From Candidatus Kaiserbacteria bacterium (lineage in GTDB: Bacteria > Patescibacteriota > Minisyncoccia > Phycocordibacterales > JABAAK01), in the NCBI GenBank assembly GCA_026713605.1, contig JAPOOC010000007.1, positions 1 through 57,417 on the forward strand: a stretch of DNA of 57,417 nucleotides, read 5' to 3'. The notes under the pieces were generated by a model. It ran no database searches. It worked only from the letters and a program-made list of their open reading frames with translations, and was not told the origin of the DNA. Within the stretch, counting starts at the first letter, position 1. Every line of letters starts with the position of its first letter. Made by a program: the position numbers and the translations under genes. Shown in pieces: positions 1-57,417 of this stretch.

Positions 1-1464
1 CACATGCGAGGCATAGATTGACTTGTCCTCCCAACAGCGCACAGCATCACCGTTATTAGCGGGAGCACTTGTACAACTAGTATCCGTATGCAACACCTCC
101 GGGTCTTCAGCATCTAGCCACAACCTAACATTCCTGAGCACACCACCCAGAGACGCCGCACGGTCCTTCTTTGCTCCGAAAGAAATGTACTGACCGGAAT
201 CAAGGGAGACATCGGAGAATGAGAGTATGCCGTCACGAGAGAGGGAGGGGGTGATAGTGAGTATCTCTGCGTTGTGCATGGCAGGAGAATCAGAAACGAG
301 AAGTGCAAAATCACTCCCTCGCTTGGTGTTGATCACCCGTTCAAGTGTGAGATCAAACGCAAGGGTTACCTTGCCGATATCCCCAGTTCTGTGAAAGCGC
401 CACATACGCCCGGTTCTTGAGGTGATACCAATAGGCACATCATCTCGTGTCAACGCAGTATCACCACCATCATCACCCCACACTAAAAAGGTGTTGTTAG
501 CGAGTAGAGTGTCCGCAGATACCGTAAGCACTGCTTCTCCTGAACTGGTGGAGGTCATATGCGAAAAACCGGAAAGGTCATCTCTCCCAATGCCGGCAAC
601 ATGGTGGGTGTACCCAGAATAACTACCGTCAGTATCAAAAATAACGGTGCCAGTAGAGTTTACATAATCACGGGAGCCGAGTGTGACGCCGTATTTCAAA
701 GCAAGATAGGAGAGAATCTTGGCAACATTGGCATCAGTCAGTGCATCGGAGTAGAAAATCATTTCATACAGATCACCATTGAAGAAGTCAGTACTGTGGC
801 GACCAACAGCAGCGGCAAGAGAGCCACTGATTGGCGTTGTATTAGTGTTTGAAACAGCGGTTTCTGTTCCATTCCTGAATTCAGAAAGAGCGTGGCCACT
901 GGAGGTATCAAGTTGTCCATAAAGGAGAAATGGGGTCTCAGAAGGAGTGTCAAACGCAGCGATAGTCGCAGTAAGATCATTGGAACCTTGACCGAGAAGT
1001 GCCTGCGTATTTGCGGGATACCCGAGTATGAGGTTTTGATTGACACCTTCTGTAACACCACCAAGAACAAGGTTACCGGTCATTGAATCCTTTCGGGTTC
1101 CGACAAAAAATACGGTGTAATCACTATTCTTCAGAGGATCAATAGAAATATCCAGAAAGTCATCGGTCCCATCAAACGCAACAAATGGATAGTCATTCCA
1201 CCCACCGTCTGTCCGCACGGTCGGCTTATTACCAGAGGTTGACTGTGTTGCGGTAGCACCCACAGAACTCGCATCAGTCCAGGTGCTGAGCAAGCCCCCA
1301 TCACTAGCCGGAGTGGTGCCATCATCGGTTGATACACCAACACCTGCTTTGTACCATCCTGCCAAACTGCCGGTAACATTACCTGGTCCGGTTGCAAAAC
1401 AAAACGGAATGCTAAAGAGAAAAAGAATAAAAGCGAGAAAATAAAAAGATATTATAATACGCAT
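1..1464 (-). CDS. Large secreted/surface protein with repeated LamG/concanavalin-like modules (partial, runs off the left edge; not in ORF track)
   Basis: Manual translation from the ATG at 1464 is open to position 1. It shows a signal peptide (MRIIISFYFLAFILFLFSIPFCFA), a module start GPGNVTGSLAGWYKAG, FNGDLYEMIFY, ILSYLALKYGVTL and GIGRDD, then a second module start LGGVLRNVRLWLDAED. Confidence 0.85.
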   Translation of the reverse strand, partial: MRIIISFYFLAFILFLFSIPFCFATGPGNVTGSLAGWYKAGVGVSTDDGTTPASDGGLLSTWTDASSVGATATQSTSGNKPTVRTDGGWNDYPFVAFDGTDDFLDISIDPLKNSDYTVFFVGTRKDSMTGNLVLGGVTEGVNQNLILGYPANTQALLGQGSNDLTATIAAFDTPSETPFLLYGQLDTSSGHALSEFRNGTETAVSNTNTTPISGSLAAAVGRHSTDFFNGDLYEMIFYSDALTDANVAKILSYLALKYGVTLGSRDYVNSTGTVIFDTDGSYSGYTHHVAGIGRDDLSGFSHMTSTSSGEAVLTVSADTLLANNTFLVWGDDGGDTALTRDDVPIGITSRTGRMWRFHRTGDIGKVTLAFDLTLERVINTKRGSDFALLVSDSPAMHNAEILTITPSLSRDGILSFSDVSLDSGQYISFGAKKDRAASLGGVLRNVRLWLDAEDPEVLHTDTSCTSAPANNGDAVRCWEDKSIYASHV

Positions 1465-1657
1465 ACAACCTCACCGCGAATGTGTAATACACCAACGAAA
1501 CAACTAAAGAATATGATAGCACCAGATCAAGGAACTCAATGCAGTTCTCCACCACGCTCAGTGATCGAAATGTTCCAACCCCATGCTGTGGCGCAGGGTT
1601 GGGTGTAAGAATGGTACACACAAGCGACAACGAATGTATGCTAGTTGTATCATCATG

Positions 1658-1729
1658 CCTCCTCGGCAGGAATCGAACCTACATTACGAGCTCCGCAAGC
1701 TCGCGTTCTATCCGTTGAACTACGAGGAG
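1658..1729 (-). tRNA. tRNA-Arg(GCG), CCA not encoded
   Basis: Cloverleaf with acceptor CTCCTCG/CGAGGAG, D-arm GTTC-AACGGATA-GAAC (A20 Arg identity element), anticodon arm CGAGC-TTGCGGA-GCTCG and T-loop GGTTCGATTCC. Anticodon at 1694-1696. Confidence 0.95.
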
Positions 1730-1791
1730 ATATAGTTAGATTGTAGCATCTGCCCGCATGTGTAAGAAATATTTCGTGATACACTACAATA

Positions 1792-2250
1792 ATGATACTT
1801 GAAGGACAAGAGGCACCGGCGTTTCTATTAAAAAATCAGGATGGCGGAGAGGTGTCGCTAGATAAGCTAAAAGGGAAGTGGGTGGTGCTATATTTTTACC
1901 CGAAAGATGACACGCCGGGGTGCACAACTGAAGGTCTGGAATTTTCAGCACTGCGTAAAGAGTTTGAAAAACACAATGCCGTTGTATTTGGTATTTCTAA
2001 AGACACTGTTGAATCGCACAAGAAGTTTTGCGAAAAACACAAGTTCAGCATTGACCTACTCAGTGACGAGGGCGGGGAAATGATAGAAGCATACGGTGCA
2101 TGGCGGGAGAAAAATAGTTTTGGCAAAAAAACAATGGGCATTGTTCGAAGTACGGTACTCATAGATGCAAGTGGCACAGTAATAAAACATTGGAAAAGCG
2201 TGCAAGCGCAAGGACATGCACAGCAGGTGTTAGCGACTATTGAGAAGTAA
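1792..2250 (+). CDS. bcp: Peroxiredoxin, BCP/PrxQ family
   Basis: VVLYFYPKDDTPGCTTE peroxidatic motif; 152 aa. Confidence 0.95.
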   Translation: MILEGQEAPAFLLKNQDGGEVSLDKLKGKWVVLYFYPKDDTPGCTTEGLEFSALRKEFEKHNAVVFGISKDTVESHKKFCEKHKFSIDLLSDEGGEMIEAYGAWREKNSFGKKTMGIVRSTVLIDASGTVIKHWKSVQAQGHAQQVLATIEK

Positions 2251-2983
2251 CATCTTCACTGGTTACAGATTTCAAAAGATTTTCTTCAGCACCGATGAGG
2301 TCTATGAAGCCGATATCCAAGAGCCATGCCGCAAACACCTTATCGTATCCGGTAATAAGCATAATACCGACAACAAAAATGACCACACCGATAATTTTTC
2401 TGAACACATTACTGCCGTCTGACAACCAGCCGAGTTTTTGCACAATGCTCTGCCCAATGAGCGATGCAAACAAAAGAATGGTGCCAACACCAAGCGCATA
2501 CGCAAACAGATATATACTGCCTTGAAGTAGATTATTCGGCAAAATAACTGCAAGGATGAGGAGGTAGGTGGGGCTACAGGAAGTGAACGCGGGTGCGAGG
2601 GCGGAGCCGATGATGCTATCACCAAAAAATCCGGACTTGCCATAACCTCGGGAAAGAAGAGAGTTACTGTTTTTATGAAGTCCCGCCACGAAAGGAACAT
2701 GAGACCACATGTTTGGGAATATAAAGGTGAGCCCAACCAAAGCAACTAATGCACCAGAAATATAGTTCCAAAATTCAGTTGGCACGCCGAACACATCAGA
2801 GGAGACCTTAATTATTATTGTGAAAAGAACAATGGCAACAACTAGTGAACCAATAATGACATATGAATTTCGTTTGCTATCAGAAACGGAGCCACCGATA
2901 ATAACAGGAAGCAGGGGGAAGATGCAGGGAACAAACACAGTTAAAATACCTGCGATAAAAGAGATAAAAAAAAGACCAAGCAT
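2237..2983 (-). CDS. ccdA: CcdA/DsbD-type transmembrane electron transporter
   Basis: AGILTVFVPCIFPLLP and FTSCSP cysteine motifs; multiple TM helices. Confidence 0.85.
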   Translation of the reverse strand: MLGLFFISFIAGILTVFVPCIFPLLPVIIGGSVSDSKRNSYVIIGSLVVAIVLFTIIIKVSSDVFGVPTEFWNYISGALVALVGLTFIFPNMWSHVPFVAGLHKNSNSLLSRGYGKSGFFGDSIIGSALAPAFTSCSPTYLLILAVILPNNLLQGSIYLFAYALGVGTILLFASLIGQSIVQKLGWLSDGSNVFRKIIGVVIFVVGIMLITGYDKVFAAWLLDIGFIDLIGAEENLLKSVTSEDVTSQ

Positions 2984-2988
2984 GCCGT

Positions 2989-3555
2989 TTATTGTATATT
3001 AGCAAGTATCGCCGGTAAGGTGCTACTACCTTGAAACTTTGTTATTGGAGATCCGCCTTCTGCAATTTGCACAAAGGTGTGTTGATAGGAAACACCGTAC
3101 GCACTCTTCAAACCTTTTTCACGATCATAATCAACTTTTAAGACAACAACATCGGAGGGTATTGTGTGTGATGCCTCCCGTATATTCTTATCAGCCAATC
3201 TGCAGGTTGGACACCAATCTGCATAGAAGAATAAAACAACTCGCTTTCCTTTGGCTAACTGTTGCTGCGCAAAAGAATCACGGTATTCTGCATACTCGCC
3301 TTGCGCTAAGCTCAACGAGGTGTCCAGAACTGATGTGGTGGCTGTTCCTGATGGCGGTGCGACATCCTGTTGGACAGAGGTGTCAGAAAACATTTCAAGA
3401 TCTGAGTCAGGTGGGTCTATAACATCCACATTATCAAGCGGTGCTTCAGAAACATCGGGCGCAATGTTTCTTTCAGGTACCCCCACGCCTATCGCATAAC
3501 TGATGCCTCCAACAATAATAACTCCTAAAAAAACGATAGCAATAACTTTCTTCAT
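2989..3555 (-). CDS. Membrane-anchored thioredoxin-family protein
   Basis: N-terminal TM anchor, VLFFYADWCPTC and cis-Pro region YQHTF. Start moved to the MKKV ATG at 3555. Confidence 0.85.
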   Translation of the reverse strand: MKKVIAIVFLGVIIVGGISYAIGVGVPERNIAPDVSEAPLDNVDVIDPPDSDLEMFSDTSVQQDVAPPSGTATTSVLDTSLSLAQGEYAEYRDSFAQQQLAKGKRVVLFFYADWCPTCRLADKNIREASHTIPSDVVVLKVDYDREKGLKSAYGVSYQHTFVQIAEGGSPITKFQGSSTLPAILANIQ

Positions 3556-3636
3556 ATAAAAATAGCATGCCATACATTTTCCGCCATTTACACAAAAAAT
3601 GCAAAACAGGATAAAGGCGGGGTACTATGTAAATAT

Positions 3637-4764
3637 ATGAAAATATTTACCAATAGAGAGTCCGCGCGTCAAGTCATCGCAAGAAAAAAACAAGAGGAGT
3701 TGGAAGGGGTGAAGAGAAAGCTTCCTGACCATATCGCAAAGAAAAAAGAGGAGGCATATGAGTGGAAGGAAAGGGTTAGGCAGTGGAAGGCGTATAGAAA
3801 CAGGTTGATTGAGCATCAGTACCGCAGACATGAAAAAGCATTTTTGGAAGAGAAAAAAGCAGGGGAGGAAGAAGAGTATCGCCGCATTGAGTATGATGCC
3901 GATACCAATCGTTACCACGATACAAGTGTACGAGGAGTAATTGAGGGAGCAACAGACAGTGAAAGTGAAAAAGAAAAGAGATGGAAAAGGGAGTTGTGGA
4001 GTGCTGTACGAAAAGAACATGAGAGCATTATTAAGGCAATAGAATTCGGAAAGGAAGAAGAGATAAGAGAGATACTACAAAAAAAAGCGTTTAAATATTT
4101 TGATGCTTTTGAGGTGGCAGAAGCACTAAGGACAGAAACAGAGCATGAAGAGGGAATTATTGATGAAGAAAGAAGGCGAGAGGCACACGCAATTGCTTTA
4201 AAAGTAACCAAGAATGAAGAAGAGGAAGAGAAAAAAGAGTCCTTTGAGAAGGTGCGACGGAAAGAAATAAGGGGCGCTGAGGTAGAGATAGAACGCAAGT
4301 ACCGGGCATTTAACACCATAATAAAAAATACCCAGTATTATCAGGAAAGTCGCGGGCTTGAAGCAGACCGACTCGTGAGAGATGAGCAGGAAAGAATTGA
4401 GTCCGCAATGCGTGACTTTAGAGCACTTGATATGATCTATGTGAGCAAAGAGAGACCAAGGACATTTGGAAGCGGTCTGCTACCACCAGAAGAGGAGAGG
4501 GTGCAGGTAAGGCAGAATGCCATTGACAATTTAGTGGAGCTGCTGACCGGCCACCTTGAAACCACCACACCTGAAAAAATCATTGAAGACATCGTGCAAG
4601 CAATAGATACGAACAGTCCGTTGCATACTCAACGGGAAGAAAGATTTGCACTACTTATGGATGCACTACGACAGGCAAAGGAGAAAGAGGTCAATCACTT
4701 GCACCAAGGCGGGGAATTAAAAGTGAGAAACTACACAAAAGGGAACGAAAGAAAAAGAGGGTAG
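3637..4764 (+). CDS. Hypothetical highly charged helical/coiled-coil protein
   Basis: 375-aa ORF rich in E/K/R. TACTAT box 8 nt before the ATG. No recognisable motif. Confidence 0.7.
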   Translation: MKIFTNRESARQVIARKKQEELEGVKRKLPDHIAKKKEEAYEWKERVRQWKAYRNRLIEHQYRRHEKAFLEEKKAGEEEEYRRIEYDADTNRYHDTSVRGVIEGATDSESEKEKRWKRELWSAVRKEHESIIKAIEFGKEEEIREILQKKAFKYFDAFEVAEALRTETEHEEGIIDEERRREAHAIALKVTKNEEEEEKKESFEKVRRKEIRGAEVEIERKYRAFNTIIKNTQYYQESRGLEADRLVRDEQERIESAMRDFRALDMIYVSKERPRTFGSGLLPPEEERVQVRQNAIDNLVELLTGHLETTTPEKIIEDIVQAIDTNSPLHTQREERFALLMDALRQAKEKEVNHLHQGGELKVRNYTKGNERKRG

Positions 4765-4774
4765 CCACCATTGT

Positions 4775-4867
4775 TGGCGGAGAGGGAGGGATTCGAACCC
4801 TCGAGGGGAGTTTTAATCCCCTACTCCCTTAGCAGGGGAGCGCCTTCGACCGCTCAGCCACCTCTCC
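4775..4867 (-). tRNA. tRNA-Ser(GCT)
   Basis: GGAGAGG acceptor, anticodon arm CTCCC-CTGCTAA-GGGAG, long variable arm, GGTTCGAATCC, encoded CCA. Confidence 0.97.
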
Positions 4868-4992
4868 ATGGGTATATCTGTAAGATACCACATCATCAGC
4901 GCTAAGTGGTATGGGGCATGCGTACCCACAAAAAACACACCAGGGTGGAGTACGGTACTCCAAACAGGTATAGTCACTGTATACTACTTAAA

Positions 4993-7740
4993 GTGGAGCC
5001 AGTATTGCGTACAGGTAAAGATATTTCTTCAAAAGCCGGACATTTTTCCGAACACTCAGAGAGTGAGGTGTTAGGGACATTGCGCACCTCCCTAAAAGGG
5101 TTGACACAGCGAGAGGCAGACATGCGGCTGGAAAAATACGGAGAAAATACCGTGCAGCGCAAAAAGCACTTTATATGGCTACGACGAGTCGTGGCACAGG
5201 TAAAAAACCCTATTGTATTAATTTTGTTACTGTCGAGCATCGTACTGTACAGCATTGACTATGCGGCAGATGCATACATCATCCTCGCAGTATTAATTAT
5301 CAATATGACAATCGCCTTGTTGCAAGAAGGCAAGGTGTCACGAGCGTTTGATTTACTACGAAAAATAGATAAGCAGTACGCTCTAGTACTGCGTGATGGA
5401 AATCAGATAGAAGTTGCGGCAAACAACCTGGTGCCAGGAGACATTGTTTTTTTCAAAGCAGGTTCAAAGATCTCTGCTGACATACGGATACTACGCGAAA
5501 ATAATCTACAGGTTAATGAATCAATACTAACCGGTGAGTGGGCGCCAGTAAACAAAAAGGTAATCACGCTTGCCAATAAAAAAATGCTCGCAGAGCAGGT
5601 GAATATGGCGTGGAAAGGAACAACAGTGGTCACCGGTAATGGTAGCGGAGTTGTGGTGAACACTGGCGAGCGAACTGCAGTTGGTGGCATTGCAAAGGAG
5701 TTGTACGAGGAAGAGACAAAAACACCGCTCCAGCAACAGATTGAAAAATTAGCGCGATGGATCATGGGAATAGTATTTTTAGCGGTGGTAAGTATTATCA
5801 TTATCGGGACACTGCAAGGAATAGAAATCACCGAATTGATGATCACCGCCATTGCAGTAGCAATCGCCGGAATCCCATCCGGGCTACCAGCAGCAATTAC
5901 CGTGGTGTTGGTGTTAGGAATGCAATCGGTATTAAAAAATAACGGATTAGTACGCAATATACTCGCCGCTGAAACACTCGGCGGAACATCGTGGATACTC
6001 ATGGACAAAACCGGCACACTCACAAACGGCAACATGGTGTTATCCGAGATACTCTATGTTGACCAGCGGGAGGAGGTTGCCGATGAAACAATTTCATCAT
6101 TTGGACGAGGCATCGTACACAACGCATACTTGGCAACGGATGGTAAGCGGCTCAACCGTGAGCAAAGTGATGGTGACACCAATTCAGATGAAACCGTGTT
6201 TAGCGGAACAGCTATCGAACAATCACTCGTGCGAGCGTGTGAGGCAGTATGTGCCGAGACACCACATCGGGACAAGCGGATCGCATATGTGCCGTTCAAA
6301 GCCGCAAAAAAGTATTCTTGTGCGATCACGCAAGAGCAGAGTGGGGAACAGTACTACTATATGATCGGCGCACCAGAGATAGTGCTGGAGCAGTCAAGGC
6401 GGGTGCATAAGCAGGGGAAAGTGGTGTCACTAACTGATGCAGATAGGAGAAAATTACAAACGATGCTTGCAGAAGAGGCGGGAAAGGGGAGGCGGGTTAT
6501 TGCTATTGGCTCGGCAAAAGTAGAGAGTAACACAAAAAACATCCCAGACGACACCGCACGCCATCAACAGATCGCCGAACAAGGTGACCACAGCGTTGTA
6601 TTTTTAGCACTACTTTCTCTGGAGGATACAGTCCGTGCCGATGTGCCGGACGCAATACAGCAAATGCGCGACTCACATGTAACACTTACCATGGTAACGG
6701 GTGACAATCAACATACCGCGTTACACATCGCAGAAAAAGCCGGTATTATCGGAGCAGATGATTCAAAGGGGGTGCTGGTTGGAAAAGAGGTGGAACATAT
6801 GTCCGATGAGGAGCTATTTGCAAAAGCGCAGGTGGTACGAGTGTTCGCGCGAATGGCGCCAGACCAAAAATCACGACTTCTGCGTGTGTTGCTAGACCGA
6901 AAAGAGGTGGTTGCTATGACTGGAGACGGAGTCAATGACGCGCCGTCACTATACCGAGCATCAATCGGTATTGCCGTTGCATCCGGAACTGATGTGGCGA
7001 AAGAAGCATCTGACCTTATTTTGCTCAAAAACTCCTTCTCAACCATCACTGCCTCCATCTTTGAAGGAAAAAAAATTATAAGAAACCTAAAAAAGATTCT
7101 CATCTACCTACTGTCAACATCACTCAGCGAAGCAATATTGGTAGCGGGCGGTCTATTAGCGACTGCAATGCTACCAATACATCCGATACAGATACTGTGG
7201 GCAAACATCATAGAGGAAGCATTTATGGCATTCGCATTCGCATTTGAGAAAGGGAGTTCTGATATCGCAAAGTACGATCCAAGGAGCGATCGAACAAGAG
7301 ACATTATCAGTAAGAATGTTAAAAAAACCATCAGCATTCTCGCCATTATGACAGGACTATTTCTACTCGGCGTGTATGCATGGCTAACATCTTTCACTGA
7401 GCTCACGCACACACAAATACAAACAGTCATGTTCCTCACCGTTTCCATTGATTCTGTATTTATGGCAATATCGCTCAAGCGACTGGACAGGAGTATTTTT
7501 GCCACAAACTTGTTTAATAATATATGGCTTGTCGGCGCCGTCAGTATCAGCGCAGTACTGATGGTACTCGTCTTCACCGTGCCGCCACTCACCGCTGCAC
7601 TGAAAGTGGTGCCAGTACCGATATGGATTTTTTGGCTGGTGCCGATCAGCGCACTATACCACATTATCGTGGTAGAAGTTGTGAAAAAAATATTTTTTAT
7701 GAAAAACTATAGAACCCCAGGAGAGCGATTAATGCCATAG
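4993..7740 (+). CDS. P-type cation-transporting ATPase (P2-like)
   Basis: LTGE, DKTGTLT, MVTGD and TGDGVNDAP motifs. The ORF is open from 4906; GTG 4993 is preferred because TATACT lies 7 nt upstream. Confidence 0.92.
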   Translation: MEPVLRTGKDISSKAGHFSEHSESEVLGTLRTSLKGLTQREADMRLEKYGENTVQRKKHFIWLRRVVAQVKNPIVLILLLSSIVLYSIDYAADAYIILAVLIINMTIALLQEGKVSRAFDLLRKIDKQYALVLRDGNQIEVAANNLVPGDIVFFKAGSKISADIRILRENNLQVNESILTGEWAPVNKKVITLANKKMLAEQVNMAWKGTTVVTGNGSGVVVNTGERTAVGGIAKELYEEETKTPLQQQIEKLARWIMGIVFLAVVSIIIIGTLQGIEITELMITAIAVAIAGIPSGLPAAITVVLVLGMQSVLKNNGLVRNILAAETLGGTSWILMDKTGTLTNGNMVLSEILYVDQREEVADETISSFGRGIVHNAYLATDGKRLNREQSDGDTNSDETVFSGTAIEQSLVRACEAVCAETPHRDKRIAYVPFKAAKKYSCAITQEQSGEQYYYMIGAPEIVLEQSRRVHKQGKVVSLTDADRRKLQTMLAEEAGKGRRVIAIGSAKVESNTKNIPDDTARHQQIAEQGDHSVVFLALLSLEDTVRADVPDAIQQMRDSHVTLTMVTGDNQHTALHIAEKAGIIGADDSKGVLVGKEVEHMSDEELFAKAQVVRVFARMAPDQKSRLLRVLLDRKEVVAMTGDGVNDAPSLYRASIGIAVASGTDVAKEASDLILLKNSFSTITASIFEGKKIIRNLKKILIYLLSTSLSEAILVAGGLLATAMLPIHPIQILWANIIEEAFMAFAFAFEKGSSDIAKYDPRSDRTRDIISKNVKKTISILAIMTGLFLLGVYAWLTSFTELTHTQIQTVMFLTVSIDSVFMAISLKRLDRSIFATNLFNNIWLVGAVSISAVLMVLVFTVPPLTAALKVVPVPIWIFWLVPISALYHIIVVEVVKKIFFMKNYRTPGERLMP

Positions 7741-7814
7741 GTGCTATAAAACGGGCTGAACCCAGATCATACATAGGTGGGAAACGAAGCGTTTACCTTG
7801 TACTATGTAGCTAT

Positions 7815-9053
7815 ATGCAAAAAAAGGATATCGACTTCACAACACTGCCAGAGATGCCGGGGGTGTACCTATTCCGGGACACAAACAGTGCCGTGCTATA
7901 TGTCGGCCGGGCAACAGATTTGCGGGGACGAGTGCGAAGTTATTTTTCCAATCGATTAGTTGCTGACCGAGGGCAACGAATTGCGGAAGCGGTAGAGCGG
8001 GCAGAGCATATCGAAACAGTAGAGACAGATAGTGTGCTTGACGCGTATATTCTGGAGGCAAATCTCATAAAGAAACATCACCCACCATTTAATGTTGTTG
8101 ATAAGGATAACAAGAGTTTCCAATATGTGGGTATCACAAAAGAGGATTTTCCGCGAGTGTTATTAGTAAGGGGGCGACAGTTGGAGCAGGGAACAGCAAG
8201 CGCGACCTTTTCACACACATTCGGTCCATTTCCTCGAGGTGCAATTTTAAAAGAAGCGTTACGCATCTTGCGAAAGATATTGCCGTTTCGTGACCGCTGC
8301 ACACCACACACACCAGAGAGCAAAAGGCGACGGAAAAAATGTTTTCAGGCACAGTTGGGGTTGTGTCCGGGGGTATGCGATGGGACAATGGATAAAGAGG
8401 CATACAGGAAACGGATGCGGGAAATACGAATGTTTTTAAGTGGCAATAAAAAACAACTACTCAGAATGCTGGAAAAAGATATGAAGGCGTACGCTCGTGA
8501 GCAAGAGTTTGAAAAGGCAGAGGAGGTGCGGAGACGCATATTCGCACTCCAGCACATACAGGATGTGTCATTGCTAAAGAAAGATGTTGCAGAAAGTAGC
8601 ACAACATCGTTTCGCATAGAAGCGTACGATGTCGCGCATACAGCGGGCACACAAGCAGTCGGTGTGATGGTGGTATGTGTTGACGGCGAACCAGCGCCAT
8701 CCGAGTACCGGGTGTTTACCATACGCAACGCAACTGAAGGAGATGATGTTGGGGCACTTCGGGAAATAGTATCCCGTCGACTCGGACATCCAGAGTGGCA
8801 GATGCCAAACCTTATCGTCGTTGATGGGGGGAAAGCACAGCGTAATGCTACTGAAGCGGTGCTACGAGGCAACGAGGTGACTATCCCTGTCGTATCGGTG
8901 GTAAAAACAGAAAAACACACTCCTCGAGAACTGCTCGGATCAAAAGAACACACACAGCCCTACGAAAAAAACATCATAGCAGCAAACGCCGAAGCCCATC
9001 GGTTTGCCATCGCACGGCATCGGAAGAGACGATCAAAGGAAATGTTTCAATAG
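7815..9053 (+). CDS. uvrC: Excinuclease ABC subunit C, short form
   Basis: GIY-YIG (GVYLF...LYVGRA), UVR coil (FEKAEEVRRRI), RIEAYDVAH, PNLIVVDGGKAQ. Ends at HRFAI without HhH repeats. Confidence 0.88.
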   Translation: MQKKDIDFTTLPEMPGVYLFRDTNSAVLYVGRATDLRGRVRSYFSNRLVADRGQRIAEAVERAEHIETVETDSVLDAYILEANLIKKHHPPFNVVDKDNKSFQYVGITKEDFPRVLLVRGRQLEQGTASATFSHTFGPFPRGAILKEALRILRKILPFRDRCTPHTPESKRRRKKCFQAQLGLCPGVCDGTMDKEAYRKRMREIRMFLSGNKKQLLRMLEKDMKAYAREQEFEKAEEVRRRIFALQHIQDVSLLKKDVAESSTTSFRIEAYDVAHTAGTQAVGVMVVCVDGEPAPSEYRVFTIRNATEGDDVGALREIVSRRLGHPEWQMPNLIVVDGGKAQRNATEAVLRGNEVTIPVVSVVKTEKHTPRELLGSKEHTQPYEKNIIAANAEAHRFAIARHRKRRSKEMFQ

Positions 9054-9103
9054 AAAATCTGCTATAAGAAAGAAGTTTTTTGAGGTGTGGTATTCTACAC
9101 TAT

Positions 9104-10858
9104 ATGAGCGACAAGGATGATAGGGTAATGCGAAAACGACATTCGTTGGCGCACTTGTTAGGTGCGGCATTAGTTGCGCTATACCCTGACACAAAGCTGG
9201 CAATTGGTCCACCAATAGACGATGGGTTTTACTATGACGCAGAAGTGCCAATACCACTCTCTGCCGACGACCTGCCAACAATAGAAAAAAAGATGCGAGA
9301 AATAGTGAAAACATGGTCAACTTTTGAAAAAAAGGCTGTGTCAAAAGAAGATGCGCGCGCACATTTCAAAGACAATCCATACAAGCGAGAGTTGATTGAA
9401 GATATTGCAAAAGAGGGGGGTGAAATCACCCTCTACCAATCAGGAGATTTTATTGATTTATGCGGTGGCGGGCATGTTAACGATATGAAAGAGGTGTCGC
9501 TGGACGGATTCACCCTCAGTTCCATTGCCGGGGCATACTGGCGAGGTGATGAAAAAAACACAATGCTGACAAGGATTTATGGGTTAGCATTTGATTCCAA
9601 AAAAGAGTTGGACGAGTACAAAGCGATGTTAGAAGCTGCAAAAGAGCGGGATCACCGAAAAATCGGCAAAGAATTGGGACTATTCTCTTTCTCACCTCTC
9701 GTCGGATCGGGGCTCCCGTTATTTACCCCAAAGGGGATGGCACTCCGAAGTGCGCTGGAGAGCGTACTATCGCAACTATTAGATACATATGGGTATGAAA
9801 AGGTGTGGATACCACACATCGCAAAGCCAGATCTCTACAAAACATCAGGGCATTGGGAAAAGTTTGAAGACGAGCTGTTTAAAGTACGCGGCAAGACCGA
9901 AGAGTTTGTGATGAAGCCAATGAATTGTCCGCACCACACACAAATATACGCATCCACGCCGAAGAGTCACCATGACCTGCCAGTACGATATGCAGAGTTT
10001 ACAACCGTTTATCGCGACGAACAGAAAGGAGAGCTGCTCGGACTGTCTCGGGTACTGAGCATCACCCAAGACGATGGGCACATTTTCTGTACCGAAGATC
10101 AAATTGCAGAAGAGGTAACCCAAACCGTCGCCCTCATTATTGAATTCTACACCGCACTTGGCTTTTTCAAGGAAGATGATTGTGAAGTATTTCTATCGGT
10201 GCGAGGCGACGACAAGGCAAGGTATCTCGGTGCTGATAAGACCTGGGATCGGGCAGAAACAGTATTGGCAGAAGCGCTGCAGCAAGCAAAATTAAGTTTC
10301 ACGACTGAAAAAGGGGAGGCGGCGTTCTACGGACCAAAAATTGACTTCCACTTTCGTGACTCATTAGGGAGGAAGCGACAGTTAGCAACGGTGCAACTTG
10401 ACTTTGTGATGCCGGAACGGTTCAAATTGGTATACACCGACTCTGACGGTAAGAAGAAAACCCCAGTAATGATACACCGCGCCATCTCAGGGTCGCTGGA
10501 GCGGTTCTTAGGTATTATGATAGAACACTTCGCCGGAAAATTCCCATTCTTCCTCTGCCCGGTGCAGGTGGCGGTGCTGCCAATCGGTACTGAAGAACAT
10601 CCGTACGCGCAAGAAGTGGCACAGGAACTGCGCAATGCGGGACTGCGGACAACAATAGACAAACGAGACGAAAGTATTGGTAAAAAAATTGCGCGAGTAC
10701 ATACCGAAAAAATACCAGCGCGAGTGGTAATCGGCAAAAAAGAAGTTGCAGAAAAGACAGTAACCTTAGAGACAGAGGAAGGGAAACAGGTGCTGAGCAT
10801 TGAGGAGTGTATGCGGGTATTGCGCGAGAAAAACAAAATGTTTAAAACCAGGCACTAA
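9104..10858 (+). CDS. thrS: Threonine-tRNA ligase
   Basis: RHSLAHLL, GAYWRGD, KPMNCPHH, AAFYGPKID, IHRAISGSLERF. Lacks the N-terminal TGS domain. Confidence 0.98.
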   Translation: MSDKDDRVMRKRHSLAHLLGAALVALYPDTKLAIGPPIDDGFYYDAEVPIPLSADDLPTIEKKMREIVKTWSTFEKKAVSKEDARAHFKDNPYKRELIEDIAKEGGEITLYQSGDFIDLCGGGHVNDMKEVSLDGFTLSSIAGAYWRGDEKNTMLTRIYGLAFDSKKELDEYKAMLEAAKERDHRKIGKELGLFSFSPLVGSGLPLFTPKGMALRSALESVLSQLLDTYGYEKVWIPHIAKPDLYKTSGHWEKFEDELFKVRGKTEEFVMKPMNCPHHTQIYASTPKSHHDLPVRYAEFTTVYRDEQKGELLGLSRVLSITQDDGHIFCTEDQIAEEVTQTVALIIEFYTALGFFKEDDCEVFLSVRGDDKARYLGADKTWDRAETVLAEALQQAKLSFTTEKGEAAFYGPKIDFHFRDSLGRKRQLATVQLDFVMPERFKLVYTDSDGKKKTPVMIHRAISGSLERFLGIMIEHFAGKFPFFLCPVQVAVLPIGTEEHPYAQEVAQELRNAGLRTTIDKRDESIGKKIARVHTEKIPARVVIGKKEVAEKTVTLETEEGKQVLSIEECMRVLREKNKMFKTRH

Positions 10859-10951
10859 TCTGAAAAAAGATTTATTTTTTAAGGGACAAAAAATAAAATG
10901 AAAAAAGTAAAAATAACCTATAAAATAAAGGTATTTTTATAATTTTATTTT

Positions 10952-11179
10952 TTACACAAGAAAGATGTGCGGCATGGAGGTAACAATAAATGAGATAATG
11001 ACGAGGGCGATGAGAAGAAAGAGAGGAATTTTTTTAAGGTAGGGGAGGTAATTAAGGTCTTTGAAAAAAGATGACGGTAGCACCACCCGCAAAAAGGAAA
11101 GAGGGTCAAAACGCCTCACAAGCACACCCCCAAACGCATGCACCTGCCGCTTAATATATTTCATTACTTTCCTAACCAT
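10952..11179 (-). CDS. Small hypothetical protein with C-terminal TM helix
   Basis: ATG 11179 gives about 75 aa ending in IPLFLLIALVIISFIVTSM. Divergent from 11206. Confidence 0.4.
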   Translation of the reverse strand: MVRKVMKYIKRQVHAFGGVLVRRFDPLSFLRVVLPSSFFKDLNYLPYLKKIPLFLLIALVIISFIVTSMPHIFLV

Positions 11180-11205
11180 AGTACTATATAAGTATATACT
11201 ATCGT

Positions 11206-11550
11206 ATGCAGAGAAAAAAGAGAAAAAAATCATTTTTGCTTTGGGGGATAACCTTTTTACTATTTTTATTCGCACTACTGAGTGCAACACATCTCAAGAA
11301 ATCATTCTATGTATACAAGGCAGCACAGGAAAGACAAAAAAACGCATATGGCGAAAAGGCATATGTTGAAGCGCAGCTGGAAGATTTGCGGACACATACG
11401 CAGAAAAAACAGTATGACTCAGAGTACACCAGCACTGCAACAGAGGGGAATCTAAAAAAAATTGAGTTACGGGGGGTTTCTTTATCACCAGAAAAAAACA
11501 GACCTTTTTCAAAGAGTGAAGAACAGTTCAGTGTGATAGAGCAAGAGTAA
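11206..11550 (+). CDS. Small bitopic membrane protein with coiled coil (possibly FtsB/FtsL-like)
   Basis: Basic N-terminus, one TM helix, then a coiled-coil-like segment. Family call is by architecture only. Confidence 0.5.
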   Translation: MQRKKRKKSFLLWGITFLLFLFALLSATHLKKSFYVYKAAQERQKNAYGEKAYVEAQLEDLRTHTQKKQYDSEYTSTATEGNLKKIELRGVSLSPEKNRPFSKSEEQFSVIEQE

Positions 11551-11569
11551 GATTGGCACCAAAAGAAAC

Positions 11570-13729
11570 TTACTTCTCCAATTTGTGCGGGTTGTGCATT
11601 GGGCAGGTTTTAACGGAGCAGCGGTCAGGGATGGTCTTTGTGCCTTCCATCATCAACGCGCCACATTCAGAGCAGATAGCGCCGGTTGGTTTTGCACGCA
11701 TCGTGTTTTTGCACTTCGGATACTCAGAGCAACCCCAGAACGGTCCGAAACGACCTTGCCGCTCTATAATCGTACCTTGCTTGCACTCAGGACACTGCAC
11801 GCCAGTGTCTCGCCGCTTCTTTTCCTCAGGGTCTTCCTCAACATACTTACATTTTGGGTAAGTTTGACAGCTAATAAAATCACCAAACCGTCCGGTGCGG
11901 GTTACCAGCGGCTCGTCGCACTCAGGGCACGGCTTACCAATCGGTTTCGGCGGCTTTATCTCCTCCCCTTCTTTGGTACGCCCTCCTTGACACTCAGGAA
12001 ACTTGGTGCAACTCATAAAAGTGCCGGTTTTTGATAATTTAAATTCCATTGGTGCGCCACACTGCGGACAGGGAAATTCCTTTGGTGCCGGCCCGAGCGA
12101 AGTCAACTTCGGCACATCTTTCTTCGCCAGCACTGCTTTTTGGAACGGGAAATAGAAGTCAGTAAGCGTCTTCTCATACTCTTTCCCGCCGGATGCGATA
12201 TCATCAAGTGTTTGCTCCATATCAGAGGTGAATGAATCGCTGATATAGGTATCAAAGTTCTGTTCCACAAAGCTGCTGACCACATCACCAAGATCAGTCG
12301 GCACAAGCGCGCGCTGCTCTTTCTCAACATACTGCCGATCTATCAGGGTCTTAATAGTAGAAGCGTAGGTAGACGGCCTGCCAATACCACGCGCTTCCAA
12401 CTCTTTCACCAAGCCAGCTTCCGAGTAGCGCGGAGGAGGAGAGGTTTGCTTTTCTGTCGACTGGATGTCAGTGCAGATAACCTGCTCACCTTTCTGAAAG
12501 ATAGGTAGCACCACTTCTTGCCCGGCGGCATGCGGATCTGCCTTAAACCACCCCATTTCCTTAATAGTCACACCACGAATAAGAAAGAGTGGCATATCGT
12601 CCGCCTGAAATGACACGACAGTGCGAATCAGCTCAGCAGGAATCATTTGGCTGGTAATAGTTCTCCGAAAGATAAGTTCATAGAGTGCCTTCTGCTCTTT
12701 TGTGATACCGCAGAATGGGTTGCTGGGATCAGTCGGTCGAATCGCCTCATGTGCTTCTTGTGCCGCCTTACTCCTCGTCTTGTAGTATGTCTGTTTGTAA
12801 TACTGAGTACCATACTCACCAACAATGCGTTTCTTAATTGCAGCGTGAGCGGTCTTAGAAAGATTCACCGAGTCAGTACGCATATAGGTGATTTGCCCTG
12901 CCTCATACAATTTTTGCGCAACGCGCATTGTGTTAGAGGGAGACCAGCCGTACACCGTATTTGCTGCCTGTTGTAGGGTGGAGGTGGTGAACGGCGGGCG
13001 AGGGTTCCGCTTTTGTGACTTTTCCTGTATGTCAGGTATTGCCCAACGAGCTTTTTTTGCCTGCGCAAGAATTGCATCAACCTCTTTTTTGTCCTCAAAA
13101 GTTTTTTCACACTCGGCAATGTGTTCAGTGCCGTCATCCCGCTTGAAAACACTCTGCATCTCCCAGTAAGTAACCGGTTTAAATTTTCTGATTTCCCGCT
13201 CCCGCTCCATCAGGATACGCAGGGCTGGCGACTGCACCCGACCTGCAGAAAGACCGTACCGCACCTTTGTCCAAATAAGTTTGCTAAGAGTGTAGCCAAA
13301 TAGACGATCCAGCACTCGCCGCGCTTCCTGCGATTTCCGTAACGACTGATCTATTTTACGCGGGCGCTGCAACGCCTCTTCCACTGCCTCTTTGGTAATC
13401 TCATGAAAAACAATGCGATCCGGATCTTTCAGTTTTGCCGCCTGCTGGATATGCCACGCAATCGCCTCCCCTTCGCGGTCAGGGTCGGTGGCAAGGATGA
13501 TATGGTCAGCAGCATCTGCCTGTTTCACAATGTCGTTTACCACCTTCTTCTTATCCGCATTGACAACATATTTCGGTGTAAAACCACCCGCAACATCCAC
13601 TGCATCTTTCTCACTTTTCGGCAAGTCACGAATATGACCAACCGATGCAATAACCGTATAGTCCTTCCCAAGATACTTTTTGATGGTCTTCACCTTCGTT
13701 GGCGACTCCACAATCACAAGATGCTTCAT
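11570..13729 (-). CDS. topA: DNA topoisomerase I
   Basis: LVIVESP, ATDPDREGEAI, SAGRVQSPA, ITYMRTDS, AQEAHEAIRPT, C-terminal Zn ribbons. Start set at MKHL. Confidence 0.98.
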   Translation of the reverse strand: MKHLVIVESPTKVKTIKKYLGKDYTVIASVGHIRDLPKSEKDAVDVAGGFTPKYVVNADKKKVVNDIVKQADAADHIILATDPDREGEAIAWHIQQAAKLKDPDRIVFHEITKEAVEEALQRPRKIDQSLRKSQEARRVLDRLFGYTLSKLIWTKVRYGLSAGRVQSPALRILMEREREIRKFKPVTYWEMQSVFKRDDGTEHIAECEKTFEDKKEVDAILAQAKKARWAIPDIQEKSQKRNPRPPFTTSTLQQAANTVYGWSPSNTMRVAQKLYEAGQITYMRTDSVNLSKTAHAAIKKRIVGEYGTQYYKQTYYKTRSKAAQEAHEAIRPTDPSNPFCGITKEQKALYELIFRRTITSQMIPAELIRTVVSFQADDMPLFLIRGVTIKEMGWFKADPHAAGQEVVLPIFQKGEQVICTDIQSTEKQTSPPPRYSEAGLVKELEARGIGRPSTYASTIKTLIDRQYVEKEQRALVPTDLGDVVSSFVEQNFDTYISDSFTSDMEQTLDDIASGGKEYEKTLTDFYFPFQKAVLAKKDVPKLTSLGPAPKEFPCPQCGAPMEFKLSKTGTFMSCTKFPECQGGRTKEGEEIKPPKPIGKPCPECDEPLVTRTGRFGDFISCQTYPKCKYVEEDPEEKKRRDTGVQCPECKQGTIIERQGRFGPFWGCSEYPKCKNTMRAKPTGAICSECGALMMEGTKTIPDRCSVKTCPMHNPHKLEK

Positions 13730-13904
13730 AGGTATATACAGCCATAATACACCATATACAACAGGTGTGAGGCAGAAGATAATCAGCGCGAAGATAATAC
13801 TCATCACAATTGCAAAGACGAATGTCACTACGCAGTTGCACAGCAACCACAAAGAAAAGTGGTATCTAAGAAGGAATCACGGCAAAAATGGTATAGTACA
13901 TACT

Positions 13905-15482
13905 ATGTTACTATCAGTACGAGAAATTGAAAAACAATTTGGCGGGGAGCAAGTTTTTAGCAACATATCATGTACCCTTGATGAGGGACACAAGGTTGCG
14001 CTGGTCGGACGAAACGGAGCGGGAAAGAGTACGCTGATAAAAATTATCGCCGGACTTGAAGAAACAGACGGTGGGGTAGTAAAAGTAACAAGTGGTCGGA
14101 CAGTGTCATACTTACCACAGGAGATTGCGATAGGGGATGGCAGAACTGGCGTGGCGTATATACAGGATGGGACTGACCTACAGCCACATCAATTCTTTCC
14201 GGTGTTGGAAGGTTTGGGGGTATCGCAACAGGTAGCCGCACAGAAATTGTCCGAGATGAGCGGGGGGCAACAGACAAAGGTATTACTCACCAGATTTTTA
14301 TTGGAGCCGTCTGACATACTATTGCTGGATGAGCCAACAAACAATTTAGACATACCGGCACTACTATGGTTGGAAGCATTTCTTGCAGCGTCTAAAAAAG
14401 CAATGATTATAATTTCACATGACCTGCTGTTTTTGAATAATGTTACCAACAGGGTGTTTGAATTAAAAAACGGCGCGCTCACCATAGAACGCGGCTCATA
14501 TGGCGACTACTTGGAGCGTAAGAAGAAGGAGTTTGATAGGCAGATGAAAGCATACACGCGACACCAGGAAGAGGTGAAACGGCTTGAAGCATCAAGCAGG
14601 GCGGCAGCAAAGCAGGTCGAAAAAGGAGATGCGCTTGAGTTGTCCGATAGCGATAAGTATGTTGCGCGGGCAGGGATGGATAAAGCATCAGCAAGTCAGC
14701 GACGAGCAAAAGTAATAAGGCGTCGGATTCAAAGAATAGAAGAGGTTGAAAAACCATTTGAAGAAGAGCCGTTTACTCTTGAACTAGAGGCGCGACAGGC
14801 AGAAGGGGATATTGAGGTGGGACTGGATGAAGTTGTTGCTGGTTACAAAGACGGCATCTCCATAGGACCAACCACACTCACCGTAAAGATGGGGGAACGG
14901 CTGTGTCTAATGGGGATGAATGGTGAGGGGAAAAGCACGGTCTTGAAGACAATAGCCGGTATAGTACCACCGCTGCGTGGGACGGTTACCAAAACAGAGG
15001 GCATAGTGCTGGGTGATTTGATGCAACAGCACGAACGGGCAGGTAGAGATACAAAAGCAGTAGATTTTTTCAGAGAGCAGACAAGCCGTAGCGAAGAAGA
15101 GGCAATATATATGTTAAAAAAAGCAGGGTTTGCAGAACAGACAATGCAGCAAAAAGTCGGTGGGCTGTCATCCGGCATGCGCGCGCGACTCCTCTTTGCT
15201 GTATTCATTGCGCTTGGGGTCAATGTGCTCCTCTTAGACGAACCAACCAACCACTTGGATATGGAAGCCATAACCGCCCTGAAGCAAATGCTCAAAAAAT
15301 ACACCGGTATCGTCCTCCTCATCTCCCACAACCGCTGGTTCCTTGAAGGGGTAGAAATCGGCACCTGTTATGAGGTCGCAAACGGCACGGTACAAAAAAT
15401 AAAAGATATTGAGCAATACATAAAAGCAGCACAGAAACGAGCGGAAGGGATGATAGGGCGACTAAAGAGAGTACTTCGGTAG
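13905..15482 (+). CDS. ABC-F family ribosome-associated ATPase
   Basis: Two ABC cassettes (GRNGAGKST/MSGGQ/LLDEPTN and GMNGEGKST/LSSGM/LLDEPTN) with a helical linker and no TM segments. Confidence 0.93.
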   Translation: MLLSVREIEKQFGGEQVFSNISCTLDEGHKVALVGRNGAGKSTLIKIIAGLEETDGGVVKVTSGRTVSYLPQEIAIGDGRTGVAYIQDGTDLQPHQFFPVLEGLGVSQQVAAQKLSEMSGGQQTKVLLTRFLLEPSDILLLDEPTNNLDIPALLWLEAFLAASKKAMIIISHDLLFLNNVTNRVFELKNGALTIERGSYGDYLERKKKEFDRQMKAYTRHQEEVKRLEASSRAAAKQVEKGDALELSDSDKYVARAGMDKASASQRRAKVIRRRIQRIEEVEKPFEEEPFTLELEARQAEGDIEVGLDEVVAGYKDGISIGPTTLTVKMGERLCLMGMNGEGKSTVLKTIAGIVPPLRGTVTKTEGIVLGDLMQQHERAGRDTKAVDFFREQTSRSEEEAIYMLKKAGFAEQTMQQKVGGLSSGMRARLLFAVFIALGVNVLLLDEPTNHLDMEAITALKQMLKKYTGIVLLISHNRWFLEGVEIGTCYEVANGTVQKIKDIEQYIKAAQKRAEGMIGRLKRVLR

Positions 15483-15520
15483 TACCATATAGCTGTTCTT
15501 ATGAGGTATAGTAGCAATAT

Positions 15521-15931
15521 ATGGAAGAGGACAATAAAAAAGAGTTGCGAGAGCGGTTATCGGAAGAAGCATATCAAGTAACACAGGAAGGAGCGACGGA
15601 ACCGCCGTTTACCGGGGAATATTACAAGACGAAGGATGACGGCATGTATCACTGTGCGGTATGTGGCACGGAGCTGTTTGACGCAGGCACAAAATTTGAC
15701 TCAGGAACCGGGTGGCCCAGTTTTTACGACACCACCGGCACAGACACACTGCGGCTATCGCCGGACGAATCACAGGAAATGGTGCGAACCGAAGTATCCT
15801 GCAGAAAATGTGGCGCACACTTGGGACATGTATTCGAAGATGCACCGAACACACCAACCGGGCAGCGATACTGCATCAACTCCTGCGCGCTGTCACTGAA
15901 CAAAAAAGAAAAAGATGCAACGAACGAATAA
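15521..15931 (+). CDS. msrB: Peptide-methionine (R)-S-oxide reductase
   Basis: GATEPPFTG, KFDSGTGWPSF, HLGHVF, RYCINS. Confidence 0.97.
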   Translation: MEEDNKKELRERLSEEAYQVTQEGATEPPFTGEYYKTKDDGMYHCAVCGTELFDAGTKFDSGTGWPSFYDTTGTDTLRLSPDESQEMVRTEVSCRKCGAHLGHVFEDAPNTPTGQRYCINSCALSLNKKEKDATNE

Positions 15932-16394
15932 AATAATTTTTAGCATCCTTGTCGGTGCTATTATAGTAAGTATAGGAGTAGGCGGTATGCAACAACACAG
16001 GAAAAATAATATAGGACTAGCGAACAGCGGGCTTGAAGAAAAGGCACTTGCTGTTGGTAACACAATACTACAAGTTGAGGTGGCACAAACAGTAGAACAG
16101 CGAATGACGGGACTCTCACACCGATCGGCACTTGCAGAAGGGCGAGGCATGTTTTTTATATTTGACACCGACGACACGCACGGCATTTGGATGAAAGATA
16201 TGCAATTTGCAATAGACATTATCTGGATTGACGCAACGATGAAAATAGTACACATTGAGCAAGCGGTAACACCAGACACCTACCCACAATCATTCACACC
16301 ACCAGTGCCAGCACGATATGTGCTTGAGGTGCCGGCAGGGTATATGTACGGGAAAAGTGCGGTTGGAGAGAGTGTCACATTGCAAAACCCTTAA
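15915..16394 (+). CDS. DUF192-family protein with N-terminal anchor
   Basis: VEVAQT..QR..GL, GMFFIF, WMKDMQFAIDIIWID, YVLEVPAG. Confidence 0.88.
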   Translation: MQRTNKIIFSILVGAIIVSIGVGGMQQHRKNNIGLANSGLEEKALAVGNTILQVEVAQTVEQRMTGLSHRSALAEGRGMFFIFDTDDTHGIWMKDMQFAIDIIWIDATMKIVHIEQAVTPDTYPQSFTPPVPARYVLEVPAGYMYGKSAVGESVTLQNP

Positions 16395-16486
16395 GGGCAA
16401 AGCCCCTACAATGTGTCCGCACACTGCGGGAAAGAACTCGTTGCAAACACTTTACACAAGAGACCAAAAAAGATATACTGCAAATA

Positions 16487-16825
16487 CCCAAATAGACAAT
16501 CGCTCCATCGTGCCACTGGTACAGTGTGAGAGGAAAGTCCGGACACTCCCGTCTTTTTTAAGGCGGAGCAGGGTAGCGGGTAACACCCGTCAGGTGAAAA
16601 CCGAGGGATGCGAGCAGTGACGCCTGAGCTGAGAAGCAACGGCACCTCTCTGAGGTGAATGCTATGGCAACATAGTGGTGAAACGGCTAAATTCCTACCT
16701 GGGTGCAAGGTCGTGCCGAGGCAGCAATGCCACGGAGTGCCGCACAGAACACACCGGTAACGGTATGTCAAGATAAATGATTGTCACCCGCATAAGCGGG
16801 TACAGAATCCGGCTTATCGTTTGGG
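16487..16825 (+). ncRNA. rnpB: RNase P RNA
   Basis: GAGGAAAGTCCGG (CR-I), GTGAAACGG, ACAGAATCCGGCTTAT (CR-V); P1 CCCAAA...TTTGGG; TATACT at 16474-16479. Confidence 0.95.
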
Positions 16826-16866
16826 TCAATGAAAGCAGGCGCCGAATAGGCGCCCGCTTTCATTGA
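16826..16866 (+). terminator. Hairpin following rnpB
   Basis: TCAATGAAAGC-AGGCGCC...GGCGCC-CGCTTTCATTGA inverted repeat. Confidence 0.7.
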
Positions 16867-16900
16867 CCATGCAGGGTGGTATACTACTACCCGTTTATCT

Positions 16901-18544
16901 ATGCGGAAGTTGTTAAATAAATCGCACACAAATGTACACACAATTGCCTCTATATTGGGCGGAGTGAGCGTATTCGGGTATATTCTATCGTTTTTACGGG
17001 ACAGAGCATTTGCACACTATTTTGGGGCAAGTGAACTGTTTGATGTGTATGTGGCAAGTTTTCGAATACCAGATGTGCTATTTATTGTGGCAACAGCATT
17101 TATTTCGGTGTATGCGTTATTGCCAATGTTTGAGGAGAAAATGCGACAGGGGGATAATCGGTTAAAAGAGTTTGTGAACACCTCATTTTATTTTTTAGTA
17201 CTTTTTTTGGTGCTGGGAAGCACCATACTTTTTTTCGCCATTCCGTCGTTAGGAGAGTGGTTGTTTGATGATTTTTCATCAGAGGGCTTGGAAACCTTTG
17301 TGTTGTTCAGCAGAATATACCTCATACAGGCATCATTGTTTGCGATATCAAGTTTTTTCACAGCAATATTACAGCTAAAACGAAAGTTTTTTCTGTACTC
17401 ATTACTTGCATTACTGTATAACATTGGTATCATCATCGGAGTTGTTGTGCTGTACCCAATGTTCGGACCAATCGGACTGGCACTCGGAGTGTTGCTTGGT
17501 GTAATAATTAATGTTGGTATACAGGTGCCAGTGCTACTACAAAACAATATCCTGCCACAACTGGCACCAACCAGACATACCGTACGGGAGTGCTGGCGAA
17601 CAATAAAAATATCAATACCACGGGCATCGGCACTCCTGTCACACACCATCACACAAATACTTGTATTCAGTGTAGTGGTAGGGATTTCTGAAGGTGCACT
17701 CAGCATCTACTATTTCGCTGAAAGCTTAAAAGCAGTGCCAACAGTACTCATCGGAACAGCATACTCGGTAGCAGCGTTTCCGATACTGGTTACTCACTTT
17801 ACCGAGGGCAATATGGAAGCGTTTCGTTCAGTCATTGAAAGCGCGCTTCGGCGACTGTTCTTTTTCATATTACCAATCATTGCATTTGTATTTATTTTGC
17901 GAGAACCGTTGATTAGTTTGATATTTGAGACAGGGTCTTTCACTGCAGAGATAACAGCAATAACCGCGGCCATAGTCGGAGTATTTATTGTCGGTGCGCT
18001 TACGATGAGTATTTTAATTATTTGCGCCCGTGCACTGTACGCCTGTGGCCGCTCACTCGCAGTGTTTCTTATTTTCTTAACACTTTCCGCAGTGGAAATA
18101 GTACTGATATACACCATCATACCATTCATACAAAACAACTCCGAAGCAACGGCGATGATTCAACAGGTAACTGGATTGGAATCAGCGGCATACGGCACCC
18201 TGTTTGTTGCAACCTTGATCATCGTCATACCCGAGATATTCGCGGCAACGACAATATTGATTGTGTTATTGCGCCATATACGGCAAGACATCAAGCCATT
18301 ACTTCAGGCATTTGCACAGAACCTCATTGCGGTTATGGTGTTGGCGATAGCAACAGCAGTGCCGAACATCTTCCTGTTTGGTAATATGCAGTTCAACTCC
18401 ATCAACGGCATTTTCGCAATCGGTGGCATGAGTATTATCGGCATGTCCGCGTGGTTTGTAACATTACGGTTACTGAAAAACCCAGAAAGTAAAATAGTAC
18501 AGAAAAAAGCAGTGTCAGTCATCAATCGCATATGGAGAACATAA
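16901..18544 (+). CDS. murJ: Lipid II flippase MurJ
   Basis: LSFLRDRAFAHYFGAS, FRIPD, RALYA; about 14 TM helices. Confidence 0.9.
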   Translation: MRKLLNKSHTNVHTIASILGGVSVFGYILSFLRDRAFAHYFGASELFDVYVASFRIPDVLFIVATAFISVYALLPMFEEKMRQGDNRLKEFVNTSFYFLVLFLVLGSTILFFAIPSLGEWLFDDFSSEGLETFVLFSRIYLIQASLFAISSFFTAILQLKRKFFLYSLLALLYNIGIIIGVVVLYPMFGPIGLALGVLLGVIINVGIQVPVLLQNNILPQLAPTRHTVRECWRTIKISIPRASALLSHTITQILVFSVVVGISEGALSIYYFAESLKAVPTVLIGTAYSVAAFPILVTHFTEGNMEAFRSVIESALRRLFFFILPIIAFVFILREPLISLIFETGSFTAEITAITAAIVGVFIVGALTMSILIICARALYACGRSLAVFLIFLTLSAVEIVLIYTIIPFIQNNSEATAMIQQVTGLESAAYGTLFVATLIIVIPEIFAATTILIVLLRHIRQDIKPLLQAFAQNLIAVMVLAIATAVPNIFLFGNMQFNSINGIFAIGGMSIIGMSAWFVTLRLLKNPESKIVQKKAVSVINRIWRT

Positions 18545-20316
18545 GGAATTTTTCAATCATCGCACATGTGGATCATGGGAAGTCAACCCTTGCCGATCGC
18601 CTGCTTGAGCATACGGGGACAATAGAGAAACGAAAAATGCAGGAGCAGGTACTGGATCGGATGGATATAGAGCGAGAGCGAGGAATCACCATCAAGATGC
18701 AGCCAGTATCACTTGCGTATCAGCAGGACGGCGTGTCATACATGCTAAACATCATTGACACGCCAGGACACATAGATTTTTCGTACGAAGTGTCACGATC
18801 GTTGCGCGCGGTGGAGGGAGTGCTATTGCTGGTTGATGCAACGCAGGGGGTGCAGGCACAAACACTATCAGTGTTGGAGATGGCACAAGAACTCAATCTG
18901 GTGATTATACCGGTACTAACAAAGATAGATATGGGGCATGCTCGCACAGACGAGGTGTCGCTTGAGGTCGCTGACCTGCTCGACTGCAATCCAGATGAGG
19001 TGCTGCTCGTTTCTGGAAAAACAGGTGAGGGCATAGAAGAGCTGCTACGAGTAATTATCAAGAAGTTTCCTGCGCCGCAACAAGACACCGCAACAGACGC
19101 ACGCGCGTTGGTATTTGATTTTTCATACACAAATCACACTGGTGTCAATGCGTTCGCGCGAGTATTCGGCGGCTCATTCAAAAAAGGTGAACGATTAGTG
19201 TTGCGGGAGATTAACACCGCGTTTTCACTAAAAGATGTCGGGGTATTCAAGCCAGATATGGTATCTGCTGAATCTATAGAAAAAGGAATGATAGGATACT
19301 TTACGACCGGCATTAAAGAGCCGGGTATCGCGGTCGTTGGAGACACAATTACCCGTGCGCAAGCAAAAACGGAGCCATTCCCAGGGTATCAGGAAGCAGT
19401 GCCAGTGATATGGGTGTCGCTCTACCCACAAGACGCAAACGATTATAACACCCTACATCACACCCTGCAGGAGATGCGATTAGTAGATGCGGCGTTTACT
19501 TACGAAGAGGAGCGATCAACAGCGTTAGGGAAGGGATTTCGATGTGGATTTTTAGGAATGCTACATTTTGAGATTATCACCGAACGGGTGCGTCGACAGG
19601 CGGGGATAGAATTAGTAGTCACCGCGCCGAGTACTGATTTCATCATCACAAAGAAGGGGGGTGAAACAATGGTTATTGCGACCCCTGCCAAGTTCCCTGA
19701 TAAACACGAAATAGAATCGGTAACCGAACCATGGGTAGCAGTAGACATCATTGCCCCAGCAGAGCAGGTGCCAGCACTGTCACAACTTATAGGAGAGTAT
19801 GAGGGGTTTGTGCTGCAGGTGAATGATTTTAAAAATAACCGGTGTATTGTACAGGGTGAAATGCCATTGCGAGAAATGATGCGACAGTTTTTTGACAAAC
19901 TAAAGAGTATAAGTTCCGGATATGCATCGTTATCGTACAAGCGAATCGGGAGCCGGGAAGCAGATGTGACACGACTGGATATTCTACTCGCCGAAGAGGA
20001 GTTTCCAGCATTCGCAAGTATTGTGTCACGAGTGCGTGGCGAACGGGAAGCGCGAGAATTGGTAAGCACTTTACATGAAACCATACCTCGCGCGCTATTT
20101 GTAATTAAAATACAAGCAAAGATGGATGGACGCATTGTCGCCTCAAAAACACTCCCTGCCCTCCGCAAGGATGTAACAGCGAAACTCTACGGTGGCGACA
20201 TAACTCGAAAAATGAAGTTGCGCGAAAAACAAAAGAAAGGAAAACAAAAGATGGGAGCGGCAGGGCGAGTAACCGTATCGCACGATACCTTTCTCAAGGT
20301 GGTACAGAGGCGGTAA
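18532..20316 (+). CDS. lepA: Translation elongation factor 4
   Basis: [51 protein letters not shown]. Confidence 0.98.
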   Translation: [594 protein letters not shown]

Positions 20317-20333
20317 CGCAAAATTTTTTATCA

Positions 20334-21128
20334 TTACAACACAATAGAGATCGGACAGTGATCAGAGCCGAAGATGTTTTGATGAATAGCCGCTGATGTT
20401 ATTTTTTTGTCAGTACTCGGATCTACCAAAAGGTAGTCAAGTCGCCACCCTTCGTTAACATCACGAGGTTTAGTACCACGAGGGAGTGAGAAACTAAAGT
20501 TGTCCCAGTAGGTATACGCCCCTTCTTGGTTTGGATTGCGACTGCGATAGGTGTCCATAAGTCCTGCTACGATAAGTTTTTCCATATGAGAACGGACCTC
20601 ATCATTGAAGTGGGTGTGACCTCGGTGTTTCTCTGGTTTAGCAAGGTCAAATTCACTGCGAGCTACATTGAAGTCGCCGCCAACGATGACCCGGTAACCA
20701 TCTTTTTGCAATTTTTTCACATAGTTTGCGAGGGTGGTGAGAAATTGCAATTTTTCTTGATATGCCTCCTCCGACTTCCCGCCATTCGGAACATAAACCG
20801 TAATAACTATCTTCTTGCCAGCAAACTCACATTGCGCTACGCGTCCCTCAGTGTCCTTCCAGTTCGGCATACCTTTTGAGAAGTCCCGCATAATTTTTTT
20901 ATTACGACTGTGTACCCATATCGCCGTCCCAGAATAACCAGCTTTCTCTGCTGAGTGATAAAAATGCGTGTAATTCGGATCCGGCAATGCTTCAGGCAAC
21001 TGCTCTTCTTTCACTTTTATCTCTTGAAACAACAAAACATCCGGATCCTCCTTCTTAATAAACCGCGCAAGTGCACCTTTATTGTGCACCGCCCGCAGAC
21101 CATTGACATTCCAAGAGTACACTTTCAT
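20334..21128 (-). CDS. xth: Exodeoxyribonuclease III
   Basis: SWNVNGLRA, LFQEIK, YSGTAI, GGDFNVA, GWRLDY, GSDHCP. Confidence 0.96.
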   Translation of the reverse strand: MKVYSWNVNGLRAVHNKGALARFIKKEDPDVLLFQEIKVKEEQLPEALPDPNYTHFYHSAEKAGYSGTAIWVHSRNKKIMRDFSKGMPNWKDTEGRVAQCEFAGKKIVITVYVPNGGKSEEAYQEKLQFLTTLANYVKKLQKDGYRVIVGGDFNVARSEFDLAKPEKHRGHTHFNDEVRSHMEKLIVAGLMDTYRSRNPNQEGAYTYWDNFSFSLPRGTKPRDVNEGWRLDYLLVDPSTDKKITSAAIHQNIFGSDHCPISIVL

Positions 21129-21180
21129 AATTGCAGTATACACCGTTGTGTGGTACACTTTCTCACAAGAAGGGCTATAC

Positions 21181-21372
21181 ATGGATAGATTTCAAGCGTT
21201 TCGGGCATATGCGGAGGAAGGTCTCCTGTGTGGCATAAAAGGCACAGAGTCCGATCAGGATTTCTTTTTTCGGCTACATGCAATGGGTATGAGCAACATG
21301 GTATGCTTATTACGCTTACTATGGTATATGACTCTTCTATTGAAGAAGAGTTTGAAATCCTTGAAGAATTAG
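21181..21372 (+). CDS. Possible small hypothetical protein
   Basis: ATG 21181 is divergent from xth. An overlapping -1 frame ending at 21377 looks equally plausible. Confidence 0.3.
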   Translation: MDRFQAFRAYAEEGLLCGIKGTESDQDFFFRLHAMGMSNMVCLLRLLWYMTLLLKKSLKSLKN

Positions 21373-21398
21373 TATGAGTATGAACGGAGGTAGTACAC

Positions 21399-21611
21399 AT
21401 GTATCCCACAGTCGCCCCCAGCACCGTTGCCGTGCCGATGGAGATTTGGATAGCAAGACGCTCGGCACTGCTTGAATATTTGATTTATTATGCGTCTGAT
21501 GAGCTATTTGATACATTTGCACAAATGACCTATGAGGAATACGAAAGCATGATTTCTCATCGGCACCACATCGGCAACCCGCAATCTCTCTCTGCATCTA
21601 TCGCAGTATGA
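21399..21611 (+). CDS. Small hypothetical protein (70 aa)
   Basis: GGAGG 8 nt before the ATG; followed by a strong hairpin. Confidence 0.5.
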   Translation: MYPTVAPSTVAVPMEIWIARRSALLEYLIYYASDELFDTFAQMTYEEYESMISHRHHIGNPQSLSASIAV

Positions 21612-21620
21612 GGTCAGGAA

Positions 21621-21654
21621 AAAAGAACAAAACGAAATCTCGTTTTGTTCTTTT
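21621..21654. terminator. Bidirectional terminator between convergent genes
   Basis: Perfect 15-bp stem AAAAGAACAAAACGA-AATC-TCGTTTTGTTCTTTT overlapping the Xer stop codon. Confidence 0.8.
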
Positions 21655-22522
21655 ATTTTGGTCTTTGGTGAAAATATTTATGCACCTCTTTAAGTTGCTT
21701 ATTAGTAATGTGGGTGTAAACCTGAGTAGTCTGAATGTTACTATGCCCAAGCATCTCCTGAACGGATCGAATATCCGCACCGTTTGCAAGAAGGGTGGTG
21801 GCGAACATGTGCCGGAGAATGTGCGGGGTTACCTTTTTTGAAATGCCGGCCTGGCGGGCGCGATTAGCAATAATGCGTTCTATGGTGCGAGTGGTAAGGT
21901 GTCCGGCGCCCCTTGCCCCAGCAAAGAGAGCGGGGGACATATCTTTTCGCTTGCTGCGGTAGGTGTGAATTGCTACTATTGCTGGATCAGAAAAAAATAC
22001 CACCCGCACCTTTTCACCTTTGCCGCGAACAGGTATCTCTTTCGCTGTCAGGTCAATATCCCGCTTAAGTGCCACCAACTCTGACACCCGGAGCCCTGTC
22101 GAAAACAAAGTTTCAATGATCGCACGGTCTCGGAGGTCTCGGAGGTGTTCCCCGTCCGTCGCCTTAAACAACCGTTTCAGCTCATCGGTGGTAATAACAT
22201 CAATTTCCCTGGTACCGGTTTTTGCCAGCACCACCGCATTCGGTGAAAGACAAGTCCTACCAGTTGTTTCCAGATACTTCAAGAACATCCGCAACGCGAT
22301 GAGGTAGTAGTTCTGCGTCGTCTTTTTAAGATTACCCTTGCGATTCAATTTCAAGCGAAAGGAGTGTACCATCGGCTCAGTGATATCAGTAATCTGTTTC
22401 ACACCGGTAAGGTTGGCAAACTGACTCAAGTAGCGGTCATAATTTTCCACGGTCTTTAAGGACCTCCCCAGCCCCAACTCAATATGTTCCAAAAAAAGGT
22501 GTTTTGCTTGAGCGAACTTCAC
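21653..22522 (-). CDS. Xer-type tyrosine recombinase
   Basis: STGLRVSE, VRGKGEK, HILRH, LGHS, TQVY catalytic set; 289 aa; no integron-integrase insertion seen. Confidence 0.93.
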   Translation of the reverse strand: MKFAQAKHLFLEHIELGLGRSLKTVENYDRYLSQFANLTGVKQITDITEPMVHSFRLKLNRKGNLKKTTQNYYLIALRMFLKYLETTGRTCLSPNAVVLAKTGTREIDVITTDELKRLFKATDGEHLRDLRDRAIIETLFSTGLRVSELVALKRDIDLTAKEIPVRGKGEKVRVVFFSDPAIVAIHTYRSKRKDMSPALFAGARGAGHLTTRTIERIIANRARQAGISKKVTPHILRHMFATTLLANGADIRSVQEMLGHSNIQTTQVYTHITNKQLKEVHKYFHQRPK

Positions 22523-22600
22523 ACCTCCATTATGCGCCTTTCTACAAAAACCAGAGATATTTTCCTCAACTTGACTTTTATAAATAATATAGTATCGTTT

Positions 22601-22629
22601 TTGACAACATGAAGAAAAAATAGTATAAT
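22601..22629 (+). promoter_or_regulatory. Consensus sigma70 promoter
   Basis: TTGACA (22601-22606), 17-nt spacer, TATAAT (22624-22629); AGGAGG at 22668-22673. Confidence 0.85.
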
Positions 22630-22680
22630 AAAAACCGGTATAATTTTATTCTAAAAAAACAAGAAAGAGGAGGAGAGAAA

Positions 22681-23364
22681 ATGAAAAAAATGATTCTTCT
22701 GCTAATAGCGATCACGCTACTAGCAGTCAACACCTCACCAACTCTGGCACAAAACAATGTGTCAGCTGGGCTAGGGATGACAACCGCAGAGGTACATCCG
22801 ACAGTCCCGAAGGTGATTTTTGAAGGGCTCACGACAGATCTAAACGTGAGCTTCTCAAAATCACTATTCGAGACAGAATTTGGGCAGCAGATATCAATGC
22901 TGGGACACATCCCGGCAGAAGGCGGGGTGGCGCTACAAAGCACCATCCTCTTGTCAAGGGTCGGAAGAAAGATCTATGGCGAATCTACTATTTCGGTAGA
23001 AAACGCCATACACTACTTCCACGACGGGGAGAAATCGTCGTTGAGAGGGATTGCAACACAAGCATCCCTCTCGACACATGGAGGGTTGACAATAAAGTCA
23101 ATCCTCAGCAATACCCTCGCCGACAGAAAAATCCTGCTCGGGATTGAGCGGGAAGGAGAGGTGTTGTTTTGCAATGCCTCCATCGAGGTGATGATGGAGA
23201 AAGGTGCATCCCTACACCTTTCGCCCATCGTAAAAGGGGAGGTGTCGAGGGATATCAAAAGTGGAGTATTGACCCTCGGCACGATGATTAGAGAGTCGAA
23301 GCAGAGTATCTATCTCAGCTTCGGCATAAATATTCCGTCATTCAAAGGTCTTTTAGAAGAATAA
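22681..23364 (+). CDS. Secreted hypothetical protein, beta-strand rich
   Basis: Signal peptide MKKMILLLIAITLLAVNTSPTLA-Q; alternating amphipathic strands, last one SIYLSFGINIP. Confidence 0.8.
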   Translation: MKKMILLLIAITLLAVNTSPTLAQNNVSAGLGMTTAEVHPTVPKVIFEGLTTDLNVSFSKSLFETEFGQQISMLGHIPAEGGVALQSTILLSRVGRKIYGESTISVENAIHYFHDGEKSSLRGIATQASLSTHGGLTIKSILSNTLADRKILLGIEREGEVLFCNASIEVMMEKGASLHLSPIVKGEVSRDIKSGVLTLGTMIRESKQSIYLSFGINIPSFKGLLEE

Positions 23365-23378
23365 AGGTGACGGAATAC

Positions 23379-23408
23379 AAAACCGCAACAATGTGTTGCG
23401 GTTTTTTT
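23379..23408 (+). terminator. Rho-independent terminator
   Basis: AAAACCGCAACA-ATG-TGTTGCGGTTTT followed by a T run. Confidence 0.9.
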
Positions 23409-23475
23409 ATAGCACAGGTAAGTGTGGCGCGGAAAAACACTTGTGAAGCGCATAATCACCCTGTATACTATATAC

Positions 23476-23742
23476 ATGCTTACGAAGGAGGAAAAACAAA
23501 AGCAAATTGAAGCAGCAAGGATGCATGACTCGGATACCGGATCATCTGCCGTGCAGGTTTCTATATTGTCAAGCCGTATTCAGCAGATGAATAACCATCT
23601 GAAAAATAACCATAAAGATAGACACTCCCGTCGGGGACTTGTTGGGCTTGTGGAGCAACGGCGTAAGCACCTTTCTTATATAAAAAGGAAGAACTCTAAG
23701 CTATACGAGAGCATTGTTGAGAAACTCGGCTTACGAAAATAA
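23476..23742 (+). CDS. rpsO: 30S ribosomal protein S15
   Basis: HDSDTGSSAVQV, KDRHSRRGLVGLVEQRRKHL, LGLRK. Confidence 0.97.
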   Translation: MLTKEEKQKQIEAARMHDSDTGSSAVQVSILSSRIQQMNNHLKNNHKDRHSRRGLVGLVEQRRKHLSYIKRKNSKLYESIVEKLGLRK

Positions 23743-23902
23743 GGGGAAGTTTTTACCAATTGGACACGAGCAAAAGGTTTTACAGTCATATTGCGTTACT
23801 GATACGAAAGCATTGTATTGTTTCTGTTTTACAAACTACCTACAATATTTTACAACAGAGATGCTCTTTGAAGCATAATTAGTTATATTAAATTCTTTTA
23901 CT

Positions 23903-24409
23903 ATGGTAATAATAAAACACGCCAATCAACGGGTTGGCATATTTTTAGATGTACAAAATCTGTACCACAGCGCAAAAAATTTGTACGGTGCTCGAGTAAA
24001 CTTTGAAGCAGTGGTGAAAAACATCGTTGCTAGCCGAACGCTCATTCGTGCAATTGCGTATGTAATACACACCGAATCCGGTGATGAGACCGCTTTTCTT
24101 GAAGCACTGGTGAATATGGGAATAGAAACCAGGAGCAAGGAATTGCAGGTCTTTAAAGACAACGCTAAAAAGGCGGACTGGGATGTCGGACTCGCCGTTG
24201 ACATGATCGGACTGGCTCCGAAACTAGATGTTATCGCGCTGGTTTCTGGGGATGGCGACTTTGTCCCGGCGCTGGGATATGTAAAAAAATTCGGTTGTCA
24301 GGTTGAGGTGGTCGCATTCGGCAAAACCTGCTCACAAAAATTGCAAGAATCAGCCGATGACTTTGTGGACCTATGCGCCTCCAAAAAATACCTTATTCGC
24401 ACCCGTTAG
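23903..24409 (+). CDS. NYN-domain (LabA/DUF88, PIN-like) protein
   Basis: IFLDVQNLY, KADWDVGLAVD, LVSGDGDFVP. Confidence 0.9.
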   Translation: MVIIKHANQRVGIFLDVQNLYHSAKNLYGARVNFEAVVKNIVASRTLIRAIAYVIHTESGDETAFLEALVNMGIETRSKELQVFKDNAKKADWDVGLAVDMIGLAPKLDVIALVSGDGDFVPALGYVKKFGCQVEVVAFGKTCSQKLQESADDFVDLCASKKYLIRTR

Positions 24410-24427
24410 CGGTATACTAAAATACAT

Positions 24428-26632
24428 ATGCAACAAAAAAATTCATTTACTACCACCATCAACGATGTTACGATAACCACAACCTTTACTGATCTCGCTG
24501 AAAACGCAGGAGGGTCTGTATTCGTTGAGGCCGGAGACACCGTCGTATTTGTGTCAGCAACAATGTCTGAGCACGAAGCATCACAGGATTACTTTCCGCT
24601 CTCTGTTGAGTTTGAGGAACGATTTTACTCAGTTGGCGCAATATTAGGAAGTCGGTTTGTGCGACGGGAGGGGCGACCGTCGCAGGAGGCAGTACTAAAT
24701 GCGCGAATCATAGACCGAACGATTCGCCCCCTCTTCCCAAAGGCACTACACAACGAGGTACAGGTTGTGGCGATGGTGCTATCGCTTGGTTCGTACAACC
24801 CTGATGTACTTGCAGTCATGGGTGCGTCACTTGCCCTCGGCACCTCATCCATCCCTTGGAACGGACCAGTATCTGCAGTTCGATTCTCACAAAGCACAGA
24901 TGGTTGGCAACCATTCACCAACTTTGAAGAAGCAAAAGATCTGCCCGATCACATACTGCTCTGCGGCAAAGAAGAAAAGATTACGATGATAGAGATGGAA
25001 GGGAAGGAGGTTGCAGAAGAACAGGTTGCGCAGGTAGGCGAACAGGCGATGCACATTCTCGCTGACCTCCAAAAGTTCCAGCAAGAGGTGATTGCCCAAA
25101 TCGGACGGAAGAAACAGGAGGCACCCATTGTTGAGCTGTCCGATGCAGCAAAGAATATCTTTGACACCGCTATTAGCTCAAAAATAAAGCAAGCAATGTT
25201 TTCCTCTGAAGGAAGTGTAGAGGCGGTACAGGAAGAGTGGCGAAAACTACTTGAAGAAAAAGAAATCACTGATGATAAGAAGGTCGTTGATGGCTACTTT
25301 GAAGATATGGTTGATGAACTGGTACACACTGAGGCGGTTGAAAACGGTCGGCGTGCTGATGAACGAGGTATGGACGAAGTACGACCATTGTACACACAGG
25401 CAGGCGGCATATCCGCCCGCCTACATGGCAGTGGCATATTCTATCGAGGCGGCACGCATGTATTCACTGCATTGACACTCGGTAGTCCAGGAGACGCGCT
25501 GTCGCTCAACACCATAGAAGATCCTGAAACCGATGAACGATTTATGCACCACTATAACTTCCCTCCATACTCTACTGGTGAAGTCGGACGAATTGGCAGT
25601 CCAAAGCGACGAGAAATAGGGCATGGCGCACTTGCTGAGAAAGCATTGCGGAATGTACTGCCGTCACAGGACGATTTCCCATACACAATGCGATTAGTGT
25701 CAGAGTGCTTCGCATCTAACGGCTCAACTTCTATGGGGTCTGTATGCGCGTCTACCCTCGCACTAATGGACGGTGGCGTACCAATCCTTGCGCCGGTTGC
25801 CGGTATTGCCATCGGACTCATGCAAAAAGGGGATAAGTATGTGCTACTCACTGATATACAAGGTCCAGAAGATCATCACGGCGCTATGGACTTCAAGGTT
25901 GCCGGAACAAAAAACGGCATCACAGCAATACAGATGGATGTAAAAATTGAAGGCATCACGCTTGCCATCCTTGCCGAGGCACTGGAAAGAGGAAGGGCGG
26001 CACGACTACACATCCTTGAGGCCATCACCAAGGAATTACCCGAGTCGCGCGCATCGCTATCCCCACACGCACCACATATAGAGACCCTCACCATTGATCC
26101 AGAATGTATCGGCATGGTTATTGGAACTGGCGGCAAAACTATCAAACAGTTGCGTACTGACACGGGCGTTGACAGCATTGACATTGAGGACGATGGCACG
26201 GTCTCAGTAAGCGGTAGTAAAGATGCGGTTGCCTCCGCCATAGAAAAAATACATGCCATGACCCGCTCGTTTGAGGTTGGCGACACTGTTGACGATGCAG
26301 TCATCAAAAACATCACCGACTTTGGAGCATTTGCAGAACTATCCCCCAGCAAAGATGGTATGATACATGTTTCCGAGTTTTCTCCACAGCGCATAGACAC
26401 CGTTGCCAGCGTCGTCTCCCCGGGTGACACCGTGCCAGTCATTGTGAAAGAAGTCCGTCCCGACGGACGCATCGCTCTCAGCGTCAAAGACAGAGACCCG
26501 TCATTCTTTGATGCGGTGCTACAAAACACGGATCGATCAGATACCCGTTCACACAACAAGCACCGCCACAACGACAGAGGAAAAGGAAGAAAATTTTTCG
26601 GTGGTAGAAATAAAAAACAGAGACGACAATAG
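24428..26632 (+). CDS. pnp: Polyribonucleotide nucleotidyltransferase
   Basis: RREGRPS, HYNFPPYSTGE, SNGSTSMGSVC, DFKVAGT, KH and S1 domains. Confidence 0.98.
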   Translation: MQQKNSFTTTINDVTITTTFTDLAENAGGSVFVEAGDTVVFVSATMSEHEASQDYFPLSVEFEERFYSVGAILGSRFVRREGRPSQEAVLNARIIDRTIRPLFPKALHNEVQVVAMVLSLGSYNPDVLAVMGASLALGTSSIPWNGPVSAVRFSQSTDGWQPFTNFEEAKDLPDHILLCGKEEKITMIEMEGKEVAEEQVAQVGEQAMHILADLQKFQQEVIAQIGRKKQEAPIVELSDAAKNIFDTAISSKIKQAMFSSEGSVEAVQEEWRKLLEEKEITDDKKVVDGYFEDMVDELVHTEAVENGRRADERGMDEVRPLYTQAGGISARLHGSGIFYRGGTHVFTALTLGSPGDALSLNTIEDPETDERFMHHYNFPPYSTGEVGRIGSPKRREIGHGALAEKALRNVLPSQDDFPYTMRLVSECFASNGSTSMGSVCASTLALMDGGVPILAPVAGIAIGLMQKGDKYVLLTDIQGPEDHHGAMDFKVAGTKNGITAIQMDVKIEGITLAILAEALERGRAARLHILEAITKELPESRASLSPHAPHIETLTIDPECIGMVIGTGGKTIKQLRTDTGVDSIDIEDDGTVSVSGSKDAVASAIEKIHAMTRSFEVGDTVDDAVIKNITDFGAFAELSPSKDGMIHVSEFSPQRIDTVASVVSPGDTVPVIVKEVRPDGRIALSVKDRDPSFFDAVLQNTDRSDTRSHNKHRHNDRGKGRKFFGGRNKKQRRQ

Positions 26633-26682
26633 CACCTTCCTCACTGCCGCACCGCACAAACACAAGGTATTATAAGTATGAT

Positions 26683-28419
26683 ATGGCACAGAACAAAAAA
26701 CAAGAACCTAAGGGTGTAAAATCCGATTCGCCTGTTCAGCAAAACAGCAAGATTACCACGGCAAAAAAAGGGGAGAAAAAAGATGGGGGGAGTAATAAGG
26801 TTGCTCCCGCACAACAACAAGAGACAGTTGATACTGCATCTATTGACGCACTGGGGGCTGATGCATCAGGTGCATTTATACGAAGCGGGGAGGTGGGTAA
26901 AAGTAAGAAAGGCGCGCCGAAGCAAAAAGTTTCTCCTAAAAATCCGCCAGAGAAAACCGCATCAAATAAGAGAGAAGGGTATGCCATACCAGTATTACGA
27001 ACCTATCACCACGACACCAGAAGCATCGCACAGACAAAAGGTGGTGCAGAACTGCGCACCATATTAGCAAAGGAGGCGGAGGAAAAACAACGCGCACGAA
27101 AAGAATATATCAAAAACACCAAAGACATTATGAAAGAGTCGGCGATATTGCGAGATAAGTATAGGAATGTCACGCAGGGAAAGCAAGTACCAGGTGCCAG
27201 TGTAGCAAAACCAGGCGCTGACGGCACTGCCGATGAACAGGAAGACATGATGCGTACACTGTCCAATGCGACCGAATATATGCGGTCCGCACAAGGCAAC
27301 ACGGTGGAGCAGGAAAAAGCACCATCGCAACAGGAGTCAAAAAAGACAGATGTGCCACCAAAGGAAAAATCAAAACAACCAAACCTCACGACACCAACAA
27401 CATCTCCGGAAGAGAAAGCGGGTGAGTCCACAGGCAGGCAAGAGCCGGAAGAGCAGATGAAAGAAAAAGAAGGGATATTTGCTCGTGTCTTGGGAAGGGC
27501 GCCTTCAAAGAATATTCTTACACAAGAGCAACGAGAGGAGTTGCGACAAAAACAGCAAGAATCTATTGAAAAAGAAGAGGTCAAAAATGCGTGGAAAAAT
27601 TTCAAACAGAAAAGAAAAAAATTACGAGAAATGGGAATGCGGGCACGAGATGTGCGGTCATACGCTGCATCTCCTGACGGGGAGTCAATACCAAACAAAC
27701 CGCTACAAAGGCAGAATATGCTGTTACTAGCCATTGTTTTTTTCCTCCTCGCCGGACTTCTGTTTTCTGTAATTTTTCTCGCACTGAACCCCACTGAGGA
27801 GCCGACCATCAATAACGCTATCACAACTGGTGCGTCACCAACAGCCGATGTGTTAAGTAGTGAAAATCAGGTGTCTATAGAGGTTACAGGTGCAGCAACA
27901 CTGCCGGATGCATGGCAGTCTATCACTGAAAAAGATGGCGGGCAAGACACGGTAACCAAGTATGTGCCGTACATAACGCAAGGTGAAGAAAAATCACAAC
28001 TCAGTTTTGAAGATTTTTCCCGCTCATTTGGCCCGCGTTTTCCGCCGGGGCTACAGAATGCGTTCAGCGACTATTACTTCGTGGGGAAATACCTGGGAGA
28101 AAGAGAAGCAAGCGGTATATTTATAGCTTCGGTAAAGAGGTACGGTGATGCATTTGTGTGGATGCGCAACTGGGAGAAAAATGCAATCAACGCCCTCTCA
28201 CCCATCTTCCCTGGCATGTTTCGTCAATCTAATATAAATAATGTTACCATTGAATCTCGTGTAATTGACAATCAAGATGTTCGTGTAATACGGAACACAC
28301 TCAGTCAAAATGAGATTCTATACTACTTCTTCGGCCGATCTATTCTGGTATTCATAGCCGGTGAAGAATCTACCATTCCACTTATAAATGCCCGCATCCG
28401 TTCGGCGAATGCTCTGTAG
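26683..28419 (+). CDS. Bitopic membrane protein with long low-complexity N-terminus
   Basis: 578 aa; charged/disordered N-terminal region with an LRTYHHD motif, one TM helix (LLLAIVFFLLAGLLFSVIFLAL), folded C-terminal domain. Confidence 0.75.
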   Translation: MAQNKKQEPKGVKSDSPVQQNSKITTAKKGEKKDGGSNKVAPAQQQETVDTASIDALGADASGAFIRSGEVGKSKKGAPKQKVSPKNPPEKTASNKREGYAIPVLRTYHHDTRSIAQTKGGAELRTILAKEAEEKQRARKEYIKNTKDIMKESAILRDKYRNVTQGKQVPGASVAKPGADGTADEQEDMMRTLSNATEYMRSAQGNTVEQEKAPSQQESKKTDVPPKEKSKQPNLTTPTTSPEEKAGESTGRQEPEEQMKEKEGIFARVLGRAPSKNILTQEQREELRQKQQESIEKEEVKNAWKNFKQKRKKLREMGMRARDVRSYAASPDGESIPNKPLQRQNMLLLAIVFFLLAGLLFSVIFLALNPTEEPTINNAITTGASPTADVLSSENQVSIEVTGAATLPDAWQSITEKDGGQDTVTKYVPYITQGEEKSQLSFEDFSRSFGPRFPPGLQNAFSDYYFVGKYLGEREASGIFIASVKRYGDAFVWMRNWEKNAINALSPIFPGMFRQSNINNVTIESRVIDNQDVRVIRNTLSQNEILYYFFGRSILVFIAGEESTIPLINARIRSANAL

Positions 28420-28473
28420 CACCAGATGCAGTAAGATTTCTATTTCGGCACAGAGATGTACTATAGTAAATAT

Positions 28474-30021
28474 GTGAAGAAAGAAACAGGGAGCACCTTA
28501 CATGCCTACACCTACAGCACGCAGCGAGTTTCACTGGCGGCACGAACAGTGCGGGTTGAGGCAGACATATCACCCGGCATCCACTCATTTTCCATCATTG
28601 GACTCCCGGACAAGGCAGTTGATGAGGCGCGAGAACGGGTCTCTGCAGCAATAAAACACGCCGGCCTCGTATCACCAAAGCGACAGAATCATAAAGTTGT
28701 CGTCTCCCTTGCGCCAGGGGATCTCAAAAAAACAGGCACACTGTTCGATGTGCCGATCGCCCTCACCTACCTACTGGCTATGAAGAATATCCGATGTAAT
28801 CCAGAAAAAAAGATGTTTGTCGGAGAACTGGCACTGGACGGCAGTATCCAGCAAACACAGGGCATCCTGCCAATCGTGCAGCATGCAAAGAAAAACAGTT
28901 TTGAAGAAGTGTATATCCCTGCAGGTAACACCGAAGAGGCGACACTGATCGACGGGATACACATCATCCCATGCAAATCACTACAGGAACTCATCGCCCA
29001 CCTACAGTCCGAGACATCCATACCGCCGGTGGTGCCTTCGTATGTTCCTGCCGACCGCACGCATCACTACATCGGCTTCGAGTACATTAAAGGGCAGGAA
29101 AGTGTAAAGCGGGCACTCACCGTTGCTGGCGCAGGTGGGCATAATGTAGCACTATACGGACCGCCGGGTACCGGAAAAACATTACTGGCAAAAGCACTCA
29201 TTAGTATCCTCCCACCACTAACAAAAGATGAATGTGTTGAAGTAACCGCCCTGCACTCCATATCCCACAACGCTCCCTCTGCGCCAATGAAGGTGCCACC
29301 ATTTCGCAGCCCACATCATACTTCCTCATACGCATCAATAACCGGTGGTGGCGCGGCACTACGCCCAGGGGAAATATCTTTAGCACATCGTGGGGTACTT
29401 TTTCTAGACGAATTTCCTGAATTTGATCGACGAGTTATTGAGTCGTTACGAGAGCCGCTCGAAGAGCACGCCATCACGGTTACCAGAGCAAGCGGATCAG
29501 TCAGTTTCCCCGCATCGTGCATTTTAGCTATCGCATTTAACTTATGTCCATGTGGCAATACCGGCACCGACAGGATGTGCTCCTGCTCACCATCTGCGAA
29601 GGCGTCGTATCGTCGAAAGCTCACCGGTCCCATCACCGATCGCATTGATGTGTGGGTTTCAGTAGAGGCGAGTGGCTTTGATGATCTGGAGAAAAAACAA
29701 GCACCACAGAACACCGAACAATCTCATGCGGTCAAAATAGCAGTACGCAAGGCACGAGAGATGCAGATCAAGCGGTACACAGACACACATATTCATTTGA
29801 ACAGTGAAGCCGACGCACGAATCATTGAAAGCCATCTCGCCATGCCACCAGAGTCAGTGTCTGTTTTGCAGTCCGCAGCAACAAAACTATCGCTATCACC
29901 GCGTGGCTACCATCGCACGATCAAGTGTGCGAGGACCATCGCCGATTTAGCAGAAAGTACAAACATTCTCCCTGATCATATACTGGAGGCAGTAACCTAC
30001 CGAACACCGCCGGTAGAGTGA
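28474..30021 (+). CDS. comM: YifB/ComM Mg-chelatase-like AAA+ ATPase
   Basis: IIGLPDKAVDEARERV, GELALDG, GPPGTGKT, GEISLAHRGVLFLDEFPEF. GTG 28474 is preferred (ATG 28456 is an alternative). Confidence 0.93.
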   Translation: MKKETGSTLHAYTYSTQRVSLAARTVRVEADISPGIHSFSIIGLPDKAVDEARERVSAAIKHAGLVSPKRQNHKVVVSLAPGDLKKTGTLFDVPIALTYLLAMKNIRCNPEKKMFVGELALDGSIQQTQGILPIVQHAKKNSFEEVYIPAGNTEEATLIDGIHIIPCKSLQELIAHLQSETSIPPVVPSYVPADRTHHYIGFEYIKGQESVKRALTVAGAGGHNVALYGPPGTGKTLLAKALISILPPLTKDECVEVTALHSISHNAPSAPMKVPPFRSPHHTSSYASITGGGAALRPGEISLAHRGVLFLDEFPEFDRRVIESLREPLEEHAITVTRASGSVSFPASCILAIAFNLCPCGNTGTDRMCSCSPSAKASYRRKLTGPITDRIDVWVSVEASGFDDLEKKQAPQNTEQSHAVKIAVRKAREMQIKRYTDTHIHLNSEADARIIESHLAMPPESVSVLQSAATKLSLSPRGYHRTIKCARTIADLAESTNILPDHILEAVTYRTPPVE

Positions 30022-30068
30022 GTTTTGGTGGCGTATGGTTTGCAAAAATAGGGTGGTATTATGAAAAC

Positions 30069-32141
30069 ATGAGACCTTCCTCTACCCAGGGTTTTACACT
30101 CATTGAGATGATTGTCGCTATTGGATTGGCAAGCATTGTACTAACCGCGTTGCTGAGCTTTTTTACTGCTTTTATTGGGCATCAAGCGCGAGTGCAAGAC
30201 GAGCGGATCGCACTTGAAACCGTTCGATTTTTTTTCTCTGAACTATCGCGTGAAACCTACTTCGGATACGATTACACTTGTGGGCAGGATGTTGGGGGTG
30301 AGTGTCGCTGTTTAGCATTCACCGATCAATCAGGGAAGCGGGTAAAAGTTTGGTATGACAGTACAAACAAGCAGGTAAAACGAGCAGTAAAATTATTTGA
30401 CGCAAATCCAAATGTGTGCAGTTCTGCTGACGGGTGGGTACCATTTACCGATAACGCCGTCTCAGTGACAAAACTCGCATTTGAATTAGAAAGTAATGCA
30501 ACAAAGCAACCACGCATACAGGCGCAAATTGATGCGGAATATGTTGTTGATAACAATACAGAGCGTGTCTCATTCAAAACACAAATTACCAATCGTATAC
30601 TTGAGCCAAATCAAAATGTCTTAAACACTTTCGTTGCAGGATCCGAAAGTGAAAACACCGCCGTCATACATCACTATGCCTACGGTCCAAGGATAAATGG
30701 GTCAGGACAGTATCTGGGCAAAGGCAGCACCGTCGTGACTGATGCAAAAGATGCTGAGGTTGTGTGTCGTGACGGAGCAGGAAATGTATTCTTGGACAGT
30801 TTTTGTGAAAAAAGTGTGCAAATAACAATGGTTGAAATGACAAGTGACGGACTATACATACTCGGTAACAACGGACTGCTATTCTTCATGCCGCAAGCGT
30901 CCATTGATGACGCGCTGAAAGCGAGTGGTGGTGTCAATGGTGGAAATCCGGTGTATAAGGTGTCATCAGATATACAAAATACCATTGTGCGAGTGCTGGG
31001 GAAGAGGTTCGGCAGCACAAACTGTCGCTTTTGTGCAAACGACCCAAGAAGTATCACCTCAATCCACACTGCTGGCAATTACCTGTATGCACGATCATAC
31101 AACGGGGCACTCTATAGAGTTGAAAACACTTCCGCTGTTCGTATTATGGCGGGTGGTGTAAATAAAAACACCGTGCGACGCATAGATAGCAATGCTAATC
31201 GAGTACTTGTGTACTTTAGAGACGCTGTAGGCAACCGAACGGTCCGTCTATTCAGTGGCGATAGCAGTATCAGCACAAGTGACATTATCGGCGGATGTAG
31301 CGAATTTGCGTATGTGCCGAGAGATTCCATGAGCAGCCGATGCCGACAACTGTATCCAGATCCAAACATAAACAATGGAGTTGCCATTACACCAAACGAC
31401 ATTAGTAGCATCTCTTTCAGATTCCTTGACGCACTACAGGTTATCAATGACACGATTTCACTCTGGTATCGAGATGGTACCGGTAAACATGTGGTATCAG
31501 TCGGTCAGGGAGCGACAAAACTGAAGCGGAGTGATGCGATTGCCGACAGCAGCACTTTCGTGTACGGCAACGGGTTGAATAAATATACCGCGATATGCAG
31601 CGGCGGTACCGGTCTTTGCGCCATGAATACCATAACCGACGCCACCCCCACCATGGTCACAACAAGCAACGCATCACCACTCATTGACCACCTCCACTTT
31701 AAAGGTCTCCCCATAGCCATCAATGAAAACGGGCGGTTAGTATACTTCAGTGGTGTGGCGGCATCTGACACCACAACCGAAATTTCGGTGTACAACAAAA
31801 ATGGCACAGTAGAGAACACGCAACGGATACTCTGCGATACAACCATACTCAATAATCAACAGGTCGTCTTAAAAACACTTTCCAGCAGGCATCCAAATAA
31901 AGATATTGTGGCTGCAACAGGAAGATCTCTCATTACTGGATATGTTGACGAGGTATATCTTCTGGAGCCAACAACTACCACAAAAGAGCAGTATGCAGGA
32001 ACAGAGTTAAACATCGTCTGCAGCGACACAGATCACATAGAGCGATACCATCTCCCAAAAACAACAGGACCAGCAGGTGGTCTGGATATACTCCGACTCC
32101 ACGGTGTGGAGTTTTGGGAAAAAAAGCCAGCAAAACCATAA
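30069..32141 (+). CDS. Type IV prepilin (PilW-like) with large C-terminal beta-rich extension
   Basis: Class III signal G|FTLIEMIVAI; about 175-aa pilin domain followed by about 500 aa with blade-like repeats. Confidence 0.85.
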   Translation: MRPSSTQGFTLIEMIVAIGLASIVLTALLSFFTAFIGHQARVQDERIALETVRFFFSELSRETYFGYDYTCGQDVGGECRCLAFTDQSGKRVKVWYDSTNKQVKRAVKLFDANPNVCSSADGWVPFTDNAVSVTKLAFELESNATKQPRIQAQIDAEYVVDNNTERVSFKTQITNRILEPNQNVLNTFVAGSESENTAVIHHYAYGPRINGSGQYLGKGSTVVTDAKDAEVVCRDGAGNVFLDSFCEKSVQITMVEMTSDGLYILGNNGLLFFMPQASIDDALKASGGVNGGNPVYKVSSDIQNTIVRVLGKRFGSTNCRFCANDPRSITSIHTAGNYLYARSYNGALYRVENTSAVRIMAGGVNKNTVRRIDSNANRVLVYFRDAVGNRTVRLFSGDSSISTSDIIGGCSEFAYVPRDSMSSRCRQLYPDPNINNGVAITPNDISSISFRFLDALQVINDTISLWYRDGTGKHVVSVGQGATKLKRSDAIADSSTFVYGNGLNKYTAICSGGTGLCAMNTITDATPTMVTTSNASPLIDHLHFKGLPIAINENGRLVYFSGVAASDTTTEISVYNKNGTVENTQRILCDTTILNNQQVVLKTLSSRHPNKDIVAATGRSLITGYVDEVYLLEPTTTTKEQYAGTELNIVCSDTDHIERYHLPKTTGPAGGLDILRLHGVEFWEKKPAKP

Positions 32142-32229
32142 AGATTATTTTTTGAAACAAATCTCTGAGCAGGCACAGTAAAAACAATCAAAATTTTTGA
32201 TTTTGTGGATGTGCGGTACTCTGTAAGTA

Positions 32230-33054
32230 ATGAGAAAGAGGGGATTAAAAAGTAAGATACGGGTTTGGTTTTTGCGCCGATCAACGCAGAGAGCGTTACG
32301 ATTTGCCACTCGTATTTTTTTGGTAATAAGTATCGTAGCCATTGTTGCGGCGACCGCCCTACACCTACCGTTTGTTTCAGTACGGTCAATTTCCATCGCG
32401 CCGGAATCAAGCATTGATCAGGCGGTACGAGCAGAGATGCTTGCATACGCAAAGCGCATGCTCAAGAAGCGGGTATACGGAGTATCGGGAAAGACGCGGT
32501 ACTTTTTTAAAAAACAGGAGTTTGAAGATCTGTTACGCACAACCTTTTTGCAGGCAGACGCCGATACCATTCGTGTGGAGTCAGATTTTTTAAACAAATG
32601 GCGCATCGTCGCAAAGGAAAGGGCATCATTTGGCACCTATTGCCAGGGTGCGCGATGCCTGATTATTGACACAAAAGGAGTAGCATTTATGGAGACAGAC
32701 ATAACAGTCGGTAATACGCTGGTCATATCCGACACAGTACACCTCGGCAGTCGGGTGTTCAGTGACGACGAGTCAGCAGTAAAAGATTTTCAAAAAATAC
32801 CAGAGATAGTCCACTACCTTGAGAGCGGCGGTTTTTTGGTAAAGACGATTTCATTACGACAGGACACGCGAGTGGTACACATAGAGCTTGAAAACGGCAT
32901 CGGTATTTGGCTTGATAGTAGTGAAGCACTATACGACACAACTCGAGCACTACACATCGTATTTGAGGAGGTGTTTTCTGATACAGAGAAACAAGCAACA
33001 ATTATATCGGTTGATGTGCGCAATCCATTAAGTATTTTGTATGAAAAAAAGTGA
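32230..33054 (+). CDS. ftsQ: FtsQ/DivIB-like cell division protein
   Basis: Basic N-terminus, TM helix, POTRA-like segment (VRSISI), C-terminal [13 protein letters not shown]. Confidence 0.65.
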   Translation: MRKRGLKSKIRVWFLRRSTQRALRFATRIFLVISIVAIVAATALHLPFVSVRSISIAPESSIDQAVRAEMLAYAKRMLKKRVYGVSGKTRYFFKKQEFEDLLRTTFLQADADTIRVESDFLNKWRIVAKERASFGTYCQGARCLIIDTKGVAFMETDITVGNTLVISDTVHLGSRVFSDDESAVKDFQKIPEIVHYLESGGFLVKTISLRQDTRVVHIELENGIGIWLDSSEALYDTTRALHIVFEEVFSDTEKQATIISVDVRNPLSILYEKK

Positions 33055-34036
33055 TTCTTTCTGGAGCAGATTGCCACGACCATTTTTTGCACTTGCGCCA
33101 ATGGCAGATGTGACGGATGTGTCGTTTCGGGCAATGTTTGCAAAGTACGGTAAACCAGATGTGTTCTGGACAGAGTTTGTGTCTGCTGATGGATTGTGCT
33201 CACCCGGTCGGGAAGCATTACAGATTGATTTGCTATTCGAGGAAGCGCAACGGCCAATTGTCGCACAGCTATTCACCAGCAAGCCGGAAAATATGTACAC
33301 CGCAGGAATGCTGGTGAAAGAACTTGGTTTTGATGGACTGGATATTAATATGGGGTGCCCTGATCGGAAGATTGAAAAGCAGGGGTGCGGATGCGACATG
33401 ATCAGAAACCCCGAAACGGCAGTTGCCATAATACACGCAGCGCAACAGACGGGATTGCCAGTATCAGTAAAAACCAGAATCGGTTACAACCATGATGAAA
33501 TTGATGTATGGGTACCGACCCTTCTGCAGACAGGAATTACTGCCTTATCAATGCACTTGCGAACCAGAAAAGAAATGTCAAAAGTGCCGGCACACTGGGA
33601 GTATATGCGTCGCATTGTCGCATTGCGAGATGATCTTGCGCCGGAAACCCTCATCGTTGGTAACGGCGATGTGGTGAACAGGGCGGACGGCGAACGAAAA
33701 GCGCAGGAAAGTGGCTGTGACGGCATCATGATCGGACGAGGCATCTTCGGCAATCCGTGGCTCTTTAACAAAACAACTTCTCGAGATGATCTGTCAATTA
33801 CAGAGCGACTGCAGGTGGTGGTAGAACACACAAAATGCTTTGAAGAAAAATTGCCAATGAAATCATTCAACCTAATGAAGAAACACTACAAAGCATACAT
33901 AGAGGGTTTTGACGGCGCAAAAGAACTTCGCACAAAACTAATGGAAGAGGCAAAAACCGCTGCTGATGTTGAACGAAGTATAAAGGCATTTCTCAGCAAC
34001 AAGCAAGACAGTTACGCAGTGTCATCAGATGGTTGA
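33041..34036 (+). CDS. dus: tRNA-dihydrouridine synthase
   Basis: [42 protein letters not shown]. Confidence 0.95.
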
Positions 34037-34584
34037 GGTTTTTCCGACTGCTCCGACGGTGTTTCTGCTGCCACCTGCTGTTGTTTGGTTTCTTGCGCCT
34101 CCTGCTTCGGTCGATCGTCTTGCGGTAGTTCCGATTGCTTCTCCGCTTCAGCACGCTCTTGTTCTTGGCTGTCTGAAACCTCTTGCTGCTGCTTTGGTTC
34201 GGGGACTACAGCATCTTTAATAACGGCAACTGTGTTACGAAGTTTTTCACGGAGCTGTTTTGGTGTCCTACCACGAAGAAAATACAGTTTTGCGCGACGA
34301 GTTTTGACCTGTTGCACAATTTCTATGCGATCTATGGTGGGAGTGTAGAGGGGAAAGATTTTCTCCACAGCAACACCATCAGTACCAACCCGTCGGACGG
34401 TAAAAGTCGCACCTGACTCAATGCCGTGCTTGCGGGCAATGACGGTACCCTCAAAAACCTGTATCCGTGTCTTATCCTTTTCCTGAATCTTCTGGTGAAC
34501 ACGCACGGTGTCTCCTACGCCAAAGACAACAGCACGACGCGCCTGCACATCTATCGGAGCTATTTGTTGATCGGTGAGTATCAT
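34012..34584 (-). CDS. rplS: 50S ribosomal protein L19 with acidic C-terminal tail
   Basis: [37 protein letters not shown]. Confidence 0.96.
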
Positions 34585-34642
34585 AGGAGGTATGATACCA
34601 CAACTACAGAAACGCTACAAGGGATAGTATACTAAACACAGT

Positions 34643-37600
34643 ATGCGCATATACACATCGGTACTAATGGGTGTTCTTATCACCACCGTACTCATTCTCT
34701 CACCTGTCGTTTTTGTAAAGGCATACGGACAGCGTGGATTGTCCTCAACGGAATTTGAAGATCTGGGTAAGCTAGGCATTAGACCGACCGCAATGACACT
34801 TGGAGATATAAAAGAAGTATATTTTGAAGATAACTTTGAATTCGTTAACTCTGAATACAATATTGTACTGTTCCGAATCCCTGTTAATACTGTGGACTGC
34901 AGTGAAATACAACCAGAGCAAGACCTTAAAAATAATTTTTTTTATGTAAAATATTTAGGAAGCGAAGAAAGCAAAGACCTTGCCGATATGGGAATTCCAA
35001 AAGTTGAAGTGTATAGAGTGTTCTTTCGGAATCCTGAAGATGATAAACTCAATACAACACTCAAGTCACACTTTTATGACACTGTAGATATTGACTTGTG
35101 GGGAAGAGTTGACAAGAATTCACCTTGTGATTCTGATAACAAAAAGAGCGGAACGAAGGGGGTAACACAGCTTGGGATAGATTTAGATAACTTTTATGAA
35201 GAAGATATAGAGTATAAAAAGAATGATTGTGAGATTGAAGTTAACGAGTTTGAGGATAGTGCTGCGTGGTTAGATATCCCCAATAACTGTTTTAGGAATG
35301 CAGAAAAATCAGGAGCACATATAACAAAGGTAGATATAGAATTACCAAAGGAAATCACCGATAAAATTAAAATTAAGCCCCGCGATGGAACCAACAAGAG
35401 GTTTATCAAAATAACAGATGCTCCTGAAGTGACAAAAAGAGGGGACGCAGAAAGTAAATATACTATAAATTTTTCAGCACATTATTGTGTCAAAAATATT
35501 AATGAAGTTACAAAAAAAGGTGATCCCGCAGAGCCTGATCACGATAAATGCACCACAGCACCAGAAACAAAAGACGGAGTAATAACAGTCATAGTAAAAA
35601 ATACCTATGACGAACCGAAAGTGACGGGTTGTGCCCAACCTGACCCAAGGTGTGGTTCGGCAACAGCGGCGGTGTCCGGATCGAGTTGCTTCACAGGGAC
35701 AGGATTAAACATTAATCCATCGGATGAAGAAGTTCCAAGCCTTTCCATCGGACTGGGCGGAGATGCGACACAGGAGTATAAGGCATGTAATACACACCCC
35801 CGCAGGGGAAAGATATGCGCAGGTCCGGCAACAATAACATTCAGAAATTTACGAGACGGACAGGGATGCACAACAACACCAGGAATTGAAAAACCGGTAA
35901 ATATAAAGATTGATGTAACAACCGGGCCAGAAGGAAGAGACATAGACATAATTGGAAACAAGGTTCGATCAATAACATTCACCGCAAGTGATACGAACAG
36001 AAACAGTCCTCTCTGGAGACATTGGTACCTAGCAAGAAAAAAGAAAGATGGCTATTTTCAGTTTGTAGCGTGCAACAAGGAAAACATCGCCAGCTGGGAT
36101 TCAGGTACCGCTGGACAGAGTGTCACACTGGATGAAGAGGGAGACAATAATGCGTATGTGTGTTTTGGAGCGAAGGAAGGAGAAGAGGAGTATTATTTGG
36201 GTAGAAAATATAGTGCGGTTATAGATACCCAAACCTACAACAGAGATGTCAGCTTTGCCGTTGCAGGGGCACCATCTAACCCATGGCTTACCGTATCTGG
36301 TACAGCAGAGCCAAGCGCAACGGTTGAGGTCGTCAAGGTAACAAGTAATGAAATTACCGTACCGCAGGAAAGCAACATCGTCACTGCCAGTCCAGCAACC
36401 GGTGTGTGGAGCACGATCATAACCAACGCTATAAACCCAGATCAAGACACTAATCTTGCCGTTGTAACAAGAGTAAGCGATGGATTACACGAGGTTGTGC
36501 AAACACACAAGACCACCATTCCGAGCAACCCAACCGGAGGCCCGCCACCCCCGCCTCCAGAGACAGAGACGGGAGACACCACTGGTGACGATACGAGTGG
36601 TGGAGGCGGGGGTGGTAGCACAGGAGAGGACACTAATCCGCAGGACACCAATCCGCAACGAGATAGACAACCCCCATTCACCATCAGGGCGGATACAAAC
36701 AGCATCACCGAAGGGGCAAGTATTACTTGGACTGTCACAAAAGGAGAAGATGCAACGACAGCAGGCGCCACTGTCTCTTGCACAGAGCAGGGTGAGTGGG
36801 GAGCAACACCGCTGGAGAAAAAGGTGTCCATACAAACTGCTGGCAACACTACATCTTTCACAATGAAAACCGCTGATGACGAAACTGTTGAGTCAGTAGG
36901 CAGTATTACCTGTTCTGTTACTGGCAGTCGGTATATCGTAAAGGTTTTCAGTAACGACAAAGATTCAGGATTAATTGTGGATTGCACATTCGGCTCTGAA
37001 AAAGATGAAACAGGTAGAAAGGAGAAAGAGCAGTGCGGTATCAAGCACTTATTCCAATTAGCAAATAACATAATGAAACTCCTACTATGGCTTGCGATTA
37101 CCGGAGCGGGGATATTGCTTTTCTACAAGGGGGCGAGATTGGCAATCAATGTGTTTGTGAAAGGCGGTGATCAGCAGGCGAGAAAAGATATGCAGAGTGC
37201 ACTAAAAGCAATTGCTTTCGGCTTATTATTCGTCCTCAGCGCCTATCTCATCGTCAAAGCCGGATTTGACATCATCGGGTACAACCTCAATGGCGGTAAT
37301 CCATTCGTGTGGAATGAATCATCACTACAAACTCCAGAAGTGCCAGAGCCGGCAAGACAGGAACCGCCTGCAAACCCAAGCACTGCAGGAACCCAACCAC
37401 AACAGCCAGAACCAGTCGGCACCCTCTCACCCATTGAGGAGCCACAGCCACCAGAAGAAGAGCAACAACCAACTGCAGCACAGGAAACCGAGAAATGTGT
37501 GAGAAGGGTGAATGGCGAACTTAAAAAAATAGATTGCACCTGCACAAACTGCACAACCCTCACCCGCATAACCACCAAAAATAAAAACAAAGTACATGCT

Positions 37601-37972
37601 GATCTTGCGGAAAAATTATACGAGCTAAACGAAACAGCAGGTTTGAAGAGTTGGAGGGTAACGGAAGCGTGGCCAACAACATCAAGTCATAGCGGCGACT
37701 GCCACTATGTGGGTACTTGCGTTGATATTAATTTCATCAAGGTATCTCCAGACGACCTTCCAAGTGACGATGAAATAGCAAGCTTTATTGTGGCAGCCGA
37801 AGACGCTGGCTTGTTTGCGGTGTGGGAAACAAGGGACAGTAGTCGTGTAGCAGCGCTGCAGTCACGAAGTGATATTGAAGATAAAAATATCCAAGACTAC
37901 GAGGTACCTGACCATTTTTCTGTATATGATTGCAGTTTACCAGAACCTCCAAGGTTGTGTTCTGCCCCATAA
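34643..37972 (+). CDS. Giant CPR pilin-domain surface protein with Ig/Calx-beta-like domains and a C-terminal Hedgehog/M15-like Zn domain
   Basis: Signal peptide; Ig-like LTVSGTAEPSATVEV; Calx-beta-like SITEG...TADDETVE; two-TM pilin at about 36968-37282; RVTEAW...CHYVGTCVDI...DHFSV. Confidence 0.8.
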   Translation: MRIYTSVLMGVLITTVLILSPVVFVKAYGQRGLSSTEFEDLGKLGIRPTAMTLGDIKEVYFEDNFEFVNSEYNIVLFRIPVNTVDCSEIQPEQDLKNNFFYVKYLGSEESKDLADMGIPKVEVYRVFFRNPEDDKLNTTLKSHFYDTVDIDLWGRVDKNSPCDSDNKKSGTKGVTQLGIDLDNFYEEDIEYKKNDCEIEVNEFEDSAAWLDIPNNCFRNAEKSGAHITKVDIELPKEITDKIKIKPRDGTNKRFIKITDAPEVTKRGDAESKYTINFSAHYCVKNINEVTKKGDPAEPDHDKCTTAPETKDGVITVIVKNTYDEPKVTGCAQPDPRCGSATAAVSGSSCFTGTGLNINPSDEEVPSLSIGLGGDATQEYKACNTHPRRGKICAGPATITFRNLRDGQGCTTTPGIEKPVNIKIDVTTGPEGRDIDIIGNKVRSITFTASDTNRNSPLWRHWYLARKKKDGYFQFVACNKENIASWDSGTAGQSVTLDEEGDNNAYVCFGAKEGEEEYYLGRKYSAVIDTQTYNRDVSFAVAGAPSNPWLTVSGTAEPSATVEVVKVTSNEITVPQESNIVTASPATGVWSTIITNAINPDQDTNLAVVTRVSDGLHEVVQTHKTTIPSNPTGGPPPPPPETETGDTTGDDTSGGGGGGSTGEDTNPQDTNPQRDRQPPFTIRADTNSITEGASITWTVTKGEDATTAGATVSCTEQGEWGATPLEKKVSIQTAGNTTSFTMKTADDETVESVGSITCSVTGSRYIVKVFSNDKDSGLIVDCTFGSEKDETGRKEKEQCGIKHLFQLANNIMKLLLWLAITGAGILLFYKGARLAINVFVKGGDQQARKDMQSALKAIAFGLLFVLSAYLIVKAGFDIIGYNLNGGNPFVWNESSLQTPEVPEPARQEPPANPSTAGTQPQQPEPVGTLSPIEEPQPPEEEQQPTAAQETEKCVRRVNGELKKIDCTCTNCTTLTRITTKNKNKVHADLAEKLYELNETAGLKSWRVTEAWPTTSSHSGDCHYVGTCVDINFIKVSPDDLPSDDEIASFIVAAEDAGLFAVWETRDSSRVAALQSRSDIEDKNIQDYEVPDHFSVYDCSLPEPPRLCSAP
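36628..36657 (+). repeat. Short coding tandem repeat (DTNPQ x2) in a Pro/Gly linker
   Basis: GACACTAATCCGCAG-GACACCAATCCGCAA. Confidence 0.7.
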
Positions 37973-37978
37973 AAGGTG

Positions 37979-38094
37979 TGCTATACTACCTCTAACGAAG
38001 TTAATCCGCAGGGTTTTCTTTGTCCCACAAAAAAATTGGACAAAGATGATGCTGTGTGATATTGTTTCGTTAACGGGGCACAGAAAAGAATACT
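37979..38094 (+). promoter_or_regulatory. Extended -10 promoter and structured 5' leader of the rpsN operon
   Basis: TGcTATACT at 37979-37987. Nested inverted repeats TAACGAA/TTCGTTA (37993-37999/38066-38072) and TCTTTGTCC/GGACAAAGA (38017-38025/38038-38046). Confidence 0.6.
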
Positions 38095-38364
38095 ATGGCA
38101 AGAAAATCACTCATAGCGCGCAACCAAAAAAGAATACAGTTGGCACAAAAATACGCAAAAAAACGAGCGCAACTCAAGGCAGCAGGCGATTGGGAGGGGC
38201 TACAGAAACTGCCGAAAAATGCTTCTCCGGTACGGATCCGCAACCGCTGCTTCATAACCGGACGGTCACGCGGGTATATCCGTGCGTTCGGCTTATCACG
38301 GATATGTGTGCGGGAACAGGCACAAAAAGGGTACATACCCGGATTAAAGAAATCATCATGGTAA
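38095..38364 (+). CDS. rpsN: 30S ribosomal protein S14 (89-aa, non-Zn-ribbon type)
   Basis: [19 protein letters not shown]...[16 protein letters not shown]. Confidence 0.97.
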
Positions 38365-38759
38365 TGGTAACAGACAGCATCGCAGATCTCATCACTCGGA
38401 TTAAGAACGCCGGTATGGTGCGTAAAGAAAAGATTGAGATGCCGTATTCCAAAAAGAGAAACAGCATAGCGCAAAAACTGCGTGTCGCGAACTATATTGA
38501 CAATGTTGAGACACAGGGACACGGCATAAAAAAACAACTGATAATCACCCTCGCATACAACGAAGAGGGCAAGCACAAGGTAAAGGATGTAAAGCGAATC
38601 TCCAAGCCGGGACGACGGGTGTATGTCGGCGTACAAGATATTCGCCCGATTCGGAACAACCACGGCACCTTGTTTCTCTCAACGCCGAAAGGAATTTTAA
38701 CTGGAGACGAAGCGCGCAAGGGGCATGTTGGCGGGGAAGCACTTTTTTCAATTTGGTAA
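38364..38759 (+). CDS. rpsH: 30S ribosomal protein S8
   Basis: DSIADLITRIKNA, RISKPGRRVY, LSTPKGILT. Confidence 0.97.
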   Translation: MVTDSIADLITRIKNAGMVRKEKIEMPYSKKRNSIAQKLRVANYIDNVETQGHGIKKQLIITLAYNEEGKHKVKDVKRISKPGRRVYVGVQDIRPIRNNHGTLFLSTPKGILTGDEARKGHVGGEALFSIW

Positions 38760-38760
38760 T

Positions 38761-39303
38761 ATGTCAAGAATAGGATCACAAAAAATAACAATACCAGATG
38801 GTGTACAGGTTTCGTTCCAAGACGGTATATTAACAGTGAAAGGACCAAAAGGGGAGCTAACAAGACAGATGCGGGATGAAATTGCGTTCACCATTGCAGA
38901 CAAAGAGGTAGTGGTAGAGAAAAAAGCAAAAACGCGCCTCGCAAGCGGATTGTGGGGCACTTATGCTTCACACGCAAAAAACATGATTATCGGTGTAACT
39001 GAGGGGTACAAGAAGGAGTTGGAAGTGCGGGGTATTGGGTATCGAGTTGAGATGAAAGGCACACAGTTGGTTCTGAATGTCGGTTTTTCACACCCGGTCG
39101 TGTTTGAGGTACCAGAAGGTTTGCAGGTAAGTGTACAGGATGTTACTATAACTATTGAAGGTTTTGACAAAGAAAAGGTGGGACAGTTCGCCGCACAAGT
39201 GCGACGAGTGAAAAAGCCAGATCCGTATAAAGACAAAGGGGTACGATATGTCGGTGAGGTGGTACGCAGAAAGCAAGGTAAGAAAGCTGAAGCAGCGGCA
39301 TAA
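38761..39303 (+). CDS. rplF: 50S ribosomal protein L6
   Basis: MSRIG, VKGPKGEL, GFSHP, PDPYKDKGVRY. Confidence 0.97.
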   Translation: MSRIGSQKITIPDGVQVSFQDGILTVKGPKGELTRQMRDEIAFTIADKEVVVEKKAKTRLASGLWGTYASHAKNMIIGVTEGYKKELEVRGIGYRVEMKGTQLVLNVGFSHPVVFEVPEGLQVSVQDVTITIEGFDKEKVGQFAAQVRRVKKPDPYKDKGVRYVGEVVRRKQGKKAEAAA

Positions 39304-39313
39304 GAACTATACT

Positions 39314-39664
39314 ATGAAAAAAACAGCACAAAAAGTTTTGGGGAGAATACAGCGGCATCGCCGTATCCGTTCCCGAGTGTCTGGCACACCAGACAAGCCA
39401 CGCCTTGCGTTTTTCCGTTCAAGCAAGCATCTATACGCACAAATCATTGATGACACAGCTGGTCAAACACTCGCCGCAACCTCATCCTTGAAGAGTAACA
39501 AGAAGGGGGCGATAGAAAACGCAAAGCAGATGGGTGCCACAATCGCAGAACAGGCGAAGCAGAAAAAAGTCAAGGAAGTGGTATTTGATCGAGGTGGGTT
39601 TATGTACACCGGTTCGGTGAAAGAGTTTGCTGATGCTGCTCGGGCAGGTGGGTTAGAATTTTAA
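39314..39664 (+). CDS. rplR: 50S ribosomal protein L18
   Basis: PRLAFFRSSKHLYAQIIDD, VVFDRGGFMYTG. Confidence 0.97.
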   Translation: MKKTAQKVLGRIQRHRRIRSRVSGTPDKPRLAFFRSSKHLYAQIIDDTAGQTLAATSSLKSNKKGAIENAKQMGATIAEQAKQKKVKEVVFDRGGFMYTGSVKEFADAARAGGLEF

Positions 39665-39666
39665 CT

Positions 39667-40332
39667 ATGGAAGAAGACACAAGAAAAGCACAACAAGAAA
39701 CAAAGGAGTCCGGAGTAAACGAGGGCGGTGCGGATTCGCAGAAAAAAGAAAATACGCAAAAACCGCAGAGCGAAAGGCGTGGCGGCGGTAGAGGTAGGGA
39801 ACGACAAGGACAGCAAAGAGGGGGCAGAAACGACAAAGATGGTCGCGGGAAAAAGCGACGATCCGCATTCGGGCGATCTGGAAAAGGTCGTGGTGGAGAC
39901 AGGCAAAAGTCAGAATTTGAAACGCGAGTACTCTCCGCACGACGGGTATCTCGCGTAGTCGCAGGGGGGAGGCGATTTAGCTTAAGTGTTGCGGTAGCAG
40001 TGGGTAATCGGAAAGGCAGAGTAGGCATCGGCACAGGAAAAGGGATTGACATGGCAGCCGCCATGGAAAAAGCGCGGAATCAAGCGCAAAAAAATATGGT
40101 TGAAGTGCAAATAACAAATGAGAAAAGTATTCCAAGCGAAGCGGTCGGCAAGTATTGTGCCTCGGTGGTACACATTCGCCCGAGCAGAGGGTTTGTCGCA
40201 GGTGGTGCGGTACGAACCATCGCTGAGCTCGCAGGTGTTGAACGCATCAACGCAAAAATACAATCCCGTAGCAAGTGCCACCTGAACAACGCACGAGCGA
40301 CACTGAAGGCGTTTTCAGTGATGAGCGGATAA
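39667..40332 (+). CDS. rpsE: 30S ribosomal protein S5 with long N-terminal extension
   Basis: RRVSRVVAGGRRFS, GNRKGRVG, AGGAVRTIAELAG. Confidence 0.95.
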   Translation: MEEDTRKAQQETKESGVNEGGADSQKKENTQKPQSERRGGGRGRERQGQQRGGRNDKDGRGKKRRSAFGRSGKGRGGDRQKSEFETRVLSARRVSRVVAGGRRFSLSVAVAVGNRKGRVGIGTGKGIDMAAAMEKARNQAQKNMVEVQITNEKSIPSEAVGKYCASVVHIRPSRGFVAGGAVRTIAELAGVERINAKIQSRSKCHLNNARATLKAFSVMSG

Positions 40333-40787
40333 TGACTACAAAAAGAACCATGCTTCACGAACTCTCAACAAAAAAGAAAAAGAAAAAGAAAATAGGCCGC
40401 GGCGGAGCGCGCGGAGCGAAATCTGGGCGGGGTAACAAGGGACAGCGATCACGCGCAGGGCGGCGTATTCGTCCAGCATTGCGGGATGAATTGGCGCGCA
40501 TACCAAAACGGCGGGGTTACAACAAGAATCGTGCGCGTGGGGTGCGAAATAAAGACGCAGTACGAAGCGTAACTTTGGAAACATTAGAAAAACACTTTCA
40601 GGAAAAAAGTATCATCACACCAAAGGTGCTGACCGACAGAGGAGTTGTCACGAAAATAAAGGGGCGAGTACCGTCAGTGAAAGTTGTTGCACGGGGCAAC
40701 ATCGCCACGCCGATCACAATCAGAAAGTGTGCTGTGTCAGCAGGCGCAAAGCAGAAGATAGAGGCGGCAGGTGGTACAATACAATAG
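40332..40787 (+). CDS. rplO: 50S ribosomal protein L15
   Basis: IGRGGARGAKSGRGNKGQRSRAG, AKQKIEAAGG. Confidence 0.95.
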   Translation: MTTKRTMLHELSTKKKKKKKIGRGGARGAKSGRGNKGQRSRAGRRIRPALRDELARIPKRRGYNKNRARGVRNKDAVRSVTLETLEKHFQEKSIITPKVLTDRGVVTKIKGRVPSVKVVARGNIATPITIRKCAVSAGAKQKIEAAGGTIQ

Positions 40788-40789
40788 AT

Positions 40790-42049
40790 ATGTTCAAAGG
40801 ACTCAAAGCATTCTTTTCTGATCCAGTGCTGCTCAAACGATATGCGGCAGTTATTATCGGCTTAGCAATATTTCGTCTTATAGCATCAGTGCCGATACCA
40901 CAAATTGACCAGTCAACCATCAGTGCACTATTGCACCAGAATCAGATTCTCGGAGCTTTTAACATCTTTTCTGGAGGTGGGCTGTCAAACTTTTCTATTG
41001 CCATGCTCGGCGTGTTTCCATACATCACCGTCTCAATCGTGGTGCAGTTGTTAACGGTGGTATCCACCAAAATACATTCACTCTATCACGAAGAAGGGGA
41101 AATCGGACGGAAAAAAATCGGACAATGGACCCGGATAATTACCGTACCAGTGGCAACAGTAAACGCAATCGGTATTCTGTACTACTTGCAAACACAAGGA
41201 GCGATTACCAATTTGCCCATCCCCGACTTCGCACTGAGTGTGCTGTTTATTGTCGCAGGAACAGTGCTGACAATGTGGATCGGAGAATTGATTACTGAGT
41301 TCGGTGTGGGAAACGGTATATCGTTTATTATCTTTGCCGGGATAGTGATAAATATTCCAACCCTGATAACACAGATGATAACAACCTACTCCCCAGCATT
41401 GGTCGTCTCGTATGTACTCGGCGCAGTCGGCATCCTAATCGGCTGCATGGTTGCGGTGTGGATGAATGAAGCAGACAGACCGATACCCATAACCTATGCT
41501 CGATACGGTATTGGATACGGTTCGGGTGAACGACGGGCAAAAACCTACATCCCTATTAAAGTAAACCCAGTCGGCGTGCTATCAATCATATTCGCATTGA
41601 CAGTAATGGCATTTTTTCAATACGGCTTTAAGTTTCTCGGAGGGCTTGAGGGGTGGGGTGTAGTGCAGGCACTGGGTACGCACATAGATGTCCTGCTGGC
41701 AGACGGCTTCTACTATGCAATACCAGTAGCACTACTCACCCTCTTCTTTACCTACTTTCACGCACCAATTGTCTTTAATACGAAAAAAATTGCTGAAAAC
41801 CTGCAAAACCAAGGAGCATTTATTCCTGGTGTGCGTCCCGGAGAAGAGACCGAGGTATATTTCAAAAAAGTGTTGAAACACATCCTTCTTTATGCAGCGG
41901 TATTTTTGGTCGCTGTCGCAGCATTGCCATATATCATAACCGGTTCAACCACAGGAACCTTTATTTTCGCAATCAGCGGAACTGGTGCGCTCATCATTGT
42001 CCATGTCATATTAGATGTCTGTCGAAAAACAAAGGAGCGAATAAGTTGA
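40790..42049 (+). CDS. secY: Preprotein translocase subunit SecY
   Basis: FSIAMLGVFPYITVSI, GELITEFGVGNGISFIIFAG, GAFIPGVRPG, GTGALIIV. Confidence 0.97.
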   Translation: MFKGLKAFFSDPVLLKRYAAVIIGLAIFRLIASVPIPQIDQSTISALLHQNQILGAFNIFSGGGLSNFSIAMLGVFPYITVSIVVQLLTVVSTKIHSLYHEEGEIGRKKIGQWTRIITVPVATVNAIGILYYLQTQGAITNLPIPDFALSVLFIVAGTVLTMWIGELITEFGVGNGISFIIFAGIVINIPTLITQMITTYSPALVVSYVLGAVGILIGCMVAVWMNEADRPIPITYARYGIGYGSGERRAKTYIPIKVNPVGVLSIIFALTVMAFFQYGFKFLGGLEGWGVVQALGTHIDVLLADGFYYAIPVALLTLFFTYFHAPIVFNTKKIAENLQNQGAFIPGVRPGEETEVYFKKVLKHILLYAAVFLVAVAALPYIITGSTTGTFIFAISGTGALIIVHVILDVCRKTKERIS

Positions 42050-42150
42050 TCATAAACCTGTGGCAACACACAAAGATTTTCCACAAAAACTACTCTGTTG
42101 TTCCAAAGGTAAGGTATACTGTCAACATTACCAGACAGGTTTCACACTAT

Positions 42151-42912
42151 ATGAATAAATGGATCATTTTTATCATCATTGTCGCAGCGGTTTCTGCCAT
42201 TGGAGTAGGTACGCGCCTCGTCACTAACCAATCTTCACCTGAAGATACCCTTGGCTCTGTTGAGGGTGGAGAAAAAAAGCAGCAGAAGAGCAATCCGGAC
42301 ATCCGCCTCTCAAACATCTCTGAATACTCAATCTCCCCAGGCGTGCTGGTGCTTCACGATAACAGATTCTCTATGAATTTTTTGGGAACACAAGTGTCAG
42401 GTGAGTATGAAACACTTGCAGAAATTGGTGACCCTACTGCAGTGATTGCGGCGATAAAGAGCAGTCCGGGTGTTCTTGAAGTACTTGAAGTTCCTGCCAT
42501 CAACCCAGGATCAACACAAGATGTTGTGTCTACACCTCTGCATATGACTGACTACTACAAAACTTTTAATGAGAGAGAGCGCATCAGCCATGGCGGCATA
42601 TTTGTAAGTTACATGGCGATGATCATAGAAACCAACGACGGTGTTGTGTGGCTCAATAGCCAACCTTTCTATAACCCAAGAAATGACAGTGTCATAAAAG
42701 AGATTGGTGTTCTGACGGAAATTCTAGATATGGGCACCGAGAAAAATATGTCAATCGGTTCTGGGTTTGCCGGTGGACAACCAGACCCTACCCGTGGTGA
42801 TGAGAACAGCAACAATGGCACTGCCACGAGTGAGATAGTACAGCACCATCCGCAGTTCTACGAGGATGCCACCATGTCTGATGAAGTTGTGCAGATTGAT
42901 ATAAATAGGTGA
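42151..42912 (+). CDS. Membrane-anchored spondin_N-like domain protein
   Basis: N-terminal TM anchor; SPGVLVLH, LAEIGDP, INPG, MIIETNDG, LDMGTEKN, VQHHP. Confidence 0.7.
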   Translation: MNKWIIFIIIVAAVSAIGVGTRLVTNQSSPEDTLGSVEGGEKKQQKSNPDIRLSNISEYSISPGVLVLHDNRFSMNFLGTQVSGEYETLAEIGDPTAVIAAIKSSPGVLEVLEVPAINPGSTQDVVSTPLHMTDYYKTFNERERISHGGIFVSYMAMIIETNDGVVWLNSQPFYNPRNDSVIKEIGVLTEILDMGTEKNMSIGSGFAGGQPDPTRGDENSNNGTATSEIVQHHPQFYEDATMSDEVVQIDINR

Positions 42913-42937
42913 TCGGGCATGCTATACTGTCCATCGT

Positions 42938-45100
42938 ATGCCAAAGGCAAAGAAGAAAAAGGCGGGTAAGAGAGAATCTGAAAAAAAGGTTGTTAAAAAA
43001 GCAGCGGCAGGAGTGATGAAAGAGAAAAGTGTCGCCAAAAAGAAAAACAGTAAAGTGGCAGTAAATGACGGCAAAAAGCAGAGTAGCTATAGCGCAAGCG
43101 ACATCACCGTGCTTGAGGGGCTTGAGGCGGTCCGTCGAAGACCAGGGATGTACATCGGAACAACAGGGATTGACGGCTTGTACCACCTCATCTGGGAAGT
43201 GTTTGATAACTCTCGCGATGAAGCAATGGCGGGGCATGCGGATGAAATTGAGGTTGTGCTACTGCCTGATGATGTGGTACGAGTGGCGGACAATGGGCGG
43301 GGAATTCCGACTGATATACATCCGAAAACAAAAGTGTCCGCGCTAGAGACAATAATGACCACACTACATGCAGGAGGAAAGTTTGGTGACGGGGGATATA
43401 AAGTGTCTGGTGGTCTGCACGGGGTTGGTGTGTCAGTTGTGAACGCGCTATCAACAGAAGTGCTTGTGAAAGTGCATCGGGAAAAAACCTTATTTCAGCA
43501 AGAATACCACCTCGGTAAGCCGATTGAAAAAGTAAAAAAAATCAGCGCCACCGACAAGCAAGGAACCGTGGTGCAATTCCGTGCGGACCCATCAGTTTTC
43601 ACCACCACCGAGTTTAGCGGTGAGGTGTTTGATCCGAGGCGAATTAGAGACCATATGCGCAATCAAGCATTCCTGGTGAAGTCATTACATATCCGAATTA
43701 TTGACGCACGAAAGGCAGAAACAAAAAATATTTTAGAGGATTCGCTTTTCATACACAACGAACTGCCGGAAGCGCCGACCTACTCATTTTTCTATGACAG
43801 CGGATTAACCTCATTTGTGCGACACCACAACAGCCGACAGAAACCCATTCACCAGAACATTTTTTACACTGAGGAGCAGGTTGGTGATGTTGGTGTGGAG
43901 ATCGCATTGCAATATGTGGATGACATATCACCACGACTATTTGCATTTGGAAACACTATTCCAAACACGGAAGGCGGAACCCATGTAACCGGCTTTAAGA
44001 CCGCATTGACACGCACCATTAATGCATACGCAAAAGACAAGAAACTCAGCAAGGATACCGACAGTTTCACCGCTGAAGATGCGTTGGAAGGTATCACCGC
44101 CATCGTTTCAGTAAAATTGCCAGAAATTCAATTTGAGGGGCAAACAAAGGCAAAACTCGGAAGCGTTGAAGCGAGGTCAGCAGTGCAAAGCGTGTTTAAT
44201 AAGGCATTCAAAACTTTCTTAGAGGAACACCCTGCTGATGCAAGGAACATTGTTACAAAGGTATCATTGGCATTACAAGCACGAAAGGCAGCGCGAGCAG
44301 TGAAAGATAGTATTTTGCGAAAGGGGGCGTTTGACGGCATGACCTTGCCGGGCAAACTGGCAGATTGCCAATCACGAAATCGGGCAGATTCTGAGTTGTT
44401 CATCGTGGAGGGAGAATCAGCAGGCGGCACCGCAAAACAGGGGAGAGATCGAAGGACGCAGGCCGTATTACCACTACGCGGAAAAATATTAAATGTAGAG
44501 CGCGTGCGTATAGACCGGATGATGTCTTCAGAAGAAATAAAGGCACTTGCCATCGCGCTGGGAACCTCTGTGGGGGATTCATTTGACATAGAAAAGCTGC
44601 GGTATGACAAAGTAATTATTGCAACCGACGCGGATGTTGACGGGGCACATATTCGCACGCTTCTACTAACCCTCTTTTTCCGACATTTCAAGCCGCTCAT
44701 TGAAAGTGGCAATATCTACTTTGCACAACCACCACTCTACAAAGTGGCAAAAGGAAAAGATGCCCGATACGCATACTCAGATCAAGAGCGAGATGCAGTA
44801 ATCGCAGAATTTACAAAAAAGAAAACAGCAAAAGTGGCGAGTAAGAAGAAAGTCAGCACCGATGAAGAAGAGGCAAAGGCAACGGGCGTTACGGTACAAC
44901 GGTACAAAGGGCTGGGTGAAATGAATTTTGAAGAATTGCGGGACACCACCATGAACACTGAAAACAGGGTACTTAAACGAGTGTCTATAGAAGATGCCGA
45001 AAACGCAGACAGAACTTTTGATATGTTGATGGGAAGCGAAGTTGCTCCTCGAAAAGCATTCATACAAGAAAACGCAACCTACGCAACATTAGATGTTTAG
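42938..45100 (+). CDS. gyrB: DNA gyrase subunit B
   Basis: EAVRRRPGMYIG, SGGLHGVG, VEGESAGG, LPLRGKILN, QRYKGLGEMN. Confidence 0.98.
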   Translation: MPKAKKKKAGKRESEKKVVKKAAAGVMKEKSVAKKKNSKVAVNDGKKQSSYSASDITVLEGLEAVRRRPGMYIGTTGIDGLYHLIWEVFDNSRDEAMAGHADEIEVVLLPDDVVRVADNGRGIPTDIHPKTKVSALETIMTTLHAGGKFGDGGYKVSGGLHGVGVSVVNALSTEVLVKVHREKTLFQQEYHLGKPIEKVKKISATDKQGTVVQFRADPSVFTTTEFSGEVFDPRRIRDHMRNQAFLVKSLHIRIIDARKAETKNILEDSLFIHNELPEAPTYSFFYDSGLTSFVRHHNSRQKPIHQNIFYTEEQVGDVGVEIALQYVDDISPRLFAFGNTIPNTEGGTHVTGFKTALTRTINAYAKDKKLSKDTDSFTAEDALEGITAIVSVKLPEIQFEGQTKAKLGSVEARSAVQSVFNKAFKTFLEEHPADARNIVTKVSLALQARKAARAVKDSILRKGAFDGMTLPGKLADCQSRNRADSELFIVEGESAGGTAKQGRDRRTQAVLPLRGKILNVERVRIDRMMSSEEIKALAIALGTSVGDSFDIEKLRYDKVIIATDADVDGAHIRTLLLTLFFRHFKPLIESGNIYFAQPPLYKVAKGKDARYAYSDQERDAVIAEFTKKKTAKVASKKKVSTDEEEAKATGVTVQRYKGLGEMNFEELRDTTMNTENRVLKRVSIEDAENADRTFDMLMGSEVAPRKAFIQENATYATLDV

Positions 45101-45241
45101 AAAGCATCAGCGCAGCGGCAGAAAGACATCTCAGTAAGACACTCGTATCTGGTAAGACAAAAGAGGGGGAATATACCGTCCACACTGTATTCCACAAAGG
45201 GTTCCCAAGAAGGAGATTTAGGTATATAATAAAAAGTACAT

Positions 45242-46621
45242 ATGGAAGATGAAGAGATGAACGAAGAAACACAGTCGGCTGAAGAGGGTGATGAAAGTAG
45301 GAAGTTGCGCGACATTGAGCGGTCTAATTTGCGTGGGGCACAGGGGCGAGCAACCGCAAAAAAACGTCGATCAGTAAAAACAGGGCAAAAACATAGCGCT
45401 GGCAAACAAGTTGCGCAGGGGCGACCAAAGCGGCGACAAAAATCTAATACTGGAAAAAAGGCGGCAATATTCTTTGCGCTGGTAGCAATCATCGTTCTGT
45501 TCCTACTAACAACAATATTTGCAACGGCACGATTAGAGGTGACGCTTTCCAGTGCTGAAGTTTCTGTCGACGGTGTGTTTCAAACCGTTCGTGAACCAGC
45601 GCAGTCAAAAGATATTTCATACCAGCGACTGGGTGCGTTTGAAGCGAGGCAGGAAGCGCCAATAACAAACGGAACTCGTGAACGACAAAATACTCGAGCG
45701 GAAGGCACGGTAGTACTGTACAATGTCAACCCGTCTGGTGAGAGCCTGGATTTAATTAATCGCACACGCCTGCAATCTGAAAGCGGTAAAATATATCGTC
45801 TCGTTGGGAAACATGTTATTCCAGGCGGTAAAACAGTGAAAGGTAAATTTGTCCCAGGAAGTAAAGAAGTAAAAATAGAAGCAAACGACTTCGGCAAGGA
45901 TTTCAATTTGCCAAATATAGGGACGCGACTTTCTGTGCCGGGGCTAGCAAAGTGGAAAGAATTTGCAAAAACATACGCCACCACTTCAAGTAAAATCGTC
46001 GGCGGTTTCAGCGGCGAGCGATTCATCCCAGATTCAGAAGAAGCAGCAAAAATACGGGAACAGCTGCAACGAGACATAGAGAAAAAATTGCGTGATGAGT
46101 TGGCACAGTCAGTGGCAAACAACTCACTCTCTGAACGAGTAGTGTTTGAGGAAGGAATTTTTATAACATTTGAGTCGCTAAGCGAAGAGCAGGGCTGTAA
46201 GCAGGAAACAATCTGTGAAAAAGGCACACTCTATGCGATATCATTCAGAGAAACAGAACTTGCCGCACTACTAGTAAAATATGCCCCAGCATCAATACAG
46301 TCAGTATTACCTGCGCGCATTGAGGCGAAAGGTTTATCTATGAATATTGAAAAAAGTGATGAATTTGAAATTGTTTCTTCAACAGAGTTTAGCTTCCGAC
46401 TGAGTGGATCAGCAAAACTGTTTTGGGATATAGACACAGCACTACTTACCAGTGATATGGCTGGGAAAAATCGCAAGGAGGTCGCAGACATTCTCACGAA
46501 TGAATATCCGCAAGTGATACAGCATGAAACACCGAGCATATTTCCCGCATGGCGCAACACACTGCCGGGAAATAAGGAGAAAATAAATATTGAAACAAAG
46601 CATCTTCAGCACAGTGAATAG
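45242..46621 (+). CDS. Bitopic membrane protein, possibly baseplate-J/gp47-like extracellular domain
   Basis: Basic N-terminus, TM helix, AEGTVVLYN...LINRTRLQ...GKIYRL...IPGG, SKIVGGFSG. Family call from memory. Confidence 0.55.
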   Translation: MEDEEMNEETQSAEEGDESRKLRDIERSNLRGAQGRATAKKRRSVKTGQKHSAGKQVAQGRPKRRQKSNTGKKAAIFFALVAIIVLFLLTTIFATARLEVTLSSAEVSVDGVFQTVREPAQSKDISYQRLGAFEARQEAPITNGTRERQNTRAEGTVVLYNVNPSGESLDLINRTRLQSESGKIYRLVGKHVIPGGKTVKGKFVPGSKEVKIEANDFGKDFNLPNIGTRLSVPGLAKWKEFAKTYATTSSKIVGGFSGERFIPDSEEAAKIREQLQRDIEKKLRDELAQSVANNSLSERVVFEEGIFITFESLSEEQGCKQETICEKGTLYAISFRETELAALLVKYAPASIQSVLPARIEAKGLSMNIEKSDEFEIVSSTEFSFRLSGSAKLFWDIDTALLTSDMAGKNRKEVADILTNEYPQVIQHETPSIFPAWRNTLPGNKEKINIETKHLQHSE

Positions 46622-46626
46622 AACCC

Positions 46627-47094
46627 CTACAATTTTTGTGCAACGAGATGGTGGTAGAGAATAACAGCAGCAGCGGTGGTAACATTGAGAGACACTTTCA
46701 CACCATGCATCGGAATAAAAATATGAGCAGGAACCATCTGTAAGGCCTCTGATTGCACACCACTTGTTTCATTGCCGAAAATATACATTGGGTTTTCAGG
46801 TGGGATGTGTGCGGTATAGGGAGTTGCAGTAGGCGTTTGTTCCACAACTACAGGAGTGTGCGCCGGGTGTGCGCCAAGTGCGTCTTGTAGGGAAGGATAT
46901 TTCCGCCACAGTACGGACTTTTCGGCACCAAGGGCGGTCTTGGCAAGCTTGCTATTTTCCCGACCCATTCTATCTATCGGTGCAGGTGTATAGCCAACGA
47001 GTAGCACCTTTTCCACACCAACCGCATCAGCAATCCTAAACATACCACCAACATTAAGCGTGCTGCGAACATTTTCCAAAAGGATGAGTGTCAT
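46627..47094 (-). CDS. SpoU/TrmH family RNA 2'-O-methyltransferase
   Basis: LENVRSTLNVGGMFRIAD, IFGNETSG, IPMHGVKVSLNV. Confidence 0.92.
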   Translation of the reverse strand: MTLILLENVRSTLNVGGMFRIADAVGVEKVLLVGYTPAPIDRMGRENSKLAKTALGAEKSVLWRKYPSLQDALGAHPAHTPVVVEQTPTATPYTAHIPPENPMYIFGNETSGVQSEALQMVPAHIFIPMHGVKVSLNVTTAAAVILYHHLVAQKL

Positions 47095-47149
47095 TATTGA
47101 ACATGGTGCCACATCGTTGGTTGAGGCAGATATGCTATACTACTACACA

Positions 47150-47857
47150 ATGGAAAGCGGGCAGGAGAAACAGGGGAGCATGCATCCGATTTCATTAGTA
47201 ATGGGTGAAATTGTAAGGATTTTTCAGGAATATGGGTATCAGGTTGCGTCTGGTCCAGAAATGGAGACAGCATACTACAATTTTGAAGCATTAAATATTC
47301 CTGAAGGGCATCCCGCGCAGGAAATGTGGGACACCTTTTGGATCAAGGGTGAAAAGAAGAAACTGATGCGGACACATACTTCACCAGTGCAAGTGCGATA
47401 TATGGAAAAGCACAAGCCACCAGTTCGTGTAGTGGTCCCAGGAAAAGTGTTTCGCAACGAGGCGACTGACGCAACGCATGAAGTGCAGTTTCACCAGATT
47501 GAAGGGTTGTGCGTGGCGGAAGACGCCACACTTGCACATATGAAGGGAATGCTCAACATGCTACTTCGACGGCTATTTGGGGATGCAGTGCAGGTGCGAT
47601 ATCGCCCCAGCTTTTTTCCGTTCACCGAGCCGAGTTTAGAAGTGGATATGAAGCGGGAATCTGATACGAAGTGGCTTGAGATACTAGGGTGTGGGATGGT
47701 GCATCGGCAGGTACTCGAACGGGTTGGGGTGGATGCACAAAAGTACCGTGGGTTTGCATTCGGCATGGGGGTAGACAGAATTGCAATGCTGCGACATGGG
47801 TTTGATGATATACGAACGCTGTACAAAGGAGATTTACGATTAGTCACACAGTTTTAA
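47150..47857 (+). CDS. pheS: Phenylalanine-tRNA ligase alpha subunit (short form)
   Basis: HPIS, NFEALNIPEGHPA, RTHTSPVQ, FHQIEG, FFPFTEPS, GFAFGMGVDR. Confidence 0.97.
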   Translation: MESGQEKQGSMHPISLVMGEIVRIFQEYGYQVASGPEMETAYYNFEALNIPEGHPAQEMWDTFWIKGEKKKLMRTHTSPVQVRYMEKHKPPVRVVVPGKVFRNEATDATHEVQFHQIEGLCVAEDATLAHMKGMLNMLLRRLFGDAVQVRYRPSFFPFTEPSLEVDMKRESDTKWLEILGCGMVHRQVLERVGVDAQKYRGFAFGMGVDRIAMLRHGFDDIRTLYKGDLRLVTQF

Positions 47858-47859
47858 CT

Positions 47860-49752
47860 ATGAAAGGTATCTACAGCCACCAATGGCTACAAACATTTTT
47901 TGAAAAATCATTGCCCGCACCGAAGGCGGTGAGTGAGGGCTTACTGAAGCACGCGTTTGAGGTGGAAGAGGTGCGGTCAGTACCGGGTGGTGATACTATA
48001 TATGAACTAGATATTCTGCCGAACCGATCAGCGGACTGTCTTGCACACTACGGCATTGCAAAAGAGGTCGCAGCAATATTTTCACTACCAATGAAACAGC
48101 AATATTTTCAAGAGCAGTTTTCATTCGGCGAAACGGCAGAATATATACAAACAGACAAATGCAACCGATACACCATATTGAAAGTTACAGACATAGCAAT
48201 TTCTGAGACGCCGGAAGAGATGCAGAAACATCTCGCAGCAGTTGGGCAGCAGGGTGTCCACCCGATTGTTGATCTGGCAAATTATATTCTGTTTGATATT
48301 GGGCAACCGATCCACGCATTTGATGCACAGAAAGTGTCGGGACAGTTCGGAGTTCGGCAGGCAAAAAAAGACGAACAGCTGACGCTACTTGGCGAAGAAG
48401 AGGTGGTATTACAAGAAGATGATGTAGTGATTGTTGACGCGGTTAATGACCGCGCCATTGCACTGGCAGGAATAAAGGGGGGTGAGGAAACAAAGGTGGA
48501 TGAAGACACAAAAGAAATATACATAGAAATAGCTTCATTTAATGATGTGAGTGTGCGACGAACGGCGCGACGAACAGGACACACATCTGACGCCGCACTG
48601 AGATTCTCACAAGGATTTCCATCGGAACTGATCGACTATACTGCGCATCAGGTTGCGGCACTATTCAAACAATATGGCTCAATCACTGACTCATTTAACT
48701 GCCAGCGAATTCCTTTGCCACAACGACACACAGTGAAAGTTTCTGTTGTCGGAGTAAACGCACTGCTCGGCACCGCATACACGAAAAAAGATATTACCAG
48801 TGTGTTAAACCGGCTTGGATTTGTGTATGAAGATAATGCGCAGGAACAATATACAGTTACGGCCCCAATTGAGCGACCGGATGTGCGGGATGAAAATGAC
48901 TTGATTGAAGAAGTGGGGCGGTTGCTTGGGTATGATTCGGTACCAAGCAGTATCCCCACAAACAAAAAATGGTATTCCTTGGCGACACGGATATACAACC
49001 ACTTCCTGCCAGTAGGCAATGAGATGTTCATGAAGCGGCTCGCAGTGCTGCAGGCATTACGAAGCATTGGATTCTCTGAGGTAATGACCTCATCATTTTG
49101 CGCAAAAGACAAAGTGTGCGTTGCCTACCCAGTCGCTAAAGACAAAGGGTGCCTGCGGTCATCGCTGCGCCCGGGGATAGAAGAGACACTGAAGCAAAAT
49201 GCGTACAACGGTGAATTATTGGGATTAGGTATTGTACAGGTTGCAGAAATTGGAAGTGTGTTTACCAAAGAGGGTGAAGAAATACACCTTGCACTTGGGG
49301 TGCGAGAAACCTTGGGAAGAAAAAAAGCAGATACAGCTCTCATTGAGAAAAAAGTCAAACAGACAGTAGGTATAACAGGCGGCTTTGAAGGCGGAATATG
49401 GGAGGTGCCACTGGACGAGGTGCAGGTGCACAAAACAGGTGACGGTGCGCCGTCTATCAGTAGGGTACGCTATGTATCGCCATCAAGATATCCATGTATG
49501 CTACGAGACATAGCGATATTCGTACCAGAAGGTGCTACCACAAAAAAAGCAGAAACACTGTTGCGAGAAAACGGCGGAGAATATCTGCGGCAGGTGAATC
49601 TGTTTGACGCATTTACAAAGACCGGCAAACAATCATACGCGTTCCGTTTGGTGTTTCAGTCGGATACCGAAACCCTTGACGATGCAGTAGTGAGCAGGCA
49701 GATGGACACCTTATACAAAGCATTAAAGCGACACAATTATGAAGTGCGATAA
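47860..49752 (+). CDS. pheT: Phenylalanine-tRNA ligase beta subunit (reduced)
   Basis: LDILPNRSADCL, IGQPIHAFD, RPDVRDENDLIEEVGR, RDIAI, SYAFRLVFQ. Confidence 0.95.
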   Translation: MKGIYSHQWLQTFFEKSLPAPKAVSEGLLKHAFEVEEVRSVPGGDTIYELDILPNRSADCLAHYGIAKEVAAIFSLPMKQQYFQEQFSFGETAEYIQTDKCNRYTILKVTDIAISETPEEMQKHLAAVGQQGVHPIVDLANYILFDIGQPIHAFDAQKVSGQFGVRQAKKDEQLTLLGEEEVVLQEDDVVIVDAVNDRAIALAGIKGGEETKVDEDTKEIYIEIASFNDVSVRRTARRTGHTSDAALRFSQGFPSELIDYTAHQVAALFKQYGSITDSFNCQRIPLPQRHTVKVSVVGVNALLGTAYTKKDITSVLNRLGFVYEDNAQEQYTVTAPIERPDVRDENDLIEEVGRLLGYDSVPSSIPTNKKWYSLATRIYNHFLPVGNEMFMKRLAVLQALRSIGFSEVMTSSFCAKDKVCVAYPVAKDKGCLRSSLRPGIEETLKQNAYNGELLGLGIVQVAEIGSVFTKEGEEIHLALGVRETLGRKKADTALIEKKVKQTVGITGGFEGGIWEVPLDEVQVHKTGDGAPSISRVRYVSPSRYPCMLRDIAIFVPEGATTKKAETLLRENGGEYLRQVNLFDAFTKTGKQSYAFRLVFQSDTETLDDAVVSRQMDTLYKALKRHNYEVR

Positions 49753-49816
49753 TAAACCCCTTAGTTGTGGTATACTACCATAAGACCCATAAGAGTTAGA
49801 AGTAGGAGGATGCTTG

Positions 49817-50830
49817 ATGAATATCAAAACCGATTCTTTGAATCAATTGGTTGATGGTGGCTGTGTTGAAAAAAATGAATTTTTCATAGAAAGCAATTTT
49901 GGCACCACACATTTTATCGGTGTCGGAGAGGCACCAGAGGAGGTGCTATCGTACACCAAGGATCTTTTACAAAAATTTAGACCTGAAAAATGGTGCGGGC
50001 AGACAACGCAAATCATCCGCACGGAGGTAAAGTTATGCCCAGAGGGTACACGCCTCATAGAGATTGAGCAGCGACCATGCGGGCTTGGATTTTTTTTGGA
50101 AGCAGGTAAGCAAACTGGATACACCCCTGACCTTAAGATTGATCTGTCCTCTGTGACGGTACTGTACTCTCCAGGGCGGGTCAAAGACGAAGTGTTCTTT
50201 TCCGACGAACACCTGTTCACCGATCACATATTTCCGTGGGATAAGCCGAGGGATATTGAAACTGGCTTTCTCGTAATCCGTGCAAGAGAAGATGAACCAA
50301 TGCCTGATTGGCTAAGGACAGAGTTTGTTAGCCCGGTCAGAAAAAATCCAGCAATGCTTCTGCTAAGAAGAAATGCTGACAAGGCGCGTGTCTATGAAGA
50401 CCTTGCCTTGCCATATAGGGTATTTCCGGAACATCTGGGTGGCTCAAATCCACCATCCCATTCGCATGTGAAAGATGCCTTGTGCCGTGCATTGCAGGTA
50501 CTCAAAACCTTGCGGTGTGTGGTGAAGCCACGCCGCGGATCGAGAGCTCGAGAGGTTGCCACGCTCAACCTTATTGAAATATTCAAGCTGAGCGGGCGGT
50601 CGCAAATCGTAAAGAATATACGAAAAAACCCAAGAGAGTATGTAATCCAACCGTACTACAGGGGGGTGGAAGAGGGTGAGGGTGTTTGCCACCTATACCG
50701 TCTTTTCTATGTAAAAACAGAAAACGGATGGCAGTATCTTGGCGGTTTTCTCGCATTAGATGACCTGCAGGTAGCAAAGATGATCGTCCACGGGTCGGAG
50801 CGAGTAAAAAATATTCTCATTGTTCCTTAG
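49817..50830 (+). CDS. Putative circularly permuted ATP-grasp-like ligase
   Basis: IRTEV...RLIEIEQRPCGLG in the N-terminal third; VVKPRRGSRAREV and YVIQPY in the C-terminal third. AGGAGG 7 nt before ATG 49817. Confidence 0.55.
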   Translation: MNIKTDSLNQLVDGGCVEKNEFFIESNFGTTHFIGVGEAPEEVLSYTKDLLQKFRPEKWCGQTTQIIRTEVKLCPEGTRLIEIEQRPCGLGFFLEAGKQTGYTPDLKIDLSSVTVLYSPGRVKDEVFFSDEHLFTDHIFPWDKPRDIETGFLVIRAREDEPMPDWLRTEFVSPVRKNPAMLLLRRNADKARVYEDLALPYRVFPEHLGGSNPPSHSHVKDALCRALQVLKTLRCVVKPRRGSRAREVATLNLIEIFKLSGRSQIVKNIRKNPREYVIQPYYRGVEEGEGVCHLYRLFYVKTENGWQYLGGFLALDDLQVAKMIVHGSERVKNILIVP

Positions 50831-50874
50831 AAAAAACATCAGGGCTCTCGCATGCGAGGGCTCTGACATTTTTT
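50831..50874 (+). terminator. Probable terminator hairpin
   Basis: TCAGGGCTCTCG-CATG-CGAGGGCTCTGA (with G-U pairs) followed by a T run. Confidence 0.65.
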
Positions 50875-50899
50875 ATGCAACACCAGTATACTGTACACA

Positions 50900-51787
50900 A
50901 TGACAGTCACGCAGGAAGAACTGCTAAGCATGTTTTCAAAGCACCGGGGCAGGATTCCCTATGTGTTTTCATTTGGTCGGGGGAATGGTCCGCACAGTAT
51001 TATTGTTGGCGCACTGCATGGCAATGAAGATGCAGGATTACAAGCGATACATGCGTTGCACAAAGAAAGAGACAGCATAATAGGTACGGTAACTGCTGTG
51101 TTAGGAAATCCGGAAGCATACAAAAAAGATGTGCGGTATAGTGATGAGAATCTCAATAGAATTTTTAGAAATCCAATACAAGGGAGTACCTACGAATCTA
51201 AGCGGGCAAGAGAGTTGTCTGCACTATTCACGCACATCGCAAAACAGAACAACAGGATAACGGTCATTGACATACACACCACTTCACAGGGAGAAGAGCC
51301 ACTATTCATGTGCCATAGAGACGACAGGCAAACCCTACAGTTCCTAAAGAAAACCCCGTTGTTTGAAAGTATTGTGTTGATTACCGAAGCACTCCCATAC
51401 TCACTATGCGCTTTGACACGCAAGTGCAACTTCTCCTACATCGGCGCCGAATGTGGAAAGCACAAAACAGAACAGGCAAATAATAATGCGCGTATGTTAC
51501 TTGAAGAGGTATTAGTACGGCTTAAAATAAAGGCGGGAAGGAGCATGCATAGCCGTGCCACAGAAAAAAAGGTTGTCAAGATTGAGCAGATGATAGTGCC
51601 AACGCCAGGACTACAGTTTGTGGTGCAAGAGGTAAAAACAGTAACATCAGTTAAAAAGGGTGAGGTGTGGGCGGTTGATGATGCCGGAAAGCGAATTGCC
51701 GAAAAAGATATGGCACTGTTTTGTGTGCCAAAAAAAGTTCGCCACACCGATACAAACGCCGGATTTATCTGTGCATATGGTACTTAG
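50900..51787 (+). CDS. Succinylglutamate desuccinylase/aspartoacylase-like M14 Zn hydrolase
   Basis: GALHGNE, NLNRIF, IDIHT, GAECG. Confidence 0.88.
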   Translation: MTVTQEELLSMFSKHRGRIPYVFSFGRGNGPHSIIVGALHGNEDAGLQAIHALHKERDSIIGTVTAVLGNPEAYKKDVRYSDENLNRIFRNPIQGSTYESKRARELSALFTHIAKQNNRITVIDIHTTSQGEEPLFMCHRDDRQTLQFLKKTPLFESIVLITEALPYSLCALTRKCNFSYIGAECGKHKTEQANNNARMLLEEVLVRLKIKAGRSMHSRATEKKVVKIEQMIVPTPGLQFVVQEVKTVTSVKKGEVWAVDDAGKRIAEKDMALFCVPKKVRHTDTNAGFICAYGT

Positions 51788-52443
51788 TGGGCGAGTGCGA
51801 GAGTAATAACAGTATGCGCACCATGCTTCATGAGGACGCGTCGCGCCTCCGTAAGCGTTGCACCAGTGGTGGTGACATCATCTATAACAAAACAAATAGT
51901 ATTCGGAGGGAGGCGCTCAGTTGCGGTCATCGCACCGCTGACATTGCGTAGGCGTTCTGATCGATCCTGCAGCACACTCTGTCTACTGACCTGTCGTGTC
52001 CATGCGAGCAAACCTCTTTTATCCTGTATGTGCAGACCAGCATCTGACGCATGGTGATAAAACACATCAAGCATAGCGTACAGATGATTGTAGCCATTAC
52101 GCCGCTTTCTTTCCTGCGTTATCGGTATGGCACAGAGGGCGTAGTGCATCTTTTGTAGCGCCTCCTCTTCCTGTGCTTCACCAGAGATATATTCCCAAAA
52201 AATATCCGCTGCTAAAGTGATACTCTCACGATGTCGCTCGTACTTTATCGCATAGAGGAAGTGCTTTATTGCCACATCACGATACGAGAGGAAAGCGAGA
52301 TGGTCATTATTTTGGATCGGAGCAAGTCGTTGGATAATAGCTGCAGTGCCCTGCCGTTGCGCTACAACACTGTGTTTCTTTTTCGGCAAGAGCACCCCTA
52401 AAAACATCTCGAAATACTCAGCAAATCGATTTTTTACTGCCAT
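51784..52443 (-). CDS. comF: ComF-family competence protein (PRTase fold)
   Basis: YAIKYE, IPIT..RKRRNGYN, ERLRNVSGA, VIDDVTTTGATL. Confidence 0.88.
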   Translation of the reverse strand: MAVKNRFAEYFEMFLGVLLPKKKHSVVAQRQGTAAIIQRLAPIQNNDHLAFLSYRDVAIKHFLYAIKYERHRESITLAADIFWEYISGEAQEEEALQKMHYALCAIPITQERKRRNGYNHLYAMLDVFYHHASDAGLHIQDKRGLLAWTRQVSRQSVLQDRSERLRNVSGAMTATERLPPNTICFVIDDVTTTGATLTEARRVLMKHGAHTVITLALAH

Positions 52444-52479
52444 TATAGTGTATACTATACCCAAATACTAGTAGATGCA

Positions 52480-53595
52480 ATGCCATTACCAAAAATCCTC
52501 TCATTTTTTACAGCTGGCAAACGCAATGTCGTAGGGATAGACATTGGATCATCAGCAGTGAAGGTGGTGCAAGTTCGGCAGGAGAAGGGGGTTGCCGTCC
52601 TAGAAACCTATGGGTCATTAGCGATAGGACCATATGTTGAAGGCGCTGAAATCGGACAATATGCAAACGCCAACGAGGAAGTGCTACACACCGTCCTATC
52701 AGCGCTATTGCAAGAGGCAAAGGTAACTGCGTCACTGGCATGTGTCTCTATACCATTTCATTCCAGCTTAATATCACTCATTGAGGTGCCGGCGCTTTCT
52801 GATGAAAAAATAGCACAAACCATTCCATTTGAGGCAAAGCGATACATACCGGTACCACTAGAGGATGTATCATTGGATTGGTTTGTCGTGCCACAGGCAC
52901 TACTAAGTCGAGATGACGCACCAATTTTTGAAGATGAGAACATGCCCGTCACACAAGAAGAAAAAAGAAAAGTGCTCCTCATCGCCATTCACAACCATGA
53001 GTTGATCAAGCATAAAAACATTTTAGGGAAGACCGACTTGAACACCAAGTATTTTGAAATAGAAATATTCAGCACGCTACGCTCCTCTGTGTACGACGGG
53101 GGACTGCCGGTCATTGTTGTTGACATTGGTGCAAGATCTACAAAACTGTATGTCGTTGAACACGGGATTATCCTTCGTTCGTTCTTTATCAACCAAGGGG
53201 GGCAGAATATCTCGCAGGCAATAGCCCGCGCAGAAAACATGTCATTTAAAGAGGCAGAGCATAAAAAGCGAGAATTCGGTTTCACCGTGGAAGATAAAGG
53301 GACACGACATGCCATGGCACTCATCATTGACGAAATTTTCACAGAAGCAAATAATGCAATTGTTGACTTTGAGCAACGATACCATCAATCTATTTCCAAA
53401 ATCGTCCTCACCGGTGGCAGTGCATCTATGAAGGGGCTCCTAAAAGAAGTGGAAACAAAGACAAAAATCAGTGTTGAGATAGCAAACCCGTTCGCCCGTC
53501 TCCGCCATCCAGCATTACTCAGCGAGACCCTCAAAGAAACCGGCTCTGAATTCTCTGTCGCCGTTGGTGCCGCTCTCCGTGCACTAGAGGGGTAA
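52480..53595 (+). CDS. pilM: Type IV pilus assembly protein PilM
   Basis: VGIDIGSSAVKVV, EAKRYIPVP, VDIGARST, IVLTGGSA, VAVGAALR. Confidence 0.93.
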   Translation: MPLPKILSFFTAGKRNVVGIDIGSSAVKVVQVRQEKGVAVLETYGSLAIGPYVEGAEIGQYANANEEVLHTVLSALLQEAKVTASLACVSIPFHSSLISLIEVPALSDEKIAQTIPFEAKRYIPVPLEDVSLDWFVVPQALLSRDDAPIFEDENMPVTQEEKRKVLLIAIHNHELIKHKNILGKTDLNTKYFEIEIFSTLRSSVYDGGLPVIVVDIGARSTKLYVVEHGIILRSFFINQGGQNISQAIARAENMSFKEAEHKKREFGFTVEDKGTRHAMALIIDEIFTEANNAIVDFEQRYHQSISKIVLTGGSASMKGLLKEVETKTKISVEIANPFARLRHPALLSETLKETGSEFSVAVGAALRALEG

Positions 53596-53685
53596 TACAG
53601 CCGATAGAGGTGGTGAATACACAAAAAAGGATTGCTGTAGGGCAGGGGGTGAAGATTGCTTTGGTAAGAGATATACTATAAGTAT

Positions 53686-54393
53686 ATGAAGCAGGCACAA
53701 AACACAAATAGCAGGAGAATCGTAGTGGTAGGTGTGGCAGTAGCGATGGTGCTGGGGGTGCTACTCTATGTAGAACATCCGATGGTACGAATAGTGAAGC
53801 ATATCGTGGCAGGTATCGGTGCCATTGACTCGCAACACACCGTGGTCGGCATGACCGATGTGCGATCCGTTGACCACATTCGAGGAAACGCTGATGCGGA
53901 TGTAGTACTTATTGAATACTCAGACCTTGGCTGTATCATGTGCGCCGCGATGCAGAAAAACTTTGAAAAAATTGTACAAGAGGAAGAGGTGATGCTGGTA
54001 TCACGACATCTGTACCCACACCAAAAAGGTTCTGCCTTTGAGGCGGCAGTTGCTGCTGAATGTGTGGCAAAACACACGGGGGAGGAGGCATTCTTTTCAT
54101 TCATCCAATATGTGTATGAAAACCAAGGAAGTGTCAGTGACACAAAAGTATTGGCGAATAAAGCGGCTGAGTTAGGGACAGATGCGCGACAGTTTCAGGA
54201 ATGTATTGCGACAGACACGAAAGTGCGAGATCGGGTGAAGCGAGACAGTGATGAAGGGTGGCGACTGGGTTCCCGTGGGACACCGTATATCGTGATAGTA
54301 TATAAAGACCGACCAATTGGTATTTCATACGCGAACGAATACAGAAAATTTTTGGAGCGGGTGAAAATGTTAGTGGCAAAAGCAAAATCATAA
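53686..54393 (+). CDS. DsbA-family thiol-disulfide oxidoreductase
   Basis: LIEYSDLGCIMC, RHLYP, GSRGTPY; N-terminal TM helix. Confidence 0.88.
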   Translation: MKQAQNTNSRRIVVVGVAVAMVLGVLLYVEHPMVRIVKHIVAGIGAIDSQHTVVGMTDVRSVDHIRGNADADVVLIEYSDLGCIMCAAMQKNFEKIVQEEEVMLVSRHLYPHQKGSAFEAAVAAECVAKHTGEEAFFSFIQYVYENQGSVSDTKVLANKAAELGTDARQFQECIATDTKVRDRVKRDSDEGWRLGSRGTPYIVIVYKDRPIGISYANEYRKFLERVKMLVAKAKS

Positions 54394-54453
54394 TAAAAAA
54401 TATGGTATACTGCAACCATAACCAATTTAATAAAATTACTTACAAATAACACT

Positions 54454-55158
54454 ATGAATAAAGAAGAAAATAATACCAACAACATGATCACCGCTTTTGC
54501 TGTTTTGATAGCAATCGGAGCAGTTTTCTTTGCTGGGGTGATGTACGCAAGAGGTGGCAATGTGGCAGTAGCACCACCAACAGACGGCGGAGTAGTGCCA
54601 CCTCCTGGACCGCCACCAGTTACACCAGACCTTGATGTGTTAATGGTGCAGAGTAATGATGCAGTCCGTGGCAGTGGAGATATATTGCTAATAGAGTACT
54701 CAGATTATGAGTGCAGTTTCTGCAAGCGATTTCATCCAACGGCGCAGGCATTAGTGGACAGTGGCGAAGTTGCGTGGGTGTATCGGCACTTGCCACTACC
54801 ATTTCATGTAACAGCAAAGGATGGCGCTGCCGTCGGAGAGTGTGTCAAAGAGCACAAGGGGAACGAGGCATTCTGGACATACACAGATAAAGTGTTTGCC
54901 GCAAGCGCATTAGATCTTGAGACCTATAAGTCGTTGGCAAGAGATGGCGGACTTTCTGACGCACAGATAGATACTTGCCTTGCGGCAGGTAGTGATGCGC
55001 AGAAAGCTGTTGAGCAGCACATGAACGACGCGCAAAAAATGGGAGTCAATGGAACGCCGGGGTCATTCTTGGTCAACACAAAGACCAAGGCGGTAGAGTC
55101 CATACCGGGAGCATTGCCACTAGAGCAAGTACGGAGCATGCTTGAAAGCGTACAATGA
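54454..55158 (+). CDS. DsbA-family thiol-disulfide oxidoreductase
   Basis: LIEYSDYECSFCKRFH, YRHLPL, GVNGTPG. Confidence 0.92.
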   Translation: MNKEENNTNNMITAFAVLIAIGAVFFAGVMYARGGNVAVAPPTDGGVVPPPGPPPVTPDLDVLMVQSNDAVRGSGDILLIEYSDYECSFCKRFHPTAQALVDSGEVAWVYRHLPLPFHVTAKDGAAVGECVKEHKGNEAFWTYTDKVFAASALDLETYKSLARDGGLSDAQIDTCLAAGSDAQKAVEQHMNDAQKMGVNGTPGSFLVNTKTKAVESIPGALPLEQVRSMLESVQ

Positions 55159-55895
55159 TAGAACAGTTGTCCATAGTAAGTTTTGCCGTAACCATATTTG
55201 CAGGAAGTATCACCGTATTTCTGCCGTGTACCTATCCAATGGTGTTGGGGTACATAGCACTCATTATCGGTGACGAGGACAGCAATAACATCCCGTACAC
55301 ACTCACGACAACAAGCTGGTTTTTTACCGGTTTTGCGGTGGCATACGCCATCTTTGGTGGCGTTGCCGGCTTATTTGGACAGTTTAGTCAAACAGCGGTG
55401 TGGTTTAATCAGGCAAAACCAACGCTGGTGATTATCGGGGCGATTTTCTTTATCATTGTTGGCTTAGTGCTACTCCGTGCAGTGCCATTGCCAGAAAAAT
55501 TGCTTGGCAATAAATCATTTCCAATACCGAAAATGCTACCAGTGCACACATGGTGGGGCGTCACCCTCATCGGCGTGATATTTGCAGCAGGGTGGTCGCC
55601 TTGTATTGGTCCGGTGCTTGGCGGCGTGCTGACTTTAGCAGCAAGCTCCGGGTCAGTGCTGACAGGAATGTTATTACTATGCGCATTTGCAGTCGGTATT
55701 ATGATACCACTCACTATCTTAGCAGTGCTATACACAAAAGCGGCAGAGCGATTGCAAGAGATACCAAAATTTCTCCCGATCATGCGAAGTATCGGAGGAC
55801 TCCTTTTCATCGCACTCGGCATCTTTTTCCTTTTCGGAGACCTGTCATTCTTTAGCAAAGCAGGACCGCCAGAATTCTTGCAAAAATTCTTATAG
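55155..55895 (+). CDS. ccdA: CcdA/DsbD-type transmembrane electron transporter
   Basis: FLPCTYPMV and GWSPCIGPVLG. Confidence 0.9.
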   Translation: MIEQLSIVSFAVTIFAGSITVFLPCTYPMVLGYIALIIGDEDSNNIPYTLTTTSWFFTGFAVAYAIFGGVAGLFGQFSQTAVWFNQAKPTLVIIGAIFFIIVGLVLLRAVPLPEKLLGNKSFPIPKMLPVHTWWGVTLIGVIFAAGWSPCIGPVLGGVLTLAASSGSVLTGMLLLCAFAVGIMIPLTILAVLYTKAAERLQEIPKFLPIMRSIGGLLFIALGIFFLFGDLSFFSKAGPPEFLQKFL

Positions 55896-55920
55896 TTTTG
55901 CGAGGTATACTAAATACGGC

Positions 55921-56919
55921 ATGCGAATCTCCCTCCTTTTTTTATTCCACAGTATTTTTTTGACGGGATTTTTAATGATCTCCGGTGTGGTGTTTGCGCA
56001 GGGAGAGTATGATGCATACGATATGGTGATAAGCGAATCATATCCATCACCGGGTGAGTATGTTGATTTTACCATCACCTCTAATAAGTCATTTGTATCA
56101 AGTATTCAATCAGTGGCGTGGTACATAGACGGTGTTGAGCAAGTGGCATATGCGAATAAAACGAAAATCACAGAAATTGCCGGAGGTGTACCAAAGCGAA
56201 TTAATGCGCAGATACGCTACTTCAACTCGCGTGGAGAGCGAAAAGCAACAAGCATCGCTCAATGGATTCGTCCAGCCATTTTTGATATTTTGTGGGAGGC
56301 AGATTCAGTAGTCACGCCACTGTATCGGGGGCATCGCCTCGCAGGACCGCAGACACCGATAACTTTTTCAGCAAAAATACAGTATATTGACCAAAATGGT
56401 GTAGTATATACGGAAAAAGATTTTTCATTCCGCTGGATGATTGAGTCACGGTATCATGATGACCGTGGTCCAGGAATGAGTAGTGTGATCTATGAAAAAG
56501 GTGGGAGTTATTTAAACAAGTATATCATTGTGCAAGCAGAAACAACACTCATCAGTAATGGCGAAGTTTCCTTTGAGAAGGTTATCAATGTGCCCATTAT
56601 TGAGCCAAGGTTATTAGTGTATCCGCACACCTTGCTGTACGGACTTTCAAGAGATAGGGTTGTTTCCCAGAACCTTTCCCTCGGCAGCGAAGAAGTAACC
56701 GCTTCAGTATACCCGTTTTATTTCAGTCAGTCCGATTTTACAAAAAATGCGATACAATATAAGTGGTTTGTGAACAACCAGACAAGCCACCTAAAAGAGG
56801 GTAGAAAACTTGACATTTCCATCCAAGGGGGAGGCACTGATATACCTGTTCGCGTATTTGCTCAAAATGAAAACAAGGATTTACAACAATCTACTATTCA
56901 GCTTACTTTTCGTCTGTAG
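55921..56919 (+). CDS. Secreted hypothetical protein with Ig-like beta domains
   Basis: Signal peptide; YPSPGEYV, WYIDG, LWEADS...PLYRG, YKWFVN. Confidence 0.75.
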   Translation: MRISLLFLFHSIFLTGFLMISGVVFAQGEYDAYDMVISESYPSPGEYVDFTITSNKSFVSSIQSVAWYIDGVEQVAYANKTKITEIAGGVPKRINAQIRYFNSRGERKATSIAQWIRPAIFDILWEADSVVTPLYRGHRLAGPQTPITFSAKIQYIDQNGVVYTEKDFSFRWMIESRYHDDRGPGMSSVIYEKGGSYLNKYIIVQAETTLISNGEVSFEKVINVPIIEPRLLVYPHTLLYGLSRDRVVSQNLSLGSEEVTASVYPFYFSQSDFTKNAIQYKWFVNNQTSHLKEGRKLDISIQGGGTDIPVRVFAQNENKDLQQSTIQLTFRL

Positions 56920-57417
56920 TTTTTGTGGGTTATTCGGCGCTGAACTATTTGCGCAACAGCCACCAACCACCACCGCAACAAGCAATGTTGAGAGAGGGGA
57001 GCCGACAACGCTCCATCTGTACAGCACCATATTCGGGGAAGAGAAAAAGATCAAAGCAAGTAGCAGTGATAGAGAGGCGGTGAATCGAACAATTCAAAGA
57101 TTTTTCGGCCGGTTTTTCAGCATCATTTTCACTGTCTCTGGGATGCTCATGGTGATGCTGCTTGCAGTACACGGTACCAAGATGGTATATGCCGAATTCG
57201 GAGGAAATGTTTCCGCTTTTGGTGATGCAAAAAGCAAAGTAAAAGCAGCGGCTATAGGAACCGGCATACTGCTACTCTCATGGGTTATTTTAAACTTCAT
57301 TGACCCTGCGCTCCTACGACCGAAACTGTTTGAAACAATTACAGGACTGCAGGAGGTTGGAAGTGGATCTGAACTATTCTCAAACGATCTTGAAATTCCA
57401 AAAGGCAGTATCACTTT
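56867..57417 (+). CDS. CPR-type two-TM pilin (partial, runs off the right edge; not in ORF track)
   Basis: Manual translation MKTRIYNNLLFSLLFVCSFCGLFGAELFAQ...FFSIIFTVSGMLMVMLLAVHG...AKSKVKAAAIGTGILLLSWVILNFIDPALL is open to the end of the window. Confidence 0.82.
   Translation, partial: MKTRIYNNLLFSLLFVCSFCGLFGAELFAQQPPTTTATSNVERGEPTTLHLYSTIFGEEKKIKASSSDREAVNRTIQRFFGRFFSIIFTVSGMLMVMLLAVHGTKMVYAEFGGNVSAFGDAKSKVKAAAIGTGILLLSWVILNFIDPALLRPKLFETITGLQEVGSGSELFSNDLEIPKGSIT

Follow-up and report, generated by a model that had tools for sequence, protein, structure and literature searches.

LAS denotes the fold of lysostaphin, the D-Ala-D-Ala peptidases and Sonic hedgehog (Shh), and the characteristic substrates of LAS enzymes are wall peptides that contain D-amino acids or are rich in Gly; ordinary protein linkers are not among them. 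The peptidase activity of the Hedgehog N-domain itself is disputed. In other systems, VirB2/TrbC pilins are processed at the C-terminus, TrbC by TraF. In the T4SS of monoderms, membrane-tethered hydrolases (PrgK, TraG of pIP501, TcpG and CD419/TrsG, analogues of VirB1) cleave peptidoglycan locally, a role that the protein described here may share; however, they have SLT, CHAP or LytM folds instead of a LAS/Hedgehog-like one, and they are separate proteins, not pilin fusions. The T4SS of Patescibacteria lies near dnaA with arrays of VirB2-like pilins, and VirB1 is mostly missing (Quinonero-Coronel 2025, PMC12102498). In S. epibionticum, the T4SS and pilins are essential (Wang 2023, PMC10633639). 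The described Patescibacterial pilins (PF18895; PMC12102498, PMC10633639) are treated as small subunits with a signal peptide and a two-TM hairpin. Bacterial Hedgehog-like domains (bacHh) of Rhizobium, Bradyrhizobium and others, which share more than 50% identity with ShhN and retain every Ca2+ and Zn2+ residue, make up the C-terminal portion of bigger, membrane-anchored proteins (Roelink 2018, PMC6027127).

Here, we describe a giant VirB2-like pilin that ends in a Hedgehog/DD-peptidase-fold domain. Its gene lies in a window of 57,417 nucleotides, the whole stretch of Candidatus Kaiserbacteria DNA that was analysed, and the open reading frame list gives it as the earlier note did: started by ATG, at 34643..37972 (+), 1109 aa. 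The protein is found identical on 3 public contigs, and its orthologues have 1080-1305 aa; the 1101-aa orthologue in L062 occupies the same genomic slot. Hydropathy and sequence bear out the proposed layout of signal peptide, Cys-rich ectodomain of about 770 aa, two-TM hairpin, Pro/Gln linker and C-terminal domain of about 160 aa. The motifs SWRVTEAWPTTSSHSGDCHYVGTCVDINF, AAEDAGLFAVWET and EVPDHFSV all fall inside aa 951-1109. The features of the gene are the following.

34643..37972 (+), whole gene: giant VirB2-like pilin plus Hedgehog/DD-peptidase-fold domain, 1109 aa (open reading frame list; orthologues)
34643..34729 (+), signal peptide, aa 1-29: hydrophobic core aa 5-27 by hydropathy, putative cleavage between VKA and YG
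34730..35602 (+), distal ectodomain, aa 30-320: hypervariable in the identity comparison among giants
35603..36262 (+), Cys-rich ectodomain region, aa 321-540: conserved Cys and motifs
36263..36562 (+), probable Ig-like (Big_6-like) module, aa 541-640: Big_6 matches below threshold
36563..36670 (+), Gly/Pro/Thr-rich low-complexity spacer, aa 641-676: sequence reading; not conserved among giants
36671..37027 (+), conserved module next to the membrane, aa 677-795, candidate beta-sandwich: identity and Cys conservation
37028..37312 (+), VirB2-like T4SS pilin hairpin (PF18895), aa 796-890: TM1 ~809-829, basic loop, TM2 ~853-880
37313..37492 (+), Pro/Gln-rich tether, aa ~891-950: sequence reading
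37493..37597 (+), N-terminal extension of the domain, rich in Cys, aa 951-985: C952, C965, C967-x2-C970; short beta-strands predicted
37598..37942 (+), Hedgehog/DD-peptidase (LAS)-fold core, aa 986-1100: profile against the PDB, hhalign, AF2, Foldseek

Of all parts of the giants, the hairpin is best conserved (61-80% identity). Its assignment to PF18895 holds at the level of the family, the match being clear in all seven giants and in 29 of 30 short members (best E=2.9e-13), while the 1109-aa protein itself stays sub-threshold at 19-24 bits (GA 26.6; the isolated hairpin segment gives E=3.3e-5, 24.3 bits). The placement of both ends outside the cell, which the earlier note had proposed, fits the signal peptide, the basic loop between the TM helices (4 K/R versus 2 D/E), the many conserved Cys and the nearby Dsb genes; conserved Cys pairs and the adjacent DsbA and DsbD genes speak for the predicted extracytoplasmic location. 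A subunit with appendages of 770 and 160 aa would not easily fit the tight helical packing seen in known VirB2 pili, so that the giant may be membrane-anchored only.

The ectodomain, which has 18 Cys within aa 30-795, can be described as conserved near the membrane and divergent at its far end. The distal segment is the least conserved: its identity is 13-20% with five of the other six giants and 36% with the sixth, P0036, whereas the ribosomal genes that flank the giants are 73-93% identical; neither Pfam nor the PDB has a match to it. The region aa 321-540 keeps Cys 330, 337, 477 and 507 (with C303 a little upstream, within the distal segment) and motifs that include CFTGTGL, RNLRD and TLDEEGDN, and has no family match in domain searches. 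The earlier note had read Ig/Calx-beta-like domains here. The Ig-like part is weakly suggested by Big_6 matches in the 1109-aa protein (E=0.043) and in 4 of the 7 giants (best E=0.0024); it is suggestive only, because every one of these matches is below threshold. The Calx-beta part is unsupported: such domains matched in none of the searches, including those with the module aa 677-795. That module, with 51-58% identity among most giants and conserved Cys 713, 757 and 781, has a sub-threshold match to a NOMO1-like beta-sandwich (E=0.052) as its sole match. The variable ectodomain would be an adhesin or a specificity module.

The C-terminal domain could be placed only with the family as a whole. 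By single-sequence phmmer against the PDB, its resemblance to Hedgehog is not significant (E about 0.2), and the match to Shh is lost with a profile of 3 sequences; against Pfam, the window protein has neither an HH_signal (PF01085) nor an M15 match. A 37-sequence family profile, however, matched Shh in the PDB with E=1.5e-5, and all 25 matches were Hedgehog proteins. Comparison with the Hedgehog N-domain by hhalign gave a probability of 92.7% (E=4e-7), as against 0.5% and 0.7% for MepK and DdpX of E. coli. The AlphaFold (AF2) model of the domain is confident (pLDDT 85.7, pTM 0.85), and Foldseek ranks Hedgehog N-domains 1 to 11 (prob 1.00), with an rmsd of about 3.5 Å over ~100 residues, 22-25% identity, a TM of about 0.45 and a modest E of about 3e-3. 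These are followed by VanXYc (E=0.013), MepA (TMq 0.57), VanY and the phage M15 lysins, RB49 and Ply500; phage M15 peptidases and tail lysins are also among the matches in a viral library. The fold that the earlier note had named was thus recovered by both Foldseek and HH-suite.

The residues of the putative active site were counted over 193 family domains, and the codon positions given earlier for H1021, D1028 and H1091 are correct.

37664..37666 (+), E1008: aligns with Shh E127; invariant, 193/193 (profile and hhalign alignments)
37688..37690 (+), H1016, putative catalytic His: aligns with Shh H135; invariant, 193/193 (phmmer, profile and hhalign alignments)
37703..37705 (+), H1021, putative first Zn ligand: opposite Shh H141 (phmmer, profile and hhalign alignments); 191/193; between conserved C1020 and C1026
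37724..37726 (+), D1028, putative second Zn ligand: opposite Shh D148; 193/193 (phmmer, profile and hhalign alignments)
37826..37828 (+), E1062, putative general base: shifted by one residue from Shh E177, AVWE versus WVYYE (hhalign); 193/193
37913..37915 (+), H1091, putative Zn ligand 3: HFSV versus Shh HCSV; 192/193; starts the last predicted beta-strand

The full set is kept in 190 of the 193 domains. H1091 as the third ligand is inferred, because none of the significant alignments places it opposite Shh H183. Conservation of "catalytic" residues is also no proof of catalysis, given the dispute over Hedgehog N.

The Hedgehog N-domain (Shh/Ihh/Dhh; PF01085), the sole PDB family matched by the profile, is the nearest characterised relative of the domain. 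Both share the fold and the order of a helix, an R-V-T-E strand, H-x5/6-H-x6-D, a second helix, an A-G-[LF]-x-x-V-Y-E strand and H-[FC]-S-V, with counterparts of Shh E127, H135, H141, D148, E177 and, by inference, H183. The relation, "close" in the earlier note, is not so in the sense of bacHh with their identity of more than 50%: here identity is only about 25% (22-26%), scores stay under the Pfam threshold, the Ca2+-binding loop is deleted, with D130/D132 replaced by P-P/T, and the first His of HxH is missing in ~90% of members. Furthermore, the family has ~25 extra residues (a helix and a strand) between E1062 and H1091, an N-terminal extension whose CxxC is present in ~81-84% of the 193 domains, and the C1020/C1026 pair. 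It lacks a Hint/autoprocessing domain and a lipidation context, and it is fused to a bacterial pilin. Because the Ca site, the HxH motif and the Hint domain are absent, the domain is not a Hedgehog orthologue; it is a new LAS/Hedgehog-DD-peptidase family. From bacHh, with which it shares the C-terminal place in a membrane-anchored protein, the position outside the cytoplasm, the putative Zn ligands and the E177 equivalent, it differs in being much more divergent, without the Ca site, CPR-restricted and joined to a VirB2-like hairpin. With the M15/LAS peptidases (VanX, VanXY, VanY, MepA, MepK, phage L-Ala-D-Glu peptidases, Ply500) it has in common the superfamily fold, an extracytoplasmic location and the H-x2-G-x-[AC]-x-D zinc motif, whose local form H-x2-G-T-x-[IV]-D at H1021/D1028 aligns with E. 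coli DdpX; phage versions likewise sit on penetration devices, the tape-measure and Gp5 proteins. Unlike them, it matches no Pfam M15 model, and the ExxH/DxxH by the last His is not conserved, the invariant Glu being on the preceding strand, as in Hedgehog.

A survey of pilin-peptidase fusions across CPR, which the earlier note had called for, revealed a large family in which the 1109-aa protein is one extreme member. The domain family has 459 representatives at 50% identity (E<=1e-3), is essentially confined to CPR/Patescibacteria and has no Pfam or NCBIfam model (uncurated). A motif scan of 185,579 species genomes found 93 stretches, against ~1 that chance would give; true members lie in 91 of them, and the majority of the 80 records listed name CPR/Patescibacteria lineages in their titles. 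The layout of signal peptide, pilin hairpin, tether and domain recurs in about three quarters of the complete members (an N-terminal hydrophobic segment is present in ~75%), with a G/T/P/S-rich tether whose median length is 45 aa. Unlike the described Patescibacterial pilins, these proteins carry a C-terminal enzyme domain on the hairpin, and the giant has, in addition, its 770-aa N-terminal ectodomain and a gene that is not part of a T4SS cluster. In four genomes, secreted copies without the hairpin adjoin fused copies, and the domain can therefore act as a free module. At the end of the window there are two further genes.

55921..56919 (+), 332-aa secreted protein: blastp E=3e-21 to a 337-aa protein
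56867..57417 (+), first part of a second VirB2-like pilin (complete length 657 aa), which runs off the window: weak PF18895; different C-terminal cargo

The 337-aa homologue lies directly upstream of pilin-peptidase genes in 29 other genomes (neighbour clustering). The family HMM of the peptidase domain finds no match in the second pilin; because its cargo is different, the hairpin can be regarded as a modular carrier.

We favour, as the probable explanation, that the giant is a pilin-tethered peptidoglycan peptidase that serves the Patescibacterial T4SS. After Sec export and cleavage of the signal peptide, both TM helices would remain membrane-embedded, the basic loop on the inner side, or else may enter a T4SS pilus. 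The fast-evolving 770-aa Cys-rich ectodomain and the small LAS-fold zinc-hydrolase domain, carried C-terminally of the hairpin on a flexible tether of 35-67 residues, would then both be outside the cell. H1021, D1028 and H1091 would bind Zn2+, E1062 would be the general base, and the transition state would be stabilised by H1016; a C1020-C1026 disulfide probably staples the metal loop. What the enzyme would cut is most likely a peptide bond in peptidoglycan.

The genomic context of the family agrees with the published Patescibacterial T4SS near dnaA (PMC12102498): in 8-kb windows, family genes have a VirB4-like ATPase at 23 loci, TrsD-like at 16, PrgI at 11 and dnaA at 20, and there are several divergent pilin paralogues per genome. 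The giant gene itself sits among housekeeping and ribosomal-protein genes, a neighbourhood conserved in L062, with no VirB4 or other T4SS core gene in the 57-kb window or 6.5 kb beyond; the pilin locus of the window adjoins a T2SSE/PilB-type ATPase. These surroundings would suit a membrane-anchored carboxy- or endopeptidase for growth or turnover of the cell's own wall, like VanY, LdcB or MepK, with the hairpin as a mere anchor and no T4SS or pilus role. The organism makes peptidoglycan (MurJ is encoded in the window), and a tether of ~45 aa suits reach to its own wall. We consider such a housekeeping role unlikely: of a mere anchor one would expect neither the highest conservation in the whole protein nor the specific use of a PF18895 hairpin by about three quarters of the complete members, the recurrent T4SS neighbours of the short members argue against it, and the hypervariable ectodomain is left unaccounted for.

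It is rather unlikely that the displayed domain is a non-catalytic ligand or adhesin that binds a host molecule, its Zn centre being structural or a binding surface. Receptor binding is the established role of Hedgehog N (PMC6027127), the nearest relative by sequence and structure, and the fast-evolving ectodomain is typical of host-interaction proteins. However, not only the metal ligands but also the non-ligand residues H1016 and E1062 are kept throughout the family, whereas such residues are lost in Drosophila Hh, a protein that signals without the peptidase motif (PMC6027127); the remaining structural neighbours are all active wall peptidases. Quite improbable is a cis-acting protease that cuts its own tether, as a removable pro-domain, or other pilins, as TraF does TrbC. 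The position of the domain, always C-terminal of the hairpin on a flexible linker, the C-terminal processing of VirB2/TrbC pilins elsewhere and the "cannibalistic" self-proteolysis of ShhN (PMC6027127) would fit, but the secreted copies without a hairpin, the second pilin with its other cargo and no protease, and the preference of LAS enzymes for wall peptides argue against it. Chance resemblance of an H-x6-D...H and Hedgehog-like motifs in an unrelated Cys-rich fold, for which the insignificant single-sequence and 3-sequence results and the missing Pfam matches might speak, is effectively refuted by the concurring family profile (exclusively Hedgehog proteins), hhalign, independent fold prediction and invariant predicted ligands.

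As a pilin-tethered peptidase, the giant would open the wall locally for the Patescibacterial T4SS or pilus, and this wall may be the cell's own, that of the host at the contact site, or both. That the cell remodels its own wall to assemble the T4SS is no less probable than the breaching of a host wall that the earlier note had proposed. For the lineage of the giant, the argument from a missing VirB1 is weaker, because Paceibacteria are the sole class in which VirB1 homologues associate with VirB4 (PMC12102498). In an ultra-small CPR bacterium, a secretion pilin is joined to a putative zinc-enzyme domain whose nearest relative is the animal Hedgehog signalling domain. This fusion, undescribed until now, is common to hundreds of smaller CPR proteins, and it may provide the cell-wall-cutting enzyme that is seemingly missing from the essential Patescibacterial T4SS.

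The open reading frame at 34643-37972 on the plus strand starts with an ATG and encodes 1109 amino acids, as the earlier note had it, and the codon positions given there for H1021, D1028 and H1091 are all correct. The identical 1109-aa protein is present on three public contigs, which rules out an assembly accident. Around the gene, scans for promoters and terminators did not outperform shuffled controls, and an operon claim is therefore withheld. The protein can be described as composed of the following parts:

aa 5-27, N-terminal hydrophobic segment, ending VKA/YG (hydropathy and direct reading)
ectodomain of 770 aa with 18 cysteines (hydropathy and direct reading)
about aa 809-829 and 853-880, two hydrophobic helices (hydropathy)
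loop between these helices, basic, with 4 K/R against 2 D/E
about aa 891-950, Pro/Gln-rich stretch (direct reading)
C-terminal domain of 160 aa, containing the motifs quoted in the earlier note

The two helices had been interpreted as a pilin hairpin. For the window protein itself the score stays just below the gathering threshold of 26.6 bits: T4SS_pilin (PF18895), the sole result of the Pfam scan, scores 19.2 bits when the whole protein is used and 24.3 bits (E = 3.3e-5) when the hairpin is isolated. At the level of the family, which comprises the proteins that carry the same C-terminal domain, the hairpin is well established. PF18895 is matched by all seven giants, the members with long ectodomains (best E = 1.4e-6), and by 29 of 30 short members (best E = 2.9e-13), four of which also match TrbC/VirB2. 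The pilin part is a member of a known family. In the literature surveyed, polymerisation into an extracellular pilus is not reported for any Patescibacterial VirB2-like protein.

When the C-terminal domain alone was used as query, a word-index homology search gave no matches. The family came to light only when 1.84 billion representatives were searched exhaustively with HMMER, which gave 459 proteins at E<=1e-3, 52 of them at E<=1e-10. Exactly three hydrophobic segments, the signal peptide and two transmembrane helices, precede the domain in 173 of the 233 complete family proteins. The tether, rich in G, T, P and S, has a median length of 45 residues (interquartile range 35-67). The spacer between the signal peptide and the first transmembrane helix has a median of 35 residues and a maximum of 987, and exceeds 500 in eight proteins, so that the window protein is the extreme of a continuum and not a separate kind of protein. 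Conservation among the giants is highest in the hairpin (61-80% identity), the Hedgehog-like core is intermediate (38-58%), and the distal ectodomain is nearly unalignable (13-20% in five of six comparisons).

The assignment of Calx-beta domains to this ectodomain is dropped as unsupported, since no Calx-beta match came from the Pfam scans, which covered the whole protein, four of its segments and seven orthologues, or from the PDB profile search. The proposed Ig-like domains are weakly suggested by matches to Big_6, all of them sub-threshold, and the same searches gave one other sub-threshold match, which is NOMO1-like.

Two variations on the family architecture can be noticed. In four genomes, a secreted second copy without the hairpin directly follows the fused copy. 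These copies, of 173-201 aa, consist of a signal peptide and the domain, and they overlap the end of the upstream pilin-fused gene:

L023 2740-3282, hairpin-less copy
L056 957-1481, hairpin-less copy
L063 3972-4577, hairpin-less copy
L085 6969-7490, hairpin-less copy

Furthermore, ten separate stretches of the 2106-aa protein P0044 match the metal-loop region alone (aa 67-104 of the 165-aa query), and P0044 may be a repeat protein built from a CH..GTCVD-like element.

The resemblance of the C-terminal domain to Hedgehog depends on the depth of the alignment. With the single sequence, a phmmer search of all PDB chains placed Sonic hedgehog (Shh) at the top with E about 0.2, a sequence resemblance that is not beyond chance. 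The Shh match was lost with a profile of three sequences (the window protein and its two closest relatives), and the single-sequence match is thus not trustworthy evidence alone. A profile of 37 family domains matched 25 distinct PDB sequences, all of them Hedgehog proteins, with E-values of 1.5e-5 for Shh, 1e-4 for Ihh, 0.01 for Dhh and 0.18 for fly Hh, and no M15 peptidase chain at E<=10. HH-suite aligned the family to human Shh-N over 84 columns with 92.7% probability and E = 4e-7; the central part of the Shh-N sequence used, which covers the aligned region, agrees with the Shh text of the PDB search. With the same profile, hhalign gave 0.5% for E. coli MepK and 0.7% for DdpX, the latter alignment being restricted to the local zinc motif H-x2-G-T-x-[IV]-D. 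The Pfam M15 families (VanX, M15_2, M15_3, M15_4 and VanY) matched neither the window domain nor any of the 37 family domains, and on these Pfam and hhalign results membership of the M15 families was rejected. Pfam HH_signal (PF01085) has no match in the window protein at E<=10 and matches in three of the 37 family domains (best E = 0.0078).

The structure was predicted using AlphaFold2. With an alignment of three sequences the model had a pLDDT of 65 and insignificant Foldseek matches, while an alignment of 13 sequences over aa 958-1109 gave a confident model (pLDDT 85.7, pTM 0.85). This model has the strands WRVTE, CVDINF, FAVWET and HFSVY and two long helices, in the same order as the strands and helices of Shh-N. 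Foldseek against the PDB placed Hedgehog N-domains at ranks 1 to 11, with a probability of 1.00, a TM-score of about 0.45 and a root mean square deviation of about 3.5 Å over about 100 columns at 22-25% identity. The next ranks were VanXYc, MepA (TMq 0.57), the L-Ala-D-Glu peptidase of phage RB49, VanY and Ply500. E-values were modest, at least 2.7e-3. Weaker matches in the viral structure library (BFVD) were to phage M15 peptidases and to peptidase modules of tail proteins. The Hedgehog/DD-peptidase fold that had been proposed is thus borne out by the model. Because Hedgehog N-domains are followed by VanXYc, MepA, VanY and lysins in this ranking, the model places the domain in the LAS (lysostaphin, D-Ala-D-Ala peptidase, Sonic hedgehog) fold superfamily, MEROPS clan MD, as an alpha/beta domain with a central antiparallel sheet, and Hedgehog N as its nearest solved relative.

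Conservation was counted in 193 family domains, all of them spanning the complete core. E1008, H1016, D1028 and E1062 are invariant, H1091 is kept in 192, and H1021, C1020 and C1026 are each kept in 191. The complete E-H-H-D-E-H set is found in 190. Both HMMER and HH-suite pair E1008, H1016, H1021 and D1028 with E127, H135, H141 and D148 of Shh, and E1062 falls one residue away from Shh E177 (AVWE versus WVYYE). The zinc motif of LAS peptidases, H-x(3-6)-D, is present as H1021-x6-D1028. H1091 opens the last predicted strand, where HFSV resembles the HCSV at H183 of Shh. H1091 is preceded by an insertion of about 25 residues, a predicted helix and short strand, and HFSVY and the HCSVK of Shh stay unpaired even in forced global and low-MAC hhalign alignments. 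Since no significant alignment bridges the insertion, H1091 is a putative third zinc ligand. Among individual members, P0108 and P0154 have lost H1021, and in the subgroup P0157, P0158 and P0159 the C-terminal …VYE…HFSVY is replaced by …INEY…NLH[IV]W.

Outside these positions, the family has diverged from Hedgehog. The calcium loop of Shh that holds E90, E91 and D96 corresponds to a gap in the family alignments, D130 has become Pro and D132 Thr or Pro, and E1008, the equivalent of E127, is all that is kept of the calcium site. The first histidine of the Hedgehog HxH is missing in about 90% of the family, 20 of 193 domains reading H-F-H (alignment position 1093). An extension containing CxxC lies ahead of the core. 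The Hint autoprocessing domain of full Hedgehog is absent, as the protein ends 14 residues past HFSVY and Pfam finds nothing further. The bacterial Hedgehog group bacHh has more than 50% identity to ShhN, with HxH and all Zn, Ca and E177 residues identical (PMC6027127); the family domain differs from it in its 22-26% identity to Shh, in the missing Ca site and in the rarity of HxH. Judged by sequence, the domain lies outside Pfam HH_signal, the bacHh group and the Pfam M15 families. Alignments and model together argue that LAS-fold zinc peptidases are its homologues and Hedgehog N its nearest relative, and predict that it works like these peptidases.

Based on these features, a mechanism can be proposed. 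The protein would be exported by Sec and its signal peptide cleaved. The hairpin would lie in the membrane with its basic loop inside, as in VirB2/TraA pilins, and both large domains would face outward. In the C-terminal domain, H1021, D1028 and H1091 would hold Zn2+, and E1062 would activate water with the assistance of H1016, a mechanism that has been proposed for Shh and is established for LAS peptidases. The metal loop may be stapled by a disulfide between C1020 and C1026, and a peptide bond of peptidoglycan is the likely substrate. With a tether of about 45-60 residues, up to about 15-20 nm when extended, an enzyme anchored in the membrane would be able to reach the wall of its own cell. 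In known pili, VirB2-type pilins have their termini on the outside, and incorporation of the hairpin into a pilus would for this reason display the enzyme on the filament.

Genomes of 185,579 species, one for each, were scanned with a hand-made degenerate DNA pattern for T-E-[AG]-[WYF]-P-P-[TS]-x2-H-x3-C-H, for which an information-content estimate predicts about one chance match. The scan returned 93 stretches, and 91 of them encode true family members. Most of the matches listed are titled Patescibacteria/CPR (Paceibacterota, Wolfe-, Kaiser-, Zambryski-, Moran-, Falkow-, Doudna-, Sung- and Nomurabacteria, together with bins labelled Saccharibacteria). The contigs of loci L001, L008, L010, L057, L059 and L075 are labelled 'uncultured Gammaproteobacteria' or 'Bdellovibrionales'; these labels are probably bin-level, and the family may be truly present outside the CPR.

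Neighbours were counted in 8-kb windows at the 93 loci:

directly upstream of the pilin-peptidase gene, a secreted 337-aa protein (29 loci)
directly downstream of the pilin-peptidase gene, a 413-aa protein (31 loci)
VirB4-like ATPase (23 of 93 loci)
TrsD / VirB4-N-like protein (16 of 93 loci)
PrgI (11 of 93 loci)
YidC, RnpA, DnaA and DnaN (further recurring neighbours)

This neighbourhood is that of the Patescibacterial MPF-FATA-type T4SS near dnaA (PMC12102498). In the same survey, Quinonero-Coronel et al. reported PF18895 VirB2-like pilins, which often stand in arrays, from 1,948 assemblies, and a VirB1-type wall hydrolase is missing from most of the Patescibacterial T4SS genomes covered (PMC12102498). 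The T4SS and pilins, of unknown function, are essential in S. epibionticum (PMC10633639, PMC11665869, PMC12857230), the only genetically tractable Patescibacterium, in which T4SS/pilin arrays are needed for epibiotic life (PMC11665869, PMC10633639).

The window itself is housekeeping DNA. P-type ATPase, UvrC, ThrRS, TopA, MurJ, LepA, PNPase, ComM, Dus and L19 come before the giant, and S14-S8-L6-L18-S5-L15-SecY, GyrB and PheT after it. The giant interrupts a ribosomal-protein cluster (34012-42049), between L19 on the minus strand and S14. T4SS core genes (virB4, trsD, prgI/virB3, virB6) were found neither in the 57-kb window nor in the 6.5 kb beyond it. In the complete chromosome of a Ca. Paceibacterota (OZ241963.1; L062 1-8000), the same slot holds a 1101-aa orthologue. 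Its flanking proteins are 73-93% identical to those of the window and the giant is 40% identical, which places the organism of the window in the Paceibacterota and shows that the giant evolves much faster than its surroundings. Only 2.5 kb ahead of the giant T4SS-type pilin, at 30018-32141 on the plus strand, lies a 707-aa giant type IV (pseudo)pilin with an N-terminal methylation motif (N_methyl, E = 1.6e-6). The ORFs at 26683-28419 (plus strand, 578 aa) and 45242-46621 (plus strand, 459 aa) match nothing in Pfam at E<=0.01.

A second pilin locus lies at the end of the window and runs on into L094, a longer contig:

53686-54393, plus strand, DsbA-like thioredoxin
54454-55158, plus strand, DsbA-like thioredoxin
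55155-55895, plus strand, DsbD-type membrane protein
55921-56919, plus strand, homologue of the 337-aa neighbour
56867-57417, plus strand, continuing as L094 8739-10712, second VirB2-like pilin of 657 aa

The second pilin begins about 50 nt before the preceding 332-aa gene ends, and downstream of it are a homologue of the 413-aa protein and then a PilB-type ATPase. Signal peptide and hairpin are the same in this pilin, but they are joined to an unrelated C-terminal cargo of about 480 aa without a family match. Its identification as a 'canonical' short pilin-peptidase was rejected, as the cargo differs, and a second pilin with other cargo makes the hairpin a modular carrier of varied extracellular domains. 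The Dsb genes directly upstream look like a disulfide-forming module adjoining Cys-rich secreted proteins and fit the many conserved cysteines. Two kinds of uncharacterised secreted protein, of about 335 aa and about 415-445 aa, each adjoin the pilin gene in about 30 CPR genomes, and both also flank the second pilin of the window. Neither has a Pfam or NCBIfam family, and the two may be unrecognised components of the apparatus. Besides the gene at 55921-56919, examples are:

L092 3766-4779, flanking secreted protein
L083 5501-6742, flanking secreted protein
L094 10757-12091, flanking secreted protein

The best-supported reading is that of a T4SS-associated wall peptidase, acting on the cell's own wall or on that of the host, and we give it somewhat better than even chances. 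The first rival is a housekeeping wall enzyme for which the hairpin is merely an anchor. The gene content of the window is consistent with it, and the VirB4-like, TrsD and PrgI neighbours at other loci point to the T4SS. Alternatively, the domain could be a non-catalytic Hedgehog-like ligand; its nearest relative is Hedgehog N, and its putative catalytic residues are nearly invariant. It could also be a protease that processes itself or the pilins. A chance resemblance to Hedgehog would suit the single-sequence search and sits poorly with the family profile and the model.

The T4SS-associated wall peptidase can be extended to a bolder picture, which we consider improbable: the T4SS pilus would be an enzymatically armed filament, in which all, tip or base pilins carry a tethered Hedgehog-fold zinc peptidase that cuts the host wall, the hypervariable adhesin of the giants would set host specificity, and the family would be a deep bacterial branch of the Hedgehog N lineage that keeps an ancestral wall-peptidase activity. 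The role in breaching the host wall is put forward as a hypothesis.

The novelty here lies in the family and in its systematic fusion to a T4SS pilin; the literature searched, beyond which further papers may exist, holds no prior description of a pilin fused to a peptidase or to a Hedgehog-like domain. As Pfam and NCBIfam have no model for the domain, hundreds of these proteins are annotated just as hypothetical or as pilin. Whether the zinc centre of Hedgehog descends from a peptidase, and still works as one, is debated (PMC6027127, PMC8052667), and the family adds to this debate a divergent bacterial relative with an invariant putative active site. The hairpin as a modular cargo carrier changes how the 'pilin arrays' of Patescibacterial genomes are read, and a pilin with a conserved LAS-fold zinc hydrolase is a concrete candidate for the missing wall-cutting activity of the Patescibacterial T4SS.

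Follow-up and report, generated by a model that had tools for sequence, protein, structure and literature searches.

We report here two neighbouring genes in the genome of a Candidatus Kaiserbacteria bacterium which probably act as a split, GspSA-like module for making and breaking an amide, ORF A being the candidate ligase and ORF B the candidate hydrolase. Both lie on the forward strand of contig JAPOOC010000007.1, of which a stretch of 57,417 nt (the window) was analysed. Judging from its motifs and predicted structure, ORF A would represent an uncatalogued family of compact, circularly permuted ATP-grasp proteins, with Glu at the Mg site where other ATP-grasps have Asn. The CPR/Patescibacteria, which are ultra-small bacteria, have tiny genomes and very little biosynthesis. 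An ATP-consuming ligase retained together with its own hydrolase is therefore expected to meet some particular requirement; salvage, detoxification, pool buffering and the modification of envelope precursors are all candidates.

The first base past the pheT stop codon (which ends at 49752) is 49753, and an extended -10-like box matching the consensus, TGGTATACT, follows at 49768-49776 (+), upstream of ORF A. The Shine-Dalgarno sequence AGGAGG (49802-49807, +) is placed 9 nt 5' of ATG 49817 and 6 nt 5' of TTG 49814. The TTG start would give a protein of 338 aa and the ATG start one of 337 aa, with the same end at 50830; we use the ATG (ORF A, 49817-50830, +) and number residues from it. Downstream, an intrinsic-terminator-like hairpin with a 12-bp stem (50839-50866) and a T run, ending in CATTTTTTAT, occupies 50839-50876 (+). 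A -10 box, TATACT, at 50887-50892 (+) precedes the ATG of ORF B by 7 nt, with no Shine-Dalgarno sequence, as in a putative leaderless-type promoter; ORF B itself (50900-51787, +) encodes 295 aa. The layout of TATACT, 6-8 nt and ATG also precedes ORF B in three other loci (L006, L008 and L073) as well as many other genes of the window, and is the normal promoter style of this genome. A GC-rich hairpin lies between the two genes in all 8 loci in which the partner is of the AstE type, with no sequence similarity from one locus to another, and a T run follows it in 7 of them (L010 is the exception). In all such loci a strong terminator and a separate promoter, both putative, would stand between A and B.

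The Mg motif of ORF A reads R68-T-E70 and then E82-I-E84-Q-R-P-C-G89-L-G91, and its ATP motifs V235-V-K237-P238-R-R-G241-S-R-A and Y275-V-I-Q278-P-Y280. The middle domain carries S118, R121, D130, R155, E160 and K189, and R295, G309-G310 and H325-G326 are found past the hinge residue Q278. The elements to which the initial annotation had drawn attention (R-T-E, E-I-E-x-R-P-x-G-L-G, VVKP and YVIQPY) are thus present, and they do not arise by chance, as they are kept across 53 homologues at a mean column identity of 26%. R68 and P238 are each kept in 52 homologues, E82, E84 and K237 in 51, and Q278 in 49; the catalytic signature as a whole is kept in 49-53 of the 53, and K237-P238-x-x-G241-S/T-K/R with Q278 in 47-52. 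The candidate Mg triad is conserved as R68-x-[D/E]70 and E82-x-E84. The replacement of the canonical Asp and Asn by two Glu, also proposed initially, turned out to have two different depths: the Asn position is Glu (E84) in 51 of 53 family members, while residue 70 is Asp in 41 and Glu in 11, the Glu being restricted to the window's own subclade. Glu is able to bind metal. With Asn changed to Glu family-wide and Asp to Glu in the subclade, the chemistry could differ from that of the usual ATP-grasps. Members of the family are compact (~300-340 aa), have no Pfam or NCBIfam model and are annotated at source as 'hypothetical protein'; the model of ORF A built from 53 sequences has no extra recognition domain.

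Sequence searches did not place ORF A in any known family. It had no significant match in Pfam, NCBIfam, PADLOC, PHROGs or, with phmmer, the PDB sequences, and nothing significant was found in the PDB with the profile A1. The permuted ATP-grasp families suggested for it had to be set aside as far as membership by sequence is concerned: PF03738 (GSP_synth) matched neither ORF A nor 24 homologues even at E<=10, and PF04174 and PF14403 (CP_ATPgrasp_1/2) gave no Pfam match among 24 family members at E<=10. An hhalign comparison of the family with E. coli Gss, YgiC and YjfC was not significant (probability 2.4%), and the sole stretch aligned at that probability put R68-x-E70...E82 on YjfC R101-x-D103...E116, with an equal spacing of 14 residues. 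A family profile (A2) matches the ATP-binding half of DcsG, a classic ATP-grasp (E=1.6e-4), the K-P/Gly-loop/Q-P-Y region falling on DcsG residues 61-186. Among the sub-threshold NCBIfam matches, ATP-grasp ligases are over-represented (DcsG for 6 members, MptN for 5 and glutathione synthetase for 2). Scans of genome and metagenome contigs with back-translated patterns, made with the close subfamily, returned no relatives. Full-text literature searches (circularly permuted ATP-grasp; ATP-grasp with Patescibacteria) found no description of the family, the amidoligases of Iyer et al. 2009 being outside their scope.

AlphaFold2 models of ORF A built from 9 sequences (pLDDT 81.8, pTM 0.84) and from 53 sequences (pLDDT 93.4, pTM 0.92) were compared with the PDB by Foldseek, and nearly all matches of meaningful probability are ATP-grasp enzymes. 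The four top matches of the first model are 3n6x, YjfC (7uk6) and GspS (2ioa, 3o98), and the seven top matches of the second are 3n6x and GspS entries (E 4.1e-6 to 7.4e-4, probability >=0.98). With both models the best matches are therefore permuted ATP-grasps (probability 0.98-1.00, E 4e-6 to 7e-4), and the non-permuted PurT, DcsG, PurK, LysX and Ddl rank below them. The TM-scores are modest (0.35-0.45, rmsd 9-11 A). The order of the motifs is likewise the permuted one, with the Mg hairpin (68-91) ahead of the Lys/Gly loop (237-241) and the hinge (278). ORF A is thus, by its modelled fold and at these TM-scores, a member of the ATP-grasp superfamily, and motif order and Foldseek ranking together predict a circularly permuted, GspS-like topology. 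The permuted ATP-grasp reading of the initial annotation was in this way upheld by the fold, 3n6x and GspS leading with both models and YjfC with the first.

The neighbouring gene had been read as an AstE/AspA-type Zn amidohydrolase, and the profile PF24827 (AstE_AspA_cat) agrees, matching ORF B at E=1.9e-18 (67.2 bits, the cut-off being 25). The profile of the B family matches aspartoacylase (1.3e-13) and, over its full length, AstE (2.7e-11). The key residues are H40-G-N-E43, R79, N86-R87, H126 and E184; the HGNE, RY..NLNR and DIH His of ORF B align to AspA H21/E24, R63, N70/R71 and H116. H40/E43, R79, N86/R87 and H126 (Zn ligands and carboxylate-binding Arg/Asn-Arg) are invariant in 7 orthologues, as is the catalytic Glu, E184 (in GAECG), which we take to be the equivalent of AspA E178. 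ORF B is thus an AstE/AspA-type zinc amidohydrolase by sequence, with intact catalytic residues and a predicted activity. It is below the cut-offs of the NCBIfam equivalogs, with 64.3 bits against 180 for aspartoacylase and 41.7-47 bits against 170-306 for AstE (41.7 against 305.65), and distances of this size make it a distinct subfamily, not AstE or AspA proper.

The link between the two genes extends well beyond the window. In the window, as in L006, L008/9, L010, L003/4, L005, L072 and L073, the next gene 3' of the ligase gene, read from the same strand, is an AstE/AspA gene. It follows homologues of ORF A down to 26-29% identity in contexts that otherwise share nothing, at least three of them unrelated (pheST/comF, mraZ-ftsI and dsbA/infC). 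Conservation of the neighbourhood, on which the initial proposal depended, thus holds to this distance, beyond which more distant members have other amidohydrolases. In one locus (L075) the gene directly 3' of the ligase is an FGase, and among the 38 loci of clade II the partner is a Peptidase_M20 in 24, a class-II GATase_4 in 7 and a class-I GATase/C26 in 5. A hydrolase is near the ligase in 36 of these 38 loci, directly downstream in 34; over all family loci an amidohydrolase adjoins the ligase in 45 of ~51, with 43 directly downstream on the same strand. On the ligase tree, loci with the same type of partner group together: 10 changes are needed, as opposed to 26.6 in shuffles, and 0 of 200 shuffles were as low. 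About 10 clade II pairs are 1-38 nt apart and hence operonic.

These counts bear on the simplest alternative, that A and B lie side by side with separate promoters and no functional relation. The terminator and separate -10 box between the genes would be consistent with it, as would the loss of B in several relatives that retain A. It is nevertheless very improbable, given that the pair is met again in unrelated contexts at ligase identities as low as 26% and that the amidohydrolase has the frequency and orientation just described; moreover, PF24827 is present in merely 10 of 61 related genomes, with one or two copies each, which makes chance adjacency negligible. The initial annotation had raised the same doubt on account of the hairpin (50839-50866) and the TATACT box (50887-50892): both signals are present, but they do not undo the link. 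The hydrolase is not obligatory, as six loci (L001, L002, L007, L074, L044 and L053) have an intact ORF A and no adjacent hydrolase.

The ORF A family, which occurs in ~1% of Patescibacteria genomes, appears to be limited to this phylum; six loci are labelled 'Gammaproteobacteria', but probably wrongly, their genomes being of 0.5-1.3 Mb and lacking Omp85. ORF A is missing from same-genus relatives. Relics of B, of 31 aa in the same-genus genome G002 and of 38 aa in L007, indicate loss rather than insertion, and a recent insertion of the pair was rejected on this ground. The module is thus accessory: rare, patchy and repeatedly lost. A role of ORF A as a replacement for Ddl was also discarded, since a canonical Ddl and three Mur ligases are encoded in the genome and same-genus genomes do without A.

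From the predicted fold and the conserved active-site residues we infer that ORF A has amide ligase activity. It would be an active carboxylate-amine ligase of the permuted ATP-grasp fold, as in GspS and YgiC/YjfC. By analogy with these enzymes, Mg-ATP would be held between the half that carries K237, the Gly loop and Q278 and the hairpin of R68, E70, E82 and E84; the substrate carboxylate would be phosphorylated to an acyl phosphate, and attack by an amine would yield the amide. ORF B would hydrolyse an amide, most simply the product of ORF A or a derivative of it, and the two genes would be the split counterpart of the fused synthetase/amidase GspSA. Over evolution, no fewer than five families would have occupied the hydrolase slot: AstE/AspA, FGase, M20, class-I GATase/C26 and class-II GATase_4. 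At the AstE-type loci, where A and B would have their own promoters with a terminator between them, the cell could express ligase and hydrolase independently of each other.

In each of the five partner families, the members that have been characterised release an acidic amino acid or cleave an amide of the gamma-glutamyl or succinyl type. Together with the ORF B residues aligned to aspartoacylase R63, N70 and R71, this leads us to a tentative guess at the bond, an amide to or from Glu or Asp (N-acyl-Glu/Asp or gamma-Glu-X) carried by a small molecule or a short peptide, a substrate class drawn solely from the activities of characterised partner-family members. One might speculate further, although we consider so specific a version rather unlikely, that this is a Patescibacteria-specific system of reversible conjugation, in which a minimal permuted ATP-grasp, unusual for its all-carboxylate Mg site, attaches an acidic amino acid as a cap (a glutamylation-type reaction) to a metabolite or peptide that comes from the host or is related to the envelope, and each lineage takes the cap off again with the amidohydrolase that it happens to have recruited. 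Such a system might be tied to envelope or redox biology, as dcw and dsb genes recur nearby. A general link with dsb was dropped: dsb genes are near the pair in the synteny of the window type and also at L005, L072 and L003, but no more than 2 of the 38 clade II loci have them nearby.

Two other readings retain a functional pair but assign the partners different tasks. The hydrolase could act before the ligase, freeing the nucleophile that the ATP-grasp couples to a carboxylate, be it ammonia from glutamine (with GATase partners) or an amino acid cut from its N-acyl precursor (with AstE, FGase or M20). Carbamoyl-phosphate synthetase (CarA/CarB) and MurT/GatD are precedents, and the pairing of an ATP-grasp with a class-I GATase, which is the carbamoyl-phosphate synthetase arrangement, is seen here too: 12 clade II loci pair the ligase with glutamine-amidotransferase-type proteins of class I or class II, the class-I partner being nearest to the glutaminase subunits of GMP synthase (GuaA-type, E=5e-15, against 3.6e-6 for gamma-glutamyl peptidases). 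Some ligase-hydrolase pairs, only 1-3 nt apart, would be consistent with a complex. The five families would, however, supply very different nucleophiles (ammonia or amino acids) to a ligase whose signature is constant; the AstE-type pairs are transcriptionally insulated by a putative terminator and promoter; and characterised stand-alone GATase_4 proteins (EgtC) are gamma-glutamyl amidohydrolases. As non-homologous replacement in a gene slot usually conserves the reaction, cleavage of one shared amide is favoured, and a donor role for the hydrolase appears unlikely.

Alternatively, ORF A might, like RimK or TTL/TTLL, join amino acids such as Glu to proteins, at the C-terminus or on a side chain, and the M14-related ORF B might trim this tag like the cytosolic carboxypeptidases. 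TTLL/CCP is an established combination of an ATP-grasp writer and an M14-clan eraser, and some NCBIfam matches, although weak, are to RimK-related and MptN glutamate ligases. The action of YgiC and YjfC on peptides, to which they join spermidine (Pederick et al. 2023, as cited in PMC11762307), could be read in the same sense. The neighbourhoods of the family loci, however, showed neither a conserved small ORF nor a candidate substrate protein beside the pair; ORF A is compact, with no added recognition domain, and AstE/AspA, FGase, DapE-like M20 and GATases are typically small-molecule amidohydrolases, so that we regard protein tagging as quite improbable. For the make/break module that we prefer, five amidohydrolase families in one gene slot are unusually clear genomic evidence of a functional ligase/hydrolase pair, and they narrow the search for the substrate to amides plausibly cleavable by all five. 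The conjugation reading, if true, would give episymbiotic bacteria a write/erase switch of a new kind, acting on small molecules or peptides, and the system is small enough for direct in vitro testing.

The closest parallel is GspSA of E. coli (Gss; PDB 2ioa, 2io9, 3o98; PF03738), whose permuted ATP-grasp fold is among the top Foldseek matches of ORF A. In both, the Mg hairpin R-x-D/E...E-x-N/E precedes the ATP-binding Lys, with the equal 14-residue spacing of the hhalign stretch (probability 2.4%), and in both an enzyme that forms an amide is paired with an amidase able to undo the bond, the activities of ORF A and ORF B being predicted. The two differ in that no significant sequence similarity links them (no Pfam match; hhalign probability 2.4%), in size (337 aa for ORF A against ~420 aa for the GspSA synthetase domain), in the Asn of the Mg site, which is Glu in ORF A, and in the amidase, a CHAP cysteine amidase in GspSA but here a separate gene for a zinc AstE/AspA protein (M20, GATase or FGase in relatives). 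Genes for spermidine synthase and GSP_synth were not found in the host genome. YgiC and YjfC (7uk6) of E. coli, of which YjfC is the second Foldseek match of the 9-sequence model, are stand-alone permuted ATP-grasp ligases of 386-387 aa, similar in size to ORF A; they are within PF03738 and have DUF1190 proteins as neighbours, whereas ORF A is outside it and has amidohydrolases. In PMC11762307 their physiological substrate is given as unknown.

The best structural match in both searches is 3n6x (Mfla_0391, deposited as 'putative glutathionylspermidine synthase'), with E 1.2e-5 and 4.1e-6, probability 1.00 and TMq 0.44-0.45 against the two models, but with 13-15% identity and no match of ORF A to CP_ATPgrasp_1/2 in Pfam at E<=10. 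We take 3n6x to be of the COG2308/CP_ATPgrasp class. Typical neighbours of this family are alpha-E and transglutaminase-like genes, which were not seen at the ORF A-family loci. ORF B shares with AspA and AstE the PF24827 domain, invariant zinc ligands and residues aligned to AspA R63, N70 and R71, but is far under the NCBIfam equivalog cut-offs. The ligases of PuuA/PuuD and EgtA/EgtC (amine and thiol metabolism) and of TTLL/CCP (glutamylation and deglutamylation) are glutamine-synthetase-like, GCS2-type or non-permuted ATP-grasps, whereas ORF A is permuted, and no conserved intermediate-modifying enzymes adjoin the ligase-hydrolase pair in the clade II neighbourhoods. All three systems likewise combine an ATP-dependent amide ligase with a hydrolase (C26, class-II GATase or M14-clan), families that recur as partners of the ORF A-type ligases, and in each of them the hydrolase removes the group that the ligase attached.

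ORF A (49814/49817-50830, 338/337 aa) lies downstream of pheS-pheT, on the same strand as ORF B (50900-51787, 295 aa), and has no sequence match in Pfam, NCBIfam or the PDB. The initial annotation had read it as a circularly permuted ATP-grasp ligase from a few motifs, all of which we found (R68-T-E70, E82-I-E84-Q-R-P-C-G-L-G91, V-V-K237-P-R-R-G241-S-R-A and Y-V-I-Q278-P-Y). This reading is supported for the fold, as judged by AF2 models and Foldseek, but membership of PF03738, PF04174 or PF14403 is not. The models reached a pLDDT of 81.8 and a pTM of 0.84 with a 9-sequence alignment, and 93.4 and 0.92 with the 53-sequence family alignment. The top PDB matches of both were circularly permuted ATP-grasps, among them 3n6x (E 1.2e-5 and 4.1e-6, prob 1.00), whose PDB entry calls it a putative glutathionylspermidine synthase, and several entries of E. 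coli GspS, with YjfC (7uk6) ranking second in the first search; the classic ATP-grasps PurT, DcsG, PurK, LysX, Ddl and biotin carboxylases had weaker E-values in both searches. A caveat is that the TM-scores were only 0.35-0.45 and the rmsd large, as is expected when multi-domain hinge enzymes differing in size are compared. Support independent of the structure models came from a 24-sequence A-family profile, which matched the classic ATP-grasp DcsG (E=1.6e-4). DcsG residues 61-186 align with profile positions 156-280, where the K-P, Gly-loop and Q-P-Y motifs lie, so that the C-terminal half of ORF A is the counterpart of the N-terminal and central portions of an enzyme without the permutation. 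Below the NCBIfam thresholds, family members matched DcsG, MptN, glutathione synthetase, CPS-like ligases and RimK-related ligases. Comparison of Gss/YgiC/YjfC with the family by hhalign was not significant (prob 2.4%), the sole aligned stretch placing R68-x-E70...E82 on YjfC R101-x-D103...E116.

Among 53 A-family sequences, with a mean column identity of 26%, the Mg hairpin is nearly invariant (R68 in 52, E82 and E84 in 51 each, G89 in all 53; R86, P87 and G91 also belong to the signature), as is the ATP half (K237 51/53, P238 52/53, Q278 49/53, G310 53/53, with G241, R295, G309, H325 and G326 as further signature residues); the middle domain contributes S118, R121, D130, R155, E160 and K189. 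Position 70 is D in 41 sequences and E in 11. The replacement of the canonical D and N by two glutamates, pointed out earlier for ORF A, is thus correct, N-to-E being family-wide and D-to-E confined to the window's subclade. Among 5.8 billion proteins, a word-indexed search returned 8 homologues (57-29% identity), all without Pfam domain or name. An exhaustive HMM search with the homologue alignment, run against 1.84 billion cluster representatives, returned 19 proteins at E<0.001, none with a Pfam match, the more distant of which form a second subfamily (clade II). When the GTDB species genomes were scanned for the pattern of this subfamily, 38 loci emerged, labelled Patescibacteria or unclassified save for six "uncultured Gammaproteobacteria" (TPA assemblies G459-G464; loci L032, L037, L044, L045, L046 and L050). 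These six labels are probably wrong, since the genomes measure 0.5-1.3 Mb and lack Omp85/BamA. The family was present in 4 of 400 other genomes sampled evenly across the phylum and in none of 60 close relatives, five same-genus species included; the window's own genome measures 594 kb. ORF A founds an uncatalogued family of minimal circularly permuted ATP-grasp ligases, apparently restricted to Patescibacteria, of which the papers searched in full text gave no description.

The pairing of these ligases with a hydrolase is real. As the proposed link would have it, the ligase gene is directly followed, on the same strand, by an AstE/AspA gene in the window and in loci L006, L008/L009 and L010, all in a pheST context, in L003/L004 (ligase 43% identical to ORF A) and L073 (33%), which share an mraZ-rsmH-ftsL-ftsI context, and in L005 (29%) and L072 (26%), in a dsbA-dsbA-dsbD/infC context. 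After the more distant homologue P0014 (16% identity) the next gene is an FGase (PF05013). Among the 38 clade II loci a hydrolase is nearby in 36 and directly downstream in 34, the next gene encoding a DapE-like Peptidase_M20 in 24, a class-I GATase/C26 in 5 and a class-II GATase_4 in 7. Partner type clusters strongly on the maximum-likelihood ligase tree (10 changes, versus 26.6 with shuffled labels), where an AstE/FGase clade stands apart from an M20/C26/GATase_4 clade and the GATase_4 loci make up a single nested clade. On a few occasions, therefore, the hydrolase has been replaced in its slot by a non-homologous enzyme. Comparison of the neighbourhoods revealed no conserved third gene.

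The metagenome contig ctg393383 (L072:2352-6080) carries three tandem A-family paralogues followed by a single AstE/AspA gene. In the first (P0013) neither the Mg ligands nor K237 survive (N70, G82, S84, S237), the second has diverged (D82, D84, L121, G189), and only the copy adjoining the hydrolase bears the full signature. The others may be dead or regulatory subunits, or the tandem may perform multi-step ligation. At L032:5902-9076 one M20 gene lies between two ligase genes. Directly after mraZ-rsmH-ftsL-ftsI (L003:1833-5270, L073:1491-4871) the pair occupies, in two lineages, the dcw slot usual for mur genes. In clade I, DsbA-DsbA-DsbD(CcdA) or DsbB genes are found close to the pair in three contexts that otherwise differ (window 53686-55895, L005:3585-5887, L072:1-2195, L003:11565-12182), whereas just 2 of the 38 clade II loci have them; leftover synteny or a weak connection to thiol redox could account for this.

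ORF B was correctly assigned to the AstE/AspA type (PF24827 AstE_AspA_cat, E=1.9e-18). A profile of seven orthologues matched aspartoacylase (E=1.3e-13) and, over its full length, succinylglutamate desuccinylase (E=2.7e-11). AspA H21/E24, R63, N70/R71 and H116 align with H40-G-N-E43, R79-Y, N86-R87 and H126, all invariant, as is E184 (GAECG). The NCBIfam equivalog cut-offs are far above its scores. ORF B thus belongs to the family and looks active, but is not AstE or AspA proper.

The A-B spacer contains a hairpin with a 12-bp GC-rich stem (50839-50876 including a T run) and a TATACT box (50887-50892). All eight AstE-type loci have a strong GC-rich spacer hairpin, with no sequence similarity among them, followed by a T run in all except L010, and in several TATACT then stands 6-8 nt before the ATG of B without a Shine-Dalgarno. 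Within the window the box occurs at 11195, 21140(-), 23464, 24413, 34628, 39308, 42923, 47136, 50887, 53672 and 55906, at many sites 3-12 nt before an ATG without Shine-Dalgarno and several times at gene starts; it is therefore the usual promoter style of this genome, and suggests widespread leaderless or near-leaderless transcripts. ORF A differs in having a 35-nt leader with AGGAGG. Of the clade II pairs, about ten are operonic, with gaps of 1-38 nt, and hairpins occur in about fifteen.

The pair has also been lost. In G003, the closest same-genus genome (PheT 72% identical), pheT abuts comF and neither gene is found. In-frame relics of the ORF B C-terminus, 61-66% identical, persist in G002 (L028, reverse strand 133-225; 31 aa, 61%), between pheT and comF, and at L007:7071-7184 (38 aa), next to comF, where A is kept. 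L001, L002 and L074 keep A alone, and B is frameshifted in L073. The relics and A-only loci imply that the pair is ancestral to the window's lineage and was repeatedly lost, B more readily than A. The hydrolase-less A copies of L001, L002 and L007 have substitutions at the near-invariant H325/G326, and that of L002 also at R86, Q278 and R295; in such small numbers this may be drift or relaxed constraint. PheT measures 769-797 aa in L007 (3613-5934), G001, G002, G004, G005 and G009 versus 630 aa in the window, owing to an insert between the B3_4 and B5 domains; that of L007 also matches the cell-wall hydrolase domain NLPC_P60 (PF00877), most likely within the insert.

A predicted permuted ATP-grasp fold with conserved nucleotide and metal sites is combined here with an intact zinc hydrolase in a conserved ligase-to-hydrolase order, and the interpretation first given is supported. 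The hairpin and -10 box had been raised as a caveat; both elements are present, but they do not argue against a functional link, suggesting instead that ligase and hydrolase can be produced in different amounts, and mere adjacency is very unlikely. ORF A would form an amide via an acyl phosphate, and ORF B would hydrolyse this amide or a derivative of it. By analogy with carbamoyl-phosphate synthetase or MurT/GatD, the hydrolase may instead supply the nucleophile, with which the GuaA-like class-I GATase partners agree; or the two enzymes may add a tag to a protein C-terminus and remove it again, as do RimK or TTLL/CCP. A role for ORF A as a core peptidoglycan enzyme was rejected, the genome already having Ddl and Mur ligases. 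For the ligation and hydrolysis of an amide, a tentative and somewhat doubtful guess at the substrate is a small molecule or short peptide with an amide bond that involves Glu or Asp, because of partner-family chemistry, acidic amino acid release and the ORF B residues aligned to the carboxylate-binding ones of AspA. In each of the five partner families, enzymes that have been characterised hydrolyse gamma-glutamyl, succinyl, formyl or acetyl amides, and many of them release an acidic amino acid.

A-family ligases are coupled to interchangeable amidohydrolases, in a system open to direct in vitro testing. Glutathionylspermidine itself is unlikely as the product, as neither a spermidine synthase nor a GSP_synth gene occurs in the window's genome. 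According to PMC11762307 and PMC12568646 (citing Pederick et al. 2023), YgiC and YjfC, for a long time annotated as homologues of GspS, ligate spermidine to peptides, and their physiological substrates are unknown. The roles proposed for ORF A and ORF B find a parallel in GspSA, where synthetase and amidase are fused.
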